Shown: one piece after another, positions 1 through 64,000 of the stretch | How positions within the stretch are numbered: position 1 is the first letter of the stretch | Layout: each line of letters starts with the position of its first letter | NCBI GenBank assembly: GCA_021791675.1 | Contig: JAJYWE010000004.1 | Coordinates: 28,054 to 92,053, forward strand | Origin: Actinomycetes bacterium | Lineage (GTDB): Bacteria > Actinomycetota > Acidimicrobiia > Acidimicrobiales > JAKAOS01 | Direction: 5' to 3' | DNA: 64,000 nt | The notes under the pieces: model-generated | Database searches by the model: none | What the model saw: the letters and a program-made list of their open reading frames with translations, nothing else | What the model was told of the DNA's origin: nothing | Translations under genes and position numbers: made by a program

Positions 1-789
1 CTGTGGGTGGGCCATCGCCCCGTTGGGCGGTGCGGCGGTGGGCGGTGCGGCGGTGGGTGTCGGTGCCGGGCCGTCGGTGGGGAGGACGAGCGTCCAGCCC
101 GGCCAGATGTCGTTGGGGTCGGTGAGCGCTGCGCCGTCGGGTTGGGGGCGGCCGTCGTTGAGGGCGTAGATCTCCCGCCAGCGCAGCGGGTCGCCGAGTT
201 TGGTGGCGGCGATCCCCCACAGGGTGTCGCCCCGGCGCACGACGTAGAGACGCCCGTTGCTGGTCGTCGCGGCCGATGCCGTGGTCAGCGCAGCGGGGAC
301 ACCGTTGACTGAGGGCGAGGATGTCTGCGCGGCCGGTGGACCAGCGGTCGCCGTGGCGCTGACCGGCGGGTGGGCGGCGCTGAGCAGGACCGCGGATAGC
401 GGCGCCGACGGGCCGGGCGGCCCGGGTCGCAGGCTGAACGAGACCGCGGTGAGGGCAACGGCGGCGACGAGGTGGCCGGCGAAGGGCTGCAGCGCTCCGG
501 CGACTGGTAGGCGCGGGGAGGCGTGGCCACGGACCGCCGCGGCCGCCTCGATGGCCACCGCGGCAGCGAGGATCGCCCAACCGACCCACACCACGCACGC
601 CAGCGCCTTGAGCAGCACGGTGTCGGAGATGGGCGAGGTGAGATCGGCTTGCAGCTGCGCCCAGCCGGGCATGGCATGCGGGAGCGGCCAGCCGATCCCG
701 GCGACGAGGCCGGCGGGGACCCCGACGACGAGGACGGCAAGCACGACGAGGGCGCCGGCGCCGGCGGCGAGGCGGCGGAGGCGGGTCAC
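1..789 (-). CDS. LysM-domain membrane protein, partial (continues past window start)
   Basis: Own minus-strand translation from GTG at 789 (GTGA overlap with the upstream stop at 786-788): VTRLRRLAAGAGALVVLAVLVVG, further hydrophobic segments, then YVVRRGDTLWGIAATKLGDPLRWREIYALN (LysM motif). The frame is open to position 1, so it is absent from the ORF track. Confidence 0.7.
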   Translation of the reverse strand, partial: MTRLRRLAAGAGALVVLAVLVVGVPAGLVAGIGWPLPHAMPGWAQLQADLTSPISDTVLLKALACVVWVGWAILAAAVAIEAAAAVRGHASPRLPVAGALQPFAGHLVAAVALTAVSFSLRPGPPGPSAPLSAVLLSAAHPPVSATATAGPPAAQTSSPSVNGVPAALTTASAATTSNGRLYVVRRGDTLWGIAATKLGDPLRWREIYALNDGRPQPDGAALTDPNDIWPGWTLVLPTDGPAPTPTAAPPTAAPPNGAMAHPQ

Positions 790-1247
790 GGCCCTGCGAC
801 CAGAACGCCGCGCTCCAGTCGGGCTACCCCGGTTCCGGTCACGGTCAGCTGGTTGATCCCGACCAGGTCGAGCAGCTGCATGCGCTGGGTCACCTGCACG
901 GTGACGGTCACCTGGTTGCCGGCGACGCTGACCTGGCCGCTGCTCCCGGCGGCGGCCAGGTAGGCATCGGCGGCGGCTATTGCGGCGGCGGGGTCGACGA
1001 CGACGGTGCCGGTGGCTCGGTAGGTGGTGGTGTCGAGGGCTTGAGCGCCGGCGCGGGCCGCGGCTTGGGCTTCGTCGATGGCTTGGACCTGGGCGGCGAG
1101 GGTGAGGCCGCCGTCGAGGACCAAGCCGGCGAAGGCGAACAGGGCGGCCAGGAAGATGACCACGAACGCGGTGACCTGCCCGGCCTCGTCGTCGCCGCGT
1201 CGCACCCGATTTTCGGGCTCGCGCTCGGAGCAGGGGGAGGGTCTCAC
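786..1247 (-). CDS. TadE/TadG-like pilus assembly protein
   Basis: Track ORF 786..1370 trimmed to GTG at 1247 (GTGA overlap with the stop at 1244). N-terminus DDEAGQVTAFVVIFLAALFAFAGLVLDGG is the TadE/G-type pseudopilin-like helix. Confidence 0.7.
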   Translation of the reverse strand: MRPSPCSEREPENRVRRGDDEAGQVTAFVVIFLAALFAFAGLVLDGGLTLAAQVQAIDEAQAAARAGAQALDTTTYRATGTVVVDPAAAIAAADAYLAAAGSSGQVSVAGNQVTVTVQVTQRMQLLDLVGINQLTVTGTGVARLERGVLVAGP

Positions 1248-1693
1248 TGGGCGGCCCGGTAGACGTCGAGGGGTTCGACGAAGCGGCTGGTGATGGTCTG
1301 GGTTCCCGGTAGGGCCAGCAGGGACAGTCCGGCGAGGCTGGCGGTGCACGAGACGCGCACGGCGACCCACCCGCCGGGGGCGAACGCGGCGGTGTCGGTG
1401 CTCACCGACAGCGGGGCACAGCTCAGGTGGTGGCCGGCGAGGGTGGCGGTGGCGAGTGAGCGTGCGAGGGCGGCGGCGGTGGTCGGGTCGCGGGCCATCG
1501 AGGCGGCCCGGGCTGCTTGGGCGGCGGCGGAGTCGACCTCCAGGCGGGCGCTGGCGAGCCGGCCGAGAGCGACCACGAAGACAAGAACCAAGATGAGCAG
1601 CGGGGTGAGCAGGACCAGCTCGACGGTCGCCCCGCCCCGCTCGTCGGCACGCCAGGGCCAGGCGCGTCGATGACGCTCGTCGGAGGATGTCAT
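1244..1693 (-). CDS. TadE-like protein
   Basis: ERGGATVELVLLTPLLILVLVFVVALGR N-terminal TadE motif; ATGA overlap with the upstream stop at 1690. Confidence 0.75.
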   Translation of the reverse strand: MTSSDERHRRAWPWRADERGGATVELVLLTPLLILVLVFVVALGRLASARLEVDSAAAQAARAASMARDPTTAAALARSLATATLAGHHLSCAPLSVSTDTAAFAPGGWVAVRVSCTASLAGLSLLALPGTQTITSRFVEPLDVYRAAQ

Positions 1694-2187
1694 GGCGTCT
1701 GGCTGGCAGTTCGGAACGCTTCGACGGGGCCGGCCACCGTGGCGTGCACCCCGAGATGCCAGAACGGGATCACCGCTTCGACCTGCGCGGTCACATTCGC
1801 CTGGGCGACCGTGGCGTTGCGGGTGACGGCTACTTGGGGGTGGACGAGCAGGCCGTGGCCGAGCTGGGTGAGCACGCTGGCCGCCTCTGCCTGGCCGGAC
1901 GCCACGCTTCCGCCTTGCAGGCGGGCTGCGGTCATGGCCTGGGTGGCGACGGCTTGGGCGACATGGGCGGCGTGCAGGTAGAGGGCGAACTGGATCACTA
2001 GGACTATGAGCAGCAACAGCAGCGGGGCGGCGATGACCAGCTCGGCGGTCGCCGCCCCCCGCTCGCTCTCACGCCGCCCATGGCGGGCGGTCGTCCCCCG
2101 GTCCCGGGAGTGCCGGCGATCGATGCGCACAGCGGCGTCACAGGGCGGCACGGCGTCACAGGGCGGCACGGTGTCAAAGGGCGGCAC
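1690..2187 (-). CDS. TadE-like protein
   Basis: ERGAATAELVIAAPLLLLLIVLVIQFALYLHA TadE motif. The GTG start lies inside an 18-bp tandem repeat. Confidence 0.7.
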   Translation of the reverse strand: MPPFDTVPPCDAVPPCDAAVRIDRRHSRDRGTTARHGRRESERGAATAELVIAAPLLLLLIVLVIQFALYLHAAHVAQAVATQAMTAARLQGGSVASGQAEAASVLTQLGHGLLVHPQVAVTRNATVAQANVTAQVEAVIPFWHLGVHATVAGPVEAFRTASQTP

Positions 2188-2191
2188 GGTG

Positions 2192-2389
2192 TCAGAGGGT
2201 GATGGAGTGGGCCTTGGCGATGATCAGGGTGACGAGGTAGCCGACGGCTGCCAGGGCGGCGGCGGCGAGCAGCGCGGTGACCAGGATGGTCTCGGTGGTG
2301 TAACCGGCCTCGTCGTGGCGGGCCTCGGCGAGACGGCCACGGATCACGCCGAGCAGGTGGCGGATCACGGCGAATGCTGCGGTGGGCAT
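2192..2389 (-). CDS. Flp-type small pilin-like membrane protein (resembles DUF4244 of actinobacterial Tad loci)
   Basis: Track ORF 2192..2467 trimmed to the internal ATG. The 65-aa product has DEAGYTTETILVTALLAAAALAAVGYLV and sits between tadC and the tadE-like genes, as in the M. tuberculosis Rv3654c-Rv3660c locus. Confidence 0.55.
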   Translation of the reverse strand: MPTAAFAVIRHLLGVIRGRLAEARHDEAGYTTETILVTALLAAAALAAVGYLVTLIIAKAHSITL

Positions 2390-2426
2390 GGTGTTCCTCC
2401 CTTGTGGGTCATAGGGTTTTTGTGGG

Positions 2427-3323
2427 TCACAGGGTTCCGAAGACGTGGGCGAGGGCCGGGAAGGCAAGGAAGACCAAGAAGCCGGCGAAGAGCAGCACCA
2501 CCGGCAGGCTCATGGCCTCGGTGGCGGCCTGGGCTTCGCCTTCGGCGTCGGTGAGGGCGTGGGCGCGCAGGCTGGCGGCTTTGGCGGCGAGGGACTCGCG
2601 GACCTTGGCGCCTTCGCTGCCGGCGAGGGACACCGACGCGGCCAGCTCGGAAAGCTCGGTGATGCCGAGCTCGTCGCCGAGACGGCCGAGCGGCCCCCAG
2701 GGGGCAACCCGGCCCAGGCGGGCGGCGTCGAGGGCTCGTCGGAGGGCGGCGAAGGACTCCCCGGCGCCGACCGCGGCAGCGTCGGACAGGGCGGAGTCGA
2801 CCCCGCCGCCCGCGGCGAGGGCGATGACGACCAGGTCCAAGAAGGCGGACAGGGCGTGGCGGAAGTCGGCTCGGCGGCGGGTGGCCTGGGAGTGCAGGGC
2901 GAGGTCGGGGGCGAAGAACCCGCCGACGGCGAGCAGAATGGCCGCCCAGGCGGGGACCGCCCAGCCAACCTGCGCGCCGTCGAGGGCGAGCAGCCCGGCG
3001 GTGGCGGGCCCGAGGACCAGGCCGATCACCGCCAGCGCCGTCTTCTCGGCCAGGTGGGCTTGGGGGTCGCGGCCGATCACCGCCAGGTCGGCGCGCACAC
3101 CCCCAGGCAGGAGGCGCCGGCCGCCGAGCGGGGCGGCGAGGGGTCGGCCGAGGCGGACCAGCGCGCTGTCGGTGCCGGTGGGGACGACCAGAGGCTGCGG
3201 CGGGGCGACCCGGCGGAGCGCGGCGAGCGAGTCGGCCAGGGACGGCCGGGGCGGGCGCAGCCCGGTGGCCACCGCCAGCAGCCCGGCTCCGAAGCCGGCC
3301 CCCCAGACCAGGGCCACGATCAC
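2427..3323 (-). CDS. tadC: TadC-like (type II secretion system F family) membrane protein
   Basis: Track ORF 2427..3407 trimmed to GTG at 3323 (GTGA overlap with the tadB stop). Polytopic membrane protein with a GspF-like C-terminus: EAMSLPVVLLFAGFLVFLAFPAL. Confidence 0.75.
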   Translation of the reverse strand: MIVALVWGAGFGAGLLAVATGLRPPRPSLADSLAALRRVAPPQPLVVPTGTDSALVRLGRPLAAPLGGRRLLPGGVRADLAVIGRDPQAHLAEKTALAVIGLVLGPATAGLLALDGAQVGWAVPAWAAILLAVGGFFAPDLALHSQATRRRADFRHALSAFLDLVVIALAAGGGVDSALSDAAAVGAGESFAALRRALDAARLGRVAPWGPLGRLGDELGITELSELAASVSLAGSEGAKVRESLAAKAASLRAHALTDAEGEAQAATEAMSLPVVLLFAGFLVFLAFPALAHVFGTL

Positions 3324-4189
3324 GGCGCGTCCCCTGCGCCAGGCGAGTCGACAGGGACGGCAAGCAGCCTTGCGGTCGGTTCGGGCCTGGCCATGCGGGC
3401 CAGCCACCCGAACGCTGCGGTGAAGATGGCGCCGACGCCGGCGAGGACCAGCTGGCCGAGCGCCGAGTCATACGGGGCGAGGTAGCCGCTGTCGAGTAGG
3501 GCGAGCCCGGCGGCCATGGCCAGGGTGGCGCCGATCACGACCCGGACGCTGGTGCGGGTGCGGGCCCGGCCGGCTTGGACCCGGAGGCGCATCCCGGCAT
3601 GCTCCCTGGCCGCGGCAGCCAGCGAGCCGAGCAGCTCGCCGAGGCGCCGCGCCCGGTGCTCCACGGCGAGGAGCAGAGCGGCGACGACCAGATCGGCGGT
3701 GGGGTCGGCCAGCTCGTCGGCGAAGGCCCGTAAGGCGGGGGCCAGACGGTCGTGCTCGGCCCGGGCGGCCAGGTGGGCGACCTCGGCGCGGATCGCAAGC
3801 GGGGCGACCGGGGCGGTGGCGGAGATCGCCTGCTCCAGTCCGGCCGCGCCGGCGAGGGTGTCGCGCAGCATCTCGGTCCAGGTGGCGACCGCCTCGATGC
3901 GCGCCGTCGAGGCCGCCTCGGCACCCCGGCCGGCCCACAGCGCCGGGGTGGCCCAGCCGGCCAGGCCGCCCAGGATGGCGCCGACGGGCCAGCGGGTCAC
4001 CGCCCCGACGACCACAGCCGCGCTCAGCGCACCGGCGAGGCGCGCACCGAGGTGCTCCACCCGCGGCCGCCAACGCCTCGGGGCGGCCACGGTGGCCGCT
4101 GTGTCGGCGTCTGCGCCGCGCAGGCCGGCCGCCACGACCATCAGGCCGAGGCCGACTCCGGCGCCGAGCACGGCGGCGAGGGCGGTCAC
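3320..4189 (-). CDS. tadB: TadB-like membrane protein
   Basis: Track ORF 3320..4573 trimmed to GTG at 4189 (GTGA overlap with the tadA stop at 4186). The upstream part of the ORF is Arg/Pro junk overlapping tadA. Confidence 0.75.
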   Translation of the reverse strand: MTALAAVLGAGVGLGLMVVAAGLRGADADTAATVAAPRRWRPRVEHLGARLAGALSAAVVVGAVTRWPVGAILGGLAGWATPALWAGRGAEAASTARIEAVATWTEMLRDTLAGAAGLEQAISATAPVAPLAIRAEVAHLAARAEHDRLAPALRAFADELADPTADLVVAALLLAVEHRARRLGELLGSLAAAAREHAGMRLRVQAGRARTRTSVRVVIGATLAMAAGLALLDSGYLAPYDSALGQLVLAGVGAIFTAAFGWLARMARPEPTARLLAVPVDSPGAGDAP

Positions 4190-5505
4190 CGATCCCACCA
4201 CCCGCCGGGGCGTTCCAGCAGGCCCGGGTCGAACCCGGCGGCGACGAGCGCCTCGGTGGTCTCCGCCCGCAGCGGGGCGCCGGGGACCGCCCGGTTGTCG
4301 GGGCCGGGGCGGAACACCTCGTTGGAGACGACCATCGGCCCCTCGGCGTCGACGACCTCTCGCACCGAGGTCACCACCCGGCGCCCGGTCGCATCCGCGC
4401 CCAGGTGGACGACGAGGTCGACGGCGGTGGCGACCAGCAGGGCGGTGGCCTCCATGGACAGGTGCTCGGGGGCCTGGATGGCGTACGCGGCGAGCTTGGG
4501 AAACGCCGCCCCCGACGAGGAGGCGTGCAAGGTGGCCATCGACCCGTCGTTGCCCTGGCTCATGGCGTTGCACATCGGCACCACCTCGGCGCCGCGGATC
4601 TCGCCGACGAGCACCCGGTCAGGCGACATGCGCAGCGCCCAGCGGACCAGCTCGGCCTGGGTGATCTCCCCCTCGCCCTCCACGTTCGGCTCCCGGGCCT
4701 CCAAGGCGACCACGTCGGGGTGGGCGTCGACATCGGCGTCCAAGGCGAGCTCGAGGGAGTCCTCGATGGTCACCAGCCGCTCTGCCGGCGCTATCTCGGC
4801 GCACAGGGCGCGAAGCGTGGTGGTCTTGCCCGACCCGGTGCCCCCGACGACCAGGATGTTCTTGCGGGCTCGTACCGCGGCGCCGAGCATCTCGCGCAGT
4901 ACCAGGTCGAGGGTGCCGAGGCCGACCAGGTCGTCGCAGGTGAGCTTGGCGAACCGGTGCCGGCGGATCGACACCGCGGGGCGGCCGGTGACGGCCATCA
5001 CCGCGAACAGCCGGGACCCGTCCGGCAGTTGCAGGGACAGCCGCGGGCAGCCCAGGTCGAAGCGCCGCTCCCCCAACCCGGCGCGGGCGGCGAGGGTGCG
5101 GACCAGGTCGACCAGCTCGGTGTCGGACTCCGCCACCGCGCCGACGCGCTCGCGCTGGCCGTCCGCGTAGCGGACGAAGACCCGGTCCGCGCCGTTGACG
5201 TTGATGTTCTCGATCGAGTCGTCGTCCAGCAGCGGCTGGAGGCCGGCCAGGGCGAACACCGCGTCCATCGCCGCCTTGGCCACCGCCTGCTCCTGTGCCG
5301 GGGAGAGGACCTGGTCGCCTCGGGCGAGGGCGTCGGTGGCGGCCCGGTCGAGCACCTCTGCGATCAGCGCCCGACCGTACGCACGCTGGTCCTCGTCGCC
5401 GAGGCGCGGCCTTCCGGCGTCCTCATCGGCGCGGGCTCTGACGGTGATCGCCTCGGTCACCTCGGCCCGGCAGCGGGCCACCAGCGCCCGCTCGGCCGGT
5501 GTCAT
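4186..5505 (-). CDS. tadA: TadA/CpaF-family secretion ATPase
   Basis: Walker A VVGGTGSGKTTTLRAL, Walker B-like ERLVTIEDSLEL and LVGEIRG motifs, typical of VirB11/CpaF ATPases. Confidence 0.9.
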   Translation of the reverse strand: MTPAERALVARCRAEVTEAITVRARADEDAGRPRLGDEDQRAYGRALIAEVLDRAATDALARGDQVLSPAQEQAVAKAAMDAVFALAGLQPLLDDDSIENINVNGADRVFVRYADGQRERVGAVAESDTELVDLVRTLAARAGLGERRFDLGCPRLSLQLPDGSRLFAVMAVTGRPAVSIRRHRFAKLTCDDLVGLGTLDLVLREMLGAAVRARKNILVVGGTGSGKTTTLRALCAEIAPAERLVTIEDSLELALDADVDAHPDVVALEAREPNVEGEGEITQAELVRWALRMSPDRVLVGEIRGAEVVPMCNAMSQGNDGSMATLHASSSGAAFPKLAAYAIQAPEHLSMEATALLVATAVDLVVHLGADATGRRVVTSVREVVDAEGPMVVSNEVFRPGPDNRAVPGAPLRAETTEALVAAGFDPGLLERPGGWWDR

Positions 5506-6332
5506 CGCCTACCTGCCCGGGCCGGCGCCGAAGCAGCCTCGGTGGCGTGTCTCCTGGTGGCATCAGCGTCGCCGGCATCCTCGCCCGGCCAGCTCGACGG
5601 CTCTCCCGTGCTCGGCGGGGCACCAGCGCTGAGCCGGGCGCAGATCGCTTCGGCGAGGCTGCGCGCTCCGCGCAGCAACGCCAGACGCCCGAGCGCCCGG
5701 GGGTTGGCTGCCCCGCCGGCGAGGAGGGCGGCGCCGCCGGGGTCGTCGGCCAGCACGCCGAGCACCTCGACCTCCAACGCCTCGGCGACCTCGGCGCGCG
5801 GGTAGGCCCCGGCGCCGACCAGCACCACGCCGAGCTGGGCGGCTGCTGGGCGCAGGGCCTCGACCCGGGCGGCGAGGTGGTGCAACTCGGCGAGCACCGG
5901 ACGGGCGCACACGACCAGCAGCTCGCAGCTGGCAACCAGGCCCAGGGTGGCCGAGCGCGGGTCGAGGCGGCCGGCGTCGACGAGCACGTCACCGTCGACG
6001 TCGCAGAGCACGGCGCCGGTGGGTCCGAGCATGCCGAGCGCAGCCTGGGTCTGCTCAGCCGACGCCGGGGCGACCAGCACGGCCAGCCCGCCGGGCAGGT
6101 GCTGGACGTGGCGGGCGGCGAGGGCGCGGGTGGGCTGGTTGCGGGCGGCGGCGGCCAGGGTGAGCAGGCTCGGCTCGGCGGCCAGCCCGTAGCGGGCGGC
6201 GAGGTCCCCGCCGGCCGGGTCGGCCTCCACCAAGGTCACCTGGCGGCCCGCCGGCCACGCCGCGCCGAGCGCCACCGCGGTGGTGGTCACCCCCGGCGAG
6301 GCCTTCACCGAGGCCAGCGCCACCGCGCTCAC
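5502..6332 (-). CDS. ParA/MinD-like protein with degenerate P-loop (Ssd/TadZ-like)
   Basis: Track ORF 5502..6992 trimmed to GTG at 6332 (GTGA overlap with the stop at 6329; ATGA overlap with the tadA start). ASVKASPGVTTTAVALG replaces KGGxGKT, as in Ssd-type proteins of actinobacterial Tad loci. Confidence 0.65.
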   Translation of the reverse strand: MSAVALASVKASPGVTTTAVALGAAWPAGRQVTLVEADPAGGDLAARYGLAAEPSLLTLAAAARNQPTRALAARHVQHLPGGLAVLVAPASAEQTQAALGMLGPTGAVLCDVDGDVLVDAGRLDPRSATLGLVASCELLVVCARPVLAELHHLAARVEALRPAAAQLGVVLVGAGAYPRAEVAEALEVEVLGVLADDPGGAALLAGGAANPRALGRLALLRGARSLAEAICARLSAGAPPSTGEPSSWPGEDAGDADATRRHATEAASAPARAGRR

Positions 6333-7108
6333 GACCCTGCCCCCGACGACCCTGCCCCCGACGACACTGCCCCTGACGACGCTGTCCCCGACATGGGGAC
6401 GACGACCAGGCTGGCCTGGCCGCCGCCCGCGGCGTCGGCCAGGGCGGGGGCGTCGGCGAGGCGCACCTGGAGGCTGACCACGGTGTCGGTGCCCCCGTTG
6501 GCCCCAGGCGCCTGCACGCCGACCACCACCGCCGGGGTCGGCCCGAGCGGAACGATCCCACCCGTCGAGCCGGTCCCGGCACCCGAACCGGCACCTGTGG
6601 CGGTGGCGGGCGCGGTGACGACCAGGACGTGGTCGCCGGCGGCAACATCGGGCGGGAAGCCACCCGGTTTGAGCGCCACCGCCACCTCGGCCTGCCCGGC
6701 CGGCAGAGCCACCGGCGGCCCGAGATCCGCTGGGCTGAGCAGGCTGCCGGCGACAAGCGGCACCGCTGCGGCGCGCCCGACCACGCTGGCCTTCTCGCCT
6801 GCGGGCAGCGTCGCGACCCCCGGCGCGGAGACCTGGACCACGCCCAGGTCGGCGACGGTGATCACCCCGCCGGCGGGCAACGAGGAGCGCAGCTCGAGCA
6901 CCCCGGCGCGCCCACCGACTTGTATCGAGGTGGCGGCGAAACCCAAGGCGCAGCCGACCACCACCACGATCCCGATCCCCACCCGGGGCCACTGGCGGCG
7001 CCGTCTCGCCCCTCCCAGGCGCAACGCCCCATCCGGCCCTCCCGTAGTGGTGGCGGCCGGCGCCTCCTTGGTGCCGTTGGTGGAGGTGGGTGGCGAAAAG
7101 GTGGGCAA
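6329..7108 (-). CDS. CpaB/RcpC-like SAF-domain pilus assembly protein
   Basis: N-terminal RRRRQWPRVGIGIVVVVGCALGF anchor, then a SAF-like segment LPAGGVITVADLGVVQV. TTG at 7108 is preceded by AAAGGAG; the track start at 7258 is an alternative. Confidence 0.6.
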   Translation of the reverse strand: MPTFSPPTSTNGTKEAPAATTTGGPDGALRLGGARRRRQWPRVGIGIVVVVGCALGFAATSIQVGGRAGVLELRSSLPAGGVITVADLGVVQVSAPGVATLPAGEKASVVGRAAAVPLVAGSLLSPADLGPPVALPAGQAEVAVALKPGGFPPDVAAGDHVLVVTAPATATGAGSGAGTGSTGGIVPLGPTPAVVVGVQAPGANGGTDTVVSLQVRLADAPALADAAGGGQASLVVVPMSGTASSGAVSSGAGSSGAGS

Positions 7109-7145
7109 CGCTGGGGCTCCTTTCGATGCACTCGGCCGGATCGGC

Positions 7146-8093
7146 TCAGCCGGCCTGGCCGGGGGTGGTGTTGATCGCCTGCGCCTCGGCCACCGCCACC
7201 GACACCGCCGCCGGCGGCCCCGCGATGCGCCCGAGGCTTCCGCCCCCCGGCGCGCCATGCGCGGACCAGGTGACCTGCCAGTACACAGTGGCGCTGACCG
7301 GGAAGGTCCCCCCGGGCGCCCCGGCCGAGCTTCGGGTCCAGGTGTAGGAGCACGAGGTGCGCTGGGCGGCTGCGGGCGTGCCCGGCTGGTAGGCGGTGCC
7401 CGCCCCGGTACAGGTCACCTGGTGGCCGGCCAGGTCCCAGACCACCTCGGTCGGCGCCGCCCTCACCGTCGCCGACACCGGGCCGGCGCTCGCGCTGGCC
7501 GAGCGGGGCTGCCAGCCGGTCACCCACAGCCAGCTCGCCAGGCCGACCAGCTGGTCGGCGCTGGTCGGGGGGGCCATGTGGATCGACAGCGCCCCCAGCC
7601 CGAGATGCGACACGGCCTGGCGGGCCAACACCACCGGGTTCACCGCCGGCGCGGCCGGGGCGGCGGGCTTTCCGGCAGCCGGCGTCGGCACCCAGATCGG
7701 CGGCATCGGGTTGATCACCCCCGGCCCGGCGCAGATCGGGAACACCCACTGGCCGCCGCCGGGGCCGCCCGGGCCGAGCAAGCTCAACGTGACCGGCGGA
7801 GCCAGCTGGTAGCGGCAGCCGTAGGGGGCGTTCGGGTTCACCGGGCCACCACCGCTGCCACCACCTCCGCTGGTGTGGTCCATCACCGTGGCGGCCTGCC
7901 CGGCCAGCGGGGAGGAGGGCGGCAGCCACGCCTGGTAGCCGGCGCTGACGGTCACACCACCCGAACCGGTGGTAGCCGAGGTGGTGGTGTTCTGTCCCTC
8001 GGTCCCCGACGCCCAGGCAGGACCGGCCCATCCGAGGATGCAAAGGGCTGCGGCGAGCAGAGCAAGGACCGCTTTCAGTATCCCGGTGGGCAT
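7146..8093 (-). CDS. secreted hypothetical protein
   Basis: Signal peptide MPTGILKAVLALLAAALCILGWAGPAWA; Gly/Pro-rich region, then a Trp/Thr-rich beta-type C-terminal half. No family recognised. Confidence 0.55.
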   Translation of the reverse strand: MPTGILKAVLALLAAALCILGWAGPAWASGTEGQNTTTSATTGSGGVTVSAGYQAWLPPSSPLAGQAATVMDHTSGGGGSGGGPVNPNAPYGCRYQLAPPVTLSLLGPGGPGGGQWVFPICAGPGVINPMPPIWVPTPAAGKPAAPAAPAVNPVVLARQAVSHLGLGALSIHMAPPTSADQLVGLASWLWVTGWQPRSASASAGPVSATVRAAPTEVVWDLAGHQVTCTGAGTAYQPGTPAAAQRTSCSYTWTRSSAGAPGGTFPVSATVYWQVTWSAHGAPGGGSLGRIAGPPAAVSVAVAEAQAINTTPGQAG

Positions 8094-8773
8094 GATCCCT
8101 CCGTCACGTGCTGCTGGGCGACCTTCCAGATCCCCGGCGATACCTGTGCAAGCGTCGAGCGGATCCCGACGTGCTCCGGTGGGGTGACCGGGGGGACGGG
8201 CTTACCGGTCTTGGCGTAGATCAGCTCCGAGGCGTCATAGGCGCAGTCCAACACGACGGCCTGGTTGCCGTTGATGGAGGCGACGTGGGGGTGCAGGGTG
8301 ACCGGGCCGCGCCCCACGATGCCCTGTGCTTGGTCGGCGAGGAGGAAGCGGCGCACCGACTGCAGCTGCGCGCCGGTCATGGTCGCCGCCAGCGCGGGCA
8401 GGGCGGCATCTGCGGTGTGCTCGGCGGTCTCGAACGCGGCCTGTTCCGCCCGGTAGGCGGCGAGCACGCCCGCGGCCTGGGCGCTGATGGTGGTGGCGGG
8501 CGTCGCCGTCGTCGCCGCCGTCGTCGTCGAGGGCGCCGTAGACGGCGACGTGGCGGTGCTCGGGTGGCTGCCGCCGCCGCAGCCGGCTAGCGCGACGGCG
8601 AGCGCCCCGACGCCCGCTACCGTCACGGCCGTTCTTGTGGGTGTCGCCCCGCCACAAGCCGGCCCGCTCCGACCTGGGGCCGGCCGACACCGCCTGCGCT
8701 CGCCGGGGCGCTCCGCCCGCTTGACTGCGGTCCGGGCCTTGTCGATCAACACGGTGAACACAGCGTGAGCCAT
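8075..8773 (-). CDS. putative lipoprotein
   Basis: Lipobox ALAVALAGCGGGS followed by a Thr/Ala/Ser-rich linker and a globular C-terminus. Start uncertain (ATG 8773 or 8815). Confidence 0.5.
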   Translation of the reverse strand: MAHAVFTVLIDKARTAVKRAERPGERRRCRPAPGRSGPACGGATPTRTAVTVAGVGALAVALAGCGGGSHPSTATSPSTAPSTTTAATTATPATTISAQAAGVLAAYRAEQAAFETAEHTADAALPALAATMTGAQLQSVRRFLLADQAQGIVGRGPVTLHPHVASINGNQAVVLDCAYDASELIYAKTGKPVPPVTPPEHVGIRSTLAQVSPGIWKVAQQHVTEGSCPPGY

Positions 8774-8902
8774 GCGCCCAGGCTTGCCAACCACCCAGGT
8801 TGCAGCAAGGGGCAACCGCAGTAGCGCTCAGGTGCGACTCAGATCACACAACCCTCCCAGCCCTCGTCCCTCTGCAGCGCTCGGCGCCAGAACCGTTGGT
8901 GG

Positions 8903-9652
8903 TCAGCTGCCGTCCCATCCCTCGGCCCGCAGCGCCTCGGGGTCGACCAGCACGACCCCATGGCGGGTCTGTTCGACCAGGCCGTCGGTGTGCAGCTTTG
9001 CCAGGACCTTCCCGATCGTCTGGCGGACCGAGCCGACGGCGTCGGCCAGCTGCTGGTGGGTGACGGGGGCGAGCAGTTCCCCCGCGTGGCCTCCGGCCTC
9101 GACGTGGTCGGCCTGTTGCTCGGCGGCGAGGTCGAGCAGGTGGCGGGCGACTCGGCTGCGGAGGTCGCCGAAGGTGGCGCCGCGCACCTCGACGATCACC
9201 CGGTAGAGCCGGTCGAGCAGCTGACGGGCCAACGCCAGGGCCAGGGTCGGCTGGGAGGCGGCCACGTCGCGCATCGACGACAGCCCGAAGCGCCACAGAC
9301 GCGTGTCGGTGAACGCCTGGGCCGACACCTGGCTCGGCCCGTCGATGATCCCGGCAACGCCGATCAGCTCTCCGGAGCGTGCGTAGGCGAGGTTGACCTC
9401 CCGGCCCTCGGGGGTGGTGATGAACAGCCGCACCATCCCCGAGACCACCAAAGCCGGTCTCGGCTGGTCGCCGGCGCGGTAGAGGACCCGCCCGGCGGGC
9501 ACCTCGGCGCGCACTGCGTCCAACCTCAGGCGAGCCATCACCGCAGCGGGCAGCGTCGCCAGCTCGCTTGCTTGGAGTGCCGCGTCGAGCGCCAGGTCGA
9601 ACTCGTCGTCGGCGCCAAGCCCGTCCGTGCCGGCGGTGCTCACCGCTGACAA
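8903..9652 (-). CDS. Crp/Fnr-family transcriptional regulator
   Basis: cNMP-binding-like N-terminal domain (GRVLYRAGDQPRPALVVSGMVRLF) and C-terminal HTH (THQQLADAVGSVRQTIGKVLAKL). Confidence 0.85.
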   Translation of the reverse strand: MSAVSTAGTDGLGADDEFDLALDAALQASELATLPAAVMARLRLDAVRAEVPAGRVLYRAGDQPRPALVVSGMVRLFITTPEGREVNLAYARSGELIGVAGIIDGPSQVSAQAFTDTRLWRFGLSSMRDVAASQPTLALALARQLLDRLYRVIVEVRGATFGDLRSRVARHLLDLAAEQQADHVEAGGHAGELLAPVTHQQLADAVGSVRQTIGKVLAKLHTDGLVEQTRHGVVLVDPEALRAEGWDGS

Positions 9653-9908
9653 GCCCCCAGGCGCGACCGGTGGTCGCAGCTGGCGGCGGCCCGGCTGTTA
9701 GCCGGGGTCTGGGGTGCGCCCATCGGCAAGTCGGCTGGTCGAGGGCAAGCCACCTTCACGTCCTTCGGGTCAGGGGCGACTGTGGAGAGGCTTCGCCTCT
9801 ATCGGTATCGGCGGCTCGGGCGGCGACTTGACCCAGCGGCGTGGCCCCTCGCGCACCCCACGTCCGGTCGGGCAGGTCCGCCGGCCAGCCGGGGAGCCGG
9901 AGGTCTGC

Positions 9909-10883
9909 TCAGCCGTGCATGGCGGCGTCGAGGTAGGCGAGCATGGCCGCCCCCGCACCGGAGGCTCCGGGCGGGTAGAAGCCGATCTCGAGGTGCGGGC
10001 CGGTGGAGATCCCCACGATCCCGGCGCCGACCTCGCTGATCGCCTCGCCGGCGGCGACATGGGCGCCGACGCCGACCAGGTCGGGCCCGGCGTGGCCGTA
10101 GTAGACGGCCCGCCCGGCGAGAGGCCCGGCGGTGACGGCTAGGACCGGGGTGTTCGGCCCGAAGCCGGCGACGCCCTCGGCGACGATCACCCCCGGGCCG
10201 ATCGCGTACAGGGGGGTACCTGCGGGGGCGGCGTAGTCGACGCCCTGGTCGACGCTGGGGTGCACCAGGTAGCGGGCCGGCAGGGGCAGCGGCGCCGCCA
10301 CAGGTCCGGCCGACGGGGCCGCCTGGGCGTAGCTGGCAGCGAGGGCCATCACCTTGCGGACATACCAGCCGGCATGGTTGTAGCCCCACACCGCCCGGGG
10401 TATGTCCGCGCCTCCCCGGGCGCCGTTGGCGCAGAGGTCCCGCGCCGCGGCGTAGATGGCGTCGGCCGGGTCGTACGGGTTGGGCGGGTTGGCCCCACCG
10501 GGGGGGACAGGCTCGTCATATTGGGCGAAGGTCGAGGGCATGAACTGCATCGGCCCGAGCGCCCCGGCGACCGACGGCCCCTCGTTCCGGCCGTTACCGG
10601 ACTCGACGGTGCCGATCGCGGCGAGCACCGACCACGGCAGCCCGGGGCAGGTGGTGGCGGCTTGTTGGTAGAGGGCGAGGTAGCTGGCGGGGATCGCCGC
10701 GACCGCAGAGGCGCTGGGCGGCGGCGAGGCGCTGGGCGCCGGCGAGGTGCCACCGCCGATCCCGCCCCCACCGGTCAGGGCGCCGAGGGCGGCGGCGGAG
10801 GCGCCGGCGAGCAGCCCGACGACAAGGACCAAGCCGGCCACGGCGGCCGCGGCGAGGGTGGCGACACCAGGCCGTTCGGTCAC
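9909..10883 (-). CDS. VirB1-like cell-wall hydrolase (lytic transglycosylase + M23 peptidase domains)
   Basis: Track ORF 9909..11312 trimmed to GTG at 10883 (GTGA overlap). AIGTVESGNG...GPMQFMPSTF is an SLT motif; C-terminal DYAAPAGTPLYAIGPG...HLEIGF is M23-like. Confidence 0.8.
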   Translation of the reverse strand: MTERPGVATLAAAAVAGLVLVVGLLAGASAAALGALTGGGGIGGGTSPAPSASPPPSASAVAAIPASYLALYQQAATTCPGLPWSVLAAIGTVESGNGRNEGPSVAGALGPMQFMPSTFAQYDEPVPPGGANPPNPYDPADAIYAAARDLCANGARGGADIPRAVWGYNHAGWYVRKVMALAASYAQAAPSAGPVAAPLPLPARYLVHPSVDQGVDYAAPAGTPLYAIGPGVIVAEGVAGFGPNTPVLAVTAGPLAGRAVYYGHAGPDLVGVGAHVAAGEAISEVGAGIVGISTGPHLEIGFYPPGASGAGAAMLAYLDAAMHG

Positions 10884-11776
10884 GGCCGCCCATCGGAGGG
10901 CAGTCCCGGCCCTGGCAAGAACCCAGGCGGCCGGTCGCGGGGAATGGCGAGCTGGGCGAGGCGCAGCCGCGGCCCTCGGCTCTCCGCGGGCAGCCACACC
11001 GGGCCCGCCGGCGATGCGGCGCCGGTGGGGGCGGCGGTGGCGACGGGCACCGGCGGCCGGCCGAGCGCTCGGCGCAGGCTCGTCTCTCGTGCCGGGGTGG
11101 GCGCCCAGATCAGCATCGGGGTGGCGATCCTGGTGGCCGCGGCGAGCTCGGCGTAGCCGGCGAGCTTGGCCTCGACCCGGGTGGTGGTCTCGGTCCCCCG
11201 GTCGTACTCCAAGAAGAAGTCGACCTCGCTGTCGCCTTCGGCCCAGCGGCCGTAGCCGTCGGGGCGGACCACGCCACCCCATTGGGCGGCGCAGCGCCGC
11301 TCCGCCCACCACTCGACCAGCGCCGCGCCGGGGATGCGCCGGGCGGCGCCCGCCAGGGCGGCGAAGAAGCCGTTCACCCCGACGAGATGCGCCAGGAGGG
11401 GGCTGTGCGCCAGGGCGAGGGCCCGCTCGCGGCGGAAGCCGAGCTCGGAGGGTTCGACGCCGCGGGCGGCGGCGACGACCGCGGCGCCCATCTCATCGAG
11501 CACGTAGTGGAACGGTGCCGACCCGGCCGGGCGCTGCGGGCGGAAGCGGTCGAGCACTCGCAGCCGGTGCAGGATCACCAGGCGATGGCGTGCAGCTCCC
11601 TCGGAGTCGAAGCCGAGCTGGGCTATCTGGGCGGTGGTGAGCACCTGGTGGTCGAACAGCAGAGCGGCTATCCGCCGGTCCCTGTCGGTCAACCGTGAGG
11701 AGAGCATCCCGAGCAGATCGGCCGATGCCCGCACCCGAGGCGCAGACCCGGCCAACAGCGAAGCGGAAGAAGTCAC
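10880..11776 (-). CDS. replication-relaxation family protein (putative relaxase-type function)
   Basis: LTDRDRRIAALLFDHQVLTTAQIAQLGF...HRLVILHRLRVLDRFRP...DFFLEYDRGTE matches the actinobacterial replication-relaxation family as I recall it. Confidence 0.7.
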   Translation of the reverse strand: MTSSASLLAGSAPRVRASADLLGMLSSRLTDRDRRIAALLFDHQVLTTAQIAQLGFDSEGAARHRLVILHRLRVLDRFRPQRPAGSAPFHYVLDEMGAAVVAAARGVEPSELGFRRERALALAHSPLLAHLVGVNGFFAALAGAARRIPGAALVEWWAERRCAAQWGGVVRPDGYGRWAEGDSEVDFFLEYDRGTETTTRVEAKLAGYAELAAATRIATPMLIWAPTPARETSLRRALGRPPVPVATAAPTGAASPAGPVWLPAESRGPRLRLAQLAIPRDRPPGFLPGPGLPSDGRP

Positions 11777-14376
11777 CTATCCCCCCTGGAGTCGGGGGAG
11801 GCACCGGTAGGGCCTCCGGCGCCGCCACCGGCGTGTTCACGGCCCCCTGGCCCTACCGCTCTCAGGCGGTAGGGGGACTGGTAAGCCGACTGGGAGGGGG
11901 ACTGGCAGGCCGACCGGCGCCGGGTGTCTTCCCGGTCGGGGCGGCGGCGGGGATCGCCGTGACCCGTGCGCCGACCGACGACCTCGGCGCGCCGTTGCTC
12001 GGCGCTGCGCCCGTAGGCGGCCCGGGCGCCACGGCGGGCCTCCTCGGCCCGGCCGGGGACCGGCGGTGGGGCCGGGCGGGTGCGCAGCGTGAAGGCGGGG
12101 GTCTCCGCGCCGGCGACGACGAGGCGGGCCGCGGCGACATAGGCGCCGAGATGCGCGAGGTCGTGCTCGGACAGCTCGGGGGCGGTGTGGCGGGCGAGGA
12201 CGTGGGCGTCCTCGGGGGAACAGGAGAAGAACACCTTGTTGCGGGCATTCGCCGAGACCGCCTCGCGCAGGTCGCGGGGCAGCTGGGCGAGGTGCTGGTG
12301 GGCGAGGGTGAGGCAGAGGTGGTAGCCGCGGGCCTCGGCGAGCATCTCGTCGTAGGAGCGGGGCAGGGTCAAGAAGTTCTGTGCCTCGTCGATGTAGAGC
12401 GCGGCGTCGACGCGGGTGGCCCGCCCGGAGCGGGCGCGGGCGGTGGCGGCCTGCCACACCTTGGCGACCACGAAGCTGCCGATGAGCCGGGCGGCGTCGT
12501 CGCCGAGGATGCCTTTGGGCACCCGGACCAGGCACACCCCGCCGTCGAGGACGGCGCCCATGTCGAAGCTGGAGGCGGCAACCCCGACGAGGTTTCGGGC
12601 GAAGTCGCGCAGCAGGAACGCCCGGAGCTTGTTCATGACCGGGCCGATCACCTGGGAGCGGCTGGCCTCGCTCATCGCCTCGTACCAGCTCCAGAACCCG
12701 CCGAGGCCGACCGGGTCGGCGATGCCCGCGAGGTAGGGGCGGCGGAACGCCTCGTCGGAGAGCAGCCGGGGCACGTCGGCGAGGGTGGGAGCCGGGCCGC
12801 CCCGGGCGTGGTGGTTGACCAGGGTGAGGCAGGCGGCGCGCAGCACGTCGTCGGTTCTCGGCCCCCAGAACCGCTCGAAGATGGAGCGGAAGATGCCGAC
12901 CAGGTTGTCCACGGCGAGGTCGCGTTCGGGGCCGTCGAGCACGTTGAGCGAGGGTGGGGCTGCGGTCTCGTCGGGGTCGATGAGCACCGGGGTCACGTGC
13001 GTCGGCAGCCGGTCGAGCAGGTCGACCACGAGGTCGCCTTTGGGGTCGATGACCACCACCCCGCGCCGGGCGTCGATGTCGCCGAGGACCAGGTTGGTGA
13101 GAAGCGTCGATTTGCCCGACCCGGTGGCTCCGAGGAGGTGGAGGTGGTAGCGGGCGTCGGCCGGGGCGAGGGCGACCGGGCGGGCTGGTCCGGCCTCGGC
13201 GTCGCCGAGCACCTTCCCCGCGGCTGGGATGGCCGGGGGCGGGGCGACCGAGCGGGCTCCGGCGCGGGCCAGGCCCGGGACGACGACATCGGAGGGCAGG
13301 TGGGCGATAGCGGCGAGCTCGGGCACCGAGTACAGGTCCCCGTGACCCAGCTTGCGCGCCGCGAGCACCCGGGCGGGGTGGCGCAGGCGGTGGCGGGCGA
13401 GGCGGTTGCGGCCGCTGAACAGCGCGAACGCCGAGGCCAAGGCGTGGGCCCGGCCGCGCAGGCGAGGGCGTGCGGACCGGCGCGGGTCGGTGGTGGCGAC
13501 CGCGTAGCGGACCGCCACCTCCCACGACGGCGAGGCGGCCTTTTCGAGGATGGCTCGGATGTCGCCGGTGACGGCCGGGTCGGCGGACCGCGGCGCCGGG
13601 GTGGCCGGGCCGGGGGTGACCAGATCGAGGGCTCGGGCGAGGCGGCTGACCGGCCGCCCGGAGCGCAGCGCCGCGGCGGCGCGGTGCGCCCGGGACAGGC
13701 GCCGTCCGGTGACCGGCCGGGCCAGGACCTGCACAGCTGCGGCCTCCCCTGTTGCGAGGTCGGCGGCCGCGGCGAGCAGCGCTCGCAGCGGGTCGGCGGG
13801 ATGCTCGCTGCGAAGCGGGAACCACTCGGCGTGAGCGAGGCGCAGGCTCCCGCCTGTGGCCTGGGCGCCGAGGGGAATCGGCGGACCCGGCTCGACGACG
13901 GCGGTGCGCGCTGCGGGCCAGGCGGCCTCGAGGGCCCGTTCGACCAGGCCGGGCGGCACCGCCCCGGGCACCCAGATGCCAACCTGCAAGCCGGCGGCCG
14001 ACCAGCACAGCTCGAAGGCCAGGTGCGGCTGTCCGTCGAGCAGGCGCCGCCAGGCAGGGCGGAGGAGGGCGACGAGGTTCGACCAGAACGCCTCCGCGCC
14101 GCCCGCGTCGACCTCAGGCGGGCAGGCCACCACGACCAGGCGGGCGCCGACGGCCTGGAGCCGGGCGTGGCGGTAGGCGAGGGCCAGCCGGGCGGCGACG
14201 GCAACGACTGCCAGGGCGGCGACGACCGGCCCGACGTGGGCGGCGGTGGTGGTGACCCAGTGGGTGAGGTGGGCCAGCACGGCGTGGGTGGTGGCGCCGG
14301 GGCGGAGCAGGAACCGGGCGAGCGGGCCGAGGCCAGGTGGGGGCGGGACGAGCGGCGGGCTGGCGGCAGGAGTCAT
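11773..14376 (-). CDS. VirD4/TraD-like type IV coupling protein
   Basis: N-terminal TM segments; Walker A LLGATGSGKSTLLTNL, Walker B ALYIDEAQNF, and a TraM-recognition-like C-terminus. Confidence 0.85.
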   Translation of the reverse strand: MTPAASPPLVPPPPGLGPLARFLLRPGATTHAVLAHLTHWVTTTAAHVGPVVAALAVVAVAARLALAYRHARLQAVGARLVVVACPPEVDAGGAEAFWSNLVALLRPAWRRLLDGQPHLAFELCWSAAGLQVGIWVPGAVPPGLVERALEAAWPAARTAVVEPGPPIPLGAQATGGSLRLAHAEWFPLRSEHPADPLRALLAAAADLATGEAAAVQVLARPVTGRRLSRAHRAAAALRSGRPVSRLARALDLVTPGPATPAPRSADPAVTGDIRAILEKAASPSWEVAVRYAVATTDPRRSARPRLRGRAHALASAFALFSGRNRLARHRLRHPARVLAARKLGHGDLYSVPELAAIAHLPSDVVVPGLARAGARSVAPPPAIPAAGKVLGDAEAGPARPVALAPADARYHLHLLGATGSGKSTLLTNLVLGDIDARRGVVVIDPKGDLVVDLLDRLPTHVTPVLIDPDETAAPPSLNVLDGPERDLAVDNLVGIFRSIFERFWGPRTDDVLRAACLTLVNHHARGGPAPTLADVPRLLSDEAFRRPYLAGIADPVGLGGFWSWYEAMSEASRSQVIGPVMNKLRAFLLRDFARNLVGVAASSFDMGAVLDGGVCLVRVPKGILGDDAARLIGSFVVAKVWQAATARARSGRATRVDAALYIDEAQNFLTLPRSYDEMLAEARGYHLCLTLAHQHLAQLPRDLREAVSANARNKVFFSCSPEDAHVLARHTAPELSEHDLAHLGAYVAAARLVVAGAETPAFTLRTRPAPPPVPGRAEEARRGARAAYGRSAEQRRAEVVGRRTGHGDPRRRPDREDTRRRSACQSPSQSAYQSPYRLRAVGPGGREHAGGGAGGPTGASPDSRGDR

Positions 14377-14434
14377 CGATCTCCTCCTTGGAGCGAGGTG
14401 GGCGTAGGAATGCGCTGGCCGACTGAACGGCGGC

Positions 14435-16195
14435 TCAGCCGACGGGGTCAGCCAGCTCGGCCGGGTCGCTGGTGACCGCCTGATGCTCGGCGGGGCTGGC
14501 GAGGGCCGCGAAAGTGGTGCGCTCGGCGCCTGAGGCGAGGATCCCGCTTCCGACGGGGGCGGCGAGCAGGAACGCCCGCTCCCCGGCGGAGAGGGCGAAC
14601 GCGTCGCCGACGGCGTCGATGGCCTGGGGGGCTTGGCGGAGCAGGATCTGGGTGGCGGCGTTGGCCACCACCGCCTGGCCGAGGTCGCTGCCGAGCAGAT
14701 CGGCGGCGTCTTGGGTGACCACGGTGAGCCCGCACCAGTGCTTGCGGGCCGATTTGGCCAGGCGGTGCAGGAACGCGGCGCCGGCCGGGTCGGCCATGAT
14801 CAGCCACGCCTCGTCGACGATCACCAGGCGGCGCCTCCGCGCCGCCTGGTTGGTCACGGCACGCCAGATGTTGTCGACGGCGAGCAGGGTGCCAGCGGCT
14901 TTGAGCTCGTCGGGCAGGGCGGCGAGGGAGAACACCATCAGGTGCCCGGCGGCGGCGGTGGTGGTCGGCCCGTCGAAGAGGCCCTTGTGGCTTCCCGTGA
15001 CGAAAGGGGCCAGCCGGGCGGCGAGCGCCCGGGCGGCCGGGTCGTCCTCGTCGTCGGCAAGCGCCCCGGCGACGTGGACGAGGGTCGGGGCGGGGCGGGC
15101 GAAGGTGCGCGGGTCGGAGCTGATCCCGGCGCCGTGGTAAGCGGCGAGCACCCCACGGTCGAGCGCGGCGCGCGCCGCGGGGTCGAGCGCCTCGCCGAGC
15201 AATACCGGGATGAGGGTGTGGGCGAACAGCGCCCGGCGCACCAGCGCCTCGGCGCCATCCGCGGGGTCGAGGTCGAAGGGGTTGACCCGGACCCCCGCCG
15301 CTCCCAACCGAAGGTGGGTGCCGCCGACCGTGTGGGCGAGGCGGGCGTACTCGTCCTCGGGGTCGATCACCGCCACCTCGATGCCTGCATACAGGCTGCG
15401 CAGCGCTTCGAGCTTGGCGAGGTAGGACTTGCCCGCCCCCGAGCGGGCCAGGATCACCGAGTTGTAGTTCGGTTGGGCGAAGCGGTCCCAGCACACCAGA
15501 GCGCCGCCCCGCCCGGCTCGCCCGTAGAGCACGCCGGTCCCGGTGCCGGCACCGGGTAGGTCGGCGGTGGCGAAGGGGAACGCCGCGGCGAGCGCTGCGG
15601 TGTCGAGGCTGCGAGCCAGCCCGAGGTTGTCGAGCCCGACGGGCAGGGTGGAAACCCAGCCCTGCAGCTGACGCCAGGTGACGGGCTGGGCGTCGAGAAG
15701 CAGCGAGGCGCACAGGGCCCGCACCCGGGAAACCTCGGCGCCGAGCGCTGCTTCGCTCCCGGCGTGCACGGCCAGGTAGAGCCCGACGCGGAACAGCCGG
15801 CCCTCCCCCCGGGCCAGGCGGGCGGCGAGATCCGCGGCGTCTTCGGCGGCGACGTCGACGTCGGGGTCGGCGAGGCGCTCCTTGCTGGCGGTCATCCGCC
15901 GGGCCGACTCCAGCCGAGCCCGCTGGCGGCGCAGCCGATCGGCGGCCACCACAGCGGGGACGGGGTCGATGTGCAGTGCCACGTCGAGACGCCCGGGGTG
16001 GGTGAGCAGCGGGTCGAGCCAGCCGGCGGCGACCTCGCGGGGGTAGCCGGTGACCGCCAGCGTGGCCGCGTAGCCGTCGCCGAGTCGCAGCCGGCGGGCC
16101 CCGACCTCCACCGCGTCGGGGCCGACCAGGCCGCCCGGCGACGCGTCGGCGCTGACCCCGGCTTTGCGCAACAGACGGACGACGGCTTTGGTCAT
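14435..16195 (-). CDS. VirB4-like conjugation ATPase (C-terminal ATPase part)
   Basis: Track ORF 14435..16783 trimmed to ATG at 16195 (ATGA overlap). Walker A ILARSGAGKSYLAK, Walker B RLVIVDEAW. Confidence 0.85.
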   Translation of the reverse strand: MTKAVVRLLRKAGVSADASPGGLVGPDAVEVGARRLRLGDGYAATLAVTGYPREVAAGWLDPLLTHPGRLDVALHIDPVPAVVAADRLRRQRARLESARRMTASKERLADPDVDVAAEDAADLAARLARGEGRLFRVGLYLAVHAGSEAALGAEVSRVRALCASLLLDAQPVTWRQLQGWVSTLPVGLDNLGLARSLDTAALAAAFPFATADLPGAGTGTGVLYGRAGRGGALVCWDRFAQPNYNSVILARSGAGKSYLAKLEALRSLYAGIEVAVIDPEDEYARLAHTVGGTHLRLGAAGVRVNPFDLDPADGAEALVRRALFAHTLIPVLLGEALDPAARAALDRGVLAAYHGAGISSDPRTFARPAPTLVHVAGALADDEDDPAARALAARLAPFVTGSHKGLFDGPTTTAAAGHLMVFSLAALPDELKAAGTLLAVDNIWRAVTNQAARRRRLVIVDEAWLIMADPAGAAFLHRLAKSARKHWCGLTVVTQDAADLLGSDLGQAVVANAATQILLRQAPQAIDAVGDAFALSAGERAFLLAAPVGSGILASGAERTTFAALASPAEHQAVTSDPAELADPVG

Positions 16196-17115
16196 GCCAT
16201 CCTCCCGGTGATGGTCTGGCCCGGCGCGCACAGCCCGGACGGTCGGGTCTCGCCGTTGGGGTCGGCGGCGCGTGCCAGCACGTCCGCCGCCTCGGCGGGG
16301 TCGAGGACGGTGACGGTCACCCCCGCACCGGTGAGTGCGACGGCGCCCTCGGCTGCTCGGCGGGCGAGGCGTTCGGCGGCGCCGGCCGGGACCGGGTCGC
16401 GGAAGACCACCAGCACCTGACGGGACAGGGCCCCCTCGGCGGCGAGGCCGGCGAGGAAGCTGGCGTGCTCGCGCGCCGCGGTCTCCAGCGCCGGGTGAGG
16501 CAGCCCGCCGGCAGCGTCCTCCAAGGCGGCGACGTCGGCGGTGAGGTCGACCGGCTCGGCGCGCACCACGATCTGGGTGGGACCGCTCAGGCTGTTGAGC
16601 CACCGGGCGAACGCCCCGACCAGGGCGATCTGCTCGGCGGGGGTGCGCAGCGCGAAGGTGACCGCCGAGGCCCGGCAGACCAGCGCCGCGCCGTCTTCGC
16701 CGAGGTCGACCAGTCCGCGAGCATCCACCGCAGGCAAACCGAGCGGCGCCGGCACCGGGACCGGGGTGCGCGCTCGGGCCCACGCTGGCGGCGGCGGGAC
16801 CGGCCCCGCCGCGGGTACCAGCCGGTGCGGGGTGGCGGCGTGGCGCAGGGCGGTGAGCACCCAGCGGTCGGCGGGTAGACCGTCTCGGCGGCCCAGGGCC
16901 AGCGCCCCGGCGGCCAGGGCCCCCGGCACCGCCAGGGCGGCGAAGATCGCCGGCGGCAGCACCCGCCGGGTGGCGACATAGCCCGCCCAGATCGCCAGCG
17001 CGGCGACGGCCAAGATGGCGAGCTGGTGGGCGGTCAGCCCGGCCAGGACGGTGTCGGGCCGGTCGACGTCCGCGGGTATCCGAACTCGGGTCTCGGAGCT
17101 CGGGTCGGTGCTCAC
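16192..17115 (-). CDS. PrgI/VirB3-like membrane protein fused to a VirB4 N-terminal-like domain
   Basis: Trimmed to GTG at 17115 (GTGA overlap). RIPADVDRPDTVLAGLTAHQLAILAVAAL plus two TM segments, then a segment like the VirB4 N-terminus: FALRTPAEQIALVGAFARWLNSL. Confidence 0.6.
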   Translation of the reverse strand: MSTDPSSETRVRIPADVDRPDTVLAGLTAHQLAILAVAALAIWAGYVATRRVLPPAIFAALAVPGALAAGALALGRRDGLPADRWVLTALRHAATPHRLVPAAGPVPPPPAWARARTPVPVPAPLGLPAVDARGLVDLGEDGAALVCRASAVTFALRTPAEQIALVGAFARWLNSLSGPTQIVVRAEPVDLTADVAALEDAAGGLPHPALETAAREHASFLAGLAAEGALSRQVLVVFRDPVPAGAAERLARRAAEGAVALTGAGVTVTVLDPAEAADVLARAADPNGETRPSGLCAPGQTITGRMA

Positions 17116-18296
17116 AGTGCGACCATCCCGGCGCGGACCGCCTTGTAGACCACGGCGGTCTTGACCGTGTGGGCGAGCGAGGACCCTCGGTGCCCGGTGC
17201 CGGCGAAGGCGAGGCGCATCCCCCAGGCGGCGATGCGCACCAGCACCCACAGCAGCGTGGCGGCCAGGACCACGTCGACCAGCCCCCCGGTGGTCGACAG
17301 GCCGAGGGCGGCGTGCCCGCCGGTGGCGAGGAACACCCGCAGCGTAGAGACGAGCACCAGGGACTGGGCGACCTGCACCCCCAAGGCCGCGGCCAGGCCC
17401 CTCCACCACAGCCGGGCCAGGCCCTCGGTCTGGGGCAGGGCGTGGCAGGCGAGCAGGATCGGTGCGGCGACCACCAGCAGGATCACCAGCGCCACCCGGA
17501 TGACGTAGACCGCCAGGAGGACCACGGCGAGGATCGCGGTGACCAGGCCGAGCAGCACCAGGAACATCCCCCCGTTGCCGAGCGGGCTGAGCACCAGCTT
17601 GGACAGCACCCCCGCCGCGTCGGTCGGGTTGACCCCACCACCGACGAACGCGCCAGAGAACGCGTCGGCGAGGTGGATCGCCACCCCGGCGACCGCCAGG
17701 CTGGCATTGACGGCGATCACCCCGACCACCAGACGGGGGACGATCTCCTTGAACCCATACCGGGTCTGGAGGGTCTCGTGGCTCATCACCACTGCCCCGC
17801 CCACCAAAGCCAGGAGCACGAAGAACCCATCCGCGATCCCGAGGGTCACCCGCCACAGCTGAGCCACCCGGCCGATCCCGGTCACCGCCGGGGTGGCCAG
17901 CACCGTGCGGCCGAGCAGCGAGAGCACCGGGTTGAGCGCCGAGGTGACCAGGCCGCGGAACCAGCCGTCGATCGCGGCGGTGATGTGGCAGGAGACGCCG
18001 AAGAACCCGCACCCGCCGCTGCCGCCGCTGGCGGTGGTACCGGTCGAGGAGACCGGAGCAGTCGGGGTAGTGACCGGGCCGAGCGACGGGCCGAGAAGGA
18101 TCCCAGGGGGGGCGGTGCTGGGCGGCGCGGTGGTCGCGCCCGCAGCCGGTGCGGGCACGCCCGCCGCCGGATGGGGCGACGGCGTGGTGGCGGCGGCTGG
18201 TGCGGCGAACAGCGCGCTCAAGGCGAGGCCGGCGGCCACGACGAGCACGGCGACCCCGGCGCGGGCCGGGAGGTGATGATGGCGGGGCGGGGTCAT
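17112..18296 (-). CDS. VirB6/TrbL-like polytopic membrane protein
   Basis: Trimmed to ATG at 18296. Signal-like N-terminus followed by at least 6 hydrophobic helices, positioned between the VirB2-like and VirB3/4-like genes. Confidence 0.65.
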   Translation of the reverse strand: MTPPRHHHLPARAGVAVLVVAAGLALSALFAAPAAATTPSPHPAAGVPAPAAGATTAPPSTAPPGILLGPSLGPVTTPTAPVSSTGTTASGGSGGCGFFGVSCHITAAIDGWFRGLVTSALNPVLSLLGRTVLATPAVTGIGRVAQLWRVTLGIADGFFVLLALVGGAVVMSHETLQTRYGFKEIVPRLVVGVIAVNASLAVAGVAIHLADAFSGAFVGGGVNPTDAAGVLSKLVLSPLGNGGMFLVLLGLVTAILAVVLLAVYVIRVALVILLVVAAPILLACHALPQTEGLARLWWRGLAAALGVQVAQSLVLVSTLRVFLATGGHAALGLSTTGGLVDVVLAATLLWVLVRIAAWGMRLAFAGTGHRGSSLAHTVKTAVVYKAVRAGMVAL

Positions 18297-18706
18297 CAGC
18301 CGACCACCGAGGTGAGGATCGACACCAGCAGCGGCGCCAGCGCGGCAAGGGCGTAGCCGATCGCCGCGGACTTCAGCGCCGTCTTGGCCCGCTCCACCTG
18401 CACCGGGTCGCCGCCGGCAGTGAGGTAGCGCAGCCCGCCGATGGTCAAGAACAGCGTGGCGACCGCGGCGAGCAGGCCGACCAGCCAGTTTCGCAGCGCG
18501 TCGATCACCCCGGTCAGGCTCGGTGGACCGGCGACAGCGAGGAAGCCGTGGCCGGTGGCCGCCGCGGCCGGGGCGGCCAAGACCAAGACCGCCAAGCCGG
18601 CCGCGCCCACGCTGGCGGCCAGCACGCTGAGGGCCCGTCGTATCAGCTTCTTTCGGGTCGGTGTCTTTCGAGTCGGTGTGTTTCGGGTCTCGGCTGGTGG
18701 GGTCAT
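18296..18706 (-). CDS. VirB2/TrbC-like conjugative pilin
   Basis: Trimmed to ATG at 18706. 136 aa: basic N-terminus, signal peptide AAPAAAATG, two hydrophobic helices (LVGLLAAVATLFLTIGG, AIGYALAALAPLLVSIL). Confidence 0.6.
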   Translation of the reverse strand: MTPPAETRNTPTRKTPTRKKLIRRALSVLAASVGAAGLAVLVLAAPAAAATGHGFLAVAGPPSLTGVIDALRNWLVGLLAAVATLFLTIGGLRYLTAGGDPVQVERAKTALKSAAIGYALAALAPLLVSILTSVVG

Positions 18707-19644
18707 GGGTTGCACCTCTGCTCGGCGGAAGGGACGGCAGGCCCGGTGCCGGGGACGGGGGCCGGCCGGCGACGGGCGACACCTCCTCGGGTGGCTCGCT
18801 TCGATAGGTGCGTCGGCGCAAACGACGACCCGCCGGCCGGGTCCCCGTCCCCGGTGGACCCGCACTCCTCCAATCCGCGTTTTGGCGCCAAACGCGACAC
18901 CTCCATTTCGAGATTTCTTTGCGCCAGCCAGGAGCGGACCCGGGTCTCGGCTCGCTGGCGCCGCCGGCGCAGGGTGTGGGCGTCGGTCCCGAGCTGAGCG
19001 GCGAGGGCGGGCAGGTAGATCCCGCCGAGGCGGGTGGCGCTGATCAGCTCGGCGTGGAACGCGCCGATAACCCCGGCGGCCACCGCCTCGGCGAGGACCA
19101 GGTCCGGGTGCCCCCACGGGCGGGGCGGGGCGGCGGAGAACACCGAGTGGCCCCGGCGGGCGGCGGCGGCCGCCTCGCGCCTGCAGGCGGCGCGCCCGCC
19201 GCGGTAGGCGGCCCAGCACAACCGACCTGGCAGGTGCCCGGCGGCGGTGTCGAGGTGGGCGAGGGCGTCGAGGAAGCCGGTGAGGATCTCGGCGTCGGCC
19301 TCTACGGTGTCGACGCCCGGGTAGTCGGCGACCAGCCGGGCGGCCACCCGTCGAAGCCCGGGCAGCGCCACCCCCGCCGCGCCGACCGTCCACGACGGCC
19401 CGGCGGAGCGGGACCGGCCGACCAGCTCGCCCCAGGCGGCCTCCCGGGCCGGGTAGCCGGTGGAGGGGTGCAGCAGGATCGACTTCAGCTCCCCGAGGGG
19501 GATCGTCCGGCGGGGCAGGCCGTGACCCAGAGCGGCCCCGTCGAGGAACAGGGGATCGGGGCCGTCGACCAGCATGGCGAACGCGGCGTCGAGGACCTCC
19601 AGCGGGCCGGGCTGCTCTGGCTCGCGGTGACGGTTGTGTGACAT
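18703..19644 (-). CDS. putative regulator with sigma-70 region-4-like HTH
   Basis: ATG at 19644. LPALAAQLGTDAHTLRRRRQRAETRVRSWL is HTH-like. The last 80 or so codons are low-quality and contain a 35-bp regulatory element. Confidence 0.5.
   Translation of the reverse strand: MSHNRHREPEQPGPLEVLDAAFAMLVDGPDPLFLDGAALGHGLPRRTIPLGELKSILLHPSTGYPAREAAWGELVGRSRSAGPSWTVGAAGVALPGLRRVAARLVADYPGVDTVEADAEILTGFLDALAHLDTAAGHLPGRLCWAAYRGGRAACRREAAAAARRGHSVFSAAPPRPWGHPDLVLAEAVAAGVIGAFHAELISATRLGGIYLPALAAQLGTDAHTLRRRRQRAETRVRSWLAQRNLEMEVSRLAPKRGLEECGSTGDGDPAGGSSFAPTHLSKRATRGGVARRRPAPVPGTGPAVPSAEQRCNP
18867..18901 (-). promoter_or_regulatory. 35-bp palindrome-containing element, copy 1 (upstream of the VirB2-like operon)
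   Basis: The reverse complement GGTGTCGCGTTTGGCGCCAAAACGCGGATTGGAGG matches 21267-21301 at 32/35. Core palindrome CGCGTTT-N6-AAACGCG. Confidence 0.6.
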
Positions 19645-19693
19645 GGGCAGCTCCTCATCTGCGTTGGGGAGCCGCCATCGCGCCAGACGCCGC

Positions 19694-19853
19694 GAACAGA
19701 CCATGAACACTCTCCCCGCCCGCCGTGCGTGTTCAAGATGTGTTCGCGGCCGCAGGGAGGCCTGCCGGTCGTGTTCGCGATCTGTTCACGGCGCCAGCGG
19801 GGCGCCTACCAGGTGTTCATACCGGCGCTGACGTGCGTGTTCACGATCTGTTC
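19694..19853. repeat. array of TGTTC/GAACA pentamers (7 direct, 2 inverted)
   Basis: TGTTC at 19730, 19741, 19772, 19783, 19814, 19838 and 19849; GAACA at 19694 and 19705. Three pairs are spaced 11 bp apart. Lies in the 514-bp gap upstream of the 19644 gene. Confidence 0.7.
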
Positions 19854-20158
19854 ATCGGTGTTGACGTTGCTGTCGGCCACGTCGCGAATATCCGGTGGGC
19901 GGCGGGCCACGACGACGTGGGGAGCGCCGACGGCGCCGTCTTCTTCGAGCAGGAGCCGAGTCCCTTTCCGGTGGTCGTTGCGCGTCGCCTCCGGCGCACC
20001 CCATCGCCGACTGGAGCAACCTGCCGGTGTCCGCGGGGCCGTCGAAGAGCTCCGCCGAGGCCGCCGGGCAGCTCGGCGTAGGCAGGCGGGACGACCTCCA
20101 CCCGCCCCGGGCGAGGGTCAGGCGAGGTTGAAGGCCGACCCGACGGGTCTGCTCGGAG

Positions 20159-20593
20159 TCAGCTGTTGAGGTAGTCGCTGATCACCAGGCTGGTCAGCAC
20201 CGCAGCGCCCCGTCGCCGCGGCGATGCCGCCAACGGGAGGACCCGCACGCCCGCCGTCGCCAGGCGCTTCTCGATCCATGCCCGCTGGTTTGGGTCTCGG
20301 CAGAGGCGGTCGAGGTCGTCGACGACCACGATCTCGAACCAGCCGGCTGCGGCGTCGGCGAGCAGGCGGCCCAGGCCCGGCCGGTCGAGCCGGCCGGAGC
20401 CGACATCGGCGTAGCCGGCGACCAGGTGCCAGCCGGGCCGGGCGGCCACCACCGAGGCGAGGTGGGACTGGCGGCGCTCCAGGTTGGACGGGCGGTGCCG
20501 GTCCACGGCGACCACCCGGGTGTAGGCGGCGACCCCGACCGCCGGCCGCGGGTAGACGGCCTCCCCTTGCCCGCGCCCTGGGTTACCTGTCAC
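20159..20593 (-). CDS. stand-alone serine-recombinase catalytic-domain homologue lacking the nucleophile serine
   Basis: GTG at 20593 (GTGA overlap). VAAYTRVVAVD aligns with the YxRVST motif (the LSR at 23761 has VATYTRISTDE); DRPGLGRLLADAAAGWFEIVVVDDLDRLCR is classic resolvase. Confidence 0.65.
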   Translation of the reverse strand: MTGNPGRGQGEAVYPRPAVGVAAYTRVVAVDRHRPSNLERRQSHLASVVAARPGWHLVAGYADVGSGRLDRPGLGRLLADAAAGWFEIVVVDDLDRLCRDPNQRAWIEKRLATAGVRVLPLAASPRRRGAAVLTSLVISDYLNS

Positions 20594-21165
20594 CGTGGCT
20601 CGCCGGTCTGGGCGTGGCGGTAGCGGCGCGGCCCGGCCGTTGTCTGCACGGCGAGCCCGTCTTCGACCATGCGGGCGAGAGCGTTGCCGATCGCCCCGGC
20701 ACTGCGACCCAGCAGGGACCCAAGGCGGCTGGGAGTGAACTCCACCTCGGGCTCCGCGGCGAGGTGTGCGGCGACCAGCGCCCGTAGCTGCCCTCGCCCG
20801 AGGTGCCCCTCGACGCCCCGATCCCCGTCGGGGAGAACTGCGCTCCGGTCCGTTCGAGCGAGCTGTAGCTGATCTGCGGTGGTGAGCGCCGGTTGTGGCA
20901 GGGACCAGCGGTCGGCCAGCCGCCGGCCCCGTTCCCGCCCGCCGGGGCTGCGCGCCACCCGGTGGTCTGCGCCGAGGGCGGCGAGCGCCTTGGTCACCGT
21001 CGAGCGGCCCAGGCCTGTCGCCACCGCCACCTCCTCGGCGGTGGTGCCGGGACTGCCAGCGAGAGCGGCGAGCACCGCCTCGCTGGTAGCGGTGCCGCCC
21101 CCAGGGCGCCCATCCCGGGCGGCGCTGCTCGGGGAACGCTGCGGTGCTGCGGTGGTCACGGTCAT
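20590..21165 (-). CDS. double winged-helix (MarR-like) DNA-binding protein
   Basis: Two wHTH-like units: TTAEEVAVATGLGRSTVTKALAAL and SRLGSLLGRSAGAIGNALARMVEDGL. Confidence 0.6.
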   Translation of the reverse strand: MTVTTAAPQRSPSSAARDGRPGGGTATSEAVLAALAGSPGTTAEEVAVATGLGRSTVTKALAALGADHRVARSPGGRERGRRLADRWSLPQPALTTADQLQLARTDRSAVLPDGDRGVEGHLGRGQLRALVAAHLAAEPEVEFTPSRLGSLLGRSAGAIGNALARMVEDGLAVQTTAGPRRYRHAQTGEPR

Positions 21166-21266
21166 GGTTGTCCTCCCTCGGACGGTGGCTTCTTTCCTTC
21201 CGAGGACCTACCTCCACTGCGGCGGGCACCTCAAGGCCTGCCGCCGAAGAAGTTTCCCGAAGTCGT

Positions 21267-21301
21267 GGTGTCGCGTTTGGGCCGAAAACGCGGATTGGAG
21301 G
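21267..21301 (+). promoter_or_regulatory. 35-bp palindrome-containing element, copy 2 (35 nt upstream of methyltransferase 1)
   Basis: GGTGTCGCGTTTGGGCCGAAAACGCGGATTGGAGG. Same orientation relative to its downstream gene as copy 1. Confidence 0.6.
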
Positions 21302-21335
21302 GTGTCGGCGCAACCGATGGCCCAGGGCCCAGCCC

Positions 21336-22313
21336 ATGCCAATCTCCCCGTCTTCTCCGTCTCCTGTTCCCCCTCCGACCTCGACCGAGGACGAGGCGGT
21401 CCCGCTCACCGTGTGGCCGGTCGCCCAGGTCTCCGCGCAGCACCAGCGCGCCGGGCGCTACCTGCCCAGCTGCGCCGCCCATCCCGGCAAGATGATCCCC
21501 GCCCTCGCCCGGCGCATCATCGAGGCCTACTCGGCGCCCGGAGACCTGGTCCTCGACCCGATGGCAGGGGTCGGCACAACCCTCATCGAGGCCGCCGCGC
21601 TCGGCCGGCGCTGCGTCGGTGTCGAGCTCGAGGACCGCTGGGTGACCCTCGCCCGTGCCAACCTCGACCACGTCCTGCCCTCGCCAGCCCGATCGCTGGC
21701 CGAGGTGCGCCAGGGTGACGCCCGGTCCCTTCCGGGCCTGCTCGGCGACCTCGCCGGCCGGGTCGACCTGATCATCACCTCCCCGCCGTATGCCTGTGAC
21801 GCGGGGGTGATCGACAAGGGCGCATGGCTCGCGGGGGCGAGGCTGTGTGACCGGGAGAGCCTGAACTACTCGACCAGCCGCAACAATCTCGGCCACGCCC
21901 GAGGCGAGGCCTACCTCGCCGAGATGGCCCAGGTGTACGCCGGGTGCTGCACGGTGTTGCGCCCCGGCGGGCTGATGGTCACGGTGACCAAGAACATGCG
22001 CCGCAGCGGCCGCCTCGTCGACCTGGCAGGGATCACCGTGAGTCTCGCCCATGACGCCGGGTTCGCCTACCTCCAGCACGTGATCGCCCTGCTCGGCGCG
22101 GTCCGCGACAGCGAGCTGGTCGCACACCCGAGTTTCTGGCAGCTGCGCCAGACTCGCCTCGCCAGGGCGAACGGCCACCCGGTGCACCTCACCGTGCACG
22201 AGGACGTCCTGGTCTTCCAGACGCCGGCATGTCCCTCGACTTCAGCGCAACCTCACGATCAGCGTGCCGTCGCCGAGGCCGGGCCGGCCGAGGGAGGAGC
22301 GATCCGTGGCTGA
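21336..22313 (+). CDS. SAM-dependent amino-methyltransferase (SPPY motif), paralogue 1
   Basis: Motif I VLDPMAGVGTT and motif IV ITSPPY. The track start at 21144 overlaps the divergent gene, so it is trimmed to ATG at 21336. Confidence 0.8.
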   Translation: MPISPSSPSPVPPPTSTEDEAVPLTVWPVAQVSAQHQRAGRYLPSCAAHPGKMIPALARRIIEAYSAPGDLVLDPMAGVGTTLIEAAALGRRCVGVELEDRWVTLARANLDHVLPSPARSLAEVRQGDARSLPGLLGDLAGRVDLIITSPPYACDAGVIDKGAWLAGARLCDRESLNYSTSRNNLGHARGEAYLAEMAQVYAGCCTVLRPGGLMVTVTKNMRRSGRLVDLAGITVSLAHDAGFAYLQHVIALLGAVRDSELVAHPSFWQLRQTRLARANGHPVHLTVHEDVLVFQTPACPSTSAQPHDQRAVAEAGPAEGGAIRG

Positions 22314-23238
22314 GCCCACCCGCCGCTGCGAGCTGCCGCTGTCGGTGTGGCCGACCGCCCAGCAGACCTCCCGGACCCAGCGGACCGGGCGTTACCTGCC
22401 CGAGTCGACCGCCCATCCGGCCCGGATGCTGCCCGCCACCGCCCGGCGGGCCATCGAGGCCTACACCGCCCCCGGCGAAGTTGTGCTCGACCCGATGTGC
22501 GGGATCGGCACCACCCTGGTCGAAGCCATCCACCTCGGCCGCCAAGCGGTCGGCGTGGAGTACGAGCCCCGCTGGGCCGACCTGGCCAGAGCGAACCTGA
22601 TCGACGCAGAGACCGGCGGCGCCGCGGGCGACTGGCAGGTTCACACCGGCGACGCCCGTAGCCTCCACCACCTGATCGACACGGCGCTCGCCGGCCGGGT
22701 GGCGTTGGTGCTCACCTCCCCGCCCTACGGGTCCTCCCTGCACGGGCAGGTCCGGGCTCGCCCAGGCCAGGGGGTGGCCAAGGCGGACTGCGCTTACTCG
22801 GCCGACCGGGCCAACCTCGCCCACGTCGGCACCGACAAGCTCCTCGCCGGCTTCACCGACATCCTCGCCGCCTGCGTGCCCTTGCTGCGCCCCGGCGGGA
22901 TCGTGGCGGTCACCGCCCGCCCCTGGCGCAGCCGCGGCGCGCTGGTCGACCTGCCCTCCGCCGTGTTCGCCGCCGGTGAGGCCGCCGGACTGCTCCCCTA
23001 CGAACGCCTCGTCGCGCTGCTGGTCGGGCTGCGCGGCGACACCCTGGTGCCCCGGGCGAGCTTCTTCGCTCTCGACCAGGTCCGCAAAGCCCGCCGGCGG
23101 GGCTGCCCACTGCGGGTGATCGCCCACGAGGACGTCCTCGTGCTGCGCAAACCGTCAAAGCACATGGGTTCAGGGGGATCGAAGGAGCTTCGACGCGAGC
23201 CTGGATGCAGGGCGAGCACGTCGGTGGTGGCACCGTGA
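22264..23238 (+). CDS. SAM-dependent amino-methyltransferase (SPPY motif), paralogue 2
   Basis: VLDPMCGIGTT and LTSPPY; co-linear similarity to paralogue 1 throughout. An alternative GTG start at 22306 overlaps the upstream stop. Confidence 0.8.
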   Translation: MPSPRPGRPREERSVAEPTRRCELPLSVWPTAQQTSRTQRTGRYLPESTAHPARMLPATARRAIEAYTAPGEVVLDPMCGIGTTLVEAIHLGRQAVGVEYEPRWADLARANLIDAETGGAAGDWQVHTGDARSLHHLIDTALAGRVALVLTSPPYGSSLHGQVRARPGQGVAKADCAYSADRANLAHVGTDKLLAGFTDILAACVPLLRPGGIVAVTARPWRSRGALVDLPSAVFAAGEAAGLLPYERLVALLVGLRGDTLVPRASFFALDQVRKARRRGCPLRVIAHEDVLVLRKPSKHMGSGGSKELRREPGCRASTSVVAP

Positions 23239-23474
23239 CCGCTGCCGAGGGCGGGATCACCGGCGAAGCGGACCCGAGGGAAGGGACCGTCGCCGGCGCC
23301 GACCACGCCTGCCAGCGGCCGGGGAACCACCGGCACGGTCGGCACCGCGCTGCGCCCGGGATCACTCTGGCGCCGGTCGAGGCGGCCCCCCTCGACGCCG
23401 AGCACGAACGCCTGGCGTTGGTCTACCTGGCCGAGTTGCTCGCACCGCTGTTCGGCTCCGACGGCTCGGCCTGA
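23235..23474 (+). CDS. small hypothetical ORF coupled to methyltransferase 2
   Basis: GTG at 23235 forms a GTGA overlap with the stop at 23236-23238. Only the C-terminal LDAEHERLALVYLAELLAPLF looks protein-like. Confidence 0.3.
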   Translation: MTAAEGGITGEADPREGTVAGADHACQRPGNHRHGRHRAAPGITLAPVEAAPLDAEHERLALVYLAELLAPLFGSDGSA

Positions 23475-23524
23475 ACGAGGGCCGACTGCACGCTCAGCCC
23501 AGAGCCGGCACGGTGATGTCTCGA

Positions 23525-23560
23525 AACGGGGCGAGTGGGCCTTGATCCGCCCGCCCCGTT
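23525..23560 (+). terminator. GC-rich hairpin downstream of the methyltransferase cluster
   Basis: AACGGGGCG (23525-23533) pairs with CGCCCCGTT (23552-23560). No U-tract. Confidence 0.35.
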
Positions 23561-23608
23561 GAGGTCTCCTCGGGTCAGCCATAACCAACAGAGCAGAGGA
23601 GAAACGAC

Positions 23609-23764
23609 ATGCGGCTCGCCACTGACACCCAGGTCGCCATACCCGACCGGTACCGATCGGTCGGAGTGGGCCGCCAAGGCCACCTCGTCGCCCGGCCAGC
23701 GCCGCCCGTCCCCGGCCCCGGTGGGGAGGAGCCGGCCGGCGCGGTCAGCGGGGTGGGGCGGTGA
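23609..23764 (+). CDS. 51-aa ORF translationally coupled to the serine recombinase
   Basis: GAGGAG lies 7 nt upstream of ATG at 23609; the stop forms a GTGA overlap with the recombinase GTG at 23761. Below the ORF-track size cutoff; own translation MRLATDTQVAIPDRYRSVGVGRQGHLV... Confidence 0.35.
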   Translation: MRLATDTQVAIPDRYRSVGVGRQGHLVARPAPPVPGPGGEEPAGAVSGVGR

Positions 23765-25644
23765 GAGTCGCCACCTACACCCGGATCTCCACCGACGAGG
23801 CCCACCAGCCCTACTCCCTCGAAGCCCAGGCCACCCGGCTCGGCTCCTACATCGCCAGCCAGGACGACTGGAGCTTGGTCCGCCAGTTCTCCGACCAGGC
23901 CTCCGGGGCGAGCACCGAGCGCCCCGAGCTCACCCGGGCACTCACCGAGGCCCGAGCCGGACGCTTCGACCTGCTCCTCGTCTACCGGGTGGACCGCTTC
24001 GCCCGCTCGGTGCGCGGCCTGGCCACCCTCCTCGAGCAACTGGACTCTGCTGGGGTGGCGTTCCGCTCGGCCACCGAACCCTTCGACACCGCCACTCCCG
24101 CCGGGCGGATGATGGTCCAGATGCTCGGGGTGTTCGCCGAGTTCGAACGCTCGACGATCATCGACCGGGTCATCGCCGGCATGGAACGCAAAGCCGCCCG
24201 AGGCGAATGGTGCGGAGGGTCCCGCCCCTACGGCTACGCCATCGACCCGGCCAGCGGCCACCTCGTCCCCGTGGAGACCGAGGAGCCTGTCGTCAAGGCC
24301 ATCTTCGACCGCTACACCCGCGGCCGGGCGGGCTTGAAGACCGTCGCCAACTGGCTCAACACCCGAGGCCATCGCACCAAGAGCGGCAGGCCCTGGAACC
24401 ACATGGCCGTGCTCACCGTGCTGAGAAACCGGGCCTACCTGGGTGAGGTGTACTTCCGGGACGCCTACCACCCCGCCCCACACCGCCCGCTGGTCGATCC
24501 CGACACCTTCGATCTCGCGCAGCGTATCCTCGCCACCCGGGGCGAGGACTACTCGCATCGGGCCGCCAACGCCAGCGACTACCTGCTCGCCGGGCTGCTC
24601 ACCTGCGCCAGCTGCGGCAAGCGTTTCGTCGGCACCGCCGCGCATGGCAACCGCTACCGGTACCGCTACTACACCTGCTTCTCCCGCCAGCGCTACGGCA
24701 CCGACACCTGCAACGCCGAACGCCTCCCCGCCGACGCCCTCGACACCGCAGTCCTCAACGCCCTCCTCGACACCTACACCCGAACCGACCTGTTCGAAAC
24801 AGCATTGGCCGCCGGGGCCGAACGCGCCGGGGCGGTACGGGCCCAACACCAAGCCGAGCTCGCCGTCGTCGACGCCGAGGCCGCCCGGACCGAGGAGGCC
24901 ATCGAGCGCTACCTGCTCGCCTTCGAAGCCGGCACCCTGCCCGAAGCCCAATGCGGGCAGCGCATCCGGACCCTCGGCGCCAAAGCTGCCGAGCTGCGCA
25001 CCCGGCGGGCCGAGCTGGTCGATCTGATCGCCGCCGCCAAGGAACCCGAGGCGCAGCGGGCCACCCTCGACGCCATCCGCGACCACCTCGCCGAGACGAT
25101 CCGAAGTGGCGAGGCCGCCACCAAGAAGGGTCTCCTGCAGAACCTCGTCCACGACATCCGCGTCGAAGGCCGCCACAACATCAAGCCGTACTTCCGCCTA
25201 CCCATCGGGCCCACGACGGTGACGAACCCTGACCCCTCCACGCAGGGCCAAAAGGTTCGTACACCGTCAGGACCGGTGCCCCCGGCAGGACTCGAACCTG
25301 CGACCCGCTGCTTAGAAGGCGTCATGCGGGGCATCCACGGACGTCCAGGACCATATTTGGCCTGCCCAAACAGATCTGGAGCGAGCCCCACGACACCCCC
25401 TCTTCGCCCCCGGTGGCTACCGCTGTGGCTACCACCAACTCGACTACCTTCTCGGCTCAAGTCGTCGACCCCCTCGAGGCGGCTCGGTGCCAGTTCTCCC
25501 ACTCGTCGAGCCACCGTCGCTCCGCGGAGCGGCACGCCGCGACCCCGCTCGCCAACCCAGGGGGCCATCCTTCTGCGTAGCCCTGAGGGTCCTGCTCTCG
25601 CCAGCGCTGATAGTTGGCATTGTGGGCCGCTGTTCGTCTCCTGA
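23761..25644 (+). CDS. large serine recombinase (functional 3' end uncertain: the frame reads through the att/tRNA fragment)
   Basis: VATYTRISTDE nucleophile motif, a recombinase domain, a zinc ribbon CASCGKRF...YYTCFSRQRYGTDTC and a coiled coil. No stop occurs before 25642-25644. Confidence 0.9.
   Translation: MRVATYTRISTDEAHQPYSLEAQATRLGSYIASQDDWSLVRQFSDQASGASTERPELTRALTEARAGRFDLLLVYRVDRFARSVRGLATLLEQLDSAGVAFRSATEPFDTATPAGRMMVQMLGVFAEFERSTIIDRVIAGMERKAARGEWCGGSRPYGYAIDPASGHLVPVETEEPVVKAIFDRYTRGRAGLKTVANWLNTRGHRTKSGRPWNHMAVLTVLRNRAYLGEVYFRDAYHPAPHRPLVDPDTFDLAQRILATRGEDYSHRAANASDYLLAGLLTCASCGKRFVGTAAHGNRYRYRYYTCFSRQRYGTDTCNAERLPADALDTAVLNALLDTYTRTDLFETALAAGAERAGAVRAQHQAELAVVDAEAARTEEAIERYLLAFEAGTLPEAQCGQRIRTLGAKAAELRTRRAELVDLIAAAKEPEAQRATLDAIRDHLAETIRSGEAATKKGLLQNLVHDIRVEGRHNIKPYFRLPIGPTTVTNPDPSTQGQKVRTPSGPVPPAGLEPATRCLEGVMRGIHGRPGPYLACPNRSGASPTTPPLRPRWLPLWLPPTRLPSRLKSSTPSRRLGASSPTRRATVAPRSGTPRPRSPTQGAILLRSPEGPALASADSWHCGPLFVS
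25278..25320 (-). repeat. distal att repeat: 43-bp copy of the tRNA-Arg 3' half
   Basis: Identical to 53231-53273. Lacks the 5' half of the tRNA, so it is not a functional tRNA. Confidence 0.9.
25413..25433 (+). promoter_or_regulatory. putative integrase arm-type sites, distal end
   Basis: GTGGCTACC at 25413 and 25425 (12-bp spacing); related CGACTACC at 25441. Confidence 0.45.
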
Positions 25645-26044
25645 GCTCCTTCCAGGCGACGCAGGCCTGGTCCGCCGCGGTCGCGACGCCCGCCACCATT
25701 GTGCGAACGCTGTCCTCGATGGCCCGATGCCGGGTCTCGGGCTCACTTCGGCACCAACCGACCTCATAGCTGAGCATCCGAAGCTGTTCGGAGGCTTCGT
25801 ACAGCCGGTGGTAGTAACGAGTGCTCGCGTCCGCGCGAGCGATGTGGGCGACTCGGGAGATCTCCAGGATCGCTCGGTTCCGAGCAGTCACGACGGTTCG
25901 CGTGAGGATTGCGTTCGGCCACACGAGCTGTCGGTTCGGGCCGTCTTCCTGGTCCCTGATCCACGTCACCGACGCGAAGGAGGCCTCCACGAACGCAGAA
26001 AGCGCGTCGAGCGACTGTCGGTCGAGTTCGAGGGAGTGGGCCAT
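25457..26044 (-). CDS. hypothetical protein (cargo, lower-GC segment)
   Basis: 195-aa ORF with balanced, helix-rich composition (many E/R/W/Y). No family recognised. Confidence 0.55.
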   Translation of the reverse strand: MAHSLELDRQSLDALSAFVEASFASVTWIRDQEDGPNRQLVWPNAILTRTVVTARNRAILEISRVAHIARADASTRYYHRLYEASEQLRMLSYEVGWCRSEPETRHRAIEDSVRTMVAGVATAADQACVAWKELRRRTAAHNANYQRWREQDPQGYAEGWPPGLASGVAACRSAERRWLDEWENWHRAASRGSTT

Positions 26045-26087
26045 GTTCGTGTTCGATCAGACAACAGGGGACTGGAGACACCCCACC

Positions 26088-26780
26088 TCAGGAGACATGC
26101 ATTCGCAGATCCCGAGAGGACCGAGCATCGCTAACCGAGAAGAGGATTACATCTACAGTCGTTTCAGCGGTATTCGACCCCTGCACACCCACTCCATTCA
26201 TCTCGGAGCTACCAAAGGCCCGAAGGGTCCATGTCCCAGCAGCTTCTTCCGGCAAGCCGGTATACGTTCGATTGCAGGAGTTCGAGGTGTCGATGAGATC
26301 CCTGCATGGGGATAGGTTGACTTCATAAAGCGTGCCATGAGGATCGATCAGATCAAGGGTCAGTGTGACTGTTGCGGGTGAAGACTGTTTTCCGACCCAC
26401 GCGTTCGAGGTTATCGCAGCGTTGATCACGTCGATTCCACCCACGAGCCCAAACCTCACATATGCATTGCTGTAGCCTCCTCCTCCGCCACAGCACTCGA
26501 TCTGAGGATGAACAGCAGGCTGCGGGAGAGTGGCGGCACTCGCAAGAGTTGGCTGGGCGAGCAGCAGGATGGCCGACGTCATAAGTGACGTCGCAACCAC
26601 TAGAGACGTTCTTACCAACGCATGCCCTATGGTCTGTAGAGATGCCGGAATGCGCCCGCTCGGCATATGCGCTTGGTGGTTGATTGTACGAACTCCGACC
26701 CCCACGACACTCCTCCTTCTTCCTCTTGGGCGTGTGGTAACAATGGCGCCCATATATGGGCAGCCCCAAAACCAGCTCAA
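26088..26780 (-). CDS. secreted hypothetical protein (cargo, lower-GC segment)
   Basis: Hydrophobic signal LVVATSLMTSAILLLAQPTLASA, Cys-containing beta-rich body. Start ambiguous (26780, or ATG at 26666). Confidence 0.5.
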   Translation of the reverse strand: MSWFWGCPYMGAIVTTRPRGRRRSVVGVGVRTINHQAHMPSGRIPASLQTIGHALVRTSLVVATSLMTSAILLLAQPTLASAATLPQPAVHPQIECCGGGGGYSNAYVRFGLVGGIDVINAAITSNAWVGKQSSPATVTLTLDLIDPHGTLYEVNLSPCRDLIDTSNSCNRTYTGLPEEAAGTWTLRAFGSSEMNGVGVQGSNTAETTVDVILFSVSDARSSRDLRMHVS

Positions 26781-26972
26781 CAGCTCAGTGCAATACTGTT
26801 CCGAAGGTAGCGCTCGTCGGCCGGCAGGTCAAACAAAAAGCGCCCGGGCATGACCAAGCTCGATCAACGCCCTTACCGCAGGGCGGAGTCAAAGTAGCTA
26901 AGGAACTGCTCTGACCTGGACTGACGCGTCGGCACTGGCGCGAGACCCCTCCCGGGTGCTACAAGCTGGGGG

Positions 26973-28544
26973 GTGAGCGACAGACCAGAGCACGACTTCG
27001 GTTCCCTCGTCGTCCGGTTGGTCGCGCCGTCCGAGGTCGCGCGCTTCAACGAGCTGCTCGACCAGCACCACTACCTCGGGCACAACCTCGTAGGTCGCGT
27101 CCTTCGCTACGTCGCCTGCGAGGACGACGAGTGGGTTGCGCTGCTCGGCTTCGGCTCGCCGGCGCTCAGTCTCCGCCCCCGGGAGGACTTCATCGGCTGG
27201 AGCGAGCAGACCAAGAGCCGCCGCCTGCGCTTTGTCTTGAACAACCAGAGATTCTGCGTCCTCGACGACCGGAGGCGGAAGAACCTCGCCTCTGCGGTGC
27301 TCAGCCGCACCTTGAAACGCGTGAGCGAGGACGCACAGGCTGCCTACGGCGATCCGGTGCTCCTGGTCGAGACCTTCACCGATCCCACTCGCCACCGAGG
27401 CACCTGCTACAAGGCCGCCAACTTCGTGCTCGTCGGACAGACCTCTGGCTACGGGCGCAAGGGTGGTTCGTGGGTCCGCCACGACGTCGTGAAGTACGCC
27501 TGGCTCTACCCGCTCGAAAAGCGCGCCCGGGCGATGCTCGCGGCTCCCTTCGACCATCCGCTGCTCCAGTCAGTGATGAAAAGGAGGAAGGACGTGGCTG
27601 ACCTCAACACCGTGGTCATCGACGGCGAGGGTGGGTTGTACACGCGGCTCTCTGCGCTACCTGATCACCGAAAGCCGAAGGGCGTGCGCCACAAGCTCGC
27701 GGCGGTGCTCCTCGTCTGCGCTGCGGCCATCCTCTGCGATTGCAAGGGCCCGGCCGAGATCGCCGAGTGGGCAGGGGACCTCGATGACGATGCACGAGTG
27801 AGACTCCACTGCCGGCGACAGCCGATGACCGGACACCTGGTCGTGCCGAGTGAGTCGACGATCCAGCGCACACTTCGCCGCGTCGACAAAGAGGCGTTCG
27901 ACCGGATCATCAACGAGACGGTCCACCAGGCCCTCACCAAGCGCGCCGCCGATGCGTTGGCGCACAGCCAAGAGGTGACCGAAGACGAGGCGGAGCCAGG
28001 GGCGGCCGGTGACCACGACACCGGCCACGACGCGCTGATCGCCCCGGTCGACCTCGACGAGGCCGACGAGGACGAGGCCGACAACGACGGCGAGGCCGAC
28101 GTGGCCGCACCTCGCTGCCTCGCGGTCGATGGCAAGAGCCTGCGCGGCGCGATCCGAGACGACGGACGCCTCCTGCACCTGCTCTCGGTGCTCACCCAGA
28201 AGGAGCGGGTGGTGATCGGCCAGGAGGAGGTGGACCACAAGACGAACGAGATCAACCACTTCGCGCCGCTGCTCGCCCCGCTCGACATCAAAGGGAACCT
28301 GGTCACCGCCGACTCGTTGCACACCCAGCGCAAGCACGCCCACTTTCTCGTGGACAAGAAGAAGGCCGACTTCCTGTTCTACGCCGACCTGAACCAGCCG
28401 AAGCTCTACGAGGCAATCGCCGGGCTGGAAGAGGAGGACTGGTCGGAGCCCTACACCGAGACCGACAAGGGACACGGCCGGATCGAGACCCGCACGATCT
28501 GGACCTCGACCAAGATCGGCAAGAGCATCACCTTCCCTCACGTC
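26973..28544 (+). pseudogene. ISAs1-family transposase with N-terminal DUF4338-like domain, 5' part (interrupted)
   Basis: LLVETFTDPTRHRGTCYKAANFVLVGQTSGYGRKG is DUF4338-like; CLAVDGKSLRGA is the ISAs1 DDE region. The frame breaks after ...ITFPHV at the IS3 insertion. Confidence 0.75.
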
Positions 28545-28574
28545 TGGGCTTCCCCCCGCAGGCCGGACACCGAT

Positions 28575-29738
28575 CTATGCAGCTTCTTGGTGTTGCAATG
28601 ACTCCTCGTACTCCCTGGGGGACATGTAGTTCAAAGAGCTGTGAAGTCTTTCGGTATTATACCAGCAGATCCACTCAAAGATGGCGAGACGGGCTTGTTC
28701 TCGTGTGGTAAAGTGTTCGTCGTCCACGAGCTCTCGTTTCAACGATGACCAGAGGCTCTCAGCCATGGCATTGTCGTAGGATTCGCCGACGGTCCCCATG
28801 GACTGTGTGATCCCCATCCGTTTGCAGCACTCCCGGAAGAGGCTCGACGTGTACTGGGAGCCGTGGTCGGAGTGGAAGATGGTGCCGGGGAAGCGTTTCT
28901 TGTTCCGGGTGGCTGCTGCGGCGGCGAGGGCGTCCTCGCACAGCTCTGCCCGCATGTGGTCGGCGATCGACCAGCCGATCAGCCCACGGGTGCAACAGTC
29001 GAGGACGGAGGCGACGAAGACCCACCCCTCGTCCGTCGGGACGTAGGTGATGTCGCCCAGCCAGAGCGCATCGGGCCGCTCTGCAGTGAAGTTCCGGCCC
29101 ACCAGGTCCGGTGCTGATGTGGCGTCGGGGTCGCGCCGGGTGGTGCAGAACTTGCGCCGTCCGCTCTTGCCGGCGATCCCGAGCTCGCTCATGAGCCGGG
29201 CCACGCGCTTCTCGTTCAGCTTCCACCCGGCCCTGCGCAGCTCGGCGGTGATCCTCGGGGCCCCGTAACGGCGCCGAGCGTGACGCCAGGCGTCGACGAT
29301 GGCATTCGCCACGACGGCCTCGTCGATCAGCCCCTCGGAGGGTGTCCTCCCCCGGGAGCGCCACGAGTAGTAGGCGGAGGAGGAGACCCTGGTCACGCTG
29401 CAGAGCAACCGGACCGGGAAGTTCGCGGTCTCGGACTCGATGAAGCGGTAGATCCGCTCACGTTCTCCGCCCGGGGACTCGAAGCCAGCCAGGCGACGAG
29501 CGATCTCGGCCTCTGCCTCAAGGGTGCTCACCCGCCGGAGCAGCGCCTCGATCCGGCGTCCCTCGCCGCCACGAGCTCCTTCGCTCATCTCGACTCTCCC
29601 TTCACCCAGTAGCGCGTGAAGCGCTTCAGGATCTCGATCTCGTCCTCGAGCTCGCGGATCCGCTTGCGCAACCGGGCCTCCTCCTTCGCGGCCTCTTGCT
29701 CTCCAGAAGAAGCCTCTTGCTTCGCGGCCCGGATCCAC
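28575..29738 (-). CDS. IS3-family transposase OrfB frame (expressed via -1 frameshift from OrfA)
   Basis: rve/DDE region: [16 protein letters not shown]...[11 protein letters not shown]...DNAMAESLW. The frame is -1 relative to orfA and has no independent start. Confidence 0.8.
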
Positions 29739-29872
29739 GTCCCGAGGGAGGTGTCCGAGACCCCCAACTCGCGCGCCACATCCTTCAGTGGCCGGCCGGA
29801 GCTCCGGTAGAGCGCCACGGCATCTCGCTTGAACTCGTCCGTGTAGCGGCGGGTCGTCGGTCCCTTCCCCAT
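29585..29872 (-). CDS. IS3-family transposase OrfA
   Basis: [43 protein letters not shown], then a leucine-zipper-like tail. Confidence 0.85.
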
Positions 29873-29935
29873 TTCCCTATCCTCCTCCAGCTGTGCTGGT
29901 TCGGGGTGTCCGGGCTATGGGGGGAGGTTCACGTC

Positions 29936-30280
29936 ACCCAGCTGGTGCGCATCATGCGCGAGGTAGACGACGCTCGGACCAGGACCGCACGGCACACCGA
30001 GACCGTCTACGGGGTGACGAGCACCAACGCGGGAAGGCGGGTGCTGCTGGCGGCCAGCAGGGGCCAGTGGCAGATCGAGAACGGCCTGCACTGGGTGCGG
30101 GACGCGACGATGGGAGAGGACGCCTCCAAGGTGCGTTCGGGCTCCGCTCCCCGGGTGCTCGCCACCCTCCGCAACCTGGCGATCGGAATCCTCCGCCTGG
30201 CCGGTGTCGGAAACATCGCCAAGGGCCTGCGTCACCTCTCGCGTCGACCTGCAATCGCGCTCAGCTTGCTCGGGTTGTAG
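29936..30280 (+). pseudogene. ISAs1-family transposase, 3' part
   Basis: [44 protein letters not shown] is the ISAs1 C-terminal signature. It joins in frame to 28544 once the IS3 and one CGTC copy are removed. Confidence 0.75.
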
Positions 30281-30564
30281 CTTCACCGCGGTCAACGACG
30301 CAACGACCGGCACGCGGCGCTTCGTCGCGCGCCTTGGGGCTGACCGCTCCGTTCCATCACCCGTCGGCGGCGTGTCGATCTCTCCGGGATGCGCTCGATG
30401 TGGGGCCTGCGAGATCCCTGGCTCGGCCGCACCACGGCGCGCTATCTACATCCGTGTACTTTGACTGATTCCCTGGCCCTTACCGCCGCTCACCTAGGTG
30501 GAATGCATGATAATACCCCTTCTAACGCACACTGACGTGCATGATAACATGATAGGCTGCCTGC

Positions 30565-31554
30565 ATGAGCGTCACTCCTGTCGACACCACTCGTCCCACC
30601 CTTGCCGTGCCTCTCTTGGCCGCCGACCGCACCGCAGTCGAGGCCGCCTTGGCGGCGGCGCGGAGCCCGGCGACCCGCCGAGCCTACGAGAGCCAGATGG
30701 GTGCATGGACGCGGTGGGCCGGTGAGCGGGGCTATCCGCTCGGCCCGCCGGCCGAGCCCGAGCACCTCGCCGGATGGCTGGTGTGGCTCGCGCAGCAAGG
30801 GCGCTCGGCGAGCAGCATCGGCCAGGCCGCAGCGGCTATCTCCGCCGCCCACGCAGACGCCGGCATCCCCGATCCGACACAGCACCAAGGCGTCCGGCTC
30901 ACCCTCGCCGGCATCCGGCGCCAGGTCGGCACCGCACCCCGCCGGCTGGCGCACCCGCTCACCACAGACGAGATCCGCAGGATCGTGGACGGGATCAACC
31001 GTGACAGCCTGCGTGGCAAGCGGGACAGCGCACTGGTCCTGATCGGCTACGCGGGCGCGCTGCGCCGGAGCGAGCTGGCCGGCCTGAGGACCAGCGACCT
31101 GTCCATCAGGCCCGCTGGCATCGTCGTCACCATCCGCAGGAGTAAGACCGACCAGGTCTCCGCCGGCCAGGTCGTCGGGATCGCCCGTGGGCGATCACCT
31201 GTTACCGATCCCGTCGCCGCCGTGCGCGACTGGATCGGTGCGGCTGGACTGGATGGCGACAGGTGGCTCTACCCGACCATTGCGTGGTCGGACGCGCGGC
31301 CGCTCTGCCGGCCGATCCGTGGCGAGGACGTGTGCCGCATCCTCGTGCGCCGCGCAGCGGCGGTCGGACTCGGCGACCTGCCGATAAGCGGTCACTCACT
31401 CCGGGCCGGGCACGCCACCACGGCCGCCCGGGCGGGAGTGCCCGCCGACCGTCTGGCCCGGACGACGCGGCACCGCAGCCTGTCCAGCCTCGCTCGTTAC
31501 GTCCGACCGGCCGAGGCGCTGGCCGACACCAGCTCGGCCGATCTCGGCCTGTGA
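30565..31554 (+). CDS. tyrosine site-specific recombinase (second one in element B)
   Basis: SAM-like N-terminal domain; catalytic region ...LRRSELAGL...GHSLRAGHATTAA...RHRSLSSLARY (R, HxxR, Y). Confidence 0.8.
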   Translation: MSVTPVDTTRPTLAVPLLAADRTAVEAALAAARSPATRRAYESQMGAWTRWAGERGYPLGPPAEPEHLAGWLVWLAQQGRSASSIGQAAAAISAAHADAGIPDPTQHQGVRLTLAGIRRQVGTAPRRLAHPLTTDEIRRIVDGINRDSLRGKRDSALVLIGYAGALRRSELAGLRTSDLSIRPAGIVVTIRRSKTDQVSAGQVVGIARGRSPVTDPVAAVRDWIGAAGLDGDRWLYPTIAWSDARPLCRPIRGEDVCRILVRRAAAVGLGDLPISGHSLRAGHATTAARAGVPADRLARTTRHRSLSSLARYVRPAEALADTSSADLGL

Positions 31555-32261
31555 GCGACGCCGAGCTCAGCGACGCCGAGAAGCGTCGGGATCGTGCGGT
31601 CGGACTCTGGGTGCCGTGCCTGATCAGCCCGCTCGTTCCTCTCGCGCAGCGCGTTCAGGCCGAGTCGGAGCTGGCGAATCTCGCTGGAGAATCACCGAGC
31701 TGGGCGGCGCTGCTGTGGGGCGGGTTGATCGCTGAGCTCGCCTGCACCCTGCCGGCGGCAGACCCGTGGCGGGACTGCTCCGCACGGGCCGGAGGGGCGA
31801 CCGTTGGCGGCTTCCCGCCCTCAGCCGACGGTGCGGTGCTCGCCGACGGACAGCCACTCGGACACTTTCGCGACTTCGCCGCAGCGGGACTCGAGCTCGA
31901 GCCGGTCCTCGACGACTGCGTCGAGGAGGACCTGGATCTGGCTCCGGTGGCCACGCCGCTCGATCAACAGGCAGCGGCGCTGATCGCCTTTGGTTTCGAC
32001 GGGTGGCGGGCGGGCGTCGCGGCCGCCGGGCATTTCGCCGGCCTCCACGGCGGCGCTCGGTTCGCCCGCTCGGGCATTGACGCGTTCCGCTGGGTGGCGT
32101 TCCGGAGGCAGGTGTGGAAACGGGGGCTGCCCGACCCGTATCCGCCGTCCAGCGTGCTCATGTGGAACGCCCGCTCCGGAAGGGCTGATTTCGGGAGCGC
32201 AGCCGACGACGCTATGGTCACCGAGGACATCCTCGCCCACCGGTTGGTGCGCCGTGATTGA
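31551..32261 (+). CDS. hypothetical protein coupled to the recombinase
   Basis: GTG at 31551 forms a GTGA overlap with the recombinase stop. 236 aa; no family recognised. Confidence 0.45.
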   Translation: MSDAELSDAEKRRDRAVGLWVPCLISPLVPLAQRVQAESELANLAGESPSWAALLWGGLIAELACTLPAADPWRDCSARAGGATVGGFPPSADGAVLADGQPLGHFRDFAAAGLELEPVLDDCVEEDLDLAPVATPLDQQAAALIAFGFDGWRAGVAAAGHFAGLHGGARFARSGIDAFRWVAFRRQVWKRGLPDPYPPSSVLMWNARSGRADFGSAADDAMVTEDILAHRLVRRD

Positions 32262-32272
32262 GCGGCCGGCGA

Positions 32273-32557
32273 TCAGGCGCCGGAGCCGTTGATCCCCGAC
32301 GAGATCTGACTCGAGACGCCGCCGATCTGGCTTGCGATCGAGTGGAGGTCAGCGACGGCGGCAGACGCGGCCCAGATCGCGACGACGACGAGCACGAGGA
32401 CGAGGATCCGTAACATGACGCGAGTCGTCACGTCGGCGAGGTCCACCCATGCGCGAGCGCGCGCCGGATCGAGGCCGTCGAGCCGGGCGACCAACGCGGC
32501 CTGCCAGGACCGCCGCGTGGGCGATCCTGGCAGGCGTGATACGGGCGGTGCCATCAT
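32273..32557 (-). CDS. small membrane protein
   Basis: ATGA overlap with the upstream stop; single TM segment MLRILVLVLVVVAIWAASAAV. Confidence 0.45.
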   Translation of the reverse strand: MMAPPVSRLPGSPTRRSWQAALVARLDGLDPARARAWVDLADVTTRVMLRILVLVLVVVAIWAASAAVADLHSIASQIGGVSSQISSGINGSGA

Positions 32558-32913
32558 GCCGCCGCCGCCTGGCGGAGCCGGATCTGCTGTGCCGCTGCGT
32601 CGCCGTCGTGCACACATCCGGGTGCGCACCCGGCGCCGTAGGTGATCCAGGCGACACGCCACCCCGCCGCTTCGACGCGGCTCACCGCGCGTCGCGGTGA
32701 GCCGAAGTCGCCAGCGGCGCGAGTTGCGAGCCCTCCCGCGGAGGGCCAGATGCCGGCGAGGTCGGGCGACCTGCCGGCGGGGGACGCGCCGAGCAAGTCG
32801 GCGATGTCGTCCCACGGCACGCGGAGCGCGTCGTCCTCGCTGGCGGCGATGAGCTGGAGTCGGTCGCCATCGTGGGACAGGGCAGCGATGAGCTGGGGCT
32901 TGCTGGTGGTCAC
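32554..32913 (-). CDS. hypothetical protein
   Basis: GTG preceded by AAGGAGGAG. The 11-mer CCGCCCTCATA lies 46 nt upstream. Confidence 0.5.
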   Translation of the reverse strand: MTTSKPQLIAALSHDGDRLQLIAASEDDALRVPWDDIADLLGASPAGRSPDLAGIWPSAGGLATRAAGDFGSPRRAVSRVEAAGWRVAWITYGAGCAPGCVHDGDAAAQQIRLRQAAAA

Positions 32914-33009
32914 GTCTCCTCCTTATTGTTGGGCCGGAGGGGCAGTCCCCCCGTGTGTATATGAGGGCGGGGGTGCGCACCTCCGACCACGTGACCATGT
33001 TAGCAGTAA

Positions 33010-33939
33010 TCAACTACTAACCCGTCCGTCCGGCACCCGGACCGCCCCGCGCCCCGCGGTGAGCTCGACGGAGACGCAGTGCTCGCCGCGGAACGTCTCG
33101 GTGACGGAAAGCGGTGCGCCCGCAGCGGCGAGTCGTAGCGCTGCGAGCTGCGGGCCGTGCGCGTCCAGCCAGGCGAGGGCGTCGAGTTGGAGTGCGAGCG
33201 GTTCGGGGGACTCCGCGACGCTCGGCGGCGCACCGCGGAGCGTGAGGGTGCCCATCTGCCAGGTGTCGAGGATTGTCTGCGCACCGGGCGGGACCGGCGC
33301 TGCGCCGGCCGGGGCCCGCGACGGCGACGGTGGCACGCTGGCGGTGTCAACGAGGCGGGCCACGATGAGCAGGCGGTCGGGGGTGAACCAGAGCGCGTTG
33401 GGCGGCCAGCAAGAGTCGAGCACCAGTTCGTGCGAGCCAACCTGCGGGATCGTCTGGCCGGGCTTCGCTACCAGGGAGCGGACGACGGCGAAGGTGGACC
33501 GCTCGCACCCGGCGGTGTAGGAGAGGGTCTGGCCCGGGCGGAGCGAGGCGTTCCGGGCGAAGTAGCCGACGTCGTGTGCCAGTAGCACGCTGGTGCCTGC
33601 CTGGCCGGGCCAGGGAGTGCCGGCGTCGTGACCCACCGCGACGGCGAGCGTCGCGCTGGACGTGCCCTGGACCACCGGCGCGGAGACGCCGCCCGGCAGG
33701 CCGGAGAGCACGCCCCCCGTGGCGGACGACGGCTCGCAGCGAACCGTCTCCACGGTCACGGGGGCGCGGCCGGGCCGCCTCTCGACCTGGCGGCTCTCGA
33801 CCTGGCGCGGGGCGCGTGACGCGGCGAGGGATGCGCCGACGACGGCCTGGTGGTGGGTCCAGAGGGCCGGGTAGGCGATCAGCACGCCGCTCGCAGCAAG
33901 GAGCGTGACGCCGGTGGCGAGTGCGACGGTGCGCAGCAT
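33010..33939 (-). CDS. sortase-family transpeptidase
   Basis: ATG at 33939 preceded by GAGGAGG; N-terminal TM; His region GTSVLLAHDVGYF; Cys region HELVLDSCWP; downstream Arg in RLLIVARLV. Confidence 0.7.
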   Translation of the reverse strand: MLRTVALATGVTLLAASGVLIAYPALWTHHQAVVGASLAASRAPRQVESRQVERRPGRAPVTVETVRCEPSSATGGVLSGLPGGVSAPVVQGTSSATLAVAVGHDAGTPWPGQAGTSVLLAHDVGYFARNASLRPGQTLSYTAGCERSTFAVVRSLVAKPGQTIPQVGSHELVLDSCWPPNALWFTPDRLLIVARLVDTASVPPSPSRAPAGAAPVPPGAQTILDTWQMGTLTLRGAPPSVAESPEPLALQLDALAWLDAHGPQLAALRLAAAGAPLSVTETFRGEHCVSVELTAGRGAVRVPDGRVSS

Positions 33940-33958
33940 GGGCGACCTCCTCGCCTGA

Positions 33959-36900
33959 TCAGGCAAGGTCCTCTGGGCGGGAAGCCACTCGCGCCCAGAG
34001 GACCTTGCCACCTCTCCGCGGGGGCACCACGCCCGCGGAGGGGGAGCTTGGGACGGATCTGCCCGCCCGCCGCCGCGGGGCGACGAGGGCGAGGCCGGCG
34101 AGGCCGAGACCTGCGGCGAGCAGGTAGTAGGTCACCCCGCCGGACCACGGCTCACCGGTGTGGGCCGGGGGGACCTTGGCCGGGGCCGGGGGGACCACCG
34201 GGGCCGGGGGCTTGGCTGGGGCCGGGGGGATCACCGGGGCCGGGGGCTTGGCCGGGGGGGAGGTGACGACGATGGACCAGGTGCCCTGGCCGGTGTAGGG
34301 GTCGCCGTAGTCCGGCGAGGTCGACTCGATCCCCTGCGGGGTCGCGATGAGGTGGCCGGAGGTGGCGGACGACCCTGCCACGAGACCAGGCGAGGTGACC
34401 TGCCCGGCCGAGTTGGTCACACCGTTCGCGGTGCTCGCCCCACCGGCGAACGTGACGCCGCTCGGGGCTGCGAACCGGACTTCCACGCCCGGTGCCGGCG
34501 AGCCGTCCGGCAGCGTGGCGGTGGCCGTCACGCCGGCGTGGCTGCCGCCCGTGGACATGTCCACGGTGCCGGAGCCGGCGAGGGTGACGGTGGGCCGCGC
34601 AGGTGCGCTTACGGCGGTGAGCACGTAACTACCGGCCCCCGACTCGGCCGCTGGCAGCCACGGCGACCACCCGGCATACCCCGCCGGCGTCGCGGTCGCG
34701 ACCAGGCCCGATAAGGCATAGTCGGCCACCAGCGGGGGGCTGGTCGCAACCCCCACCGAGTTGGTCACACCGTTCGCGGTGCTCGCCCCACCCACGAACG
34801 TGACGCCGGCCGGGGCCCGGAAGTCCACGGTGACACCGGACGCCGGGACGCCGGGGTCCGTCGCCACGGCAACCAGTCCACGGAACTGCTGGCCGACCCG
34901 GACAGTCTGGCTGCCGCTCCCCGTGAGCACGACGTGCGGCACCGTGCCGGCGACGAGCAGCTGTTGGGTGGCCGTGGTGGCCGGCTGGGCAGACAGCGCG
35001 AGCGACGAGCTCGACGTGCGCGCTGTGGCCGCCCAGGTGTGCCAGCCGGGCGCGAGCCCAGTGGCTTGGCAGGTCGCCACCGCGGGGACGGGACCGCCGC
35101 CCGTGGGGGGGTTGGACGTCGACACTGCCACCTGCACGTCCTGGCAGCCGTCGACGGGCAACCCGTCGACGCTGAAACCGACCGCCACCGGCAGGGCGGC
35201 GGGGCCGAACGCGTCGCCCATGCCCGGCCATGTCGGTCGGACCGACACGTCCGCGGTGAGCGTCGCGGTCGCCCCGGTCGGCGCCGTAATCGTGGTCCCC
35301 GCCGCGATCAGGTGGGGCAGGCTCTGCGCCGTGCGCGACACGACCGGATGCACCGCCGCGGGCGTGCCGGGACCAGACCAAAGGGCGTCGTAGGCGGTGA
35401 CACCGCCGACCGAGACGTCGTAGCCGAGCTCGGCGATGCTCGCGGCGTCGCTGACCGATACAGGACCGCGCTGGCACGCCGGACCCGACCACCACGATCC
35501 ATAGGGCACGCACACGATCTGGGGGCTGGCAAGTGGCGCGAGCAGCGCCCCCCAGCCGGTCGCTGACGACGACGGCCCCACCCCCCAGGCGGTCGGGGCG
35601 GGAGCGAGCCCGTCGACGATCACCTGGTAGCCGGGGGCGGCAGTAGACGGTGCGTCGATGGGCCTGAGGTGCGGGACGTACTGGTCCATCCCGCCGACCA
35701 TCACGCCCCAGGTCTCGAGGGCCTGGTGGCCCGGCAGGATCACGCTGGCCGCCCCTGCCAGCCACTCGCCGGCAGTAGGTGGGGCGATCTCTGGCGTGGT
35801 GCCAGAGATCGAGGAATCGCCGTGCCACGTGTTTGCCGTCGCGACAGCGACGGCGGACGGCACGGTGACGGCGAGCGGTGTGCCGGTGAAAAACGTCTCG
35901 CCCGCCACGGGCAGGGTCCCCGTGGCCGGCGTGGCGCCGGTGACGCGCCAGGTGGTCGGCCCGGCCGCCCTGACCACCGGCGGTACCCAGGTGGTCAGGC
36001 CGTTGACGGTGGTGGTGGGCGCCGCCGACCAAGAGACTGTCTCCGCGGCGTACGAGACCTCGAGCAGCCCACCCCACAGCGACATGGTCTGGGGCGGGAG
36101 GGTGGCGAGCTCAGTGAGCGCACCGGACGGGCTGGCGGTCACCGTCGCCGTCGGGTGCGCCGACGCCGAGAGCGTCTGGGCGTCGGAGTACCCTGCGCTG
36201 CCGAGCGCGTCTGCGACCGTCGGTGCTCCTGCGGCGGTCGGCCCGAGGATCGGCCCGAGGTCCGACGTCGATCCGGTCGGTGGGGTGGCGACGTAGACGG
36301 TGTGGGGAGCGTCGACCTGCTGTGCCATCTGGCGCTGGCCCGAGGCGGACCACGTTGCGGTCTCGCTGCCGTAGCCGCCGTAGCCGCTTGTAAAGCCGGC
36401 GGCGTCGGACCCCGGCCCCCAGAGCGCGGCGCCCCCCGATCCGGTGATCGGGCTGGCGCCGGATCCAACCTCCGGGAGCTGCGGGCGGATGCCGGTGCCG
36501 GCGGCGCCGTCGAACGCGGTCCCCGGCGGCAAGGCAGATGCCCAGATCGCGGGGACCTGTGTGTAAGAGGTCCCCGCGACCAGCTCAGCGGGGACCTCGG
36601 TCCCATCTCCCCCGCCCGGTATGACGCCGGCTGCTGCTGGCTGGAGGAAGACCGACGACGCCTGTGCGGGATCCAAGGACATCGTGGCCGTCGCTGCCGT
36701 CGGGTAGCCGGTCGGGGCCGAGCTCGGCCGGAGGATGGCGATCTGCCCCGGCGGACCGCTGCCACCGCCGTTGAGCGGCACGATCCGGGCATAGGTGTCA
36801 CTGCCGATCGCTAGGCCCGAGACGGTGTAGGTGGTAGCGGTGCCCGGCAGCGTCGTCACGACCGACCACGGCCCGGTCGGGACCGGAGAGGTCTCGACCC

Positions 36901-38227
36901 GCACGGTGGTCGCAGACGCGTCGGCAGACCAGGTGAGTGTGCTGGTCCCGCGACCGCCGGTGGACTGGCGGACCGCCAGCCCCGCGACGGCGGGCGGCGG
37001 ACTGGCGGTCGGTGTGGCGGTCGCACTGCTCGACGGTCCGGCCCCGACCGCGTCGACCGCGGTGACGGTCACGCCGACGGCCCGGCCGGGCGACAGGGCG
37101 GTGATCGTGTGTCGCAGCCCGGTGATCGTGGCAGTGCCGGTGGCACTGCCCTGCGTCCAGGTGATCCGGTAGCCAGTCGGCGCGGGCCCGCCTCCTGGTG
37201 TCCACGCCAGCGCGACCGACGTCGTGCCGGCGGCCACGGTGAGCCCCGCGACTGCGGCGGGCGGCGCAGTCGCCGCCGCGAGCTGCCAGACGGTCGTGCT
37301 GCTGCCGTACGACACGGACAGGATCTGGCCCGTGGCGGGGTCGGCGACGAGGGCCGTGGCGCTCCCGCTCGGCACCAAAGGCGCTGTGCCCGGGAGTGGG
37401 GTGAGCGCGCCGGTCCGCGTATCGACGGTGCCGAGGCCCGTGGTGGAGCTCGTCGCAGTCTCGGTGGTATAGCTCGCGACGAGCCCGACGCCCGGCACGG
37501 TCATCGCTCCGGTGAGGAGGGTGCCGGCAGGCGCGATGACCGGGAGTGAGGTCCATGCCGATCCGGTCCACGTGTCGATCTCGGTGGGATCGGACAGGGG
37601 GATCACCCCGAGCTGCCCGGTCGGGAGGGCGATGTACCCGTCCTGCGGCCAGCTCGGTTGCCCGCCGACCGTCGGGAGTGGGATGTGCAGCGTTGACCAG
37701 GTCGCGGGCGCCGTCGGGGACTGGCCAACGAGCGCGGAGCTTGAGGCCAGGGTCGCGGCCGAGTTGGGCGCGACGACCTGGCCGAGGGCCGGGACCCAGA
37801 CGGCCTGATTGGGGCTGTAGCCGGTATGCGGGACGTCTTGGACGCCGGGCAACGTGACCCAGGTGTTTTGGGGACCGAGCACCGCCTCCTCGGTCGCGCT
37901 CCCCCCGAGCACAGAACCGATCGCCAGGAGCCCTACGCCGGGCTCGTACGCGAGCTGGATCGGGCTCGCCAGCTCCGGGCCGGCGCTGGCCGGGATCGCC
38001 ATCGCCCACCTGGCGCCGGACCACTCGTACGTGGCGTAGCCAGCGAGCACCACGACAGTCCCGATGGCCGGGTCGTAGACCGCAGAGACGTTGGATCCGC
38101 TCGACCACGGGTTAGGCGTCGTCGTGACGACGCCGGGCGAGGCCGCTCGGGTGGCCGCTTGTGCTGGCGGGATGGCGACGGCGATGGCCAGCCCGGCAGC
38201 GGCGATGGCGGTGAGCAGTCGTCTCAT
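33959..38227 (-). CDS. 1422-aa surface protein with sortase-type C-terminal signal
   Basis: Signal peptide MRRLLTAIAAAGLAIAVAIPPAQA; FN3-like units (LAWTPGGGPAPTGYRITW); two Ig-like repeats (GVTF.GGASTANGVTNS.G); Pro-rich stalk; PAHTG + TM + RRR. Confidence 0.8.
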   Translation of the reverse strand: MRRLLTAIAAAGLAIAVAIPPAQAATRAASPGVVTTTPNPWSSGSNVSAVYDPAIGTVVVLAGYATYEWSGARWAMAIPASAGPELASPIQLAYEPGVGLLAIGSVLGGSATEEAVLGPQNTWVTLPGVQDVPHTGYSPNQAVWVPALGQVVAPNSAATLASSSALVGQSPTAPATWSTLHIPLPTVGGQPSWPQDGYIALPTGQLGVIPLSDPTEIDTWTGSAWTSLPVIAPAGTLLTGAMTVPGVGLVASYTTETATSSTTGLGTVDTRTGALTPLPGTAPLVPSGSATALVADPATGQILSVSYGSSTTVWQLAAATAPPAAVAGLTVAAGTTSVALAWTPGGGPAPTGYRITWTQGSATGTATITGLRHTITALSPGRAVGVTVTAVDAVGAGPSSSATATPTASPPPAVAGLAVRQSTGGRGTSTLTWSADASATTVRVETSPVPTGPWSVVTTLPGTATTYTVSGLAIGSDTYARIVPLNGGGSGPPGQIAILRPSSAPTGYPTAATATMSLDPAQASSVFLQPAAAGVIPGGGDGTEVPAELVAGTSYTQVPAIWASALPPGTAFDGAAGTGIRPQLPEVGSGASPITGSGGAALWGPGSDAAGFTSGYGGYGSETATWSASGQRQMAQQVDAPHTVYVATPPTGSTSDLGPILGPTAAGAPTVADALGSAGYSDAQTLSASAHPTATVTASPSGALTELATLPPQTMSLWGGLLEVSYAAETVSWSAAPTTTVNGLTTWVPPVVRAAGPTTWRVTGATPATGTLPVAGETFFTGTPLAVTVPSAVAVATANTWHGDSSISGTTPEIAPPTAGEWLAGAASVILPGHQALETWGVMVGGMDQYVPHLRPIDAPSTAAPGYQVIVDGLAPAPTAWGVGPSSSATGWGALLAPLASPQIVCVPYGSWWSGPACQRGPVSVSDAASIAELGYDVSVGGVTAYDALWSGPGTPAAVHPVVSRTAQSLPHLIAAGTTITAPTGATATLTADVSVRPTWPGMGDAFGPAALPVAVGFSVDGLPVDGCQDVQVAVSTSNPPTGGGPVPAVATCQATGLAPGWHTWAATARTSSSSLALSAQPATTATQQLLVAGTVPHVVLTGSGSQTVRVGQQFRGLVAVATDPGVPASGVTVDFRAPAGVTFVGGASTANGVTNSVGVATSPPLVADYALSGLVATATPAGYAGWSPWLPAAESGAGSYVLTAVSAPARPTVTLAGSGTVDMSTGGSHAGVTATATLPDGSPAPGVEVRFAAPSGVTFAGGASTANGVTNSAGQVTSPGLVAGSSATSGHLIATPQGIESTSPDYGDPYTGQGTWSIVVTSPPAKPPAPVIPPAPAKPPAPVVPPAPAKVPPAHTGEPWSGGVTYYLLAAGLGLAGLALVAPRRRAGRSVPSSPSAGVVPPRRGGKVLWARVASRPEDLA
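34150..34262 (-). repeat. coding tandem repeat (Pro-rich stalk PPAPAKPPAPV)
   Basis: Reiterated ggggccgggggcttggc / ggggggaccacc units visible in the sequence. Encodes PPAKPPAPVIPPAPAKPPAPVVPPAPAKVPP. Confidence 0.7.
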
Positions 38228-38231
38228 GATC

Positions 38232-39977
38232 TCAGTCCTCCCACGTGTCGGGTGGTGGCGGTGGTGGCGTCGGTGGTGGCGTCAGGTCGGTGGTGGGGCA
38301 GGCTCCCCGCGGCACCCCGATCGCGTCGAGGCGGTCGGGGAGCGTCGATGGCGGCGCCCAGGCGACGCGGAGGCCGCAGACTTGGCCGCCCTCGGATGCG
38401 ACGACGCCGAGCCCTCGGCTGCGGCCATCATCCAGGAGTGCCAGCTCGGCCTGGGCCTGGCTCGGCTGGTCGCCGTCAAAGACCATCTCGAGTGCGATGC
38501 GAGACGGCAGCTGTCCCGGCGGACAGAGCTGCACCCTGGACGTGAGGTTGGAGCGCAGCTCACCATCGAGATATCGCGCATCAGGCCGCTGGGCGGCCAG
38601 GACCAGGTGGATCCCGACATAACGCGCCTCGCGGGCGAGCTTGCCGACGACGAGAGCGATGCCCGCCCGCTGGGCGTTGGCCGCCTCGAGCTCCTCGCGG
38701 CGCGGGTCGTCACGGGCGAGGGCCGGTGGGACGCGGGCCTCGATCACCGTCGAGACGTACTCGTCGATGATCACGAGCGTCGGAGCGACCCGCTCGCGCC
38801 GGCGCACATCCGCCGGCAGGTCTGACCACTTGCCGGCCTCGTAGGCCCTCAGCACACTCTTGCGTCGCTGGGCCTCGGCGTATATGTCGTCGAGGAGGGC
38901 GGCTGCCGGAGCTATGTCATCGGCCCACCCCGCCGCCGCGTAAGGGCGGAGCCGGATAAAATCGACCCCCCCCTTGATCCCATCCACGATCGCAAGACGG
39001 TGGCCACGCGCGAGTGCCTGGGCGGCGAGGGCGAGCAGCGCCACCGTCTTACCCGAGCCGGTGGCGCCCACGGCGAGGACGTGCGGGCCCGCGGTGAGGT
39101 CGAGCGCGACGGGCTCGCCGCTGGCGTCTCGCCCGAGCGGTAGCGATGCCCAGTCGCTGCTCATCGTGTCCGGCAGCTCCGCGAGTAGATCGACGGTCTC
39201 CGGCAGCCGAGCGGGCGGTCGGTAGACGGCGAGCCACCTGCCCGCCAGTGCGTCGTCCAACACGTCCCACCGCTCGTGGCCGCCGGGGAGCAGCGACGCG
39301 ACGAGTGCCCGGATCAGCTCGTCGCGCTTGACGCTAGGTGGTGTCCACGCCGGGCAACCCACGTCGATCGCTGCTACCGGCGCGCCCGGGTCGGGCGCCC
39401 AGGTCACCGCGACCTCTACCTCCCAGGGCGCCAGTCGCATCGCCGCAGCGATCCGATCGCGCAGCGTGGCTGTCCAAGGCCATATGCGCGCTGCCGACGC
39501 GCTGCCCGCGGGCACGTCCGCCCGGACGAGTCGCAGCCCTTGCATCAGCAGATGGGCGTCGAGCTCCTGTAGGTCCCGGTCGGACGTCCGGGCGGCGAGT
39601 GTGAGTGTACGACCGTCCCAGTGCGGTGCGGGGGTGGCCGAGCAGACGGCCTCCCGCGTCGCGTCCAGCCAGGCCACGGGGTGCATCTGGGCGCCGGTGT
39701 GCGAGGCGAGACGGGCGACGAGGCGAGCGGTGTCCTCTGGATCGCCGCGGAATCCCGGGGGCACGCGCACGCGCAGCGATGCCGGCGGCTCGGGGGCGGG
39801 CGGCGTGGCGTGATCTCGCCACGCGTCGAGCGCCTCGAACGCCTGCTCTTGCCCGCCGGTGAGGTGCTCCAGCTCGTCGATTGCCGCCGTGGCAGTCTGG
39901 TCGTCGTGCGCGTTGAGCGCGGCGTGGAGGCGAGCGCAGGCCGCCCAGATCACGGTCTCGGGCCGGGTGCGCATCAC
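38232..39977 (-). CDS. FtsK/SpoIIIE-family DNA translocase (TraB-like)
   Basis: Walker A AVGATGSGKTVAL, Walker B TLVIIDEY, and the LVLAAQRPD motif. No N-terminal TM. Confidence 0.85.
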   Translation of the reverse strand: MMRTRPETVIWAACARLHAALNAHDDQTATAAIDELEHLTGGQEQAFEALDAWRDHATPPAPEPPASLRVRVPPGFRGDPEDTARLVARLASHTGAQMHPVAWLDATREAVCSATPAPHWDGRTLTLAARTSDRDLQELDAHLLMQGLRLVRADVPAGSASAARIWPWTATLRDRIAAAMRLAPWEVEVAVTWAPDPGAPVAAIDVGCPAWTPPSVKRDELIRALVASLLPGGHERWDVLDDALAGRWLAVYRPPARLPETVDLLAELPDTMSSDWASLPLGRDASGEPVALDLTAGPHVLAVGATGSGKTVALLALAAQALARGHRLAIVDGIKGGVDFIRLRPYAAAGWADDIAPAAALLDDIYAEAQRRKSVLRAYEAGKWSDLPADVRRRERVAPTLVIIDEYVSTVIEARVPPALARDDPRREELEAANAQRAGIALVVGKLAREARYVGIHLVLAAQRPDARYLDGELRSNLTSRVQLCPPGQLPSRIALEMVFDGDQPSQAQAELALLDDGRSRGLGVVASEGGQVCGLRVAWAPPSTLPDRLDAIGVPRGACPTTDLTPPPTPPPPPPDTWED

Positions 39978-40831
39978 AGCTCCTCCTCCGACAGGTCGAT
40001 TGTTTCCTCCTGTGCCGGCGAGCCGCCGCCGGCGGCCTCCTCGGCCGCCAGGCCGCCCAAGGACTCGGACGACTCTCGCCGGGCGGCCTCCGCGACGCTC
40101 ACGGGCTCGAGCCGGAGCGTGCCCCGCCCGGAGGGGACGAGCTGGTACTCGGGCATGTGGGCAGCGACACGCGCGGCGAGATCATCCCACTCGGCTGCGA
40201 CAGCAGTCCTCGGCAGCGGTGGACCGATCACGATCGAGTCGCCGTCGACCCCCCACGGCACGGCGCCGCCCTCCAGATCGGCCTGGCTGCACCCGAGGAC
40301 GACCGAGAGCGTCACGTCGAGCCCGGCCCGGCGCTGGCGCTGCGCTGCGAGGACGCGCACGCCAGAGATGCCCGCTCCCATGCCCGCTCCGACCACCGCG
40401 CCGTAGATCAGTCCTGCTGGGGTGAGCCCGACGACGACCCCCACGACGGCGAGCCCGACGACGAGGCCGGCGGCGGGCCAGCGCGGATCCAGCCGGGCCG
40501 CACGGATCCGATCCCGCAGCGGCATCGGTCCACCGGCGAGGAGGCGATCCGTGAGCTCGTGGCCGGAGGTGGCTCCGAGCAGGATCCCGAGCGGTACGGC
40601 GTCGATCCAGCTCCGGCTGATCGCGAGGTAGCCCGTGACCAGGGCTAGGCCCCCGGCCACGGGCGCGATGATGCCGGCGGCGCGCCGGAGGAGGCCGACG
40701 TGCACTCCGAGCGCCTCGCCGCCGGCGCCGGCGGGGACGGTCACGCCCACGATCCCGGCACGTCCAGCCCCGCGGCGCACACGACTGGCCGCCACGAGGA
40801 CCAGTGTCACGACCACAAGACCTGCCGTCAT
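39974..40831 (-). CDS. polytopic membrane protein coupled to the translocase
   Basis: ATGA overlaps at both ends; at least 5 hydrophobic segments; acidic C-terminal tail. Confidence 0.55.
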   Translation of the reverse strand: MTAGLVVVTLVLVAASRVRRGAGRAGIVGVTVPAGAGGEALGVHVGLLRRAAGIIAPVAGGLALVTGYLAISRSWIDAVPLGILLGATSGHELTDRLLAGGPMPLRDRIRAARLDPRWPAAGLVVGLAVVGVVVGLTPAGLIYGAVVGAGMGAGISGVRVLAAQRQRRAGLDVTLSVVLGCSQADLEGGAVPWGVDGDSIVIGPPLPRTAVAAEWDDLAARVAAHMPEYQLVPSGRGTLRLEPVSVAEAARRESSESLGGLAAEEAAGGGSPAQEETIDLSEEEL

Positions 40832-41634
40832 GCCGTCAGCTCCAGCTCCAGGCCGAAGCGCTCGACGAAGACCGTGCGTGCCTTGTCGAGTCGGCGGGAG
40901 CAAGTGGTCGCTGGCAAGCCGAGCCGGCGAGAGAGCTCGCCGACCCCCACCGGCTCGCCGTCGGGGTACCAGGAGATCCACTCGGCGGCAACGCGCCAGA
41001 CGTCGTCGGAAATGTCCCGACACTCGGAGAGGCACCGGGCGATCACCGCTGCGGCCTCGTGCGGGTACAGCTCAGGTTGGTCGTCGACGTAGGCGGCGTA
41101 CTCGGCGGCGACTCGCTTGCGATCCAGCCGAGCTGGATCGCACGGGGCGATCGTGTGGGGGGCGAGGTCGTCGGTGCTAGCGAGCGCCCCCTGGCGCGCT
41201 GCGTCGGTCCTGGAGGCACTACGAGCAGTGTTATGGGCAGCGACGAGCTCGTTGTCGGTTGGCTCGCGACCGAGGCGGGCGGTGAGTTGTGCACGGGTCC
41301 GGGACATGCCGCGCTGGCGGCGCATCGAACCCGTGTATCCGCCGAACCCGGTAGCCGCCCCGGACTCGAGCTCGTCGCGGAGCAGCGAGTGTGCGCGCAC
41401 GTACACCGCGGACGGCCAGGTCGGGCTGCCGGGGTGCCGGCCGTCCTCGAGAGCCCTGAGGGTGGCCAGGCGGACGAGCTGGCGGGCGTCGTCGAGGGAG
41501 ACGCGCTGGCGGGCTCGGCGGACGAGGATGGACGCGATCCGCTCGAGCACGACTGCTTGCGCGGTGAGCACGTCGGTGAGCGGGTCCGGGATGCGCGGTG
41601 CCATGCCTTTAACCATGCGGAGACTGGTGCTCAT
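40828..41634 (-). CDS. sigma-70-family-like protein
   Basis: Region-2-like VRLATLRALEDGR...YVRAHSLLRDEL, region-3-like TRAQLTARLGREPTDNELVAAH, region-4 HTH VGELSRRLGLPATTCSRRLDKART. Confidence 0.6.
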   Translation of the reverse strand: MSTSLRMVKGMAPRIPDPLTDVLTAQAVVLERIASILVRRARQRVSLDDARQLVRLATLRALEDGRHPGSPTWPSAVYVRAHSLLRDELESGAATGFGGYTGSMRRQRGMSRTRAQLTARLGREPTDNELVAAHNTARSASRTDAARQGALASTDDLAPHTIAPCDPARLDRKRVAAEYAAYVDDQPELYPHEAAAVIARCLSECRDISDDVWRVAAEWISWYPDGEPVGVGELSRRLGLPATTCSRRLDKARTVFVERFGLELELTA

Positions 41635-41999
41635 CGCTCGCTCTCCTGTCGTACGGAGGTCCCGATCTCGCTGCTCGGCCAGGTGCTATAGGCGCGCAGC
41701 GCGACTCTCGTCGCCGGGAGCATCCCAGCGCCGAGTGCGCAGCCAGGCAACGGCTCGACCGGCAGATCGTCGACCTCAGCGTCGGTGATCCCGGCCTCTA
41801 CCAGAGCGAGCCGGAGGCTGTCGGGCCTCCAGCCGGGCTCGACGAGCAGGATCGCCTCGACCTCCCACGGCGAGTAGGCGGTGAGCAGCACCTCCGGGCG
41901 CCCGCTCAGCTCCTGGTCGATCTCCTCGACCTCAGCCTCCCAGCTCCGGACCGCTATCACACGGATCCGTTTCGGAATCCGATCTTGGTGCCTGGCCAT
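41631..41999 (-). CDS. hypothetical protein (first gene of the sigma/translocase/adhesin operon)
   Basis: ATG at 41999 preceded by AGGAGA and by the 11-mer CCGCCCTCATA; ATGA overlap downstream. Confidence 0.5.
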   Translation of the reverse strand: MARHQDRIPKRIRVIAVRSWEAEVEEIDQELSGRPEVLLTAYSPWEVEAILLVEPGWRPDSLRLALVEAGITDAEVDDLPVEPLPGCALGAGMLPATRVALRAYSTWPSSEIGTSVRQESER

Positions 42000-42053
42000 C
42001 GTGTCTCCTATGAGGGCGGGCGATCTGCCCGCCAACCGGTTTTTTGGAGATTT

Positions 42054-42098
42054 CTTGCACAGACGGCCTCGCCCGATTGGCGAGGCCGTCTGTGCAAG
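42054..42098 (-). terminator. perfect 20-bp-stem hairpin starting 1 nt after the pilin-like gene stop
   Basis: CTTGCACAGACGGCCTCGCC-cgatt-GGCGAGGCCGTCTGTGCAAG. No U-tract on the minus-strand transcript. Confidence 0.6.
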
Positions 42099-42099
42099 A

Positions 42100-42702
42100 T
42101 CAGCTGGCTGCCGCAAAGCTGCTGGTCGACCAGCCTGATGTTGGGGTGGTGGATGCCGAGCAACCGCCGGCCGCAACGTTCGTTGCGCTGGCGAAGAAGG
42201 TCCCGGGGTGGGGCAAGAAACCGGACGAAACGTTGCCCAAACCGTTGATCTGCTGGACCAGCGAGCTGCTTGGCGACTCGACGTCGAGCGCCAGGTAGCA
42301 CGTCTTCGTCGCCGGCACATAGCTGGCCATCTTGAGGCTCAACCCGTTGGTCCCGGGGGCAAAGCTGATTGCCTTCGGCCCGCTGGACGGTCCAGAGTCC
42401 GTCCAGCTCAAAGCGGGCTCCGCGCCCTTGAGCGCCGTAACGCCGCTCGTTCCCACCAAGCCGCCATAGGGGCTGGCGGCCCCTGCGTCCTGCGTGTAGA
42501 TGGTCTTCGCTGCGACCACCGCCGTCGAGAGGTTGTGCTGGGCTGCGGCGTTTTGAGTCCCGCTGATCGCTCCGAGGAACGTCGGGACGGCGAAGAACGC
42601 GATGATCAGGCCGGCGAGGAGAAGACCGGCGAGAACGGTGAGCAGGCTCGTGCCGTCCTCGTCAAGATCGATGATCCTCGGCTCCCCAGTGATGGTTGGC
42701 AT
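42100..42702 (-). CDS. type IV pilin-like / pseudopilin-like protein
   Basis: ATG at 42702 preceded by GGAAAGGA. DEDG-TSLLTVLAGLLLAGLIIAFFAVPTFLGAISGTQNAAAQHNLSTAVVAAKTIY resembles a prepilin N-terminal helix but lacks Glu5. Confidence 0.45.
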   Translation of the reverse strand: MPTITGEPRIIDLDEDGTSLLTVLAGLLLAGLIIAFFAVPTFLGAISGTQNAAAQHNLSTAVVAAKTIYTQDAGAASPYGGLVGTSGVTALKGAEPALSWTDSGPSSGPKAISFAPGTNGLSLKMASYVPATKTCYLALDVESPSSSLVQQINGLGNVSSGFLPHPGTFFASATNVAAGGCSASTTPTSGWSTSSFAAAS

Positions 42703-42797
42703 GTCGGTGGTCCTTTCCTGTTCGCCGTCCCCGACGGGGCCGGTCATATAGAGATCGGAACGGGCCAGTGCGACACACTGTCGCACCGCCTGAGCTG

Positions 42798-45700
42798 CTA
42801 GAACTCCCGGCGATCAAGCTGCTCGGGCTCGACCTCGATGTCATCGAGGTCGAACGCCGAGGCAGGAAACACCCAGCACCGCCGCGCATCGCGGACGCCC
42901 AGGGCTGCCGGGGCCCGACCCGTTGGCGTCGTGCCGGGCACCACGAGCGCCGCCAGGCTCCGCGCAACCTGCCGATCCGCAAGACCTCGCATACCAGCAG
43001 TTTCCCGAGCGGCTCTCACGCCCGTCGGGGTCAACAGGACGTGCCGCCCGTCCCGCGAGAGCCACCCGAGGTGCCGCCCGCACGCGTCCCAGCGGTACGT
43101 GGTGCCGCTCGGCCCGTCGGACTCGCTGAGCCGCCAGCCGAGGCGGAGCGGCCTGCTCTCCCGAGCAGACTGCTCCTCACCGGCGAGTGGGCAGCGCCCA
43201 TCGGCGCCGAGGAGGTGTCCTTGCTTGCCGGCGAGCATGTCGCGGACCGCAGCCAACACCCGGCGGCCCGGATCAGCGTCTTGGTGAGCCGCCGCCTGGG
43301 ATCTCGCAAGCGCAGCGCACAGCTCGCGCACTCGAGCGGACGGCGGCAGCACGTCCTCGCCGACCCCCATCTCTGCCAGGCACCGGCGCAAGGCGCCGAT
43401 GCCAGCGGAGATTGCGGCCACGGTCTCTCCCGAGCGACCGTGGCCAAGAGCTGCGTACGCAGGGCGCCACAGGCCGTCTCCGATGGCACTGATGGCGTCC
43501 AGGCCGCCACCCGCGTCGGCCTGGGCCGCCAGCCAGGCCAGGTAGTGCCCGATGAGCGACCGGGCCAGGCCCGGCACGGCCCAACGCGCTCTCCAAGCGT
43601 CGATTGGCGGGTTATCGCTCGCGAGCCGCAGATCGCCAGGGCCGATCTCGATCAAGACCGTGCGCTGTAGGACAGCGGCGTCCGACGGCGTGATCTCGCC
43701 CGTCCAGACCACCGTGGTGCGGGGCTCTCGCCCCGAGCGGAGCCCGCCCCGCCGAGTCCCCTTGGCCCCCGTCGTACCGCCGTAGGCGGCCTGTAGGAGC
43801 CCACTGAGGACCTCCGTGGTGGTCTCGTTGGCACGACCGTCGTGGTCGGTCAGTCGGTAGTCGTCCGCATAGACCACGCCGTCGCGGTGCCAGCCCGCGA
43901 GGACGAGCGCGCCGATTGTCGAGCTCGACTGGATCGATAGCGTGGCGACGCCCTTTTGGACCGCGACGGCGGCGGTCCAGGCCGCGGTCGCGGCCAGGAG
44001 GAGCGACTTGCCCGAGTCCGGCTCGCCGATGAGGCCGATCGAGGGACGGGTGGCGAGCCGGAGCGGCGCCGCAAAGACGGCCCCGAGGAGAGCGAGACCA
44101 ACCTCCGGCCGGTCCGGAGCGATCCCGAGCCAGGCGGGGATCGCCAGGACTGCCTCGTCGAGCGGGGCCAAGGCGGGGGGCATCCCGGTTGCCGCTGCGA
44201 CGCCCGCAAGGGCGTCGTCGTCCGAGCCCACGGGCGGAGCCACCGCGGTGTCGTGGTCGACACCGCGTGCGTTGATCGATCCTCCGGGCGCCGCCCAGGT
44301 GGCGTGGTCGTCCTGCCATAGCCAGCCATTGAGCGCAGCGCGGGTCGTTACCGCCTGCTCTGCGTGCCCGAGGACGCGGAGCATATTGCCGACCCGCTGA
44401 GCATCCTGAGGCATAACGGGCAGCGCAACGCCAGCATTGAGCGCATCGACGACCCTGGCAGGAGACACACTGTCGGCCGCAGACAGGCCGTCGCGCCAAT
44501 ACCTACGACCGTCCCGACGGATCAGCTCGACCGCGTACTCGTCGATGCCGATCTGCGGTCGGCCCTGCTCGTCCACGCCGGCGGTCGTGCGGTGCTCCGG
44601 CCGCCACGCGATCCAGTCGGCCACAAGGTCGTCGGTCGGGATCGACTTGCCGTCGAGCCCGCGGGACCACGACCGGTGCCACAGGCCGTGCCGAGCCGAG
44701 CCGACCACGGCGATGCAGTCGCCGGGGAGCGCGATAGCAGTGCCGTCCGGGGCGCCGAGTGCCTCACCGAGAGCCGCGTCGGCGACGGGACTCTCCGCCT
44801 CGGCCAGGACGATCGGCGGGAGCCGATCCGGGACAGCGAGGACTGCTCGCAGATCTGCCGGCGAGCAGTCGGCGTGGTCGGCGAGCAGGCGGACGAGTGT
44901 GTCCTCGTCCGGGGCGAAACGTGCGACCTGGGCGGCGAGCCGGTAGTCGCCGCCGCAATAGGCGGCGGCGACGAAGGCAAACGAGTCGAGTGAGCTGCTG
45001 GGCTCGAGACCTAGGCGCTCGCAGGCGCTCGCCGAAAAAACGGTGAGCCGCTCGATGCCATCAGGATCCTCGTACGTCGCGGCTTGTACGGCTGAGCCGT
45101 GCGGCTCGGCCGGCTCGGCCCAGTGGCTCTGGCCGTCGGCTCCACCCACGCGCTCCCAGCCCAGGACACGCTCGAGGAGTACCGATACGGGGACGGCGGC
45201 GGCAAGCCGGTCTCCGGGCCGGTCGTTGTCCGCGTGGGCGACTCGGCGCTCTGGGAGGCGGCGAGTGGCCTGTCGAGCCGGTCGGGGCTGGAGCGGCGGC
45301 AGCCAAGCATCGAGCTCGTCGAGCGAGATGCGGCCGCCGGGGGCAGCGACGATCTCGACGGGCAGCGAATCGCATCCGGGCTTTCGCCGCGTGGTGCCCG
45401 CGACACGCAGCACCCGCGCGGGATCGGCAAGCACCCCCGCATCCAGATGGCGGCCGGCCACCTGGAAGGCGGCCACCCAGGCGGCCTTCCAGCGCTGCGC
45501 GAGCTGGCGTGGATCGTCGCTCGCGAGTGGCTCCGCGAGCGGCAGCCAGATGTGGCATCCGCCGCCGGTCTCGACGCGCATCCGCGGCCGGTCGCCGAGC
45601 AGGGCGGCGATGAGCTCGTCGGCCTCCTCCCGTGTCGGGAGGTTTTGAGCTGCATGGCCGGGGGCGGCCACGTCGACATCGGCAACGAGCGCGGGGTAGC

Positions 45701-45980
45701 CGAGAGCGCTCTGCTTACGTCCACGCCCGGGAGCGTCGCGCTCGCTCCCGGGCGTGGGGCAGATGCCGACGTAGACGTTCTCACCGCCGAGGTGCGCCAC
45801 CTCGGCGGTGAAGCGCTCAACGTCCGCCAGGGGCACGCGGTGGCCGCGTGCCGAGAACCCGGTGGCCGCGGAGCACAGAGCGATAAGCGCGTCGGCTGGA
45901 TAGGCCGACGCGAGCGGTGCCCAGATGTGGGCGTGGTGGTCGGCAGCGGTGCGCAGGTCGAGTGCAGTGCGGGTGGCCAT
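42798..45980 (-). CDS. primase-polymerase fused to P-loop helicase-type domain (replication initiator)
   Basis: Trimmed to ATG at 45980. Prim-pol motifs VYVGICP, LVADVDV and GGGCHIWLPL; Walker A GLIGEPDSGKSLLL in the centre. Confidence 0.75.
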   Translation of the reverse strand: MATRTALDLRTAADHHAHIWAPLASAYPADALIALCSAATGFSARGHRVPLADVERFTAEVAHLGGENVYVGICPTPGSERDAPGRGRKQSALGYPALVADVDVAAPGHAAQNLPTREEADELIAALLGDRPRMRVETGGGCHIWLPLAEPLASDDPRQLAQRWKAAWVAAFQVAGRHLDAGVLADPARVLRVAGTTRRKPGCDSLPVEIVAAPGGRISLDELDAWLPPLQPRPARQATRRLPERRVAHADNDRPGDRLAAAVPVSVLLERVLGWERVGGADGQSHWAEPAEPHGSAVQAATYEDPDGIERLTVFSASACERLGLEPSSSLDSFAFVAAAYCGGDYRLAAQVARFAPDEDTLVRLLADHADCSPADLRAVLAVPDRLPPIVLAEAESPVADAALGEALGAPDGTAIALPGDCIAVVGSARHGLWHRSWSRGLDGKSIPTDDLVADWIAWRPEHRTTAGVDEQGRPQIGIDEYAVELIRRDGRRYWRDGLSAADSVSPARVVDALNAGVALPVMPQDAQRVGNMLRVLGHAEQAVTTRAALNGWLWQDDHATWAAPGGSINARGVDHDTAVAPPVGSDDDALAGVAAATGMPPALAPLDEAVLAIPAWLGIAPDRPEVGLALLGAVFAAPLRLATRPSIGLIGEPDSGKSLLLAATAAWTAAVAVQKGVATLSIQSSSTIGALVLAGWHRDGVVYADDYRLTDHDGRANETTTEVLSGLLQAAYGGTTGAKGTRRGGLRSGREPRTTVVWTGEITPSDAAVLQRTVLIEIGPGDLRLASDNPPIDAWRARWAVPGLARSLIGHYLAWLAAQADAGGGLDAISAIGDGLWRPAYAALGHGRSGETVAAISAGIGALRRCLAEMGVGEDVLPPSARVRELCAALARSQAAAHQDADPGRRVLAAVRDMLAGKQGHLLGADGRCPLAGEEQSARESRPLRLGWRLSESDGPSGTTYRWDACGRHLGWLSRDGRHVLLTPTGVRAARETAGMRGLADRQVARSLAALVVPGTTPTGRAPAALGVRDARRCWVFPASAFDLDDIEVEPEQLDRREF

Positions 45981-46053
45981 GTGCACTATGAGGGCGGCGA
46001 GACGGCGCCTCACCCACCACGCGGCGAAAAAACACCCTACCTGACCTGCTGCC

Positions 46054-46530
46054 CCACGCAAAACCGCAGGTCAGACTATACGTTTTTTGGGTTTGGGACG
46101 GTTTGGACGAGTTGGGGCAAGACCCGTCCCAAGGTTTTTTGCCCTCTGAGCTGGGCGTCTATAAGGATAAATGTGTGTTGGGACAAGATCTCCTGTAGTA
46201 GAGAGGTCGCGTATAGAGACTCTCTCTCGATCACGATCCGCGATCCGCGATCTCCCCTATATACCCCCCCCTCTACCCCCAGAATCCGTCCCAACGTCCA
46301 AAACCCCCAAAACGTATAGTCTGACCTGCGGTTTTTGCGTGGACGGCCCTTGTCCCAACTCGTCCAAAAAGCGTCCCAGGAGCTCCCGATGCAGCAGTTT
46401 TTTGGCGGATCAACCAGGCTGTCCCAAAACCCCAAAACGTATAGTCTGACCTGCGGTTTTGCGTGGGACGGCCCTTGTCCCAACTCGTCCCAAAACGCCC
46501 AGATCCGTCCCAAAAGCTCCTGGTGCCCAG
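46054..46530. repeat. ori/clt-like region: GTCCCAA iterons, 33-bp repeat in three copies, AT-rich GATC-rich core
   Basis: AAAACGTATAGTCTGACCTGCGGTTTT(T)GCGTGG at 46309-46342 and 46434-46466, inverted at 46054-46088. At least 11 GTCCCAA/TTGGGAC copies. AT-rich core at 46158-46280. Confidence 0.7.
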
Positions 46531-46537
46531 TTTTGAG

Positions 46538-46785
46538 CGACCCCCTGTTTTTTTGCTGAGACAGCTGAGACAGGCAAAAAGGGCACTTGACCTGGGGTGC
46601 AGTGCCCGAGGGGTGTCACACCCGGCACGGAGAGCCGGGGCACCTCAACCGCCCCGCGCGTTTTCCGACGCGACCCCCCTGTTTTTTGCTGAGACAGCTG
46701 AGACAGGCAAAAAGGGCACTTGACCTGGGGTGCAGTGCCCGAGGGGTGTCACACCCGGCACGGAGAGCCGGGGCACCTCAACCGC
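46538..46785 (+). repeat. two near-identical 115-bp direct repeats (46538-46652, 46671-46785)
   Basis: The copies differ only in C/T homopolymer lengths. Each contains GCTGAGACA x2 and the palindromes GGGCACT..AGTGCCC, GGGTGT-C-ACACCC and CCGGC..GCCGG. Confidence 0.85.
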
Positions 46786-47166
46786 TCAGGCCCGCCCGAA
46801 TAGCCGCACCGCGAGCGTCTGCCGGGCGACCCCGAGGAGCGACGCGATGGCGAGTAGCCGCCCGGAGCGGCCCGGCGCTCCGGGCGGACCGACAACCTCG
46901 CGCGCCCGCGCCTCCGCTGCCCGGCTGAGGCGATCTGCGGCCGCCAGCGCGACCGCCGCTTGGACGAGCTCGTCGTCCAAGGCAGCGGGGGTGTTGTGCT
47001 CACCGCCTCGGTGTCGGGCGCCCGCCGCCGCGGCGGTGAGCGCCTCGGGCGGCACGACGGACGCAGCACTGTGGGCGGCGTCCGTGAGAGCGCGTTCGGC
47101 AGCGTCAGCCGCCTGGGCGACGGCGGGCTCGATCACGGGGTGTGGCGGTCGTCGGGATGGTGGCAC
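46786..47166 (-). CDS. putative HTH regulator
   Basis: C-terminal RLLAIASLLGVARQTLAVRLFG is HTH-like. Divergent from the small-protein genes across an operator-rich gap. Confidence 0.4.
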   Translation of the reverse strand: MPPSRRPPHPVIEPAVAQAADAAERALTDAAHSAASVVPPEALTAAAAGARHRGGEHNTPAALDDELVQAAVALAAADRLSRAAEARAREVVGPPGAPGRSGRLLAIASLLGVARQTLAVRLFGRA

Positions 47167-47173
47167 GGTTCAA

Positions 47174-47258
47174 TAGTAGCAGATGCCTACTACCGGGTGC
47201 AGGGCGTTGGTAGTTCTCTGCTACTATGGCGTTGACACCGTAGTAGTAGAGTGCTACT
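47174..47258. promoter_or_regulatory. TAGTAG/CTACTA inverted-repeat operator array
   Basis: TAGTAGCAGATGCCTACTA (47174-47192), GGTAGTTCTCTGCTACTA (47209-47226), GTAGTAGTAGAGTGCTACT (47240-47258). Confidence 0.55.
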
Positions 47259-47279
47259 CGTACAGAAGGAGGCCACGAG

Positions 47280-47606
47280 ATGAAGACGTTGGTTGCAATC
47301 CTGCTCGCCAGCGCTGGCTCGGGATGGGCGGCGTTCCAGCTCCTGCACGGCCAACTCGAGGCAGCCGTCGCGCATGCGGCGCTCGTCTCCGACGCTCGCA
47401 ACGCAGCGCTGTCGCTCGCCGGCGCTCAGCTCTCGACCGCCGCGGCGGCGTCGGCGCTGGCGGCCAGGGCCATGCCGTCGGCGGCCGGTCGCGTGGACTT
47501 CAGCGCTGCGCCTGACACCAACGCGGTGGTCCCCTGGGCGATCACCGCGTGCGAGGTCGGCACCCGCGTGTGCGCCACCTGGTCGCCCGCAGCAGCCAAC
47601 AGTTGA
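47280..47606 (+). CDS. small secreted/membrane protein, paralogue 1
   Basis: AGAAGGAGG RBS, N-terminal hydrophobic segment, conserved C-terminal WAITACEVGTRVCATWSP. Confidence 0.6.
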   Translation: MKTLVAILLASAGSGWAAFQLLHGQLEAAVAHAALVSDARNAALSLAGAQLSTAAAASALAARAMPSAAGRVDFSAAPDTNAVVPWAITACEVGTRVCATWSPAAANS

Positions 47607-47669
47607 TCCGTCCGCTTTGGAGGGGCGGGCGAGGTGCCGCCCTCATAGGTAGTAGAAGGAGGCCACAAC

Positions 47670-48002
47670 ATGAAGTACCTGATCTGGATCCTCGGGATCA
47701 CGATGGCGCTGGTCTGGATCTCGCTCTGGCTCGTACGGGCGGCGCTCGGGTCGCAGACCTTGGCGACGCCCGCTCTCGTCACCGACGCGCAGCAGGTGAG
47801 CTACGCGGTCGCCGGCGCGCAGGCGCAGACCGCGACCGCCGCGACCGCCCTCGCCAACGCCGCGGAGCCGGGGCTGCGCGGGATCATCTCCTTCCGGGCA
47901 TCGCCCGATGCGGGCGGCGTGGCGGCGTGGGCGATCACCGCGTGCGAGGTCGCTCATCCCACCGTGTGCGCCACCTACTCGCCCACCGAGGCGATCGGCT
48001 GA
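47670..48002 (+). CDS. small secreted/membrane protein, paralogue 2
   Basis: Same RBS context (GTAGTAGAAGGAGGCCACAAC-ATG); C-terminal WAITACEVAHPTVCATYSP. 11-mer CCGCCCTCATA at 47637-47647. Confidence 0.6.
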   Translation: MKYLIWILGITMALVWISLWLVRAALGSQTLATPALVTDAQQVSYAVAGAQAQTATAATALANAAEPGLRGIISFRASPDAGGVAAWAITACEVAHPTVCATYSPTEAIG

Positions 48003-48525
48003 AGTCCCCACCGACCCTGGTACCTGCACATCACCCCCAACCCCCTGCACCCAGCTCCGCTGTGACGACGGGGCGTCTCGTTCCACTGCGCCCACTGCGA
48101 GACCGGTTCGGTGCCGGTTGCCGCCCTGTCTGGCACCGCTGATCGCCGGGGCTCGGCTGTGGTGTGCACGCTGTGACGGAGGTGCGTGATAAGCTCTCGC
48201 GCGGAGCTACCGCGTGAGCGCGAGAGCTTGTCCAGCACCCCTCGCCCGCGCTGCCGGCCCCGCACCGAGAGCATCACGGGATCCGAGCGCTGCCCGGTCC
48301 GAGGGGCGTCAGACCTCACCGATCCGTTGCCAACGCTGTGTCGCGCTGCGGGCTCGTGCCGCCTCGTGGCGACCCCGCTGCGGTCGCTGCGTGACAGGTC
48401 GGGCTGTTGGTCCCCTCGGGGATGTACGGGTTTGCGGGGTGGGCCTGCGCCTCGCTGACACCCGGCCGTCGCTCCGAGCAGACGGCTCAAAGCACTGGTT
48501 GCGGGCGGGGTGCGGGTTGGCCGCG

Positions 48526-49461
48526 CTACCGCGGCGCTGTGGCGAGCGCGGCGAGGCGCTCGCGGACGGAGGGCGGCGTCGCCGGATCGAGCACGACGGC
48601 GGCGCGCATCGCGATGTCAACGATCTCGCCCGGCTGGGCGAGCGGCCCTGCAAGATCACTCGCCGCGGCGAGCAGCGCCGACAGCGAGCGCCGGGTGTCC
48701 GCGAGTGCGAGCGCAGCGGCACCAGCGCGCCAACGCTGGCGGTCCTCAAGGCCGGCCGCCAGCACCGACCACGCAGCGCGCTGGTGTTGGCGGGCGTTGC
48801 CGCCGGGCGACCATGACCGCGGCCTCCGGCCGCGCAGCTCCGGTGGCCAGTCCCCGCGGTGATCTGCGTCCGCGGGAGCCGAGAGCCATGCGTCCGGCCA
48901 GGCCCCGGCGACCGCACCGAGCGTGATGGCGGCATCCACTGCGTGCCCGGCGACGCGCGCGCTCACGGCACCGCGTTGCGCGCCCGGCAGCCGCACCGGG
49001 CTCGGCCCGACCAAGCTCTCGACGGCGACTAGGGAGGGGCAGCGCTCGCTGTGGCGGTCGAGCAGCGCCGTGATCTCGGCGACGACCCGCCGAGCATAGA
49101 GAGGGGCACCTGCGTGCCAGCCGACTCGCTCGGCGGGTCGTCGATCGATTGTCACTCCGTCGGCGACGGCGAGCGACGGCACTCCGTCGCTCGACCAGGC
49201 GAGGCGAGCGAGGACGACGCCGGTGTGGCTCGCTCCGGGGTCGACGCCGACGGCGGCGGCGGCGCGGTCCGGACCGGCCTTGCGCCTCGCCTCGCTCTCG
49301 GCCGAGGCGAGCAGCGCGGTCGCTGCGTCGCGCATCCGCTCCGACGCGCCGGGCGTCGACAGGACCAGGCGCGCGTAGTCGGCCAGCGCCCCCGTCGGGG
49401 GCGCTGGGAGGCCGGCGGCCCCGGCCTCCCCCTCGAAGACACTGCGCGCAAACCCGGTCAC
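48526..49461 (-). CDS. RuvC-like (RNase H fold) protein, putative
   Basis: GTG at 49461 with the 11-mer 4 nt upstream. VGVDPGASHTGVVLARL and LVAVESLVG resemble RuvC Asp/Glu motifs. Confidence 0.45.
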   Translation of the reverse strand: MTGFARSVFEGEAGAAGLPAPPTGALADYARLVLSTPGASERMRDAATALLASAESEARRKAGPDRAAAAVGVDPGASHTGVVLARLAWSSDGVPSLAVADGVTIDRRPAERVGWHAGAPLYARRVVAEITALLDRHSERCPSLVAVESLVGPSPVRLPGAQRGAVSARVAGHAVDAAITLGAVAGAWPDAWLSAPADADHRGDWPPELRGRRPRSWSPGGNARQHQRAAWSVLAAGLEDRQRWRAGAAALALADTRRSLSALLAAASDLAGPLAQPGEIVDIAMRAAVVLDPATPPSVRERLAALATAPR

Positions 49462-49491
49462 ACCGTCTATGAGGGCGGCGGCAGTCGCCCC

Positions 49492-49817
49492 TCAACCACT
49501 GGCTCCCCAGAGCGCCGTCCCGACGCGGGCCGCTGCGTCGGAACGCACCTCGCCAACAAGGTGCTGGTAACGCCGCGTGGCGGTGGGCGAGGTGTGCCCG
49601 AGGAGGAGTCCCGCCGTCGTAGTCGTCACCCCCAAGGCGAGCAGCAGCGTGGCCGCCGTGTGCCGAGCGTCGTGCAGGCGCCGCGGCTCGACCCCGGCCT
49701 CCAAAAGCAGCGCCTGCCAGCGCTGCCAGTCCCACCGCGCGCCGGCGGGGCCCCCCAAGGGACCCGGAAAGACCAGGTCCCAACCCGTGCGGGACGGGTC
49801 CCACCGGGACCCGAGCG
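49492..49817 (-). pseudogene. int: tyrosine integrase of element B, 3' (catalytic) fragment
   Basis: LHDARHTAATLLLALGV...LLGHTSPTATRRYQH carries the HxxR, H and Y motifs. It joins in frame to 51898 when the IS and one CTAG copy are removed. Confidence 0.85.
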
Positions 49818-51897
49818 CTAGGTGGGCGGTGTCTTTCGCGAGCCCGGAGACTCGCGATCCAAAGCCCCGCGTGAGAGAATGACAGGCATGGAGTTCTCCT
49901 GGTCGAAGGCCCTTCGGTGAGCCTCGGGGTGGCGAGCCGCCAGGGCAGCCTGCTCGACGACATCGAGGCGTTCTGCGATCGGACGCTGCCCGTGAACTCG
50001 ATCTACTCGCTGTTGCATCGCGAACGCGATCGGCTCTTCCCCGACGAGCTGTTCGCGGATCTCTTCTCCGATCGGGGCCGGCGCAGTGTGCCGCCGTCGG
50101 TGGTGGCGACGGTGATGGTGCTCCAGCGCCTGGAGGGACTCTCCGATCGTGAGGCGGTCGAGCGCTACGCCTTCGACACCCGCTGGCGCTACGCCGCGGG
50201 GGTGGGTGGCTACGACGGCGACGGGTGGACGAGCTTCGCGCACACGGTGCTGGTCGACTTCCGCGCCCGGCTCGCGGCCTCCGACGATCCCCGGCGGATC
50301 TTCGCGGTGACGCTGGACGCGGCGAGCGAAGCGGGCCTCGTCGGCGCGAAGAGGGTGTTGGACTCGACGCCGCTCTACGACGCGGTGGCGACCATGGACA
50401 CCGTCACCCTGATCCGCTCGGCGATCCGCTCGGTGCTGAAGGCCGCCGAGGGCTCCTTGGAGGCGGAGCTGTCTTCGCTGATCCGAAGCGGGGACGACGA
50501 CGCGAGCGCGGCGAAGCCCCGGATCGACTGGGACGACGAGAAAGCCCGCGAGGCACTGATCGACGCGGTCGCGAAGGACGGCCGTGCCATCCTGACCCAC
50601 TTCGACGGAGCGCACCTCGAGGGGCCACTCGCCGAGGCGGTCGAGCTGTTGGCCACGGTCTTGGGCCAGGACGTCGACGTCGGCGACGACGGGGTGTTCC
50701 GCATCGCGAGGCGGGTGGCGCCTGACCGGGTGATCTCGACGGTCGATCCCGAGACCCGCCACGGCCACAAGACGCAAGCGAAGGGCTTCGACGGCTACAA
50801 GGGCCACGCGGCCATCGATCCCGACAGCGAGCTCATCACCGCGACCACCGTCACGGCCGGCAACGTCGGCGATGCTGCGGCGGCAGCCGAGCTGATCGAG
50901 GATCTCACCGGCACCGACGAGGCGGACAGCGACACCGGCACCGCTTCGGACAACCCCGAGGCGCCGAGCACGGGACAGCTGGACGGGGAGCCCGCCCAGG
51001 CCCGACCGAACCGCCAGGGCGGTGGCGGTGGCCGGCGCCGGGCGAAGTCGGCCAAGAACGCTGCGGCAGCCCGGACCGCTCGGGCAGCAGCGCGCGAGGC
51101 ACGCCGCCGAGCACGAGCGAAGCGTCGCAGGGACGCATCGTCCCGGCTCGGCGACGATGCCCCGAAGGTCTACGGTGACGGCGCGTACGGCTCGGGGGAG
51201 TTCCTCGACCACCTCGCCCGAGCGGGCATCGAGCACCGCTGCAAGACCCAGCGGCCGGTCAACGCCACCGGGCTCTTCGCGAAGGACCGCTTCGCGATCG
51301 ACCTCGCCGCCGAGACGGTCACCTGCCCCGCCGGCGAGGTGGCCCCCATCCGCCGCAACCGCAGAGGCGACGGCGTCGCCCGCTTCGCCTCCGCGTGTCG
51401 CAGCTGTCCCCTGCGAGAAGAGTGCACCACATCTCCCGGCGGGCGGAGCATCACCGTGGGACGCTACGAGGCCCACCTCGCCGAAGCCCGAGCGAAGGCC
51501 GCGGATCCCGCATGGCTCGAGGACTACCGAGCCACCCGCCCGAAGGTCGAGCGCAAGCTCGCACACCTCATGCGACGCCACCACGGCGGACGGCGTGCCC
51601 GGGTGCGCGGCAGCGCCAAGGTCGGTGCCGACTTCAACCTCCTCGCTGCCGCGGTGAACCTCGCCCGACTCGCCGTGCTCGAGCTCACCTCCACTCCGAA
51701 GGGATGGGCGGCGGCGATGGACTGAGAGACCCGAGGGATGGAGCAGGGAAGGAGCCCACGTCCATGGGGCTCCGTCCTCGCAGCCCTCGACGCCACTTGT
51801 CACCAGAGCCCACCCCCTCCCAGCATCGAAGCCACCAGGAGCTGCCATGACCGTGACACCGTGTTCACCAGCCAGCCGTTTCACACCGCCCACCTAG
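49818..51897 (+). mobile_element. IS1182-family insertion sequence (coordinates include both flanking CTAG copies)
   Basis: Perfect 15-bp inverted termini CTAGGTGGGCGGTGT (49818-49832) and ACACCGCCCACCTAG (51883-51897), with CTAG at both junctions. Confidence 0.85.
49917..51725 (+). CDS. IS1182-family DDE transposase
   Basis: N-terminal LLDDIEAFCDRTLPVNSIYSLL...VMVLQRLEGLSDREAVERYAFDTRWRYA and the DDE region STVDPETRHGHKT..GYKGHAAID. Confidence 0.85.
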   Translation: MSLGVASRQGSLLDDIEAFCDRTLPVNSIYSLLHRERDRLFPDELFADLFSDRGRRSVPPSVVATVMVLQRLEGLSDREAVERYAFDTRWRYAAGVGGYDGDGWTSFAHTVLVDFRARLAASDDPRRIFAVTLDAASEAGLVGAKRVLDSTPLYDAVATMDTVTLIRSAIRSVLKAAEGSLEAELSSLIRSGDDDASAAKPRIDWDDEKAREALIDAVAKDGRAILTHFDGAHLEGPLAEAVELLATVLGQDVDVGDDGVFRIARRVAPDRVISTVDPETRHGHKTQAKGFDGYKGHAAIDPDSELITATTVTAGNVGDAAAAAELIEDLTGTDEADSDTGTASDNPEAPSTGQLDGEPAQARPNRQGGGGGRRRAKSAKNAAAARTARAAAREARRRARAKRRRDASSRLGDDAPKVYGDGAYGSGEFLDHLARAGIEHRCKTQRPVNATGLFAKDRFAIDLAAETVTCPAGEVAPIRRNRRGDGVARFASACRSCPLREECTTSPGGRSITVGRYEAHLAEARAKAADPAWLEDYRATRPKVERKLAHLMRRHHGGRRARVRGSAKVGADFNLLAAAVNLARLAVLELTSTPKGWAAAMD

Positions 51898-52809
51898 GCG
51901 GGCCGCTGCCTGCTCGGCCCGGTGCTGGGCGAGCTCCACCACGAGCGGACCGGGTAACCCGAGCAGGCGGTGCCCGGCTGCGGATTTCGGCTCGGCAAGG
52001 TCTGGGCCGCCGCCCCATCGGGCGGGGCAGTGGCTGGCTCCGGGGCCAGGCGCCCTGCAGCTCGGCGTCCCGAGCGCCGCCCCCGCACAGCCGTGCCTCC
52101 ATGGGCGCCACTGCAACTGACATCGCACGGCCACGGTCTCACGGTCGAGGTCGAGGTCTTGCCAACGCAACCCAAGCGCCTCCCCCTGGCGGAGCCCGAG
52201 TGCCAAGGCGACCGACCAGCGAGCGCCTTGCGGACCACGGCGGGCCGCAGCAAGCACACGGCGGGCCTCGTCGACGGTGAGCGGCTGGGGCTCTCGCGGT
52301 GGCGGCGTGCGTGGCAGGCGTGCCCGCGCGACAGCGTGCGGTGCCGGGAGCAGGCCGTCGCGCACGGCCGCCGAGAGAGCGGCAGAGAGCGTCCGACGGA
52401 TGTGCGTGATGCTCGCTCCGCCGAGGCCATCCGCCAGTAGGCGTCCGTATAACTGCTCGACGTCGCTGGGACTGAGGCGGTCCAGGCGTCCGCCCGACGC
52501 CCCGAGACGCCGGGCGTCCAAACGGTAGCCGCGCATCGTCGTTGGGCGGACGCGCTGCTCCTGCCCGGCAATCCAGTGCTCCAACCACTCGGCGACGGTC
52601 GGCATCCGGCCGTCCCGGCGGCAGCCCGCGTCGCGCGACTGCTCAATCTCCCGGACCTTGGCCGCAACAGCCGAGCGCGTGCGCCCCCGGACGTGCTTCC
52701 GACGGCGCCGCCCGTCGGGACCGACACCGAGGGAGATCCACCCCTCCCAGCCTCCATCCACCGAGCGGTGGATGGAGGACCGCCCATCGGCCCCTTTCGC
52801 GGAGCTCAT
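51898..52809 (-). pseudogene. int: tyrosine integrase of element B, 5' fragment
   Basis: ATG at 52809 (1-nt overlap with the xis stop). Arm-binding-like and SAM-like N-terminal domains, then the Arg region ALALGLRQGEALGLRW. Truncated by the IS. Confidence 0.85.
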
Positions 52810-53099
52810 CAGGCAGCGCCGTCGGTGAGCTCCGCGACCAAGGCATCGACTGCTGCCCGCGGGACCAAACGCCGGCGCCCCGGTCGCGTCGAGGCGAGGC
52901 AGCCAGCCGCAATGAGCTCCCACACGCGGCTCCGGCTGACGCGCAGCTCCGCCGCAGCCTCCTCGACGGTGAGCAGGGTGTGGGCGGCTACCGGCGGTGC
53001 CTCGCCGGCAGCCTCCAGCGCAGCTTGGGCAGCCTCCAGCGCCGCCTGGGCGGCGGCGACGGCCCGGCGGGCGGACTCGACAGCATTCGGAGAAACCAT
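52809..53099 (-). CDS. xis: excisionase-family DNA-binding protein
   Basis: LLTVEEAAAELRVSRSRVWELIAAGCLASTRPGRRRLV is the MerR-type excisionase HTH. ATG at 53099. Confidence 0.75.
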   Translation of the reverse strand: MVSPNAVESARRAVAAAQAALEAAQAALEAAGEAPPVAAHTLLTVEEAAAELRVSRSRVWELIAAGCLASTRPGRRRLVPRAAVDALVAELTDGAA

Positions 53100-53148
53100 G
53101 TCACCCCTGTGCCGCGCGGTGCTGCTCGACAGTCTACGGGGCGGGGCG

Positions 53149-53168
53149 GTGGCTACCACGTGGCTGCC
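53149..53168 (+). promoter_or_regulatory. putative integrase arm-type sites, tRNA-proximal end
   Basis: GTGGCTACC at 53149 and GTGGCTGCC at 53160. Same motif and orientation as at 25413/25425. Confidence 0.45.
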
Positions 53169-53229
53169 AACGACGGAGCTTCGGACCGTCTCAGGAGCAC
53201 CACACCGGCACTGACCTGCCCTTGGTGAG

Positions 53230-53303
53230 CGCCCCCGGCAGGACTCGAACCTGCGACCCGCTGCTTAGAAGGCAGCCGCTCTGTCCAGCTGAGCTACAGG
53301 GGC
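53230..53303 (-). tRNA. tRNA-Arg (anticodon UCU)
   Basis: Hand-folded cloverleaf: acceptor GCCCCTG/CGGGGGC, D arm GCTC/GAGC, anticodon arm GCTGC-CTTCTAA-GCAGC, T arm GCAGG-TTCGAGT-CCTGC. No encoded CCA. Confidence 0.9.
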
Positions 53304-53592
53304 GGGCTCCGTCACGCTACTGCCGCCCGTCCGGTTTTCCAGGGCACCCCCTCTGGCGCTTCGGCCGGCGTACAGAGGGACCAGCGGGAGGGAAGGGGTC
53401 GCCGGGCACGCCGGGGGGCGACGGTCGGCGGCGCTCCCCCAGCGGGCACACCCTCCCGCCGGCACACCCCGCGCCGGCGTCTCCGCCGCTGCAGAGGCGC
53501 TCGGGCAGGCATCTTGCCTCCCGGCACCCGTCCCGGGTAACGAACGCGGAGCCCGCCGCCGGCACGCCTTGCTAGCCTGAGTGCTCGCACAT

Positions 53593-53667
53593 GGTGGCCG
53601 TAGCTCAGTCGGTTAGAGCGCCAGGTTGTGGCCCTGGAGGTCGGGGGTTCAAGTCCCCTCGGTCACC
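53593..53667 (+). tRNA. tRNA-His (anticodon GUG) with encoded G-1
   Basis: Acceptor GTGGCCG/CGGTCAC, anticodon loop TTGTGGC, T loop TTCAAGT, extra 5' G. Confidence 0.9.
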
Positions 53668-53715
53668 CCGACTCCGCGGAGCCGGCGCGCGCTGCGCTGG
53701 GTAGGCTCCCCGCTG

Positions 53716-53787
53716 GCGCCTCTAGCTCAACGGCAGAGCAACGGACTCTTAATCCGCAGGTTCTGGGTTCGAATCCCAGGGGGCGCA
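53716..53787 (+). tRNA. tRNA-Lys (anticodon CUU)
   Basis: Acceptor GCGCCTC/GGGGCGC, anticodon loop CTCTTAA, T arm CTGGG-TTCGAAT-CCCAG. Confidence 0.9.
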
Positions 53788-54231
53788 CCGAGGCTTCGAC
53801 CGGGCCGGTCGTTCGCTGCAGCTCGTTCCACGCTTCGGGCCCCGTCGGTGAAGCGCGCGGAGCGCACACGTGACGCTGTCCCCCAGACCAGAGCACCCCA
53901 ACGAGATCCCGATGGTGCCGGGGGCGTCGGACCGGAATGAGGAGGAACAGGCTCGGTCGGCGCGCTGGCCCGTAACCCGGCGGGAGAGTGCCCTCCGACG
54001 CGGCGCCGCTCGAGGTAAGGCACCGGGTCGAGCAACAGGAGCCAGGGCCGCCGCCGGGTCGGCCTCGAAGCGCCAGCTCGGCCATACGGTCGGGCCAGAG
54101 GCTCGGGAACGGGCAAGCGGAGCCCGCCCCACCGCCGGGGCCGCCCTCCGGTGACGCAGAGCCGGACCAGAGACGCGAGGCTGGGCCTGTCGGGCAAGAG
54201 CTGGTGAGGACGAGAGAGGAGACGGTCACCG

Positions 54232-55452
54232 GTGGACCACCAAGAGACGCTCGCACCGACCGCCGGCCCGGCTGCTGCCACGGCCACAGCCAGCCAGTTG
54301 CGATTCGAACCGCCCGGTCGCGTCGTCATGATCGGCGCCGGACAGCTCGCCCGCATGAGCCACCAGGCAGCGGTCGACTACGGGCTCGACTTCCACGTGC
54401 TGGCCGGGGCTCCCGACGAGCCGGCGGCAGCCGCTGGCGCACCCTTCACGCTCGGTGACCACGCCTCCTTCGACGATCTCCTCCGTGCGGCTAGCCAAGG
54501 GGATGTCGTCACCTTCGACCACGAGCTGGTCCCCCAGGACCTCCTCCGTCGCCTGGAGGCGGCGGGGCACAGCGTGCGCCCCGGTGCGGACGCACTCGCC
54601 TTCGCCCAGGACAAGCTGCACAGCCGCCACCAGCTCGCAGCGCTCGCATCCCCCCGGGTGCCCCTTCCCGCCTTCACGGCCGTCCGCCGGCTTGCCGATG
54701 TCGACGCCTTTGCCGCGGACCACGGTTGGCCGCTCGTGCTCAAGGCACGCGGCGGCGGCTACGACGGCCGGGGTGTCCACCTGCTGACATCTCGACGCGC
54801 CGCAGAGGCGATCCTCGGCGACCCCGAGGGGAGCGCCGAGCCCTCGTGGGTCCTGGAGGAGCACCTCGACCTCGCGGCCGAGCTCGCCGTGGTCGTCGCC
54901 CGGCGTCCCTCGGGCGAGACTGCGACCTACCCCCCGATCGAGACGCGCCAGGAGAACGGGATGTGCCACGAGCTCGTGATGCCGGCGCGGCTGCCCGAGG
55001 CCGTTGCGAGCGAAGCGGTCCGCCTCGCGGAGTCGATCGCCGTCCACATCGGCGCAACCGGCCTGTGCGCCGTCGAGCTCTTCTGGACCACCGACGGCCG
55101 GCTGCTCCTCAACGAGCTCGCGCTCCGGCCGCACAACTCGGGCCACGCCACCATCGAGGGCTGCGCCACCTCCCAGTTCCACCAGCACCTACGGGCCGTG
55201 CTGGACTGGCCGCTCGGCTCGACGGCGCTCGTCCGTCCCGCCGCCATGGTCAACGTCGTCGGCGGCGCCGGCCCGTCGGAGCTCGCCAGCAGGCTGCCCC
55301 GAGCGCTCGCCGTGCCCGGCGCCCACGTCCACCTCTACGGAAAGGCCCCCCGGCCCGGGAGGAAGCTCGGGCACGTCACGGCACTCGGCTCGGACGCCGA
55401 CGAGGCACTCGACACTGCAAGGGCAGCTGCATCCCTGCTCAGCGCCCCCTGA
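54232..55452 (+). CDS. purK: N5-carboxyaminoimidazole ribonucleotide synthase
   Basis: [13 protein letters not shown]-terminus, ATP-grasp body, C-terminal [11 protein letters not shown]. Start codon uncertain. Confidence 0.85.
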
Positions 55453-55639
55453 CGCGACCGCCGGCCACCCTCGACTCTCGCCGTCCTCCAGGCGCGCGCC
55501 CCCTATCCCCCACCTGCCACCCCGACCCGCCATCCAGCCTCGCTCCCCCACGCCGACCAGCCACCGCCACCTCGGCGCCCGGCCGAACGGCAGCGGTGCC
55601 ACCCTGCCCCACCAGCCCACCACGGCTAACATCCGGCGG

Positions 55640-56188
55640 GTGCATCCCTCCCGACGCCTGCCCGCCGGGCCGCCCCGAGTCGGTGTCGTGATGGGGAGCG
55701 ACTCCGATCTCCAGGTCATGCATGCGGCAGCGGAGACACTCGACGAGCTCGGCATCCGACACGAGGTCCGCGTGGTCTCGGCCCACCGGACGCCGGACGA
55801 CATGCTGGCCTACGGCCGGAGCGCCCGGGATCGCGGCCTCGAGGTGATCGTCGCCGGCGCTGGCGGTGCCGCCCACCTGCCGGGGATGCTCGCAGCCACC
55901 ACCACCCTCCCGGTGATCGGCGTCCCGATCCCACTTCGCTACCTGGACGGGCTCGACTCCCTGCTCTCGATCGTGCAGATGCCGAACGGGGTGCCCGTCG
56001 CCACCGTCGCGATCGGTGGCGCCCGCAACGCCGCCCTCCTCGCAGCCCGCATCCTCGCGCTCGGAGACCCCGCACTCGCAGCCGCCCTCACCGAGCTCTC
56101 CGGCACGATGGCGGCCACCTCACGAGCCAAGAACGAGCACCTCACCGTGCCGACGCCCGGCGCCAGCAAGACCGGCGAGCCCGGCTGA
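55640..56188 (+). CDS. purE: N5-CAIR mutase
   Basis: [14 protein letters not shown]...[10 protein letters not shown]...[13 protein letters not shown]...PVIGVP signature. Embedded in track ORF 55004..56188; GTG at 55640 or ATG at 55691. Confidence 0.85.
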
Positions 56189-56312
56189 CCGCCTGCCTGT
56201 CGGCCCCTACCAGCACCTTGGTCAGTCGATCCGCAGCTGGCGAGCGGACCTGTCCCGGCTGCCCGCCTCCGCTCCGCTTGCCGACCCTGTCCCGGCTGCC
56301 CCCCCTACCTGG

Positions 56313-58142
56313 TCAGTCGTAACTGGCCTCGACGGCCCACTGCCCTCGCTCCAGCACCAGCAGGTGCGCGCTCCCGTCCTCCAAGAGCACCTGGAGCCGG
56401 GCGACCCGACGACGCCCCGTTGCGTCCCACCACCGCTCGTCGACCGGCCAGGGACCCGCCCACCAGGTGATCGCTGCTGACTGGCCTGCCCCGAGCTTCC
56501 CGGTGTCAGACCGGCCTGCCCCGAGCTTCCCGGTGTCAGACCGGCCTGCCCCGAGCTTCCCGGTGTCGGACCGCTCCGGCTGGATCCCGCCCACCTCAGG
56601 CTGCCCCGCCCCCGCCCCCGCTCCCGGCGGGGGACCCCCCCGTCGGAGGGTCGCAGGCTGCCCGCAGAGCTGTCCCCGGCCATCCACACCCACCGCTACG
56701 CCCTGGCTCCCGAGGAGCTCGACCGGGAGTGGGGTCGGGTGGACGAGCGCCGGCGAGGGAGGAGGGAGCTCGCCCGGCCAGGGCCGATTGGGGGGTTGCG
56801 CCGGCTCGCGCGGCTCCCCCCAGGGCACCAGGCGAACCTGTTCGGCAGGCCCCCTCCCGCCCGAGCGCACGGCCGTGCAGACCGCCTCCGGTCCGAGCAT
56901 CCCCTGGACCCGAGCCAGTGCTCGCTCGGCACGGCGATCCGCCTCGGCGTCGCCTCCCCAGAGCCCGGGCTGGCGTCCTCCCGACCGCTCGAGCTCTTCT
57001 GCCGCGAGGCGGAGGAGGACGAGGCCCGCCGTCGGCGAGGCGGGGCCCGATCCTGTGAGCCAGCTCTCCAGCTGCCAGCGCACCCGCTCCACCAGTGGCT
57101 CCACCGAGAACGGACGATCGTGCCGCCAGCGCCGGACACATCGCTCGGCGTTGTCGGTCTCGACCTCGACCCGCACCCCCCGACAGGCGAGCCCGTGCTC
57201 GGACAGGCGACCGTACAGCTCGACGGCGAGCGAGCGCGCCACGAACGCCGCCCGGTCGACCTGGTCCACGGGAGGGTCCAGCTCGGTCCACACCTCCAGA
57301 TCCGGCGGGATCGCCGCTGGAGCCAGGCCAGCTCGATCCTCACCACGAGCGAGGCGCCGGGCAGTCTCCCCGTCAGGGCCGAACCGTTCCCGTACCGCAC
57401 GCTCGTCCAGTGCCGCCAGCTGGCCGAGCGTACGGATGCCGAGACGCTCGAGGACGTCGCAGAGCTCCGGGCGCTCGAGCGAGCGAACCGGGAGTGGGGC
57501 GAGGAAGCGAGCGGCTGCGCCCGGTGGGACGACCAGACTCCCCGGCCCGCCGTCCCCCGCCAGCTCGGCGTTCGCCACCGGCCCACCAACCCTCACCGAG
57601 CCGGCACCGCCCTTCACCGAGCCGGCACCGCCCTTCACCGAGCTACCAGCATCCCTCGCTGACTTGCCGTCCCCCGCCAGCGTGGCCGCCAGCCGAGCGG
57701 CGAACGGCCCTTCGGCCACGCCGATCCGCCACCAGGGTGGCTCCTCGATCCAACCCTGCCGTCGTCCGACGGCCCGGAGGATCTCACCGACCCGAACGAC
57801 CAGCGCATGGTCCCCGCCGAAGTACCGGGACGGGCCTCTCGTGGCGAAGGCGGCGAGGCCGGGGTGGCTCACCTCGACCTCGGGGCAGATCTCCCCGAGC
57901 GCAGCGACCACCCGCTCGAAGGCAGCCAGCTCCATGGTCAGGTTGCGGCGGAGCAGCTGCGCGCCCGGACTGCGGCGTTGGGCCTCGCGCCGGCGCTGGC
58001 CCTCCGTCACCCCGTCCGCTCGCGCCGCAGCCGAGGCCGCGACGACCCGGTTCCCCACCAGCACGATGGCCGGGACTGCGGGGGCGACGCCAGCAACGGT
58101 CACCGCCCAGTCGGGACACCAGACGGTGAGGGTCCGCACCAC
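56313..58142 (-). CDS. imuB: Y-family polymerase-like protein (ImuB-like)
   Basis: VRTLTVWCPDWAVT N-terminus and overall ImuB-like architecture. A Cheo-type LexA box lies 15 nt upstream. Confidence 0.75.
   Translation of the reverse strand: MVRTLTVWCPDWAVTVAGVAPAVPAIVLVGNRVVAASAAARADGVTEGQRRREAQRRSPGAQLLRRNLTMELAAFERVVAALGEICPEVEVSHPGLAAFATRGPSRYFGGDHALVVRVGEILRAVGRRQGWIEEPPWWRIGVAEGPFAARLAATLAGDGKSARDAGSSVKGGAGSVKGGAGSVRVGGPVANAELAGDGGPGSLVVPPGAAARFLAPLPVRSLERPELCDVLERLGIRTLGQLAALDERAVRERFGPDGETARRLARGEDRAGLAPAAIPPDLEVWTELDPPVDQVDRAAFVARSLAVELYGRLSEHGLACRGVRVEVETDNAERCVRRWRHDRPFSVEPLVERVRWQLESWLTGSGPASPTAGLVLLRLAAEELERSGGRQPGLWGGDAEADRRAERALARVQGMLGPEAVCTAVRSGGRGPAEQVRLVPWGEPREPAQPPNRPWPGELPPPSPALVHPTPLPVELLGSQGVAVGVDGRGQLCGQPATLRRGGPPPGAGAGAGQPEVGGIQPERSDTGKLGAGRSDTGKLGAGRSDTGKLGAGQSAAITWWAGPWPVDERWWDATGRRRVARLQVLLEDGSAHLLVLERGQWAVEASYD
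56483..56572 (-). repeat. 30-bp x3 in-frame tandem repeat inside the imuB-like gene
   Basis: GGCCTGCCCCGAGCTTCCCGGTGTCAGACC x3 (one mismatch); encodes the repeated SDTGKLGAGR. Confidence 0.85.
57594..57642 (-). repeat. 21-bp x2.3 in-frame tandem repeat inside the imuB-like gene
   Basis: CACCGAGCCGGCACCGCCCTT repeated; encodes SVKGGAG units. Confidence 0.8.
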
Positions 58143-58156
58143 AGCCCCATGCTATG

Positions 58157-58171
58157 CGAACACCTGTTCGA
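58157..58171 (-). promoter_or_regulatory. LexA (SOS/Cheo) box
   Basis: CGAACACCTGTTCGA fits the Gram-positive/actinobacterial consensus CGAAC-N4-GTTCG. It lies immediately upstream of the imuB-like start. Confidence 0.7.
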
Positions 58172-58233
58172 CTGCATTCGGCCAGACGCTCGTTTGGTTC
58201 CACCCGAAACGTCGGGCGAGCTGCACTCCAGGC

Positions 58234-58600
58234 TCAGATGGGTTGCGATCGAGAGGTCGCGAGCGCTGCCACGAACGCCCGCACCCAGTCGGGCTCAGTG
58301 CGCGCGTAGTCGCGGAGGGCCCAGCCCATGGCCTTGCGGATGAAGAAGCCCCCGCCGGAGCCGGCGGGTGCGTCCTGGCTGACGCCCTCGTCACGGCCCG
58401 AACCGAGGGGACCGGGACACCGAGGTACGGCATGTCCGACTTCATGTAGTCCTGCATCCTCGGCGCGCGGACCGGTTCCGCGGCGCGCTGCAGGCCTGCC
58501 CGGACGGCCTCGACCAACCGGGCGCTTTCCTCCGCGGAAGCTGCTGACGATGGAGATGACGACCGCCGCACCTGCCGACTCCTCACGACCCAGCAATCGA
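58234..58600 (-). pseudogene. remnant of a DNA alkylation repair (AlkD-like HEAT) gene
   Basis: N-terminal-like RAPRMQDYMKSDMPYLGVPVPSVRAV in one frame and C-terminal-like FFIRKAMGWALRDYARTEPDWVRAFV in another. The central region is missing. Confidence 0.45.
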
Positions 58601-58683
58601 CGCGACGACTACGAGCAGGTGCTCTCCGACCACTCCCTGCTGCACTCACCCTCGGAGGGCAGCCGTGGTGATCACCGGAGTGC

Positions 58684-58900
58684 TCATCTCGCTCGCAGGC
58701 CCAGGCCGATCCCGAAACCGAAGAGAACGGCAGCCGTGATGCCGTCGATCAGGCGTCGGGCCGAGCGGCGGTCGACCCAGTGACGAAGGGACCGGGCGCC
58801 GAAGATGACCCCGCTGAACCAGACGATGCTCTCGCCGTCGTGGACGAGTGCGAGGAGGAGCCCGACCGCAAGGTGCGGCGCGTGGACGGGGATGAACTGG
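58684..58900 (-). pseudogene. LysE-family translocator, 3' fragment
   Basis: FIPVHAPHLAVGLLLALVHDGESIVWF...IDGITAAVLFGFGIGLGL. It joins in frame to 63445 after removal of the transposon and one ACTGG copy. Confidence 0.8.
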
Positions 58901-59152
58901 TGTTGAGCGCCAGCCTGTTTGAAGATGGCGACGGCGCCCGGGGTGAGCACGGGGGTTGCGCACGACCGAACGACCGAAGTGGGTTGGGGCGAGAGGCGCA
59001 AGGCGCGTTGAAGGACCGGGTGGCGGTGCCGCCCGGTTCGGGGGTCGACTGGGGGGGTCGGTGACGGGCTGTGCGGCGTCGGCCTCGAGTCCGAGCGCCG
59101 CGCGTCGGTCCGTGAGGGACGGGCCTGCGGGCCGCCCTTCGCCCCGCCTCGT

Positions 59153-60481
59153 TCAGCTGGGGGCGAGAGGCGGTGCTGCGGTCCAGGTCCGCGCCGGGCG
59201 TCCACCGGTGGCGGTGTCGACGTGGAGGTGGGCTCGGCCGCCGGAGGCGAGCTCGGCGAGCGCGCGGTCGATGTCGGCGCCGGGGGCGTTGCGTCCGAGG
59301 GTGTCTCGGATCTGGGTCCGGGTGAGGCCTCGGGCTCCGGCGGCGGTGAGGGCGTCGGCGATGCGATCTGCGATGGGTCCGGCGTTCGCCCGCTCACCGG
59401 CCCAGGTGGCTGAGCGCGCTGCGTAGGCCCACAGGGCGAGCCCGGCGCGCAGGTGGGTCGTCGCGATCGTGCGGGCGCCGTCGGTGAGGGCGTAGAGCAG
59501 CGCCAGGCGCACGCTGTGGGCTTCGCCTCTGGCGACGAGTGCACCGCCAGGTCCGGGGGAGGCGGCCGAGAGGGTCGGGTAGATGTCCCACCATGTCTTT
59601 CGTGCGGCGGGGCTGAATCGCAGGCGTCCGGCACTTCTCGCGGTGGCGAGGTTGATCGCGAGCCGCTCGGGCAGGCCGGTGCCGGCAAGGGGGTTGGGGT
59701 GGCCGCCTTCGGGCAGGAGTCGAGCCCGTCGGCACGCGATGAGCAAGAACCGGTTCAACAGCCCGTTCGCGGTCTCGAGGCCGGCGACGTGGTGGGCGAG
59801 CTCGGCTGCGGTGATGTGGCCGATGACCGCGAGGTGGGCCGCTCGGGCCCGGGCGGGGGCGGTGCGGGTGAGCAGGGCGAGAGGTCGCCCGTCCCAGGCG
59901 GAGCGCAGCACCGGCGAGAGGGTGTTGACGTCTCTGGCGGTCATCTTGAGCACCGACGCGAACTCGGCCTCGACGACGAGCAGGCGGGGATCGGGAGCGC
60001 CGGGGTCTGTGCCGTCGGGATCGCGGAGTGCCCATACGAGCCCCTCGCCTGAGCTCAGCCCCGTCGAGGTCCGGGTGACAAAGCCGGGGTCGGCGCCGTC
60101 CATGAGCCGGGCGACGTGGTCCCACGAGGACCCTTTGCGCGCCTTCGCGGACTCGCCGACGAGCAGCAGGTACTCGTTCGGGTGATGCAGCGTCGCTTCG
60201 ACGGCGAAGTGGGCGCCGCGGCCGATCGTGGCACCGGCGGCGACGAGGGTCTGGGCCAAGATGGCGACGGGGTCGGCCTCGGTGTGAGGAGCGAGAGCGG
60301 CGACGATGTCGCCCATCAGACCGCTGTAGGCATCGGGCCCGGGAGCCTCGGGCCATCCCGGCGGTGGTGGCTCCACCGCCAGGGAGGCGGGGAGCTCGAC
60401 CCCCCGCGCTGGCTTCGGTGGTCGGGGATCGCCCTCGGGGGCGAACAGGCCGGCCTGGTCCTGCCTCGCAGCGCTCAGCAC
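59153..60481 (-). CDS. transposon third gene; resembles the DUF3987/YfjI family as I recall it
   Basis: Track ORF 59153..61357 trimmed to GTG at 60481. HHPNEYLLLVGESAKARKGSSWDHV and LLVVEAEFASVLK motifs. Confidence 0.5.
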   Translation of the reverse strand: MLSAARQDQAGLFAPEGDPRPPKPARGVELPASLAVEPPPPGWPEAPGPDAYSGLMGDIVAALAPHTEADPVAILAQTLVAAGATIGRGAHFAVEATLHHPNEYLLLVGESAKARKGSSWDHVARLMDGADPGFVTRTSTGLSSGEGLVWALRDPDGTDPGAPDPRLLVVEAEFASVLKMTARDVNTLSPVLRSAWDGRPLALLTRTAPARARAAHLAVIGHITAAELAHHVAGLETANGLLNRFLLIACRRARLLPEGGHPNPLAGTGLPERLAINLATARSAGRLRFSPAARKTWWDIYPTLSAASPGPGGALVARGEAHSVRLALLYALTDGARTIATTHLRAGLALWAYAARSATWAGERANAGPIADRIADALTAAGARGLTRTQIRDTLGRNAPGADIDRALAELASGGRAHLHVDTATGGRPARTWTAAPPLAPS

Positions 60482-61296
60482 TCGGTCACCTCCGCGACCG
60501 CCGCCCGCACGGCGGACTCGTCGACGATGGCCTTGTGCTCGGCCCACGCGGCGATGAGCGCCTGGACGGCCAGGTTGTTCACCATCCGGGGAAGTCCCCG
60601 GCTCACCTGGTGGGCCAACGCGATCGCGTCGTCGGAGAACAAGGTGTCGGCGCGCCCGGCGAGGGCCAGGTGATGGGCGACATAAGCCCCGGTTTCGCTC
60701 GCCTCGAGGCCCGACATGGCGTAGCGCAGCCCCACGCGCTGATCGAGCGCGGCGAAAGCCCCGAGTCGCAGACGCCGTCGCAGGGCCGGCTGACCCAACA
60801 GGATGAGCGCGAAGGGAGCGACCGAGTCCATGTGGGCGTTCGACAGGCAGCGCAGCCCTTCGAGGGTCTCCGCGTCGAGCAGGTGTGCCTCGTCGATCAC
60901 GACCGTGACCTTCTTCCCCCGCTCCTCGGACTCCGCGGCCAAGAGGTCCTGGGTCTGGGGGATCAGCGACGCGGAGTGGAACCTGGGGGTGGCGCCGAGA
61001 GCGGCGGTGATCGCCGCGTACATGCCCCGCAGGCCAACTCCGGGGGTGCCGAGGTAGATGGTGGTGTGGCGTGACCCGTCCAAGGCAGCGAGCGCGGCCC
61101 GCGCCGCGACGGTCTTGCCCGATCCGCACTCGCCGGTGACCACGCCGATGGCGGACTCCGCGACGCACCAACCGATGCGGGCCGTGGCCTCTGCGTGGCA
61201 GCGATAGCCGTGCAGCATGCCCGGCGCCAGGTCCTTGCCGAAGGGCATGCGGGTTCCGAAGCCATAGTGGGCTCGCAGCCCGTCGATCCCGCTCAC
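60475..61296 (-). CDS. TniB/ExeA-like AAA+ ATPase
   Basis: GTG at 61296 (GTGA overlap). Walker A VTGECGSGKTVAA, Walker B VTVVIDEAHLL. Confidence 0.8.
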   Translation of the reverse strand: MSGIDGLRAHYGFGTRMPFGKDLAPGMLHGYRCHAEATARIGWCVAESAIGVVTGECGSGKTVAARAALAALDGSRHTTIYLGTPGVGLRGMYAAITAALGATPRFHSASLIPQTQDLLAAESEERGKKVTVVIDEAHLLDAETLEGLRCLSNAHMDSVAPFALILLGQPALRRRLRLGAFAALDQRVGLRYAMSGLEASETGAYVAHHLALAGRADTLFSDDAIALAHQVSRGLPRMVNNLAVQALIAAWAEHKAIVDESAVRAAVAEVTEC

Positions 61297-62621
61297 GAGC
61301 TGACCTCCTCGGTGTCGTCGCCGCGGGTGAGGTCGGCGAAGTGGACGCGTCTGGCACCGGTCTCGGCCGCCCTGCGGGCAGCGACGAGGCTCAGGTAGTC
61401 GATCCCGGTCGGCACCGCCACCGGGGGAGCTTCTGCGCGGGCCTTCGGGTGGGTGTGGCGGGAGATGCGCACCGGGACCGCGGCGCCCATCGACCGGTTC
61501 TCGAAGCGGACCTCGATGCTGGTGAGGTCGAACGGGTTGAAGACGAGATCGACGCGCCGGCCGACGAGCGCGGCGTCGACCTCGAAGCAGTTCCCGTGCA
61601 GCGACACGGTCGCGGTCTTGGTCACCGTGCGCGTCTCTGCCCACAGGAACGCCTCGTGGAGCTGGTCGCGCGACGGCAGCGCCGGGGGGCCGCCGGCCTC
61701 GAAGCGTTCCAGGGGGCTCTGGCCGGTCTCCGAGTGCACCCGGCGGTGATAGACCACCTCCACCCAGGCGCTGAAGAGGCTGTTCAACTCGGCCAGGCTG
61801 GCAACACCACGGGCCTCGACCTCGACGACGAACTGCGACCGCACGGTCCGGAAGAACCTCTCGATCTTGCCCTTCGTGGTGGCCGCTCGGGGCCGGGCGT
61901 GGATCAAGCGAACGCCGAGCACCGCGCACGCCCGGAGGAACGGCGCGGACACGAACGCGCTGCCGTTGTCGACAAGCACCGCCTTCGGCACGCCCCGGGC
62001 GGCGAGGCCAGGACGCAACGCCGACTCCAGACGGACCGTGTCCTCCGCGACCGTCCACAGGTAACCGGCCAGCAACCTCGAGTGATCGTCGATGAACGCC
62101 AGCAGATAGGACTTGCGGCCGGCGACGACCGGGCCGTGCATGGCATCGCCGGTCCAGAGATCGTTGCGGGCGGCCGCCTCGAAGCGCCCGTAGACCTTGG
62201 CAGGGGCGCCATCGGGGCGGGTGTTCAACCCGAGTCGGGCGAAGTGGCGCTGGATCGTCCGCTTCGAGCAGCCCCCCCGGCCGGACTCGGCCAGGATCTG
62301 GGCCACCAGGACCGCACTGCGCGCCGGTGCCTCGGTCTTCAGCGCCACCGCCAGATCGAGCACCTCGCCCGGCACACGGCGCACGCCCCTTCGAGGGGCC
62401 GGGACCAACGCGTCGAAGCCGCCCCGCCGATAGGCCCGGACCCAGCGATCCAGCGTGGAGCGCCCCACCCGGACCGTCTCGCCGCCCGGCCTGGCGTGGT
62501 CCATGGCTGCGAGCTCGCGCACCAGCGCACCCCGCTCCGCGGCGGACAGCCCCGGGTCCGCGGCCTCACGTATCAGCGAGTAGCGGAACAACCCGACGTC
62601 TCTTCGATGGCCATCTTCCAC
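61293..62621 (-). CDS. Mu/TniA-type DDE transposase (rve core)
   Basis: HTH region STLDRWVRAYRRGGFDAL; DDE core LWTGDAMHGP...VLVDNGSAF...KGKIERFF. Likely GTG at 62621 after AGGAGGAG; the track start is 62651. Confidence 0.8.
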   Translation of the reverse strand: MEDGHRRDVGLFRYSLIREAADPGLSAAERGALVRELAAMDHARPGGETVRVGRSTLDRWVRAYRRGGFDALVPAPRRGVRRVPGEVLDLAVALKTEAPARSAVLVAQILAESGRGGCSKRTIQRHFARLGLNTRPDGAPAKVYGRFEAAARNDLWTGDAMHGPVVAGRKSYLLAFIDDHSRLLAGYLWTVAEDTVRLESALRPGLAARGVPKAVLVDNGSAFVSAPFLRACAVLGVRLIHARPRAATTKGKIERFFRTVRSQFVVEVEARGVASLAELNSLFSAWVEVVYHRRVHSETGQSPLERFEAGGPPALPSRDQLHEAFLWAETRTVTKTATVSLHGNCFEVDAALVGRRVDLVFNPFDLTSIEVRFENRSMGAAVPVRISRHTHPKARAEAPPVAVPTGIDYLSLVAARRAAETGARRVHFADLTRGDDTEEVSS

Positions 62622-62663
62622 AGCTCCTCCTGTCCGAACGGTGAGGAGCACAGCCTCTCCGGC

Positions 62664-63251
62664 TCAGCGGAGCGCCGGCAGAGGGCATCTCGTGTTGGCA
62701 AGCAGCACCCCGCCCGAAGCGAAGCTCGCCCAGCACCACGCCGGGCGCGGACCGTGCGCCAACACTGCGGCCCGAGCCGCCACCCCGATCGCCTCCACCG
62801 CGTCGACGAAGGCGCCCTGGCCCGGGCCGGCCGGAGCCAACGACACATCGAGAGCGAACGCCCAGCGCCAGAAGTGCTCCCGAATCGCGCTCGCCCGCTC
62901 GGAGAAGCGGCGCAGCCACCGCCGGACCCTCCACGCCGGCACCCCGAGACGGACAGCGATCGAGCGGTGCCCCGCCCCGGCCGCCTTGGCCTCGATCGCC
63001 TCGCCGATCACCGCCGCCTCGTCGCGACGGCGGAGGAAGCCCTCGTCTGGCAGCAGCACGTGGGTTCTCGCGCATCCCCGGCACCTCCCCCGGCGGGGCC
63101 GGAGCCTGTCCTCCTCTCCATCTCGCCGCCGGATCACCCGGACTCGGGCATGGCTCCACGGGCGGAGCACCCCGTCGCAGTCCGGGCAGGCCAGCAGCCC
63201 TCCGAGCAGGTCCGTCTCGACGGCCGCGTGATCGGTCCCTACGATGAGCAT
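62664..63251 (-). CDS. zinc-ribbon plus HTH protein (transposon first gene)
   Basis: ATG at 63251 after GGAGG. CPDCDG...CRGCARTH zinc ribbon; GHRSIAVRLGVPAWRVRRWLRRF HTH. Confidence 0.55.
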   Translation of the reverse strand: MLIVGTDHAAVETDLLGGLLACPDCDGVLRPWSHARVRVIRRRDGEEDRLRPRRGRCRGCARTHVLLPDEGFLRRRDEAAVIGEAIEAKAAGAGHRSIAVRLGVPAWRVRRWLRRFSERASAIREHFWRWAFALDVSLAPAGPGQGAFVDAVEAIGVAARAAVLAHGPRPAWCWASFASGGVLLANTRCPLPALR

Positions 63252-63444
63252 CGGTGCCTCCGGCATCGTCAGCAGGGACCCTCCCGACGTTCCGGCAAGA
63301 ATCAGCGGGAGGGTCCTTGCGCGTCCAAGAACACCCCCAGCCTCGCGCCCCAACTACTCGCCGTCCGCTCCCGCCACCAACGCCGTCCTCACCGTCAGCG
63401 GCGCAGCGACACCCGGCCATCCCCATTCCGGTTGGCGCTCAACA

Positions 63445-63877
63445 ACTGGGGCAGGACTGCAACATAGAACGCACCGATCTTGGGGTTGAGGAGATTCGTG
63501 AGCAACCCGCGGCGCCACGACCGCCAAAGGGTCGGAGCAGCCGGTTTGCACGCGACGGTCCGAGCGGTACCGAGAGCGCTGCCACCCCGGGCAGCCGCGA
63601 CCGCCAGTTTGAGACCGAGCCAGATCATGTAGCCCGCCCCGGCAAGCCGGAGGGCCGTGTAGGCGCTCGCGGAGGCGATCAGGAGACTCGACACGCCGAC
63701 GGCCGCACCCGCTCCCCAGACCAGGAGGCCGGCGTCGACACCCAAGGCGGTGGCGAAGGCGTACTTCTTCCCGTGAACGACCGCCGCCCGCAGGACCTGT
63801 GCAGTGTCCAGACCGGGGACAATCGTCAGGAGCCCCGCTACCAGAGCGAAGGACAGCACGGCCGTTGTCAGCGACAT
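63445..63877 (-). pseudogene. LysE-family translocator, 5' fragment
   Basis: MSLTTAVLSFALVAGLLTIVPGLD...LLNPKIGAFYVAVLPQ, then the transposon end. Confidence 0.8.
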
Positions 63878-64000
63878 CCTGGCCCTGCGGCGTCGGTCAC
63901 GCGGGGGGATCGGCACACGGCCGTCAGACGAGCGCTGCACACGGTCCGCGGACGAGCCCTGCGCACGACCAGGGGGCGGCCGGTCACACACGTTCCCCCA

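What the first reader, a model, noticed from the sequence alone, without database searches (positions are those of the whole stretch)
46054..46530. Iteron-dense, inverted-repeat-flanked AT-rich region next to the primase-polymerase gene: candidate ori and/or clt
Seen:
- A 33-bp unit AAAACGTATAGTCTGACCTGCGGTTTTGCGTGG occurs twice directly (46309, 46434) and once inverted (46054). The inverted copy brackets about 220 bp.
- That 220 bp contains the least GC-rich stretch of the region (46158-46280), with five GATC sites and GCGATCC repeats.
- GTCCCAA/TTGGGAC heptamers occur at least 11 times.
- The repeat blocks 46288-46370 and 46421-46495 are about 75-bp direct repeats.
Established: Rep-adjacent iterons with an AT-rich unwinding element mark plasmid/AICE origins. 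Streptomyces TraB proteins recognise arrays of short direct repeats (clt).
Inference: the heptamer array is the binding array for either the prim-pol/helicase or the FtsK-like translocase.
Basis: partly seen in the sequence, partly recalled or inferred. Interest (0 to 1): 0.6.

Follow-up and report, generated by a model that had tools for sequence, protein, structure and literature searches.

The report
Replication origin of an integrated mobile element
The repeat-dense, low-GC stretch beside the primase-helicase gene is most likely the replication start site of a 28-kb mobile element sitting in a tRNA gene; this is a familiar kind of origin, here paired with a replication protein family that has no database annotation.

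Summary
The 33-bp unit, the ~75-bp direct repeats, the low-GC core and the GATC cluster are all present. The exact heptamer GTCCCAA/TTGGGAC occurs 9 times, not 11 or more; the looser word GTCC[C/A]A occurs 14 times. Shuffled sequence never exceeded 6, and the genome has no other such cluster.

The region lies inside a 28-kb element bounded by a 43-bp repeat of the tRNA-Arg 3' end. It sits just upstream of a 1060-aa Rep: an N-terminal primase-polymerase fused to a helicase whose predicted fold best matches SCCmec Cch, then SaPI PriRep and viral SF3 helicases.

Opposed arrays of short words around the local GC minimum recur next to Rep relatives in seven other loci. One of these is a relaxase/T4SS-type element with no FtsK-like pump in the 23 kb read. 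Two elements whose pumps are 62% identical have unrelated Reps and different words. The arrays therefore follow Rep, not the pump.

Verdict: a SaPI/pWTY27-type iteron origin (about 0.75). The clt reading is not supported, but dual use is not excluded. The core of the 33-bp unit, CTGACCTGCGG, is conserved in relatives and remains unexplained.

This scan has already found SaPI-like origins on other DNA several times. This is a new member of a known kind, of moderate interest.

The parts
42798..45980 (-). rep: 1060-aa replication protein. It has an N-terminal AEP primase-polymerase (DVDV, GGGCHIW and LADPxR motifs) fused to a P-loop helicase (GEPDSGKS) and a C-terminal beta/alpha domain.
   Evidence: ORF and translation. 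PHROG 2478 'DNA polymerase/primase', aa 29-225, E 7.7e-15; phrog_1139, aa 632-779. No Pfam, NCBIfam or PDB sequence hit. Conserved motifs. AF2 model plus Foldseek: best match SCCmec Cch 5dgk at E 2e-10, then SV40 LTag, SaPI5 PriRep 7ola and AsfvPrimPol.
46048..46131 (.). Left arm (unit U1, inverted relative to U2 and U3). It holds the inverted 33-bp unit with the CTGACCTGCGG box at 46053-46086. Iterons lie at 46094(-), 46103(-) and 46126(+), with a degenerate TTGGGGC at 46112.
   Evidence: Inverted repeats I1-I4; iteron map; unit alignment.
46132..46287 (.). Low-GC core (52.6% GC), the presumed DNA-unwinding region. Contents in order: T6 run; CCTCTGAGCTGGGC box at 46143-46156; inner iteron TTGGGAC at 46178-46184; AGAGAG / TATAGAGACTCTCTCTC tract at 46200-46228; a run of CGATC 6-7-mers at 46228-46255; then CCTATATA followed by a C run.
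   Evidence: Sequence; GC figures. The 14-mer box is unique in the genome. It is identical in L007 at the same position and with the same 21-nt spacing to the next iteron. GA/CT tracts lie inside 6 of 10 ori-like regions.
46283..46400 (.). Right arm unit U2. Iterons at 46288, 46296, 46352, 46362 and 46373 (all +), and the 33-bp unit at 46309-46342.
46404..46530 (.). Right arm unit U3. Iterons at 46421(+), 46464(-), 46477, 46487 and 46507 (+), and the 33-bp unit at 46434-46466.
46537..46785 (.). Two 116-nt direct repeats (97% identical), each predicted to fold into a three-way hairpin structure. They lie between the iteron field and the small HTH-tailed gene at 46786-47166(-). Their role is unknown (auxiliary origin element, operator or small RNA).
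   Evidence: Repeat family D1. Folding z-scores of -1.7 to -2.6. No Rfam match. No other copy in the genome.
38232..39977 (-). Context: the element's FtsK/SpoIIIE-type DNA translocase (TraB-like pump), the alternative candidate binder. No array of short words lies beside it.
   Evidence: PF01580 at E 2e-15; weak hit to NF041214 plasmid_TraB; array scans.
25278..25320 (.). Context: attL, a 43-bp exact copy of the tRNA-Arg 3' part. It marks the left border of the 28-kb element.
   Evidence: blastn of the tRNA region against the window.
53231..53273 (.). Context: attR, lying within tRNA-Arg(TCT) at 53229-53303(-). It marks the right border of the element, next to the integrase fragment at 51865-52923(-).

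Best explanation
The stretch 46048-46530 is the vegetative replication origin of a 28-kb element integrated in tRNA-Arg. The flanking 116-nt repeats may also contribute.

Shown: two opposed sets of the 6-7-bp word GTCC(C/A)A(A), spaced about one helical turn apart, flank a low-GC core. The region abuts the start of a gene for a primase-polymerase fused to a Cch/SaPI-Rep-like helicase. The same layout recurs beside relatives of that gene, and the word changes with the Rep.

Inferred by analogy with SaPI Rep/PriRep and pWTY27 RepA: after excision, Rep oligomers bind the iterons on both sides through the C-terminal DNA-binding domain. They distort and melt the low-GC core. The helicase loads itself onto the opened strands. 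The fused AEP domain lays down the first primers, and host polymerase then extends them in both directions.

The iterons nearest rep probably also let Rep repress its own promoter. The conserved non-iteron boxes (CCTCTGAGCTGGGC, the GA/CT tract, CTGACCTGCGG) are likely auxiliary sites, for example for melting, primer start or an accessory factor. What binds them is unknown.
For: Repeat statistics: 14 sites against at most 6 in 2000 shuffles, and the only such cluster in a 3.1-Mb genome.

Core composition: 52.6% GC, and the second-lowest 40-bp GC window in 64 kb.

Coding potential: ORFs across the region have GC3 of 0.51-0.64, against 0.8-0.94 for real genes, so the region is non-coding.

Rep identity: PHROG primase/polymerase hit at E 7.7e-15; invariant DxD, GGGxH and Walker A motifs; helicase fold matching Cch, SaPI PriRep, SV40 LTag and D5.

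Comparative evidence: opposed word arrays around the GC minimum of the DNA read lie next to Rep relatives in several loci.
- L007: TGTCCCA/TGGGACA, 12 copies, plus the identical 14-mer box at the same position.
- L005: GGCC(T/A)AA, 8 copies, around (TA)7.
- L016: GGGAC.
- L025: CTGTCCA x6 / core / TGGACAG x6.
- L024: TGCCAGG / CCTGGCA.
- L030: ATCACCGA-type words.

L007 carries a TrwC relaxase and a T4SS coupling protein, and only Rep is shared with the window's element. The pumps of L024 and L025 are 62% identical, yet their Reps give no BLASTP match and their words differ. The arrays lie downstream of rep in L024 and L025 and upstream in the others, and the module is flipped relative to rep between the window and L007. 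It therefore behaves as an independent cis module, not as a rep promoter.

Precedents: SaPI origins are about 300 bp, with penta- or hexanucleotide iterons opposed around an AT-rich region and bound by the winged helix of a self-loading helicase (PMC9371898; bioRxiv 10.64898/2026.10.17.759575). pWTY27 has repA/repB (prim-pol) plus a 300-bp iteron region (GTGGGAAC/TTCCCAC) that RepA footprints, while its clt sits at the tra gene (PMC3583192).
Against: There is no functional data of any kind.

The AF2 model is poor over the primase domain (pLDDT below 50), and the C-terminal DNA-binding domain was not identified as a winged helix on its own.

Sequence similarity between the window's region and those of relatives is modest: local alignment z of about 3.5 against shuffles, driven largely by the iterons. 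The 14-mer box is shared exactly only with L007.

Several Rep relatives (L008/L009, L010, L014, L015, L017) show only weak arrays or none in the DNA available.

Iteron orientation relative to the core is divergent in the window and L007 but convergent in L025.

The integrase appears to be split by an IS, so the element may no longer excise and the origin may be idle.
Confidence: 0.75

Rival explanations
1. [quoted passage not shown] In this reading the FtsK/TraB-like pump (38232-39977) recognises the repeated words through a C-terminal winged helix and translocates the double-stranded element into the recipient. The array would serve either as clt alone, or as both origin and clt.
For: Known clt loci are arrays of 7-9-bp direct repeats with inverted repeats (PMC3583192, and the clt papers it cites). 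This is the only strong short-word array in the 28-kb element, and none lies next to the pump gene. The exact 11-mer CTGACCTGCGG, the core of the 33-bp unit, recurs in the equivalent regions of two other pump-bearing elements, L024 and L025.
Against: The array is about 6 kb from the pump gene and abuts rep. The same GTCCCA architecture occurs in L007, a TrwC/T4CP element with no pump homologue in the 23 kb read. L024 and L025 have 62%-identical pumps but different array words that follow their unrelated Reps. L030 has a pump homologue and a Rep-adjacent array but no CTGACCTGC box in it. Characterised clt loci sit in or beside the tra gene (PMC3583192). No FtsK gamma / winged-helix domain was detected in the pump.
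Confidence: 0.1
2. The region is a transcription-control field, not an origin. In this reading the repeats are operators or promoter modules for rep and for the neighbouring small HTH-tailed gene, bound by Rep or by that regulator.
For: The array lies between two genes on the same strand and within about 70 bp of the rep start. Each 33-bp unit contains a -10-like TATAGT, and U1 points it towards rep. An earlier case in this scan (e1-1185846) turned out to be a promoter array rather than an origin.
Against: The sigma-70-type scan found no promoter-like site. In L024 and L025 the arrays lie downstream of rep, and the module is flipped relative to rep in L007. The words are 6-7 bp at helical spacing, in opposed sets around the GC minimum, not promoter-sized modules. 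Autoregulation through origin iterons is compatible with the origin reading.
Confidence: 0.07
3. The words are host DnaA boxes. In this reading the element borrows the host initiator, as some plasmids do, and the array is a DnaA-dependent origin or a DnaA-titrating site.
For: TTGTCCCAA and TCGTCCAAA differ from the actinobacterial DnaA box TTGTCCACA (own knowledge) at two positions. L025's word CTGTCCA(C/G) is closer still. The host's dnaA region carries the genome's only perfect TTGTCCACA, plus near variants.
Against: No site in 45900-46900 is within one mismatch of TTGTCCACA, and two-mismatch sites are common background (93 in 64 kb). The words differ between related elements (GGCCTAA, CCTGGCA, ATCACCGA) and follow the Rep, not the host.
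Confidence: 0.03
4. The array is a partition (centromere-like) site bound by a ParR/ParB-type adaptor.
For: Plasmid centromeres are also arrays of short repeats in two sets (own knowledge).
Against: No ParA- or ParB-type gene was detected among the element ORFs scanned. The array recurs next to rep in unrelated backbones. An integrated element has little need for partition.
Confidence: 0.02

Closest known systems
SaPI / PICI Pri-Rep-ori replicons and SCCmec Cch/CcPol (Staphylococcus aureus islands; PriRep5 of SaPI5, PDB 7OLA; Cch, PDB 5DGK)
   Same: Both are integrated elements that carry their own primase and a self-loading helicase-initiator; in PriRep5 the two are fused. The origin is a non-coding stretch of about 300-500 bp next to rep, with 5-7-bp iterons in opposed sets around a low-GC region, some of them inverted within an arm (PMC9371898; bioRxiv 10.64898/2026.10.17.759575). 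The helicase part of the Rep model matches Cch best, then SaPI5 PriRep.
   Different: There is no detectable sequence similarity. The primase here is an AEP prim-pol. The host is a 72%-GC actinobacterium, so the 'AT-rich' core is still 52% GC. The origin lies upstream of rep, not downstream. The arms are built from three units of roughly 85-120 bp that also carry a 33-bp non-iteron box. The element moves by an FtsK-like pump rather than by phage packaging.
Streptomyces theta plasmid pWTY27 (repA, repB prim-pol, 300-bp iteron region; PMC3583192), and pFP1/pFP11-type rep-iteron loci
   Same: Both are actinomycete replicons with a prim-pol gene and an adjacent iteron field of about 300 bp. The field is one 7-8-bp word on both strands (GTGGGAAC/TTCCCAC, against GTCCCAA/TTGGGAC here), with long inverted repeats and AT-rich stretches. 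In pWTY27, RepA footprints the long inverted repeat. That plasmid also has an FtsK-like Tra, whose clt is a separate locus at the tra gene.
   Different: pWTY27 splits the functions between RepA (the binder) and RepB (the prim-pol). Here one 1060-aa fusion carries a helicase. No sequence match was found in the plasmid collection. Nothing here has been tested experimentally.
AICE Prim-Pol replication modules (te Poele 2008, PMC2440964; Ghinet 2011, PMC3218068)
   Same: The element is tRNA-integrated, with a tyrosine integrase, an FtsK/SpoIIIE Tra and a prim-pol-type replication gene.
   Different: The published AICE Prim-Pols are defined by PF09250 and are mostly short, paired with RepAM or RepPP. 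This Rep does not hit PF09250 and is fused to a helicase. Those reviews describe no origin for Prim-Pol AICEs. At 28 kb this element is larger and carries a sortase/adhesin module.
Streptomyces clt / TraB recognition sequences (pSVH1, pIJ101, pJV1, pWTY27)
   Same: These are also arrays of short direct repeats with inverted repeats, in an element encoding an FtsK-like translocase.
   Different: The location is beside rep, not tra. The array follows Rep, not the pump, across relatives.

Membership tests
Iteron origin served by a self-loading helicase-initiator (SaPI/PICI type) | Many copies of one short (5-8 bp) word, far above chance, in a non-coding stretch | tested here: met
   14 GTCC[C/A]A sites in 483 bp, against a mean of 0.84 and a maximum of 6 in 2000 shuffles. 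It is the only such cluster in the genome. ORFs across the region have GC3 of 0.51-0.64.
Iteron origin served by a self-loading helicase-initiator (SaPI/PICI type) | Iterons on both sides of an AT-rich (locally GC-poorest) region, pointing in opposite directions | tested here: met
   Minus-oriented sites at 46094, 46103 and 46179 lie on the left; plus-oriented sites at 46288-46507 lie on the right. The core at 46132-46287 is 52.6% GC against 72.5% for the window.
Iteron origin served by a self-loading helicase-initiator (SaPI/PICI type) | Immediately adjacent to the rep (primase/helicase) gene, with the association kept in relatives | tested here: met
   The first arm starts 68 bp from the rep ATG. 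Arrays lie next to Rep relatives in L005, L007, L016, L024, L025 and L030. Arrays are weak or absent in L008-L010 and L014-L017.
Iteron origin served by a self-loading helicase-initiator (SaPI/PICI type) | Rep is an SF3/MCM-like hexameric helicase with a C-terminal winged-helix DNA-binding domain | tested here: inconclusive
   Foldseek gives Cch 5dgk at E 2e-10 (TM 0.47 on the target), then SV40 LTag and SaPI5 PriRep. The whole model has mean pLDDT 58.6. The C-terminal beta/alpha domain (aa 949-1040) was not tested separately.
Iteron origin served by a self-loading helicase-initiator (SaPI/PICI type) | Rep binds the iterons and the fragment supports autonomous replication | not testable with these tools
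   This needs EMSA or footprinting and a replication assay.
clt / TraB recognition-sequence array of Streptomyces-type conjugation | Located within or directly beside the tra (FtsK-like) gene | tested here: not met
   The pump gene is at 38232-39977 and the array at 46048-46530, with five or more ORFs including rep in between. No repeated 7-8-mer array lies around the pump gene.
clt / TraB recognition-sequence array of Streptomyces-type conjugation | The repeated word co-varies with, and co-occurs with, the translocase | tested here: not met
   L007 has the same word but a TrwC/T4CP system. L024 and L025 have pumps 62% identical but the words CCTGGCA and CTGTCCA.
clt / TraB recognition-sequence array of Streptomyces-type conjugation | Required in cis for transfer and bound by the translocase | not testable with these tools
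   This needs mating and binding assays.
Archaeo-eukaryotic primase (AEP) prim-pol | Catalytic motifs I (DxD), II (sGxGxH) and III (hD), conserved across relatives | tested here: met
   ALVADVDV (D101, D103), TGGGCHIW (G139-G141, H143) and LDAGVLAD are conserved in the alignments. PHROG 2478 'DNA polymerase/primase' hits at E 7.7e-15.
Archaeo-eukaryotic primase (AEP) prim-pol | Match to the curated Pfam/NCBIfam prim-pol models (e.g. PF09250), or to a solved AEP structure | tested here: not met
   There are no Pfam, NCBIfam or PDB-sequence hits. The AF2 N-terminal domain has pLDDT below 50, so the fold could not be compared.
AICE (actinomycete integrative and conjugative element) | Integrase plus att repeat at a tRNA gene, an FtsK/SpoIIIE Tra, and a Rep module | tested here: met
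   A 43-bp direct repeat of the tRNA-Arg 3' end lies at 25278 and 53231. Also present are a tyrosine-integrase fragment, a PF01580 pump and the Rep. The integrase is interrupted by a DDE transposase gene.
DnaA-box cluster | Several sites within one mismatch of the host DnaA box (TTGTCCACA type) | tested here: not met
   There are 0 sites with at most 1 mismatch in 45900-46900. The host dnaA region has the genome's only perfect box.

The most novel reading that the evidence does not exclude
The 33-bp unit is a second cis site, separate from the iterons. Its core, CTGACCTGCGG, sits once in each arm. It recurs exactly in the equivalent arms of two other elements (L024, L025). Those two have different iterons and unrelated Rep helicase halves, but their FtsK-like pumps are related. 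The box could therefore be the pump's recognition site (clt) built into the origin, which would physically couple replication with double-stranded DNA transfer. Alternatively it could be the template start signal of the AEP primase.
Probability: 0.12. Interest if true: 0.6.

Novelty: new member of a known kind. Interest (0 to 1): 0.36.

Why it matters
No origin has been described for AICE-type elements with prim-pol replication genes; the 2008 review says it is not even known whether those proteins replicate the elements. This locus offers a concrete, testable origin for a prim-pol/helicase fusion that no curated family model recognises. The family is nevertheless not small: 545 clusters at 50% identity score E ≤ 1e-30 in the representative library.

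The comparative set gives paired Rep and word variants: GTCCCAA, TGTCCCA, CTGTCCA, GGCCTAA, CCTGGCA and ATCACCGA. These could be used to work out how the family's DNA-binding domain reads its origin, and to build shuttle vectors for poorly tractable high-GC actinobacteria. As a biological principle it is ordinary: another iteron origin of the SaPI/pWTY27 kind.

Tried and rejected
- DNA search of 46000-46800, and tblastn of Rep, against the plasmid collection: no match.
- Pfam and NCBIfam on Rep and on the neighbouring small ORFs: nothing.
- A profile of four Reps against PDB sequences: only marginal AAA+ hits.
- Rfam over 45500-47500: nothing in the region.
- Sigma-70 promoter scan: none. The two terminator-like sites are no more than the shuffles give.
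- Rep in 400 genomes of the same class: none.
- Single-strand folding of the three arms: not better than shuffles (z from -0.35 to -1.05), so a cruciform or hairpin reading of the arms has no support. The 116-nt repeats fold moderately well (z from -1.7 to -2.6).
- Search for a clt-like array near the pump gene: only chance-level GC-rich 8-mers.
- DnaA-box reading: rejected.
- Smith-Waterman of the region against the ori-like regions of relatives: only z 0.8-3.7. I therefore claim shared architecture plus short boxes, not alignable homology.
- One pump homologue (P0015) was not on record for context.
Full report
**1. The observation**

- The 27-mer AAAACGTATAGTCTGACCTGCGGTTTT is exact at 46309 and 46434, and inverted at 46060. 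With its GCGTGG tail, the inverted 33-mer spans 46053-46086. It lies 222 bp from the first direct copy.
- 46296-46370 and 46421-46495 are 75-nt direct repeats, 89% identical.
- When the three units are aligned they turn out to be periods of one array of roughly 125 bp. Each period holds the 33-bp unit flanked by pairs or triplets of the short word. One period (U1, 46048-46131) is inverted relative to the other two (U2, 46283-46400; U3, 46404-46530).
The word GTCC[C/A]A occurs 14 times, spaced 8-11 bp within clusters.
- This is far beyond chance. In 2000 dinucleotide-preserving shuffles the mean was 0.84 and the maximum 6. The commonest 7-mer occurs 9 times, against at most 4 in shuffles. In the whole 3.1-Mb assembly no other 500-bp stretch holds more than two copies.
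- The stretch between U1 and U2 (46132-46287) is 52.6% GC in a 72.5% GC window, and it contains the second-lowest 40-bp GC window of the 64 kb.
- The five GATC sites are real. The 'GCGATCC repeats' are a degenerate run of about four CGATC-containing 6-7-mers (46228-46255).
- ORFs that cross the region have GC3 of 0.51-0.64, against 0.8-0.94 for neighbouring genes, so the region is non-coding.

**2. Context**

A 43-bp exact direct repeat (25278-25320 and 53231-53273) copies the 3' part of tRNA-Arg(TCT). It delimits a 28-kb integrated element. The element carries:
- a tyrosine-integrase fragment next to the tRNA, interrupted by a DDE transposase gene;
- an FtsK/SpoIIIE-type translocase at 38232-39977;
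- a sortase and a giant surface protein;
- the 1060-aa ORF at 42798-45980(-), whose ATG lies 68 bp from U1.

**3. The neighbouring gene**

The 1060-aa protein hits no Pfam or NCBIfam model and no PDB sequence. The evidence for its identity is as follows.
- PHROG 2478 'DNA polymerase/primase' matches residues 29-225 at E 7.7e-15, and phrog_1139 'DNA primase' matches residues 632-779.
- Alignments with relatives keep the AEP motifs (ADVDV, GGGxH, LDxGxLAD) and a Walker A motif (GEPDSGKS).
- An AlphaFold model is poor over the primase part but confident over residues 550-1040. Foldseek places that part with the SCCmec Cch helicase (5dgk, E 2e-10). The next matches are SV40 large T, SaPI5 primase-helicase, AsfvPrimPol, poxvirus D5 and PriRep1.
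- The family is rare in isolate genomes: 0 of 400 genomes of the same class, and only three homologues in the word-indexed protein search. It is not small in metagenomes, however: 545 clusters at 50% identity score E ≤ 1e-30, either fused or split into primase and helicase genes.

**4. Does the array go with Rep or with the pump?**

Rep relatives:
- L007 (Rep 32% identical) lies on a 64-kb contig with a TrwC relaxase, a VirD4-type coupling protein and PolA. The 8030-8480 stretch between the relaxase gene and rep holds 12 TGTCCCA/TGGGACA words in opposed sets around the GC minimum of the 23 kb read, an (AT)n run.
- L007 also shares an exact 14-mer with the window, CCTCTGAGCTGGGC. In both it follows GTCCCA and a six-base A/T run, and it lies 21 nt before the next TTGGGACA. 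That 14-mer is unique in the window's genome.
- L005 (Rep 45% identical) has 8 copies of GGCC(T/A)AA, a two-substitution variant of GTCC(C/A)AA. They lie in opposed sets around TATATATATATATA.
- L016 has GGGAC-bearing tandem units, then a GATA/TATA/(CT)16/poly-C core.
- By tblastn, Rep is the only protein the window's element shares with these loci.

Pump relatives:
- L025 (pump 47% identical) has a 931-aa Rep related to the helicase half of ours. Directly after it comes CTGTCCA x6, then a low-GC core, then TGGACAG x6.
- L024 (pump 50% identical) has a D5_N-type Rep related only to our primase half. Directly after it come TGCCAGG/CCTGGCA sets.
- L030 has the Rep split into two genes, preceded by opposed ATCACCGA-type words around a low-GC core.
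- The pumps of L024 and L025 are 62% identical to each other, while their Reps give no BLASTP match and their words differ.

So the word and the array follow Rep, and apparently its C-terminal half, not the pump. The array also persists where conjugation is relaxase/T4SS-based. The module lies upstream of rep in some loci and downstream in others, and it is flipped relative to rep between the window and L007. That fits an autonomous cis module better than a rep promoter.

Caveats:
- Several Rep relatives (L008/L009, L010, L014, L015, L017) show only weak word clusters in the DNA available.
- Local alignment scores between the regions are only z 0.8-3.7 above shuffles.
- Word orientation relative to the core is divergent here and in L007, but convergent in L025.

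**5. Mechanism**

The closest characterised systems are two.
- The SaPI/SCCmec replicons. A self-loading helicase (fused to the primase in PriRep5) binds 5-7-bp iterons, opposed around an AT-rich region of an origin of about 300 bp. It binds through a C-terminal winged helix, presumably one hexamer per side, and melts the DNA without ATP (PMC9371898; bioRxiv 10.64898/2026.10.17.759575).
- Streptomyces plasmid pWTY27. The repA-repB (prim-pol) locus needs an adjacent 300-bp iteron field made of GTGGGAAC/TTCCCAC words and long inverted repeats, which RepA footprints. Its clt is a separate 175-bp locus at the end of the tra gene (PMC3583192).

By analogy I infer the following sequence. Rep oligomers bind the GTCC(C/A)A sets on both sides. 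The 52%-GC core melts. The helicase loads itself, the AEP domain primes, and host polymerase extends in both directions. The rep-proximal iterons also allow autorepression. None of these steps is shown here; only the anatomy and its co-occurrence with Rep are.

**6. Rivals**

- clt, alone or dual-use, about 0.10. In its favour, this is the only strong array in the element, and the CTGACCTGCGG box is exact in three pump-bearing elements. Against it are location, co-occurrence and co-variation, as set out above.
- A pure regulatory array, about 0.07. No promoter consensus was found, and the arrays lie downstream of rep in L024 and L025.
- Host DnaA boxes, about 0.03. The word resembles TTGTCCACA at 7 of 9 positions, but no site is within one mismatch, whereas the host dnaA region has genuine boxes. 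The words also differ among relatives.
- A partition site, about 0.02. No par genes were found.

**7. What stays unexplained**

- The 33-bp unit. Its core CTGACCTGC(G)G occurs four times in the window's region and once or twice in the equivalent regions of L025, L024, L007 and L016. It is independent of the iteron word.
- A GA/CT tract lies inside the core in 6 of 10 loci.
- GATCAC-type words recur in the cores of the window and L007, and are themselves the iteron of L030.
- The two 116-nt structured repeats (46537-46785) have no counterpart in Rfam or elsewhere in the genome.

**8. Novelty and verdict**

This is a SaPI/pWTY27-type iteron origin in a tRNA-integrated element with an FtsK-type pump, in an uncultured high-GC actinobacterium. 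It is served by a primase-helicase family that curated family models do not recognise.

Reviews of AICEs list Prim-Pol modules but describe no origin for them (PMC2440964, PMC3218068). The scan's own notebook shows that similar origins beside prim-pol/helicase genes have already been found several times on other DNA. So the kind is known and recurrent. I rate this a new member of a known kind, with confidence about 0.75 for the origin reading and interest about 0.36.

Noticed in passing
window 46537-46785: Two 116-nt direct repeats (97% identical) lie between the iteron field and the small gene at 46786-47166(-). Each is predicted to fold into a three-way hairpin structure (DNA folding z from -1.7 to -2.6). 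There is no Rfam match and no other copy in the genome. L007 has a different tandem array (52 bp x 6, 8719-9048) in the equivalent place beside its ori-like module.
   Followed up: partly
Further copies lie beside attR in the window (53212) and just past the integrase gene in L025 (19628). What binds it is unknown.
   Followed up: partly
window 25278-25320 and 53231-53273: A 43-bp exact direct repeat of the tRNA-Arg(TCT) 3' part marks the att sites of a 28-kb integrated element.
   Followed up: yes
window 49917-51725 (+): A DDE transposase gene (DDE_Tnp_1_6, DUF772) lies between the integrase-like fragment at 51865-52923(-) and the ORFs to its left. The element's integrase seems to be interrupted by an IS, so excision may be impaired. 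Further transposase genes lie at 26973-28601 and 28575-29738, and a second tyrosine recombinase at 30565-31554.
   Followed up: partly
window 45987-45997: TATGAGGGCGG (CCGCCCTCATA on the rep strand) ends 6 nt before the rep ATG. It may be the -10 region of a leaderless rep transcript.
   Followed up: no
window 46786-47166 (-): A 126-aa ORF has no family hit but ends in an HTH-like tail (...GRLLAIASLLGVARQTLAVRLFGRA). It lies directly upstream of the origin region on the rep strand and is a candidate regulator or accessory origin-binding protein.
   Followed up: no
L030 977-4362: In this pump-bearing relative, the Rep is split into a 421-aa primase gene and a 707-aa helicase gene. The representative search likewise lists many standalone N-terminal (about 350-450 aa) and C-terminal (about 580-730 aa) relatives. 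The fusion is therefore one of two common arrangements of a family with no Pfam hit but at least 545 clusters at E ≤ 1e-30.
   Followed up: partly
G000 contig C124, about 10190-10440 and 11780-11850: The host dnaA region carries the genome's only perfect TTGTCCACA, plus near variants (TCGTCCACA, CTTTCCACA, ATTTCCACA). This is the probable chromosomal oriC.
   Followed up: partly
window 47220-47280 and 47645-47670: Two small paralogous genes (47280-47606 and 47670-48002, +) have near-identical GTAGTAGAAGGAGGCCAC-ATGAAG starts. A palindrome, CAGCGCTG, occurs three times at a spacing of 95-97 bp inside the first gene.
   Followed up: no

Follow-up and report, generated by a model that had tools for sequence, protein, structure and literature searches.

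The 64,000-nucleotide stretch of DNA analysed here (the window) carries what is almost certainly a real autonomous transposon of four genes, built on a DDE transposase and an AAA+ ATPase, whose fourth gene, g4, encodes a stand-alone helicase module of the DUF3987/YfjI type. We propose, tentatively, that this helicase helps to replicate or repair the strand-transfer intermediate of transposition, and give the whole explanation, identification and helicase role together, a probability of about 40%.

An insertion within a LysE-family gene

The element occupies positions 58901-63444 (4,544 bp), has TG..CA ends and is flanked by a 5-bp duplication, ACTGG (Table 1). Its ends, TGTTGAGCGCCAGCC and, as the reverse complement, TGTTGAGCGCCAACC, are identical at 14 of 15 positions, with a weaker likeness reaching to about 30 nt, and the terminal 15-mer occurs only twice in the whole window, both times at the element ends. 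The first 11 nt of the g1-proximal repeat, TGTTGAGCGCC, are conserved family-wide, the family ends being TGTTGAGCGCC...GGCGCTCAACA. The initial annotation had described these termini, repeats and duplication, and had placed them within a split LysE gene; both descriptions were borne out. Joining 58684-58900 to 63450-63877 gave a 214-aa reading frame, in which AFYVAVLPQ runs directly into FIPVHAPHL, and this frame matched the Pfam LysE domain (PF01810) in one stretch, from residue 18 to 210 and HMM position 4 to 190 of 193 (E 1.1e-28). The N-terminal fragment alone matched the same domain at E 7.4e-19, and the C-terminal fragment alone gave no Pfam match. The two halves are therefore one gene, a LysE-family exporter gene knocked out by insertion of the element. 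In the non-coding g4-proximal end, an Rfam search gave no match; relatives carry tandem 8-mers at the position equivalent to that of the window copy, but these differ in sequence.

Table 1. Positions in the window of the element's features and of the gene that it interrupts
Feature	Position	Strand	Description
Interrupted LysE, 3' fragment	58684-58900	minus	Other ACTGG copy at 58896-58900
Terminal inverted repeat, g4-proximal end	58901-58915		TGTTGAGCGCCAGCC
Non-coding g4-proximal end	58901-59152		Terminal inverted repeat and tandem 8-mer ACGACCGA x2 (58962-58977)
g4	59153-60481	minus	442 aa; stand-alone DUF3987/YfjI-type helicase module (MCM-like AAA+, superfamily 6), C-terminal winged helix
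g3	60475-61296	minus	273 aa; AAA+ ATPase, ExeA/AAA_22 type
g2	61293-62621	minus	442 aa; DDE transposase: HTH_28/HTH_32, rve core, Mu-transpos_C barrel (Pfam)
g1	62664-63251	minus	195 aa; CxxC...CxxC zinc ribbon (DUF6431), HTH, C-terminal helical domain
Hairpin, 15-nt arms	63272-63320	minus	Directly upstream of g1 ribosome-binding site; arms 93% complementary
Terminal inverted repeat, g1-proximal end	63430-63444		TGTTGAGCGCCAACC read inward on minus strand
Interrupted LysE, 5' fragment	63445-63877	minus	ATG at 63877; ACTGG copy at 63445-63449

The transposition genes and their closest relatives

All four genes lie on the minus strand, and Pfam and NCBIfam searches agreed with the gene content first annotated: a zinc-ribbon/HTH protein, an rve transposase, an ExeA-like AAA+ ATPase and a further protein of 442 aa. 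The same searches gave no match to TnsA, TniQ, resolvase or IstB for any of the four. The g1 product matched DUF6431 (PF20020) at E 1e-8 and HTH_23 at E 0.003, and its residues C22, C25, C57, C60 and H64 were invariant among 28 homologues. A Foldseek search with its AF2 model (pLDDT 79) returned neither TniQ nor TnsD among the matches, and no significant PDB match at all. The gene was found in every complete family member and in the three-gene sister elements described below. The conserved hairpin that precedes it occurs in the sisters too; RNAalifold, applied to 21 elements (two of the sisters included), predicted 10 base pairs, of which 7 show compensatory changes. The hairpin is probably a regulatory element or a barrier to read-through.

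The transposase gene, g2, overlaps the start of g3 by 4 nt at its stop codon, and an upstream GTG at 62651 is likewise open, giving a reading of 452 aa. Its candidate DDE residues, D169, D228 and E264 in the numbering of that longer reading (minus 10 for the 442-aa reading), were invariant. The protein scored under the cutoff of all NCBIfam IS models, the best being IS481 with 179 bits against a cutoff of 224, and a profile search of the PDB gave IstA of IS5376 at E 2e-7 and TnsB at E 3e-7 to 2e-6; judged from these profiles, it appears about equally near to IS21 IstA and to TnsB. In the ATPase, g3, the Walker A (GECGSGKT) and Walker B (VVIDEAH) motifs are intact, and matches were obtained to AAA_22 (E 2e-19), to TIGR03015 (pepcterm_ATPase; E 3e-39, under cutoff) and to phrog_296, a 'DNA transposition protein' (E 3e-23); a homologue in Conexibacter is named 'ExeA family protein' by NCBI. 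Against the PDB, the g3 family profile matched only MuB (8xvb, E 7.7e-5), the sole solved relative, with no match to TnsC.

Several known systems share parts of this organization. The 'TnsBC elements' of Actinomycetota, of the Mu MuA-MuB type, resemble the window element in pairing a DDE transposase with an AAA+ regulator encoded after it, without TnsA or TniQ, and in having TGT/ACA ends, the 5-bp duplication seen in the window copy and lineage-specific accessory genes after the ATPase gene; Mu-like replicative transposition has been proposed for them (Hsieh et al., bioRxiv 10.1101/2024.11.13.623437). Compared by description only, the window element differs in lacking a serine recombinase, telomere gene, sbcCD and Cascade, in its family duplications of 5-8 bp, and in two genes that were not met in the passages of that preprint examined, one for a DUF3987 helicase and, upstream, one for a DUF6431 zinc-ribbon/HTH protein. 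IS21 (IstA/IstB) is similarly a two-component DDE and AAA+ insertion sequence with TG..CA ends, but g2 scores 70 bits where the NCBIfam IS21 cutoff is 160, g3 is of the AAA_22/ExeA kind and does not match IstB_IS21, g1 and g4 are extra, and abutted-end junctions were not found. Tn7 and Tn5053 (Tn402) have in common with the element a Mu-transpos_C DDE transposase, an AAA+ protein and one more gene following that of the ATPase, together with the 5-bp duplication of the window copy. In contrast, the window element lacks TnsA, TniQ/TnsD, TnsE and TniR, its similarity to TnsB reaches only E ~1e-6 by profile, TnsC is not matched, and the family has neither attachment-site or res-site specificity nor a fixed duplication length.

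Family copies, insertion sites and three-gene sisters

The window copy is intact and recently active; a second copy in another contig (L001) differs at 3 of 4,544 nt and has exactly the same end bases. The search found many other copies with these termini. Hundreds of relatives in Solirubrobacterales, Conexibacter and Acidimicrobiales genomes share the gene order and the TGTTGAGCGCC ends, and dozens of them, in complete or long-read genomes, have identical termini, each with its own target duplication; at least six copies occur in OY969707.1 and four in Conexibacter sp. S30A1. Many homologues lie on contigs of ~4.5 kb, as expected because the element is a repeat. The four-gene order is kept in essentially all related loci with sufficient sequence. 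This is a large Actinomycetota family, met mainly in Solirubrobacterales/Conexibacter and Acidimicrobiales, in soil metagenomes, and assigned to no named IS family; we found no published description of the element.

Target duplications within the family, which reflect staggered cuts, measure 5, 6, 7 or 8 bp, and in one Conexibacter genome copies with identical element ends have duplications of 5, 6, 7 and 7 bp, so that the 5-bp duplication does not serve, as had been supposed, to mark the element as one of the Mu/Tn7/Tn5053 group. IS21 makes variable duplications of 4-8 bp and transposes via abutted-end junctions. The variable duplications of the present family, together with the TG..CA ends, the DDE and AAA+ pair and IstA as the best solved relative of the transposase, recall IS21, and would suit an IS/mini-replicon hybrid that excises or copies out as a circular or tandem-end intermediate (IS21/IS3-style), with g4 replicating that intermediate or serving the copy-out step, episomal replicons being the usual clients of DUF3987 helicases. 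We consider this very improbable, because primase, initiator gene and IstB-type ATPase are all absent, abutted ends are absent from loci L001-L095, and when 241 million metagenome records were scanned for GCGCTCAACA-N0-12-TGTTGAGCGC, the 73 stretches obtained included none that encoded g1, g3 or g4 and only one with a weak g2-like match (25% identity); the scan is not exhaustive, as exact matches were required.

Sister elements of ~3.35 kb, with g1-g3 in the same order, were found on plasmids of the Streptomyces group, Rhodococcus and Mycobacterium, for example in Rhodococcus jostii RHA1 pRHL3 (RHA1_RS43355-43345), Kitasatospora indigofera (NZ_CP108209.1) and Mycobacterium intracellulare (NZ_CP012886.2). 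Their proteins are 43-47% (g1), 55-59% (g2) and 57-63% (g3) identical to those of the window element, and bear only generic NCBI names (DDE-type integrase, ExeA family or AAA family ATPase). In contrast to the window element of ~4.5 kb, they have no fourth gene, and tblastn with g4 against the sister loci found nothing. Termini and duplication could be defined for one sister (L094, TGTTG...CAACA, 6 bp; in pRHL3 the ends read TGTTGAGCG...CAACA, with a duplication of 6 bp). It has evidently transposed without g4, and therefore the basic reaction does not need a helicase. The conserved core of the family is g1, g2 and g3, to which the window lineage adds g4. Neighbour-joining trees placed the three sisters together in a single clan next to the four-gene lineages, so that a single gain or a single loss suffices.

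The helicase gene and its possible role

The window g4 has no Pfam match of its own, falling under the DUF3987 threshold, which 2 of 29 family members reach. Its close homologues, however, match PF13148 (DUF3987) and carry 'YfjI family' names at NCBI, in line with the resemblance that the initial annotation had suggested. Outside transposons, g4 is closest to the C-terminal halves of Prim-Pol or Toprim primase-helicases (45-50% identity, E ~1e-95), which share with it the invariant motifs VGxSxKxRKGSS, LLVxExEF, N243-R244 and R252. In plasmids, phages and integrative elements, modules of this type are as a rule fused to a primase or paired with one. Foldseek, with a model of moderate quality (pLDDT 71.6, residues 141-216 around the Walker-B region being poorly predicted), gave phage DUF3987, helicase and primase proteins at E 1e-13 to 1e-7 (TM ~0.5) and MCM at E 1e-3 to 1e-2. 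DUF3987 has been characterized as a 5'->3', fork-unwinding, ATP-dependent helicase, the partner of a primase-polymerase (PMC11724360), and predicted to be a replication helicase of mobile elements (PMC5862659).

A Pfam search of g1 and g4 for TniQ gave no match, and g4 was rightly described at the outset as not TniQ-like; the suggestion that the accessory proteins form a different target-selection module found no support. On this reading g4, alone or with g1, would replace TniQ/TnsD/TnsE, and the MuB-like ATPase would be guided not by sequence but by DNA structure, for example the forks or gaps that arise when DNA replicates or is conjugated. The gene does sit after the AAA+ gene, which is the place of TniQ in Tn5053 and Tn7-like operons, its product is predicted to combine a C-terminal winged helix with a DNA-binding AAA+ ring, and the lack of a sequence consensus that we observed is what targeting by structure would produce. 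However, comparison of 16 insertion sites for a target preference revealed no site specificity or flank consensus, copies in two complete chromosomes had no obvious orientation pattern (in a small sample), and the sisters without g4, with one definable site (L094), give no hint of a different insertion pattern. TniQ-like sequence or fold is absent from both g1 and g4, the latter being a homologue of replicative-type helicases, and nothing ties DUF3987 proteins to target choice; we regard such a role as quite improbable. Because family duplications vary, the sites lack a consensus and the sisters lack the helicase, g4 is an accessory gene, for which a role as target selector is not demonstrated.

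This gene is translationally coupled to that of the ATPase, the two overlapping by 7 nt in the window and by 4-7 nt across the window, L001, L008, L012 and L079. Its pN/pS of ~0.31, similar to the 0.20-0.31 of the transposase, indicates that it is under purifying selection, and its NTPase motifs are retained. It might nevertheless be a fixed passenger outside the transposition machinery, which would need g1-g3 only; a primase-less helicase could interfere with or replace the replication proteins that rival plasmids, phages or integrative elements use, or the host could gain from it by another route. The three-gene sisters, with the same ends and a 6-bp duplication in L094 at least, would fit this explanation, as would their single clan, which needs only one gain or loss, and 45-50% identity to the helicase domains of primase-helicases from other mobile elements makes mixed or poisoned hexamers imaginable. 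We nonetheless think a passenger unlikely: g4 overlaps the g3 stop and keeps its position throughout a clade in which the element's own proteins are down to 55-65% identity, its selection resembles that on the transposase, its NTPase motifs are invariant although a mere decoy could do without them, and passengers of IS-like elements tend to vary, whereas nothing else varies here.

For the role that we prefer, in the strand-transfer intermediate, the transposase, aided by the ATPase on target DNA, would join the 3' ends of the element to the target, as in Mu. The product would be a forked intermediate, left in that form because a TnsA-like second nuclease and a resolvase are absent. Onto these forks the element's own 5'->3' helicase would load; replication or repair synthesis, driven or recruited by it, would then pass through the element, and completion of transposition would thereby depend less on the host restart primosome. 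As no primase is encoded, the host would still have to provide for lagging-strand synthesis. We found no cointegrate or junction evidence for replicative transposition. With DUF3987/YfjI helicases such as AgaPH (PMC11724360) and the helicase domains of AEP and DnaG-type primase-helicases of mobile elements (PMC5862659), g4 shares a homologous AAA+ module, the same Walker-type motifs and the C-terminal winged helix; unlike them, it is a protein on its own, having neither a primase domain nor a primase gene next to it, and is co-transcribed within a DDE transposition operon rather than belonging to a replicon, a phage or an integrase-borne island.

The element and the gene it splits

The element is 4,544 bp long, starting with TGTTGAGCGCCAGCC and ending with the reverse complement of TGTTGAGCGCCAACC; its terminal inverted repeats are identical at 14 of 15 positions, with a patchy likeness continuing to about 30 nt, and the terminal 15-mer has no further occurrence within the 64-kb window. 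It is flanked by two copies of ACTGG, and when 58684-58900 is joined to 63450-63877 an ORF of 214 aa is obtained, residues 18-210 of which match positions 4-190 of the 193 in the LysE model (PF01810) in one stretch across the junction (E 1.1e-28). The upstream fragment alone matches LysE in Pfam with an E value of 7.4e-19 and the downstream fragment alone gives no Pfam match, and the continuity of the match over the restored junction indicates that the two halves are one gene, split by the insertion. The GC content of the element (72.5%) equals that of the window. Only four ORFs are conserved across the family, all on the minus strand; their products are referred to here as g1 to g4.

The first three are a DUF6431 zinc-ribbon protein (g1), a DDE transposase (g2) and an AAA+ ATPase (g3). 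In g1, a CxxC...CxxC arrangement and a histidine are invariant among homologues; Foldseek comparison of its structure model (pLDDT 79) with the PDB gave a best E value of 0.05 and no match to TniQ or TnsD. The possibility that g1 is a cryptic TniQ was ruled out, there being neither a TniQ match in Pfam or NCBIfam nor a TniQ fold in the Foldseek results. The g2 frame is also open from an upstream GTG at 62651, giving a 452-aa reading, in the numbering of which the candidate catalytic residues D169, D228 and E264 are invariant. The protein reaches the cutoff of no NCBIfam IS model; IS481 scores highest (178.7 bits against a cutoff of 224), and transpos_IS21 gives 70 bits against 160. Compared with solved structures, its profile lies at a similar distance from IS21 IstA, the best match (E 2e-7), and from TnsB (3e-7 to 2e-6). 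g3 most resembles ExeA/pepcterm ATPases and the PHROG 'DNA transposition protein', and its family profile has MuB as its sole match in the PDB (E 7.7e-5), with no TnsC chain. Because g2 and g3 overlap by 4 nt, and g3 and g4 by 7 nt, translation of g2, g3 and g4 is probably coupled. Searches of the four proteins with Pfam and NCBIfam gave no TnsA, TniQ, TniB (PF05621), IstB (PF01695) or resolvase domain.

Features of the element and its surroundings (window coordinates)
Feature	Position	Strand	Description
ImuB-like gene	56313-58142	-	609 aa; PF00817 IMS family; neighbour of the split LysE region
ORF between ImuB-like gene and LysE	58152-58649	-	DNA_alkylation repair enzyme model, first 45 of 213 positions only
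Target duplication, two copies	58896-58900; 63445-63449		ACTGG
Element	58901-63444		
Tandem 8-mers	58962-58977		ACGACCGA x2; 60-77 nt inside the g4-proximal end
g4	59153-60481	-	442 aa; DUF3987/YfjI-type by homology, no Pfam match of its own
g3	60475-61296	-	273 aa; AAA_22 ATPase, Walker A and B intact
g2	61293-62621	-	442 aa; HTH_28/HTH_32, rve core, Mu-transpos_C barrel
g1	62664-63251	-	195 aa; DUF6431 zinc ribbon, helix-turn-helix, helical C-terminal domain
Hairpin	63272-63320	minus-strand transcript	Directly upstream of the g1 ribosome-binding site

Family, target duplications and related systems

A near-identical copy (L001), differing at 3 of 4,544 positions and having identical ends and other flanking DNA, lies on a separate metagenome contig, and a 65%-identical subfamily was found on 19 contigs with several distinct flanks, some of these contigs stopping exactly at ...CAACA, as is expected where an assembler breaks at a repeat. 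Among species-representative genomes, 200 loci encode a relative of g4, almost all from bins of Actinomycetota (Solirubrobacterales/Conexibacter, Acidimicrobiales and others); a metagenome protein set contains more than 3,500 homologues of g4 and more than 7,400 of g2. By these counts the family is very abundant. Genomes of Solirubrobacterales and Conexibacter have it in multiple copies: the complete chromosome OY969707.1 has at least six and Conexibacter sp. S30A1 has four. Its members are 4.51-4.66 kb long, with conserved ends (TGTTGAGCGCC...GGCGCTCAACA). The element is an autonomous insertion sequence with a DDE and AAA+ core, recently active and present in multiple copies. The initial annotation had described a LysE gene interrupted by a TG...CA element with 14/15 inverted repeats and a 5-bp duplication, and had taken it for a genuine four-gene DDE/AAA+ transposon; the restored frame, the domain matches, the ends and the many relatives with matching termini all agree with that description. 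The NCBI pipeline gives the Conexibacter copies no IS family, labelling their genes generically as 'DDE-type integrase', 'ExeA family' and 'YfjI family', and our literature search found no description of a DDE/AAA+ element with DUF3987 and DUF6431 genes.

Two further proposals of the initial annotation, membership of the Mu/Tn7/Tn5053 group with its fixed 5-bp duplication and a target-selection role for the accessory genes, were not supported. Exact duplications flank 16 family copies, including that in the window, and are of four lengths: 5 bp (ten copies), 6 bp (three), 7 bp (two) and 8 bp (one), with two further copies showing an apparent 8-bp duplication containing a homopolymer error. In the Conexibacter genome alone, four copies with identical ends have duplications of 5, 6, 7 and 7 bp. 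Since the matches of 6-8 bp between suffix and prefix lie in another register than a 5-bp match, they are not chance extensions of it, and the stagger is truly variable. Variable duplication length is also a feature of IS21 and IS481. No motif is common to the 16 insertion sites; the target is cut with a stagger of 5-8 bp and is not sequence-specific. No orientation pattern was evident among the copies in two complete chromosomes, where they are too few for such a test. With 16 sites lacking a consensus, and no TniQ match in Pfam or NCBIfam for g1 or g4, the data lend no support to a target-selection module; in a less likely rival account, g4 would select targets by their structure.

Most copies that lack a duplication come from short-read contigs or adjoin other elements; L001 and several short-read contigs have no matching duplication, and CCCGG is common to the right flank of L009 and the left flank of L010, both of the 65%-identical subfamily. 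We attribute the absences to chimeric assembly, in which flanks are joined arbitrarily over a 4.5-kb repeat, and do not regard them as evidence against transposition.

Comparison with known systems sets the element apart from each in some respect. Tn7-like transposons have a TnsA gene next to tnsB and a TniQ or TnsD target selector, whereas the element has no TnsA-type domain and no such selector in g1 or g4. Tn5053/Tn402 elements have the genes tniA-tniB-tniQ-tniR and a res site, and insert near res; here TniQ, TniB and resolvase are absent and the sites are diverse. IS21 consists of IstA and IstB, whereas g2, although near IstA by profile, is under the IS21 cutoff, and g3 has no IstB match; IS481 has a single transposase gene, in contrast with four genes and a g2 below the IS481 cutoff. 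The closest described class, likened by description rather than by sequence, is that of the TnsBC elements, presented in a preprint as Mu-like transposons whose TnsB-like transposase is paired with an AAA+ regulator, which lack TnsA and TniQ and have TGT/ACA ends (bioRxiv 10.1101/2024.11.13.623437). In the element, too, an AAA+ gene comes after a transposase gene with a Mu-type C-terminal domain, the ends are TGT..ACA, and TnsA and TniQ are lacking. Accessory genes differ between TnsBC sub-branches (serine recombinase, sbcCD, terminal protein, type I-E Cascade), and the passages of the preprint consulted here name neither a DUF3987 helicase nor a DUF6431 protein. We describe the element as of Mu/TnsBC/IS21 type with a built-in helicase, an architecture that is unusual, abundant and amenable to experiment.

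Gene 4 and a possible role after strand transfer

The initial annotation had likened g4 to DUF3987/YfjI, and the likeness is real, although the window protein itself does not match PF13148 even at E <= 1. Two of 29 aligned family members do match (best E 3.2e-17), several close homologues have precomputed PF13148 (DUF3987) matches, and the NCBI names of homologues are 'YfjI family' (including the Conexibacter orthologue) or 'DUF3987 domain-containing'. An exhaustive HMMER search gave 11,025 relatives at 50% clustering, with the protein's own transposon cluster at 62% identity and the nearest relatives beyond it at 45-50% (E about 1e-95). Most of the latter are proteins of 600-900 aa whose C-terminal half corresponds to g4, the N-termini of these long relatives carrying either Prim-Pol and PriCT_1 or DnaG-type zinc-ribbon/Toprim primase domains. 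In phmmer, g4 finds the PF13148-passing proteins P0123, P0130, P0131, P0137 and P0143 with E values of about 1e-95. The motifs VGxSxKxRKG[ST]S and LLVxExEF, together with N243-R244 and R252, are invariant in the g4 family and the primase-helicases, and a C-terminal winged helix is common to both; g4 thereby keeps its NTPase motifs of Walker A/B type intact. With an AlphaFold model of g4 (pLDDT 71.6, pTM 0.71), Foldseek found phage DUF3987, helicase and primase-polymerase proteins in the BFVD viral library (E 1e-13 to 1e-7, TM about 0.5), the matches to the phage DUF3987 proteins specifically reaching 5e-13 at a TM of 0.5; matches to MCM helicases in the PDB were weak (E 1e-3 to 1e-2), g4 had no match among PDB sequences, and a few family members gave faint matches to Mg_chelatase_C, AAA_lid and MCM_lid. 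DUF3987, for which a role as the replication helicase of mobile elements had been predicted earlier (PMC5862659), has been found by experiment in the AgaPH primase-helicase system to be an ATP-dependent 5'->3' helicase that unwinds forks and binds a partner primase-polymerase (PMC11724360). The homology of g4 to the C-terminal halves of primase-helicases, taken with these helicase data, identifies it by sequence as a primase-less copy of the DUF3987 helicase module, with a predicted 5'->3' activity.

Relatives of the element exist without this gene. A tblastn search of plasmid records with g2 gave 54 records with one match covering at least 80% of it, and the matches listed, at 54-60% identity, are from Streptomyces, Kitasatospora, Rhodococcus, Mycobacterium and Pseudonocardia; the next plasmid relatives, at 31% identity or less, are annotated as 'Mu transposase C-terminal domain-containing', ISNCY/IS1202, IS481 or IS3. 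At the three loci examined, in Kitasatospora indigofera (L093), Rhodococcus jostii RHA1 pRHL3 (L094) and Mycobacterium intracellulare, g1 (43-47% identity), g2 (55-59%), g3 (57-63%) and the hairpin before g1 are present, and neither g4 nor space for it was found. In pRHL3 the ends are TGTTGAGCG...CAACA and the target duplication is GCCGGT, 6 bp long. The plasmid records contain a single 28%-identity match to g4, in Nonomuraea, so that annotated plasmids lack the four-gene form. Unrooted neighbour-joining trees, built for g2 and for g3, group the three sisters together as one clan next to the lineages with four genes, and one gain or one loss of g4 therefore suffices. From the sisters it follows that the transposition core is g1-g3 and that g4 is a lineage-specific addition. 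The three-gene form may already have a name in ISfinder.

Such an addition might be fixed cargo, interfering for example with other replicons. Within the four-gene lineages, the order g1-g2-g3-g4 holds wherever the upstream sequence suffices, and the genes diverge in step, with identities of 44-78% for g1, 50-82% for g2, 53-88% for g3 and 57-82% for g4. The pN/pS values, which cover only part of the gene and pair combinations, are 0.29-0.45 for g1, 0.20-0.31 for g2, 0.22 for g3 and 0.31-0.32 for g4; all four genes are under purifying selection. Were the helicase mere cargo, the finding would shrink to a variant of an IS family.

We favour a role for g4 after strand transfer, in replication or repair, because a forked intermediate is expected and 5'->3' fork unwinding is the activity predicted for g4. 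As the element has one DDE nuclease and lacks both a second-strand nuclease and a resolvase, transposition would give a strand-transfer intermediate of Mu type, forked at both ends, and a 5'->3' fork-unwinding helicase would be the activity that turns such a fork into a replication or repair fork. For phage Mu this conversion is supplied by the host restart primosome, and the hand-off of a Mu-type strand-transfer fork to the replisome is understood mainly for Mu in E. coli, via host factors. The full proposal is a tentative one, to which we give a probability of about 0.3: that this is the first known DDE transposon family with its own replicative-type helicase, a DUF3987 ring that loads itself on the forked ends and starts replication of the element without a host PriA-type restart, the helicase having been captured from a primase-helicase replicon by a lineage now very abundant in soil Actinomycetota. 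If this role is correct, the four genes would offer a compact system for studying the hand-off from fork to replisome, with the helicase-less sisters as a natural built-in control, and would document an exchange of modules between replicons and transposons. Recognition of the family should also improve annotation and the reading of assemblies in soil Actinomycetota, whose contigs frequently stop at the ends of the element.

Alternatively, g4 might replicate an excised circular or tandem-junction intermediate. Against this, when 241 million metagenome records were scanned for abutted ends, by exact matches only, no junction with element genes turned up: there were 73 palindromic matches, none with g1, g3 or g4 and one with a weak, 25%-identity g2-like match, and loci L001-L095 contain no abutted ends. 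The palindrome itself, GCGCTCAACA-N(0-12)-TGTTGAGCGC, occurs on 73 contigs (L096-L168) without relation to the element; the version GATCATCGCTTTGCGCTCAACAGGCCGGCCTTGTTGAGCGCGCCGGACAAAAA recurs in about 20 contigs, and L146 has a close variant beside the weak (25%) g2-like match.

Non-coding features and neighbouring sequence

The hairpin before g1 is found in four-gene and three-gene elements alike, and 7 of its 10 predicted pairs show compensatory changes; it is also present at L008, L012, L013, L017, L021, L024, L025, L032, L033, L035, L038-L040, L063, L064, L079, L084, L088, L093 and L094. It may act as a barrier to outside read-through or as a regulator of g1. In many members a short palindrome (e.g. 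CGCGCGTTCGTAAACGCGCG) lies ahead of it. At the other end, the tandem 8-mers mark the most A+T-rich spot of the element and are equally placed in L012, L013, L017, L025, L033, L035, L040 and L088 with different sequences (ACGTTGAA x2-3, ACGAAAGA x2); they could be a protein-binding or unwinding site. They are unrelated to the termini. As a candidate internal repeat for transposase binding, the element shows a single weak copy of the terminal sequence (72%), which lies 89 bp in from the g4-proximal end. Neither the element nor five relatives matched Rfam, and scans for sigma-70 promoters and intrinsic terminators gave nothing, a result that is uninformative at 72% GC.

In L002-L011, of the 65%-identical subfamily, g4 is followed by a non-coding tail of ~455 nt (e.g. 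L009 4411-4868) with long G+C-rich hairpins and no Rfam match; the tail has more copy-to-copy differences per base than g4, a comparison biased by the retrieval of these loci through exact identity of the g4 protein. The Kitasatospora sister L093 (NZ_CP108209.1, record 6.5-9.9 kb) lies less than 10 kb from the end of a linear plasmid, and at its ATPase-proximal end the 24-nt terminal repeat is present as a tandem pair; a target duplication is not evident. This arrangement may be related to the telomere-associated TnsBC elements of Streptomyces. Some copies are in bins labelled as archaeal or proteobacterial, namely L012/L020, on the 703-kb contig_49020 assigned to Thermoplasmata ('uncultured Thermoplasmata archaeon'), and L046, L047 and L089, which are on contigs of 2.5-4.8 kb and are probably mis-binned repeats.

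Beside the split LysE gene, the remainder of the DNA_alkylation ORF seemingly continues in another frame (ORF 58234-58596), so that the gene may be a pseudogene with a frameshift, unless a sequencing error accounts for the break. The adjacent ImuB-like gene contains two in-frame tandem repeats, one of 30 bp x3.2 at 56479-56573 and one of 21 bp x2.4 at 57593-57643.
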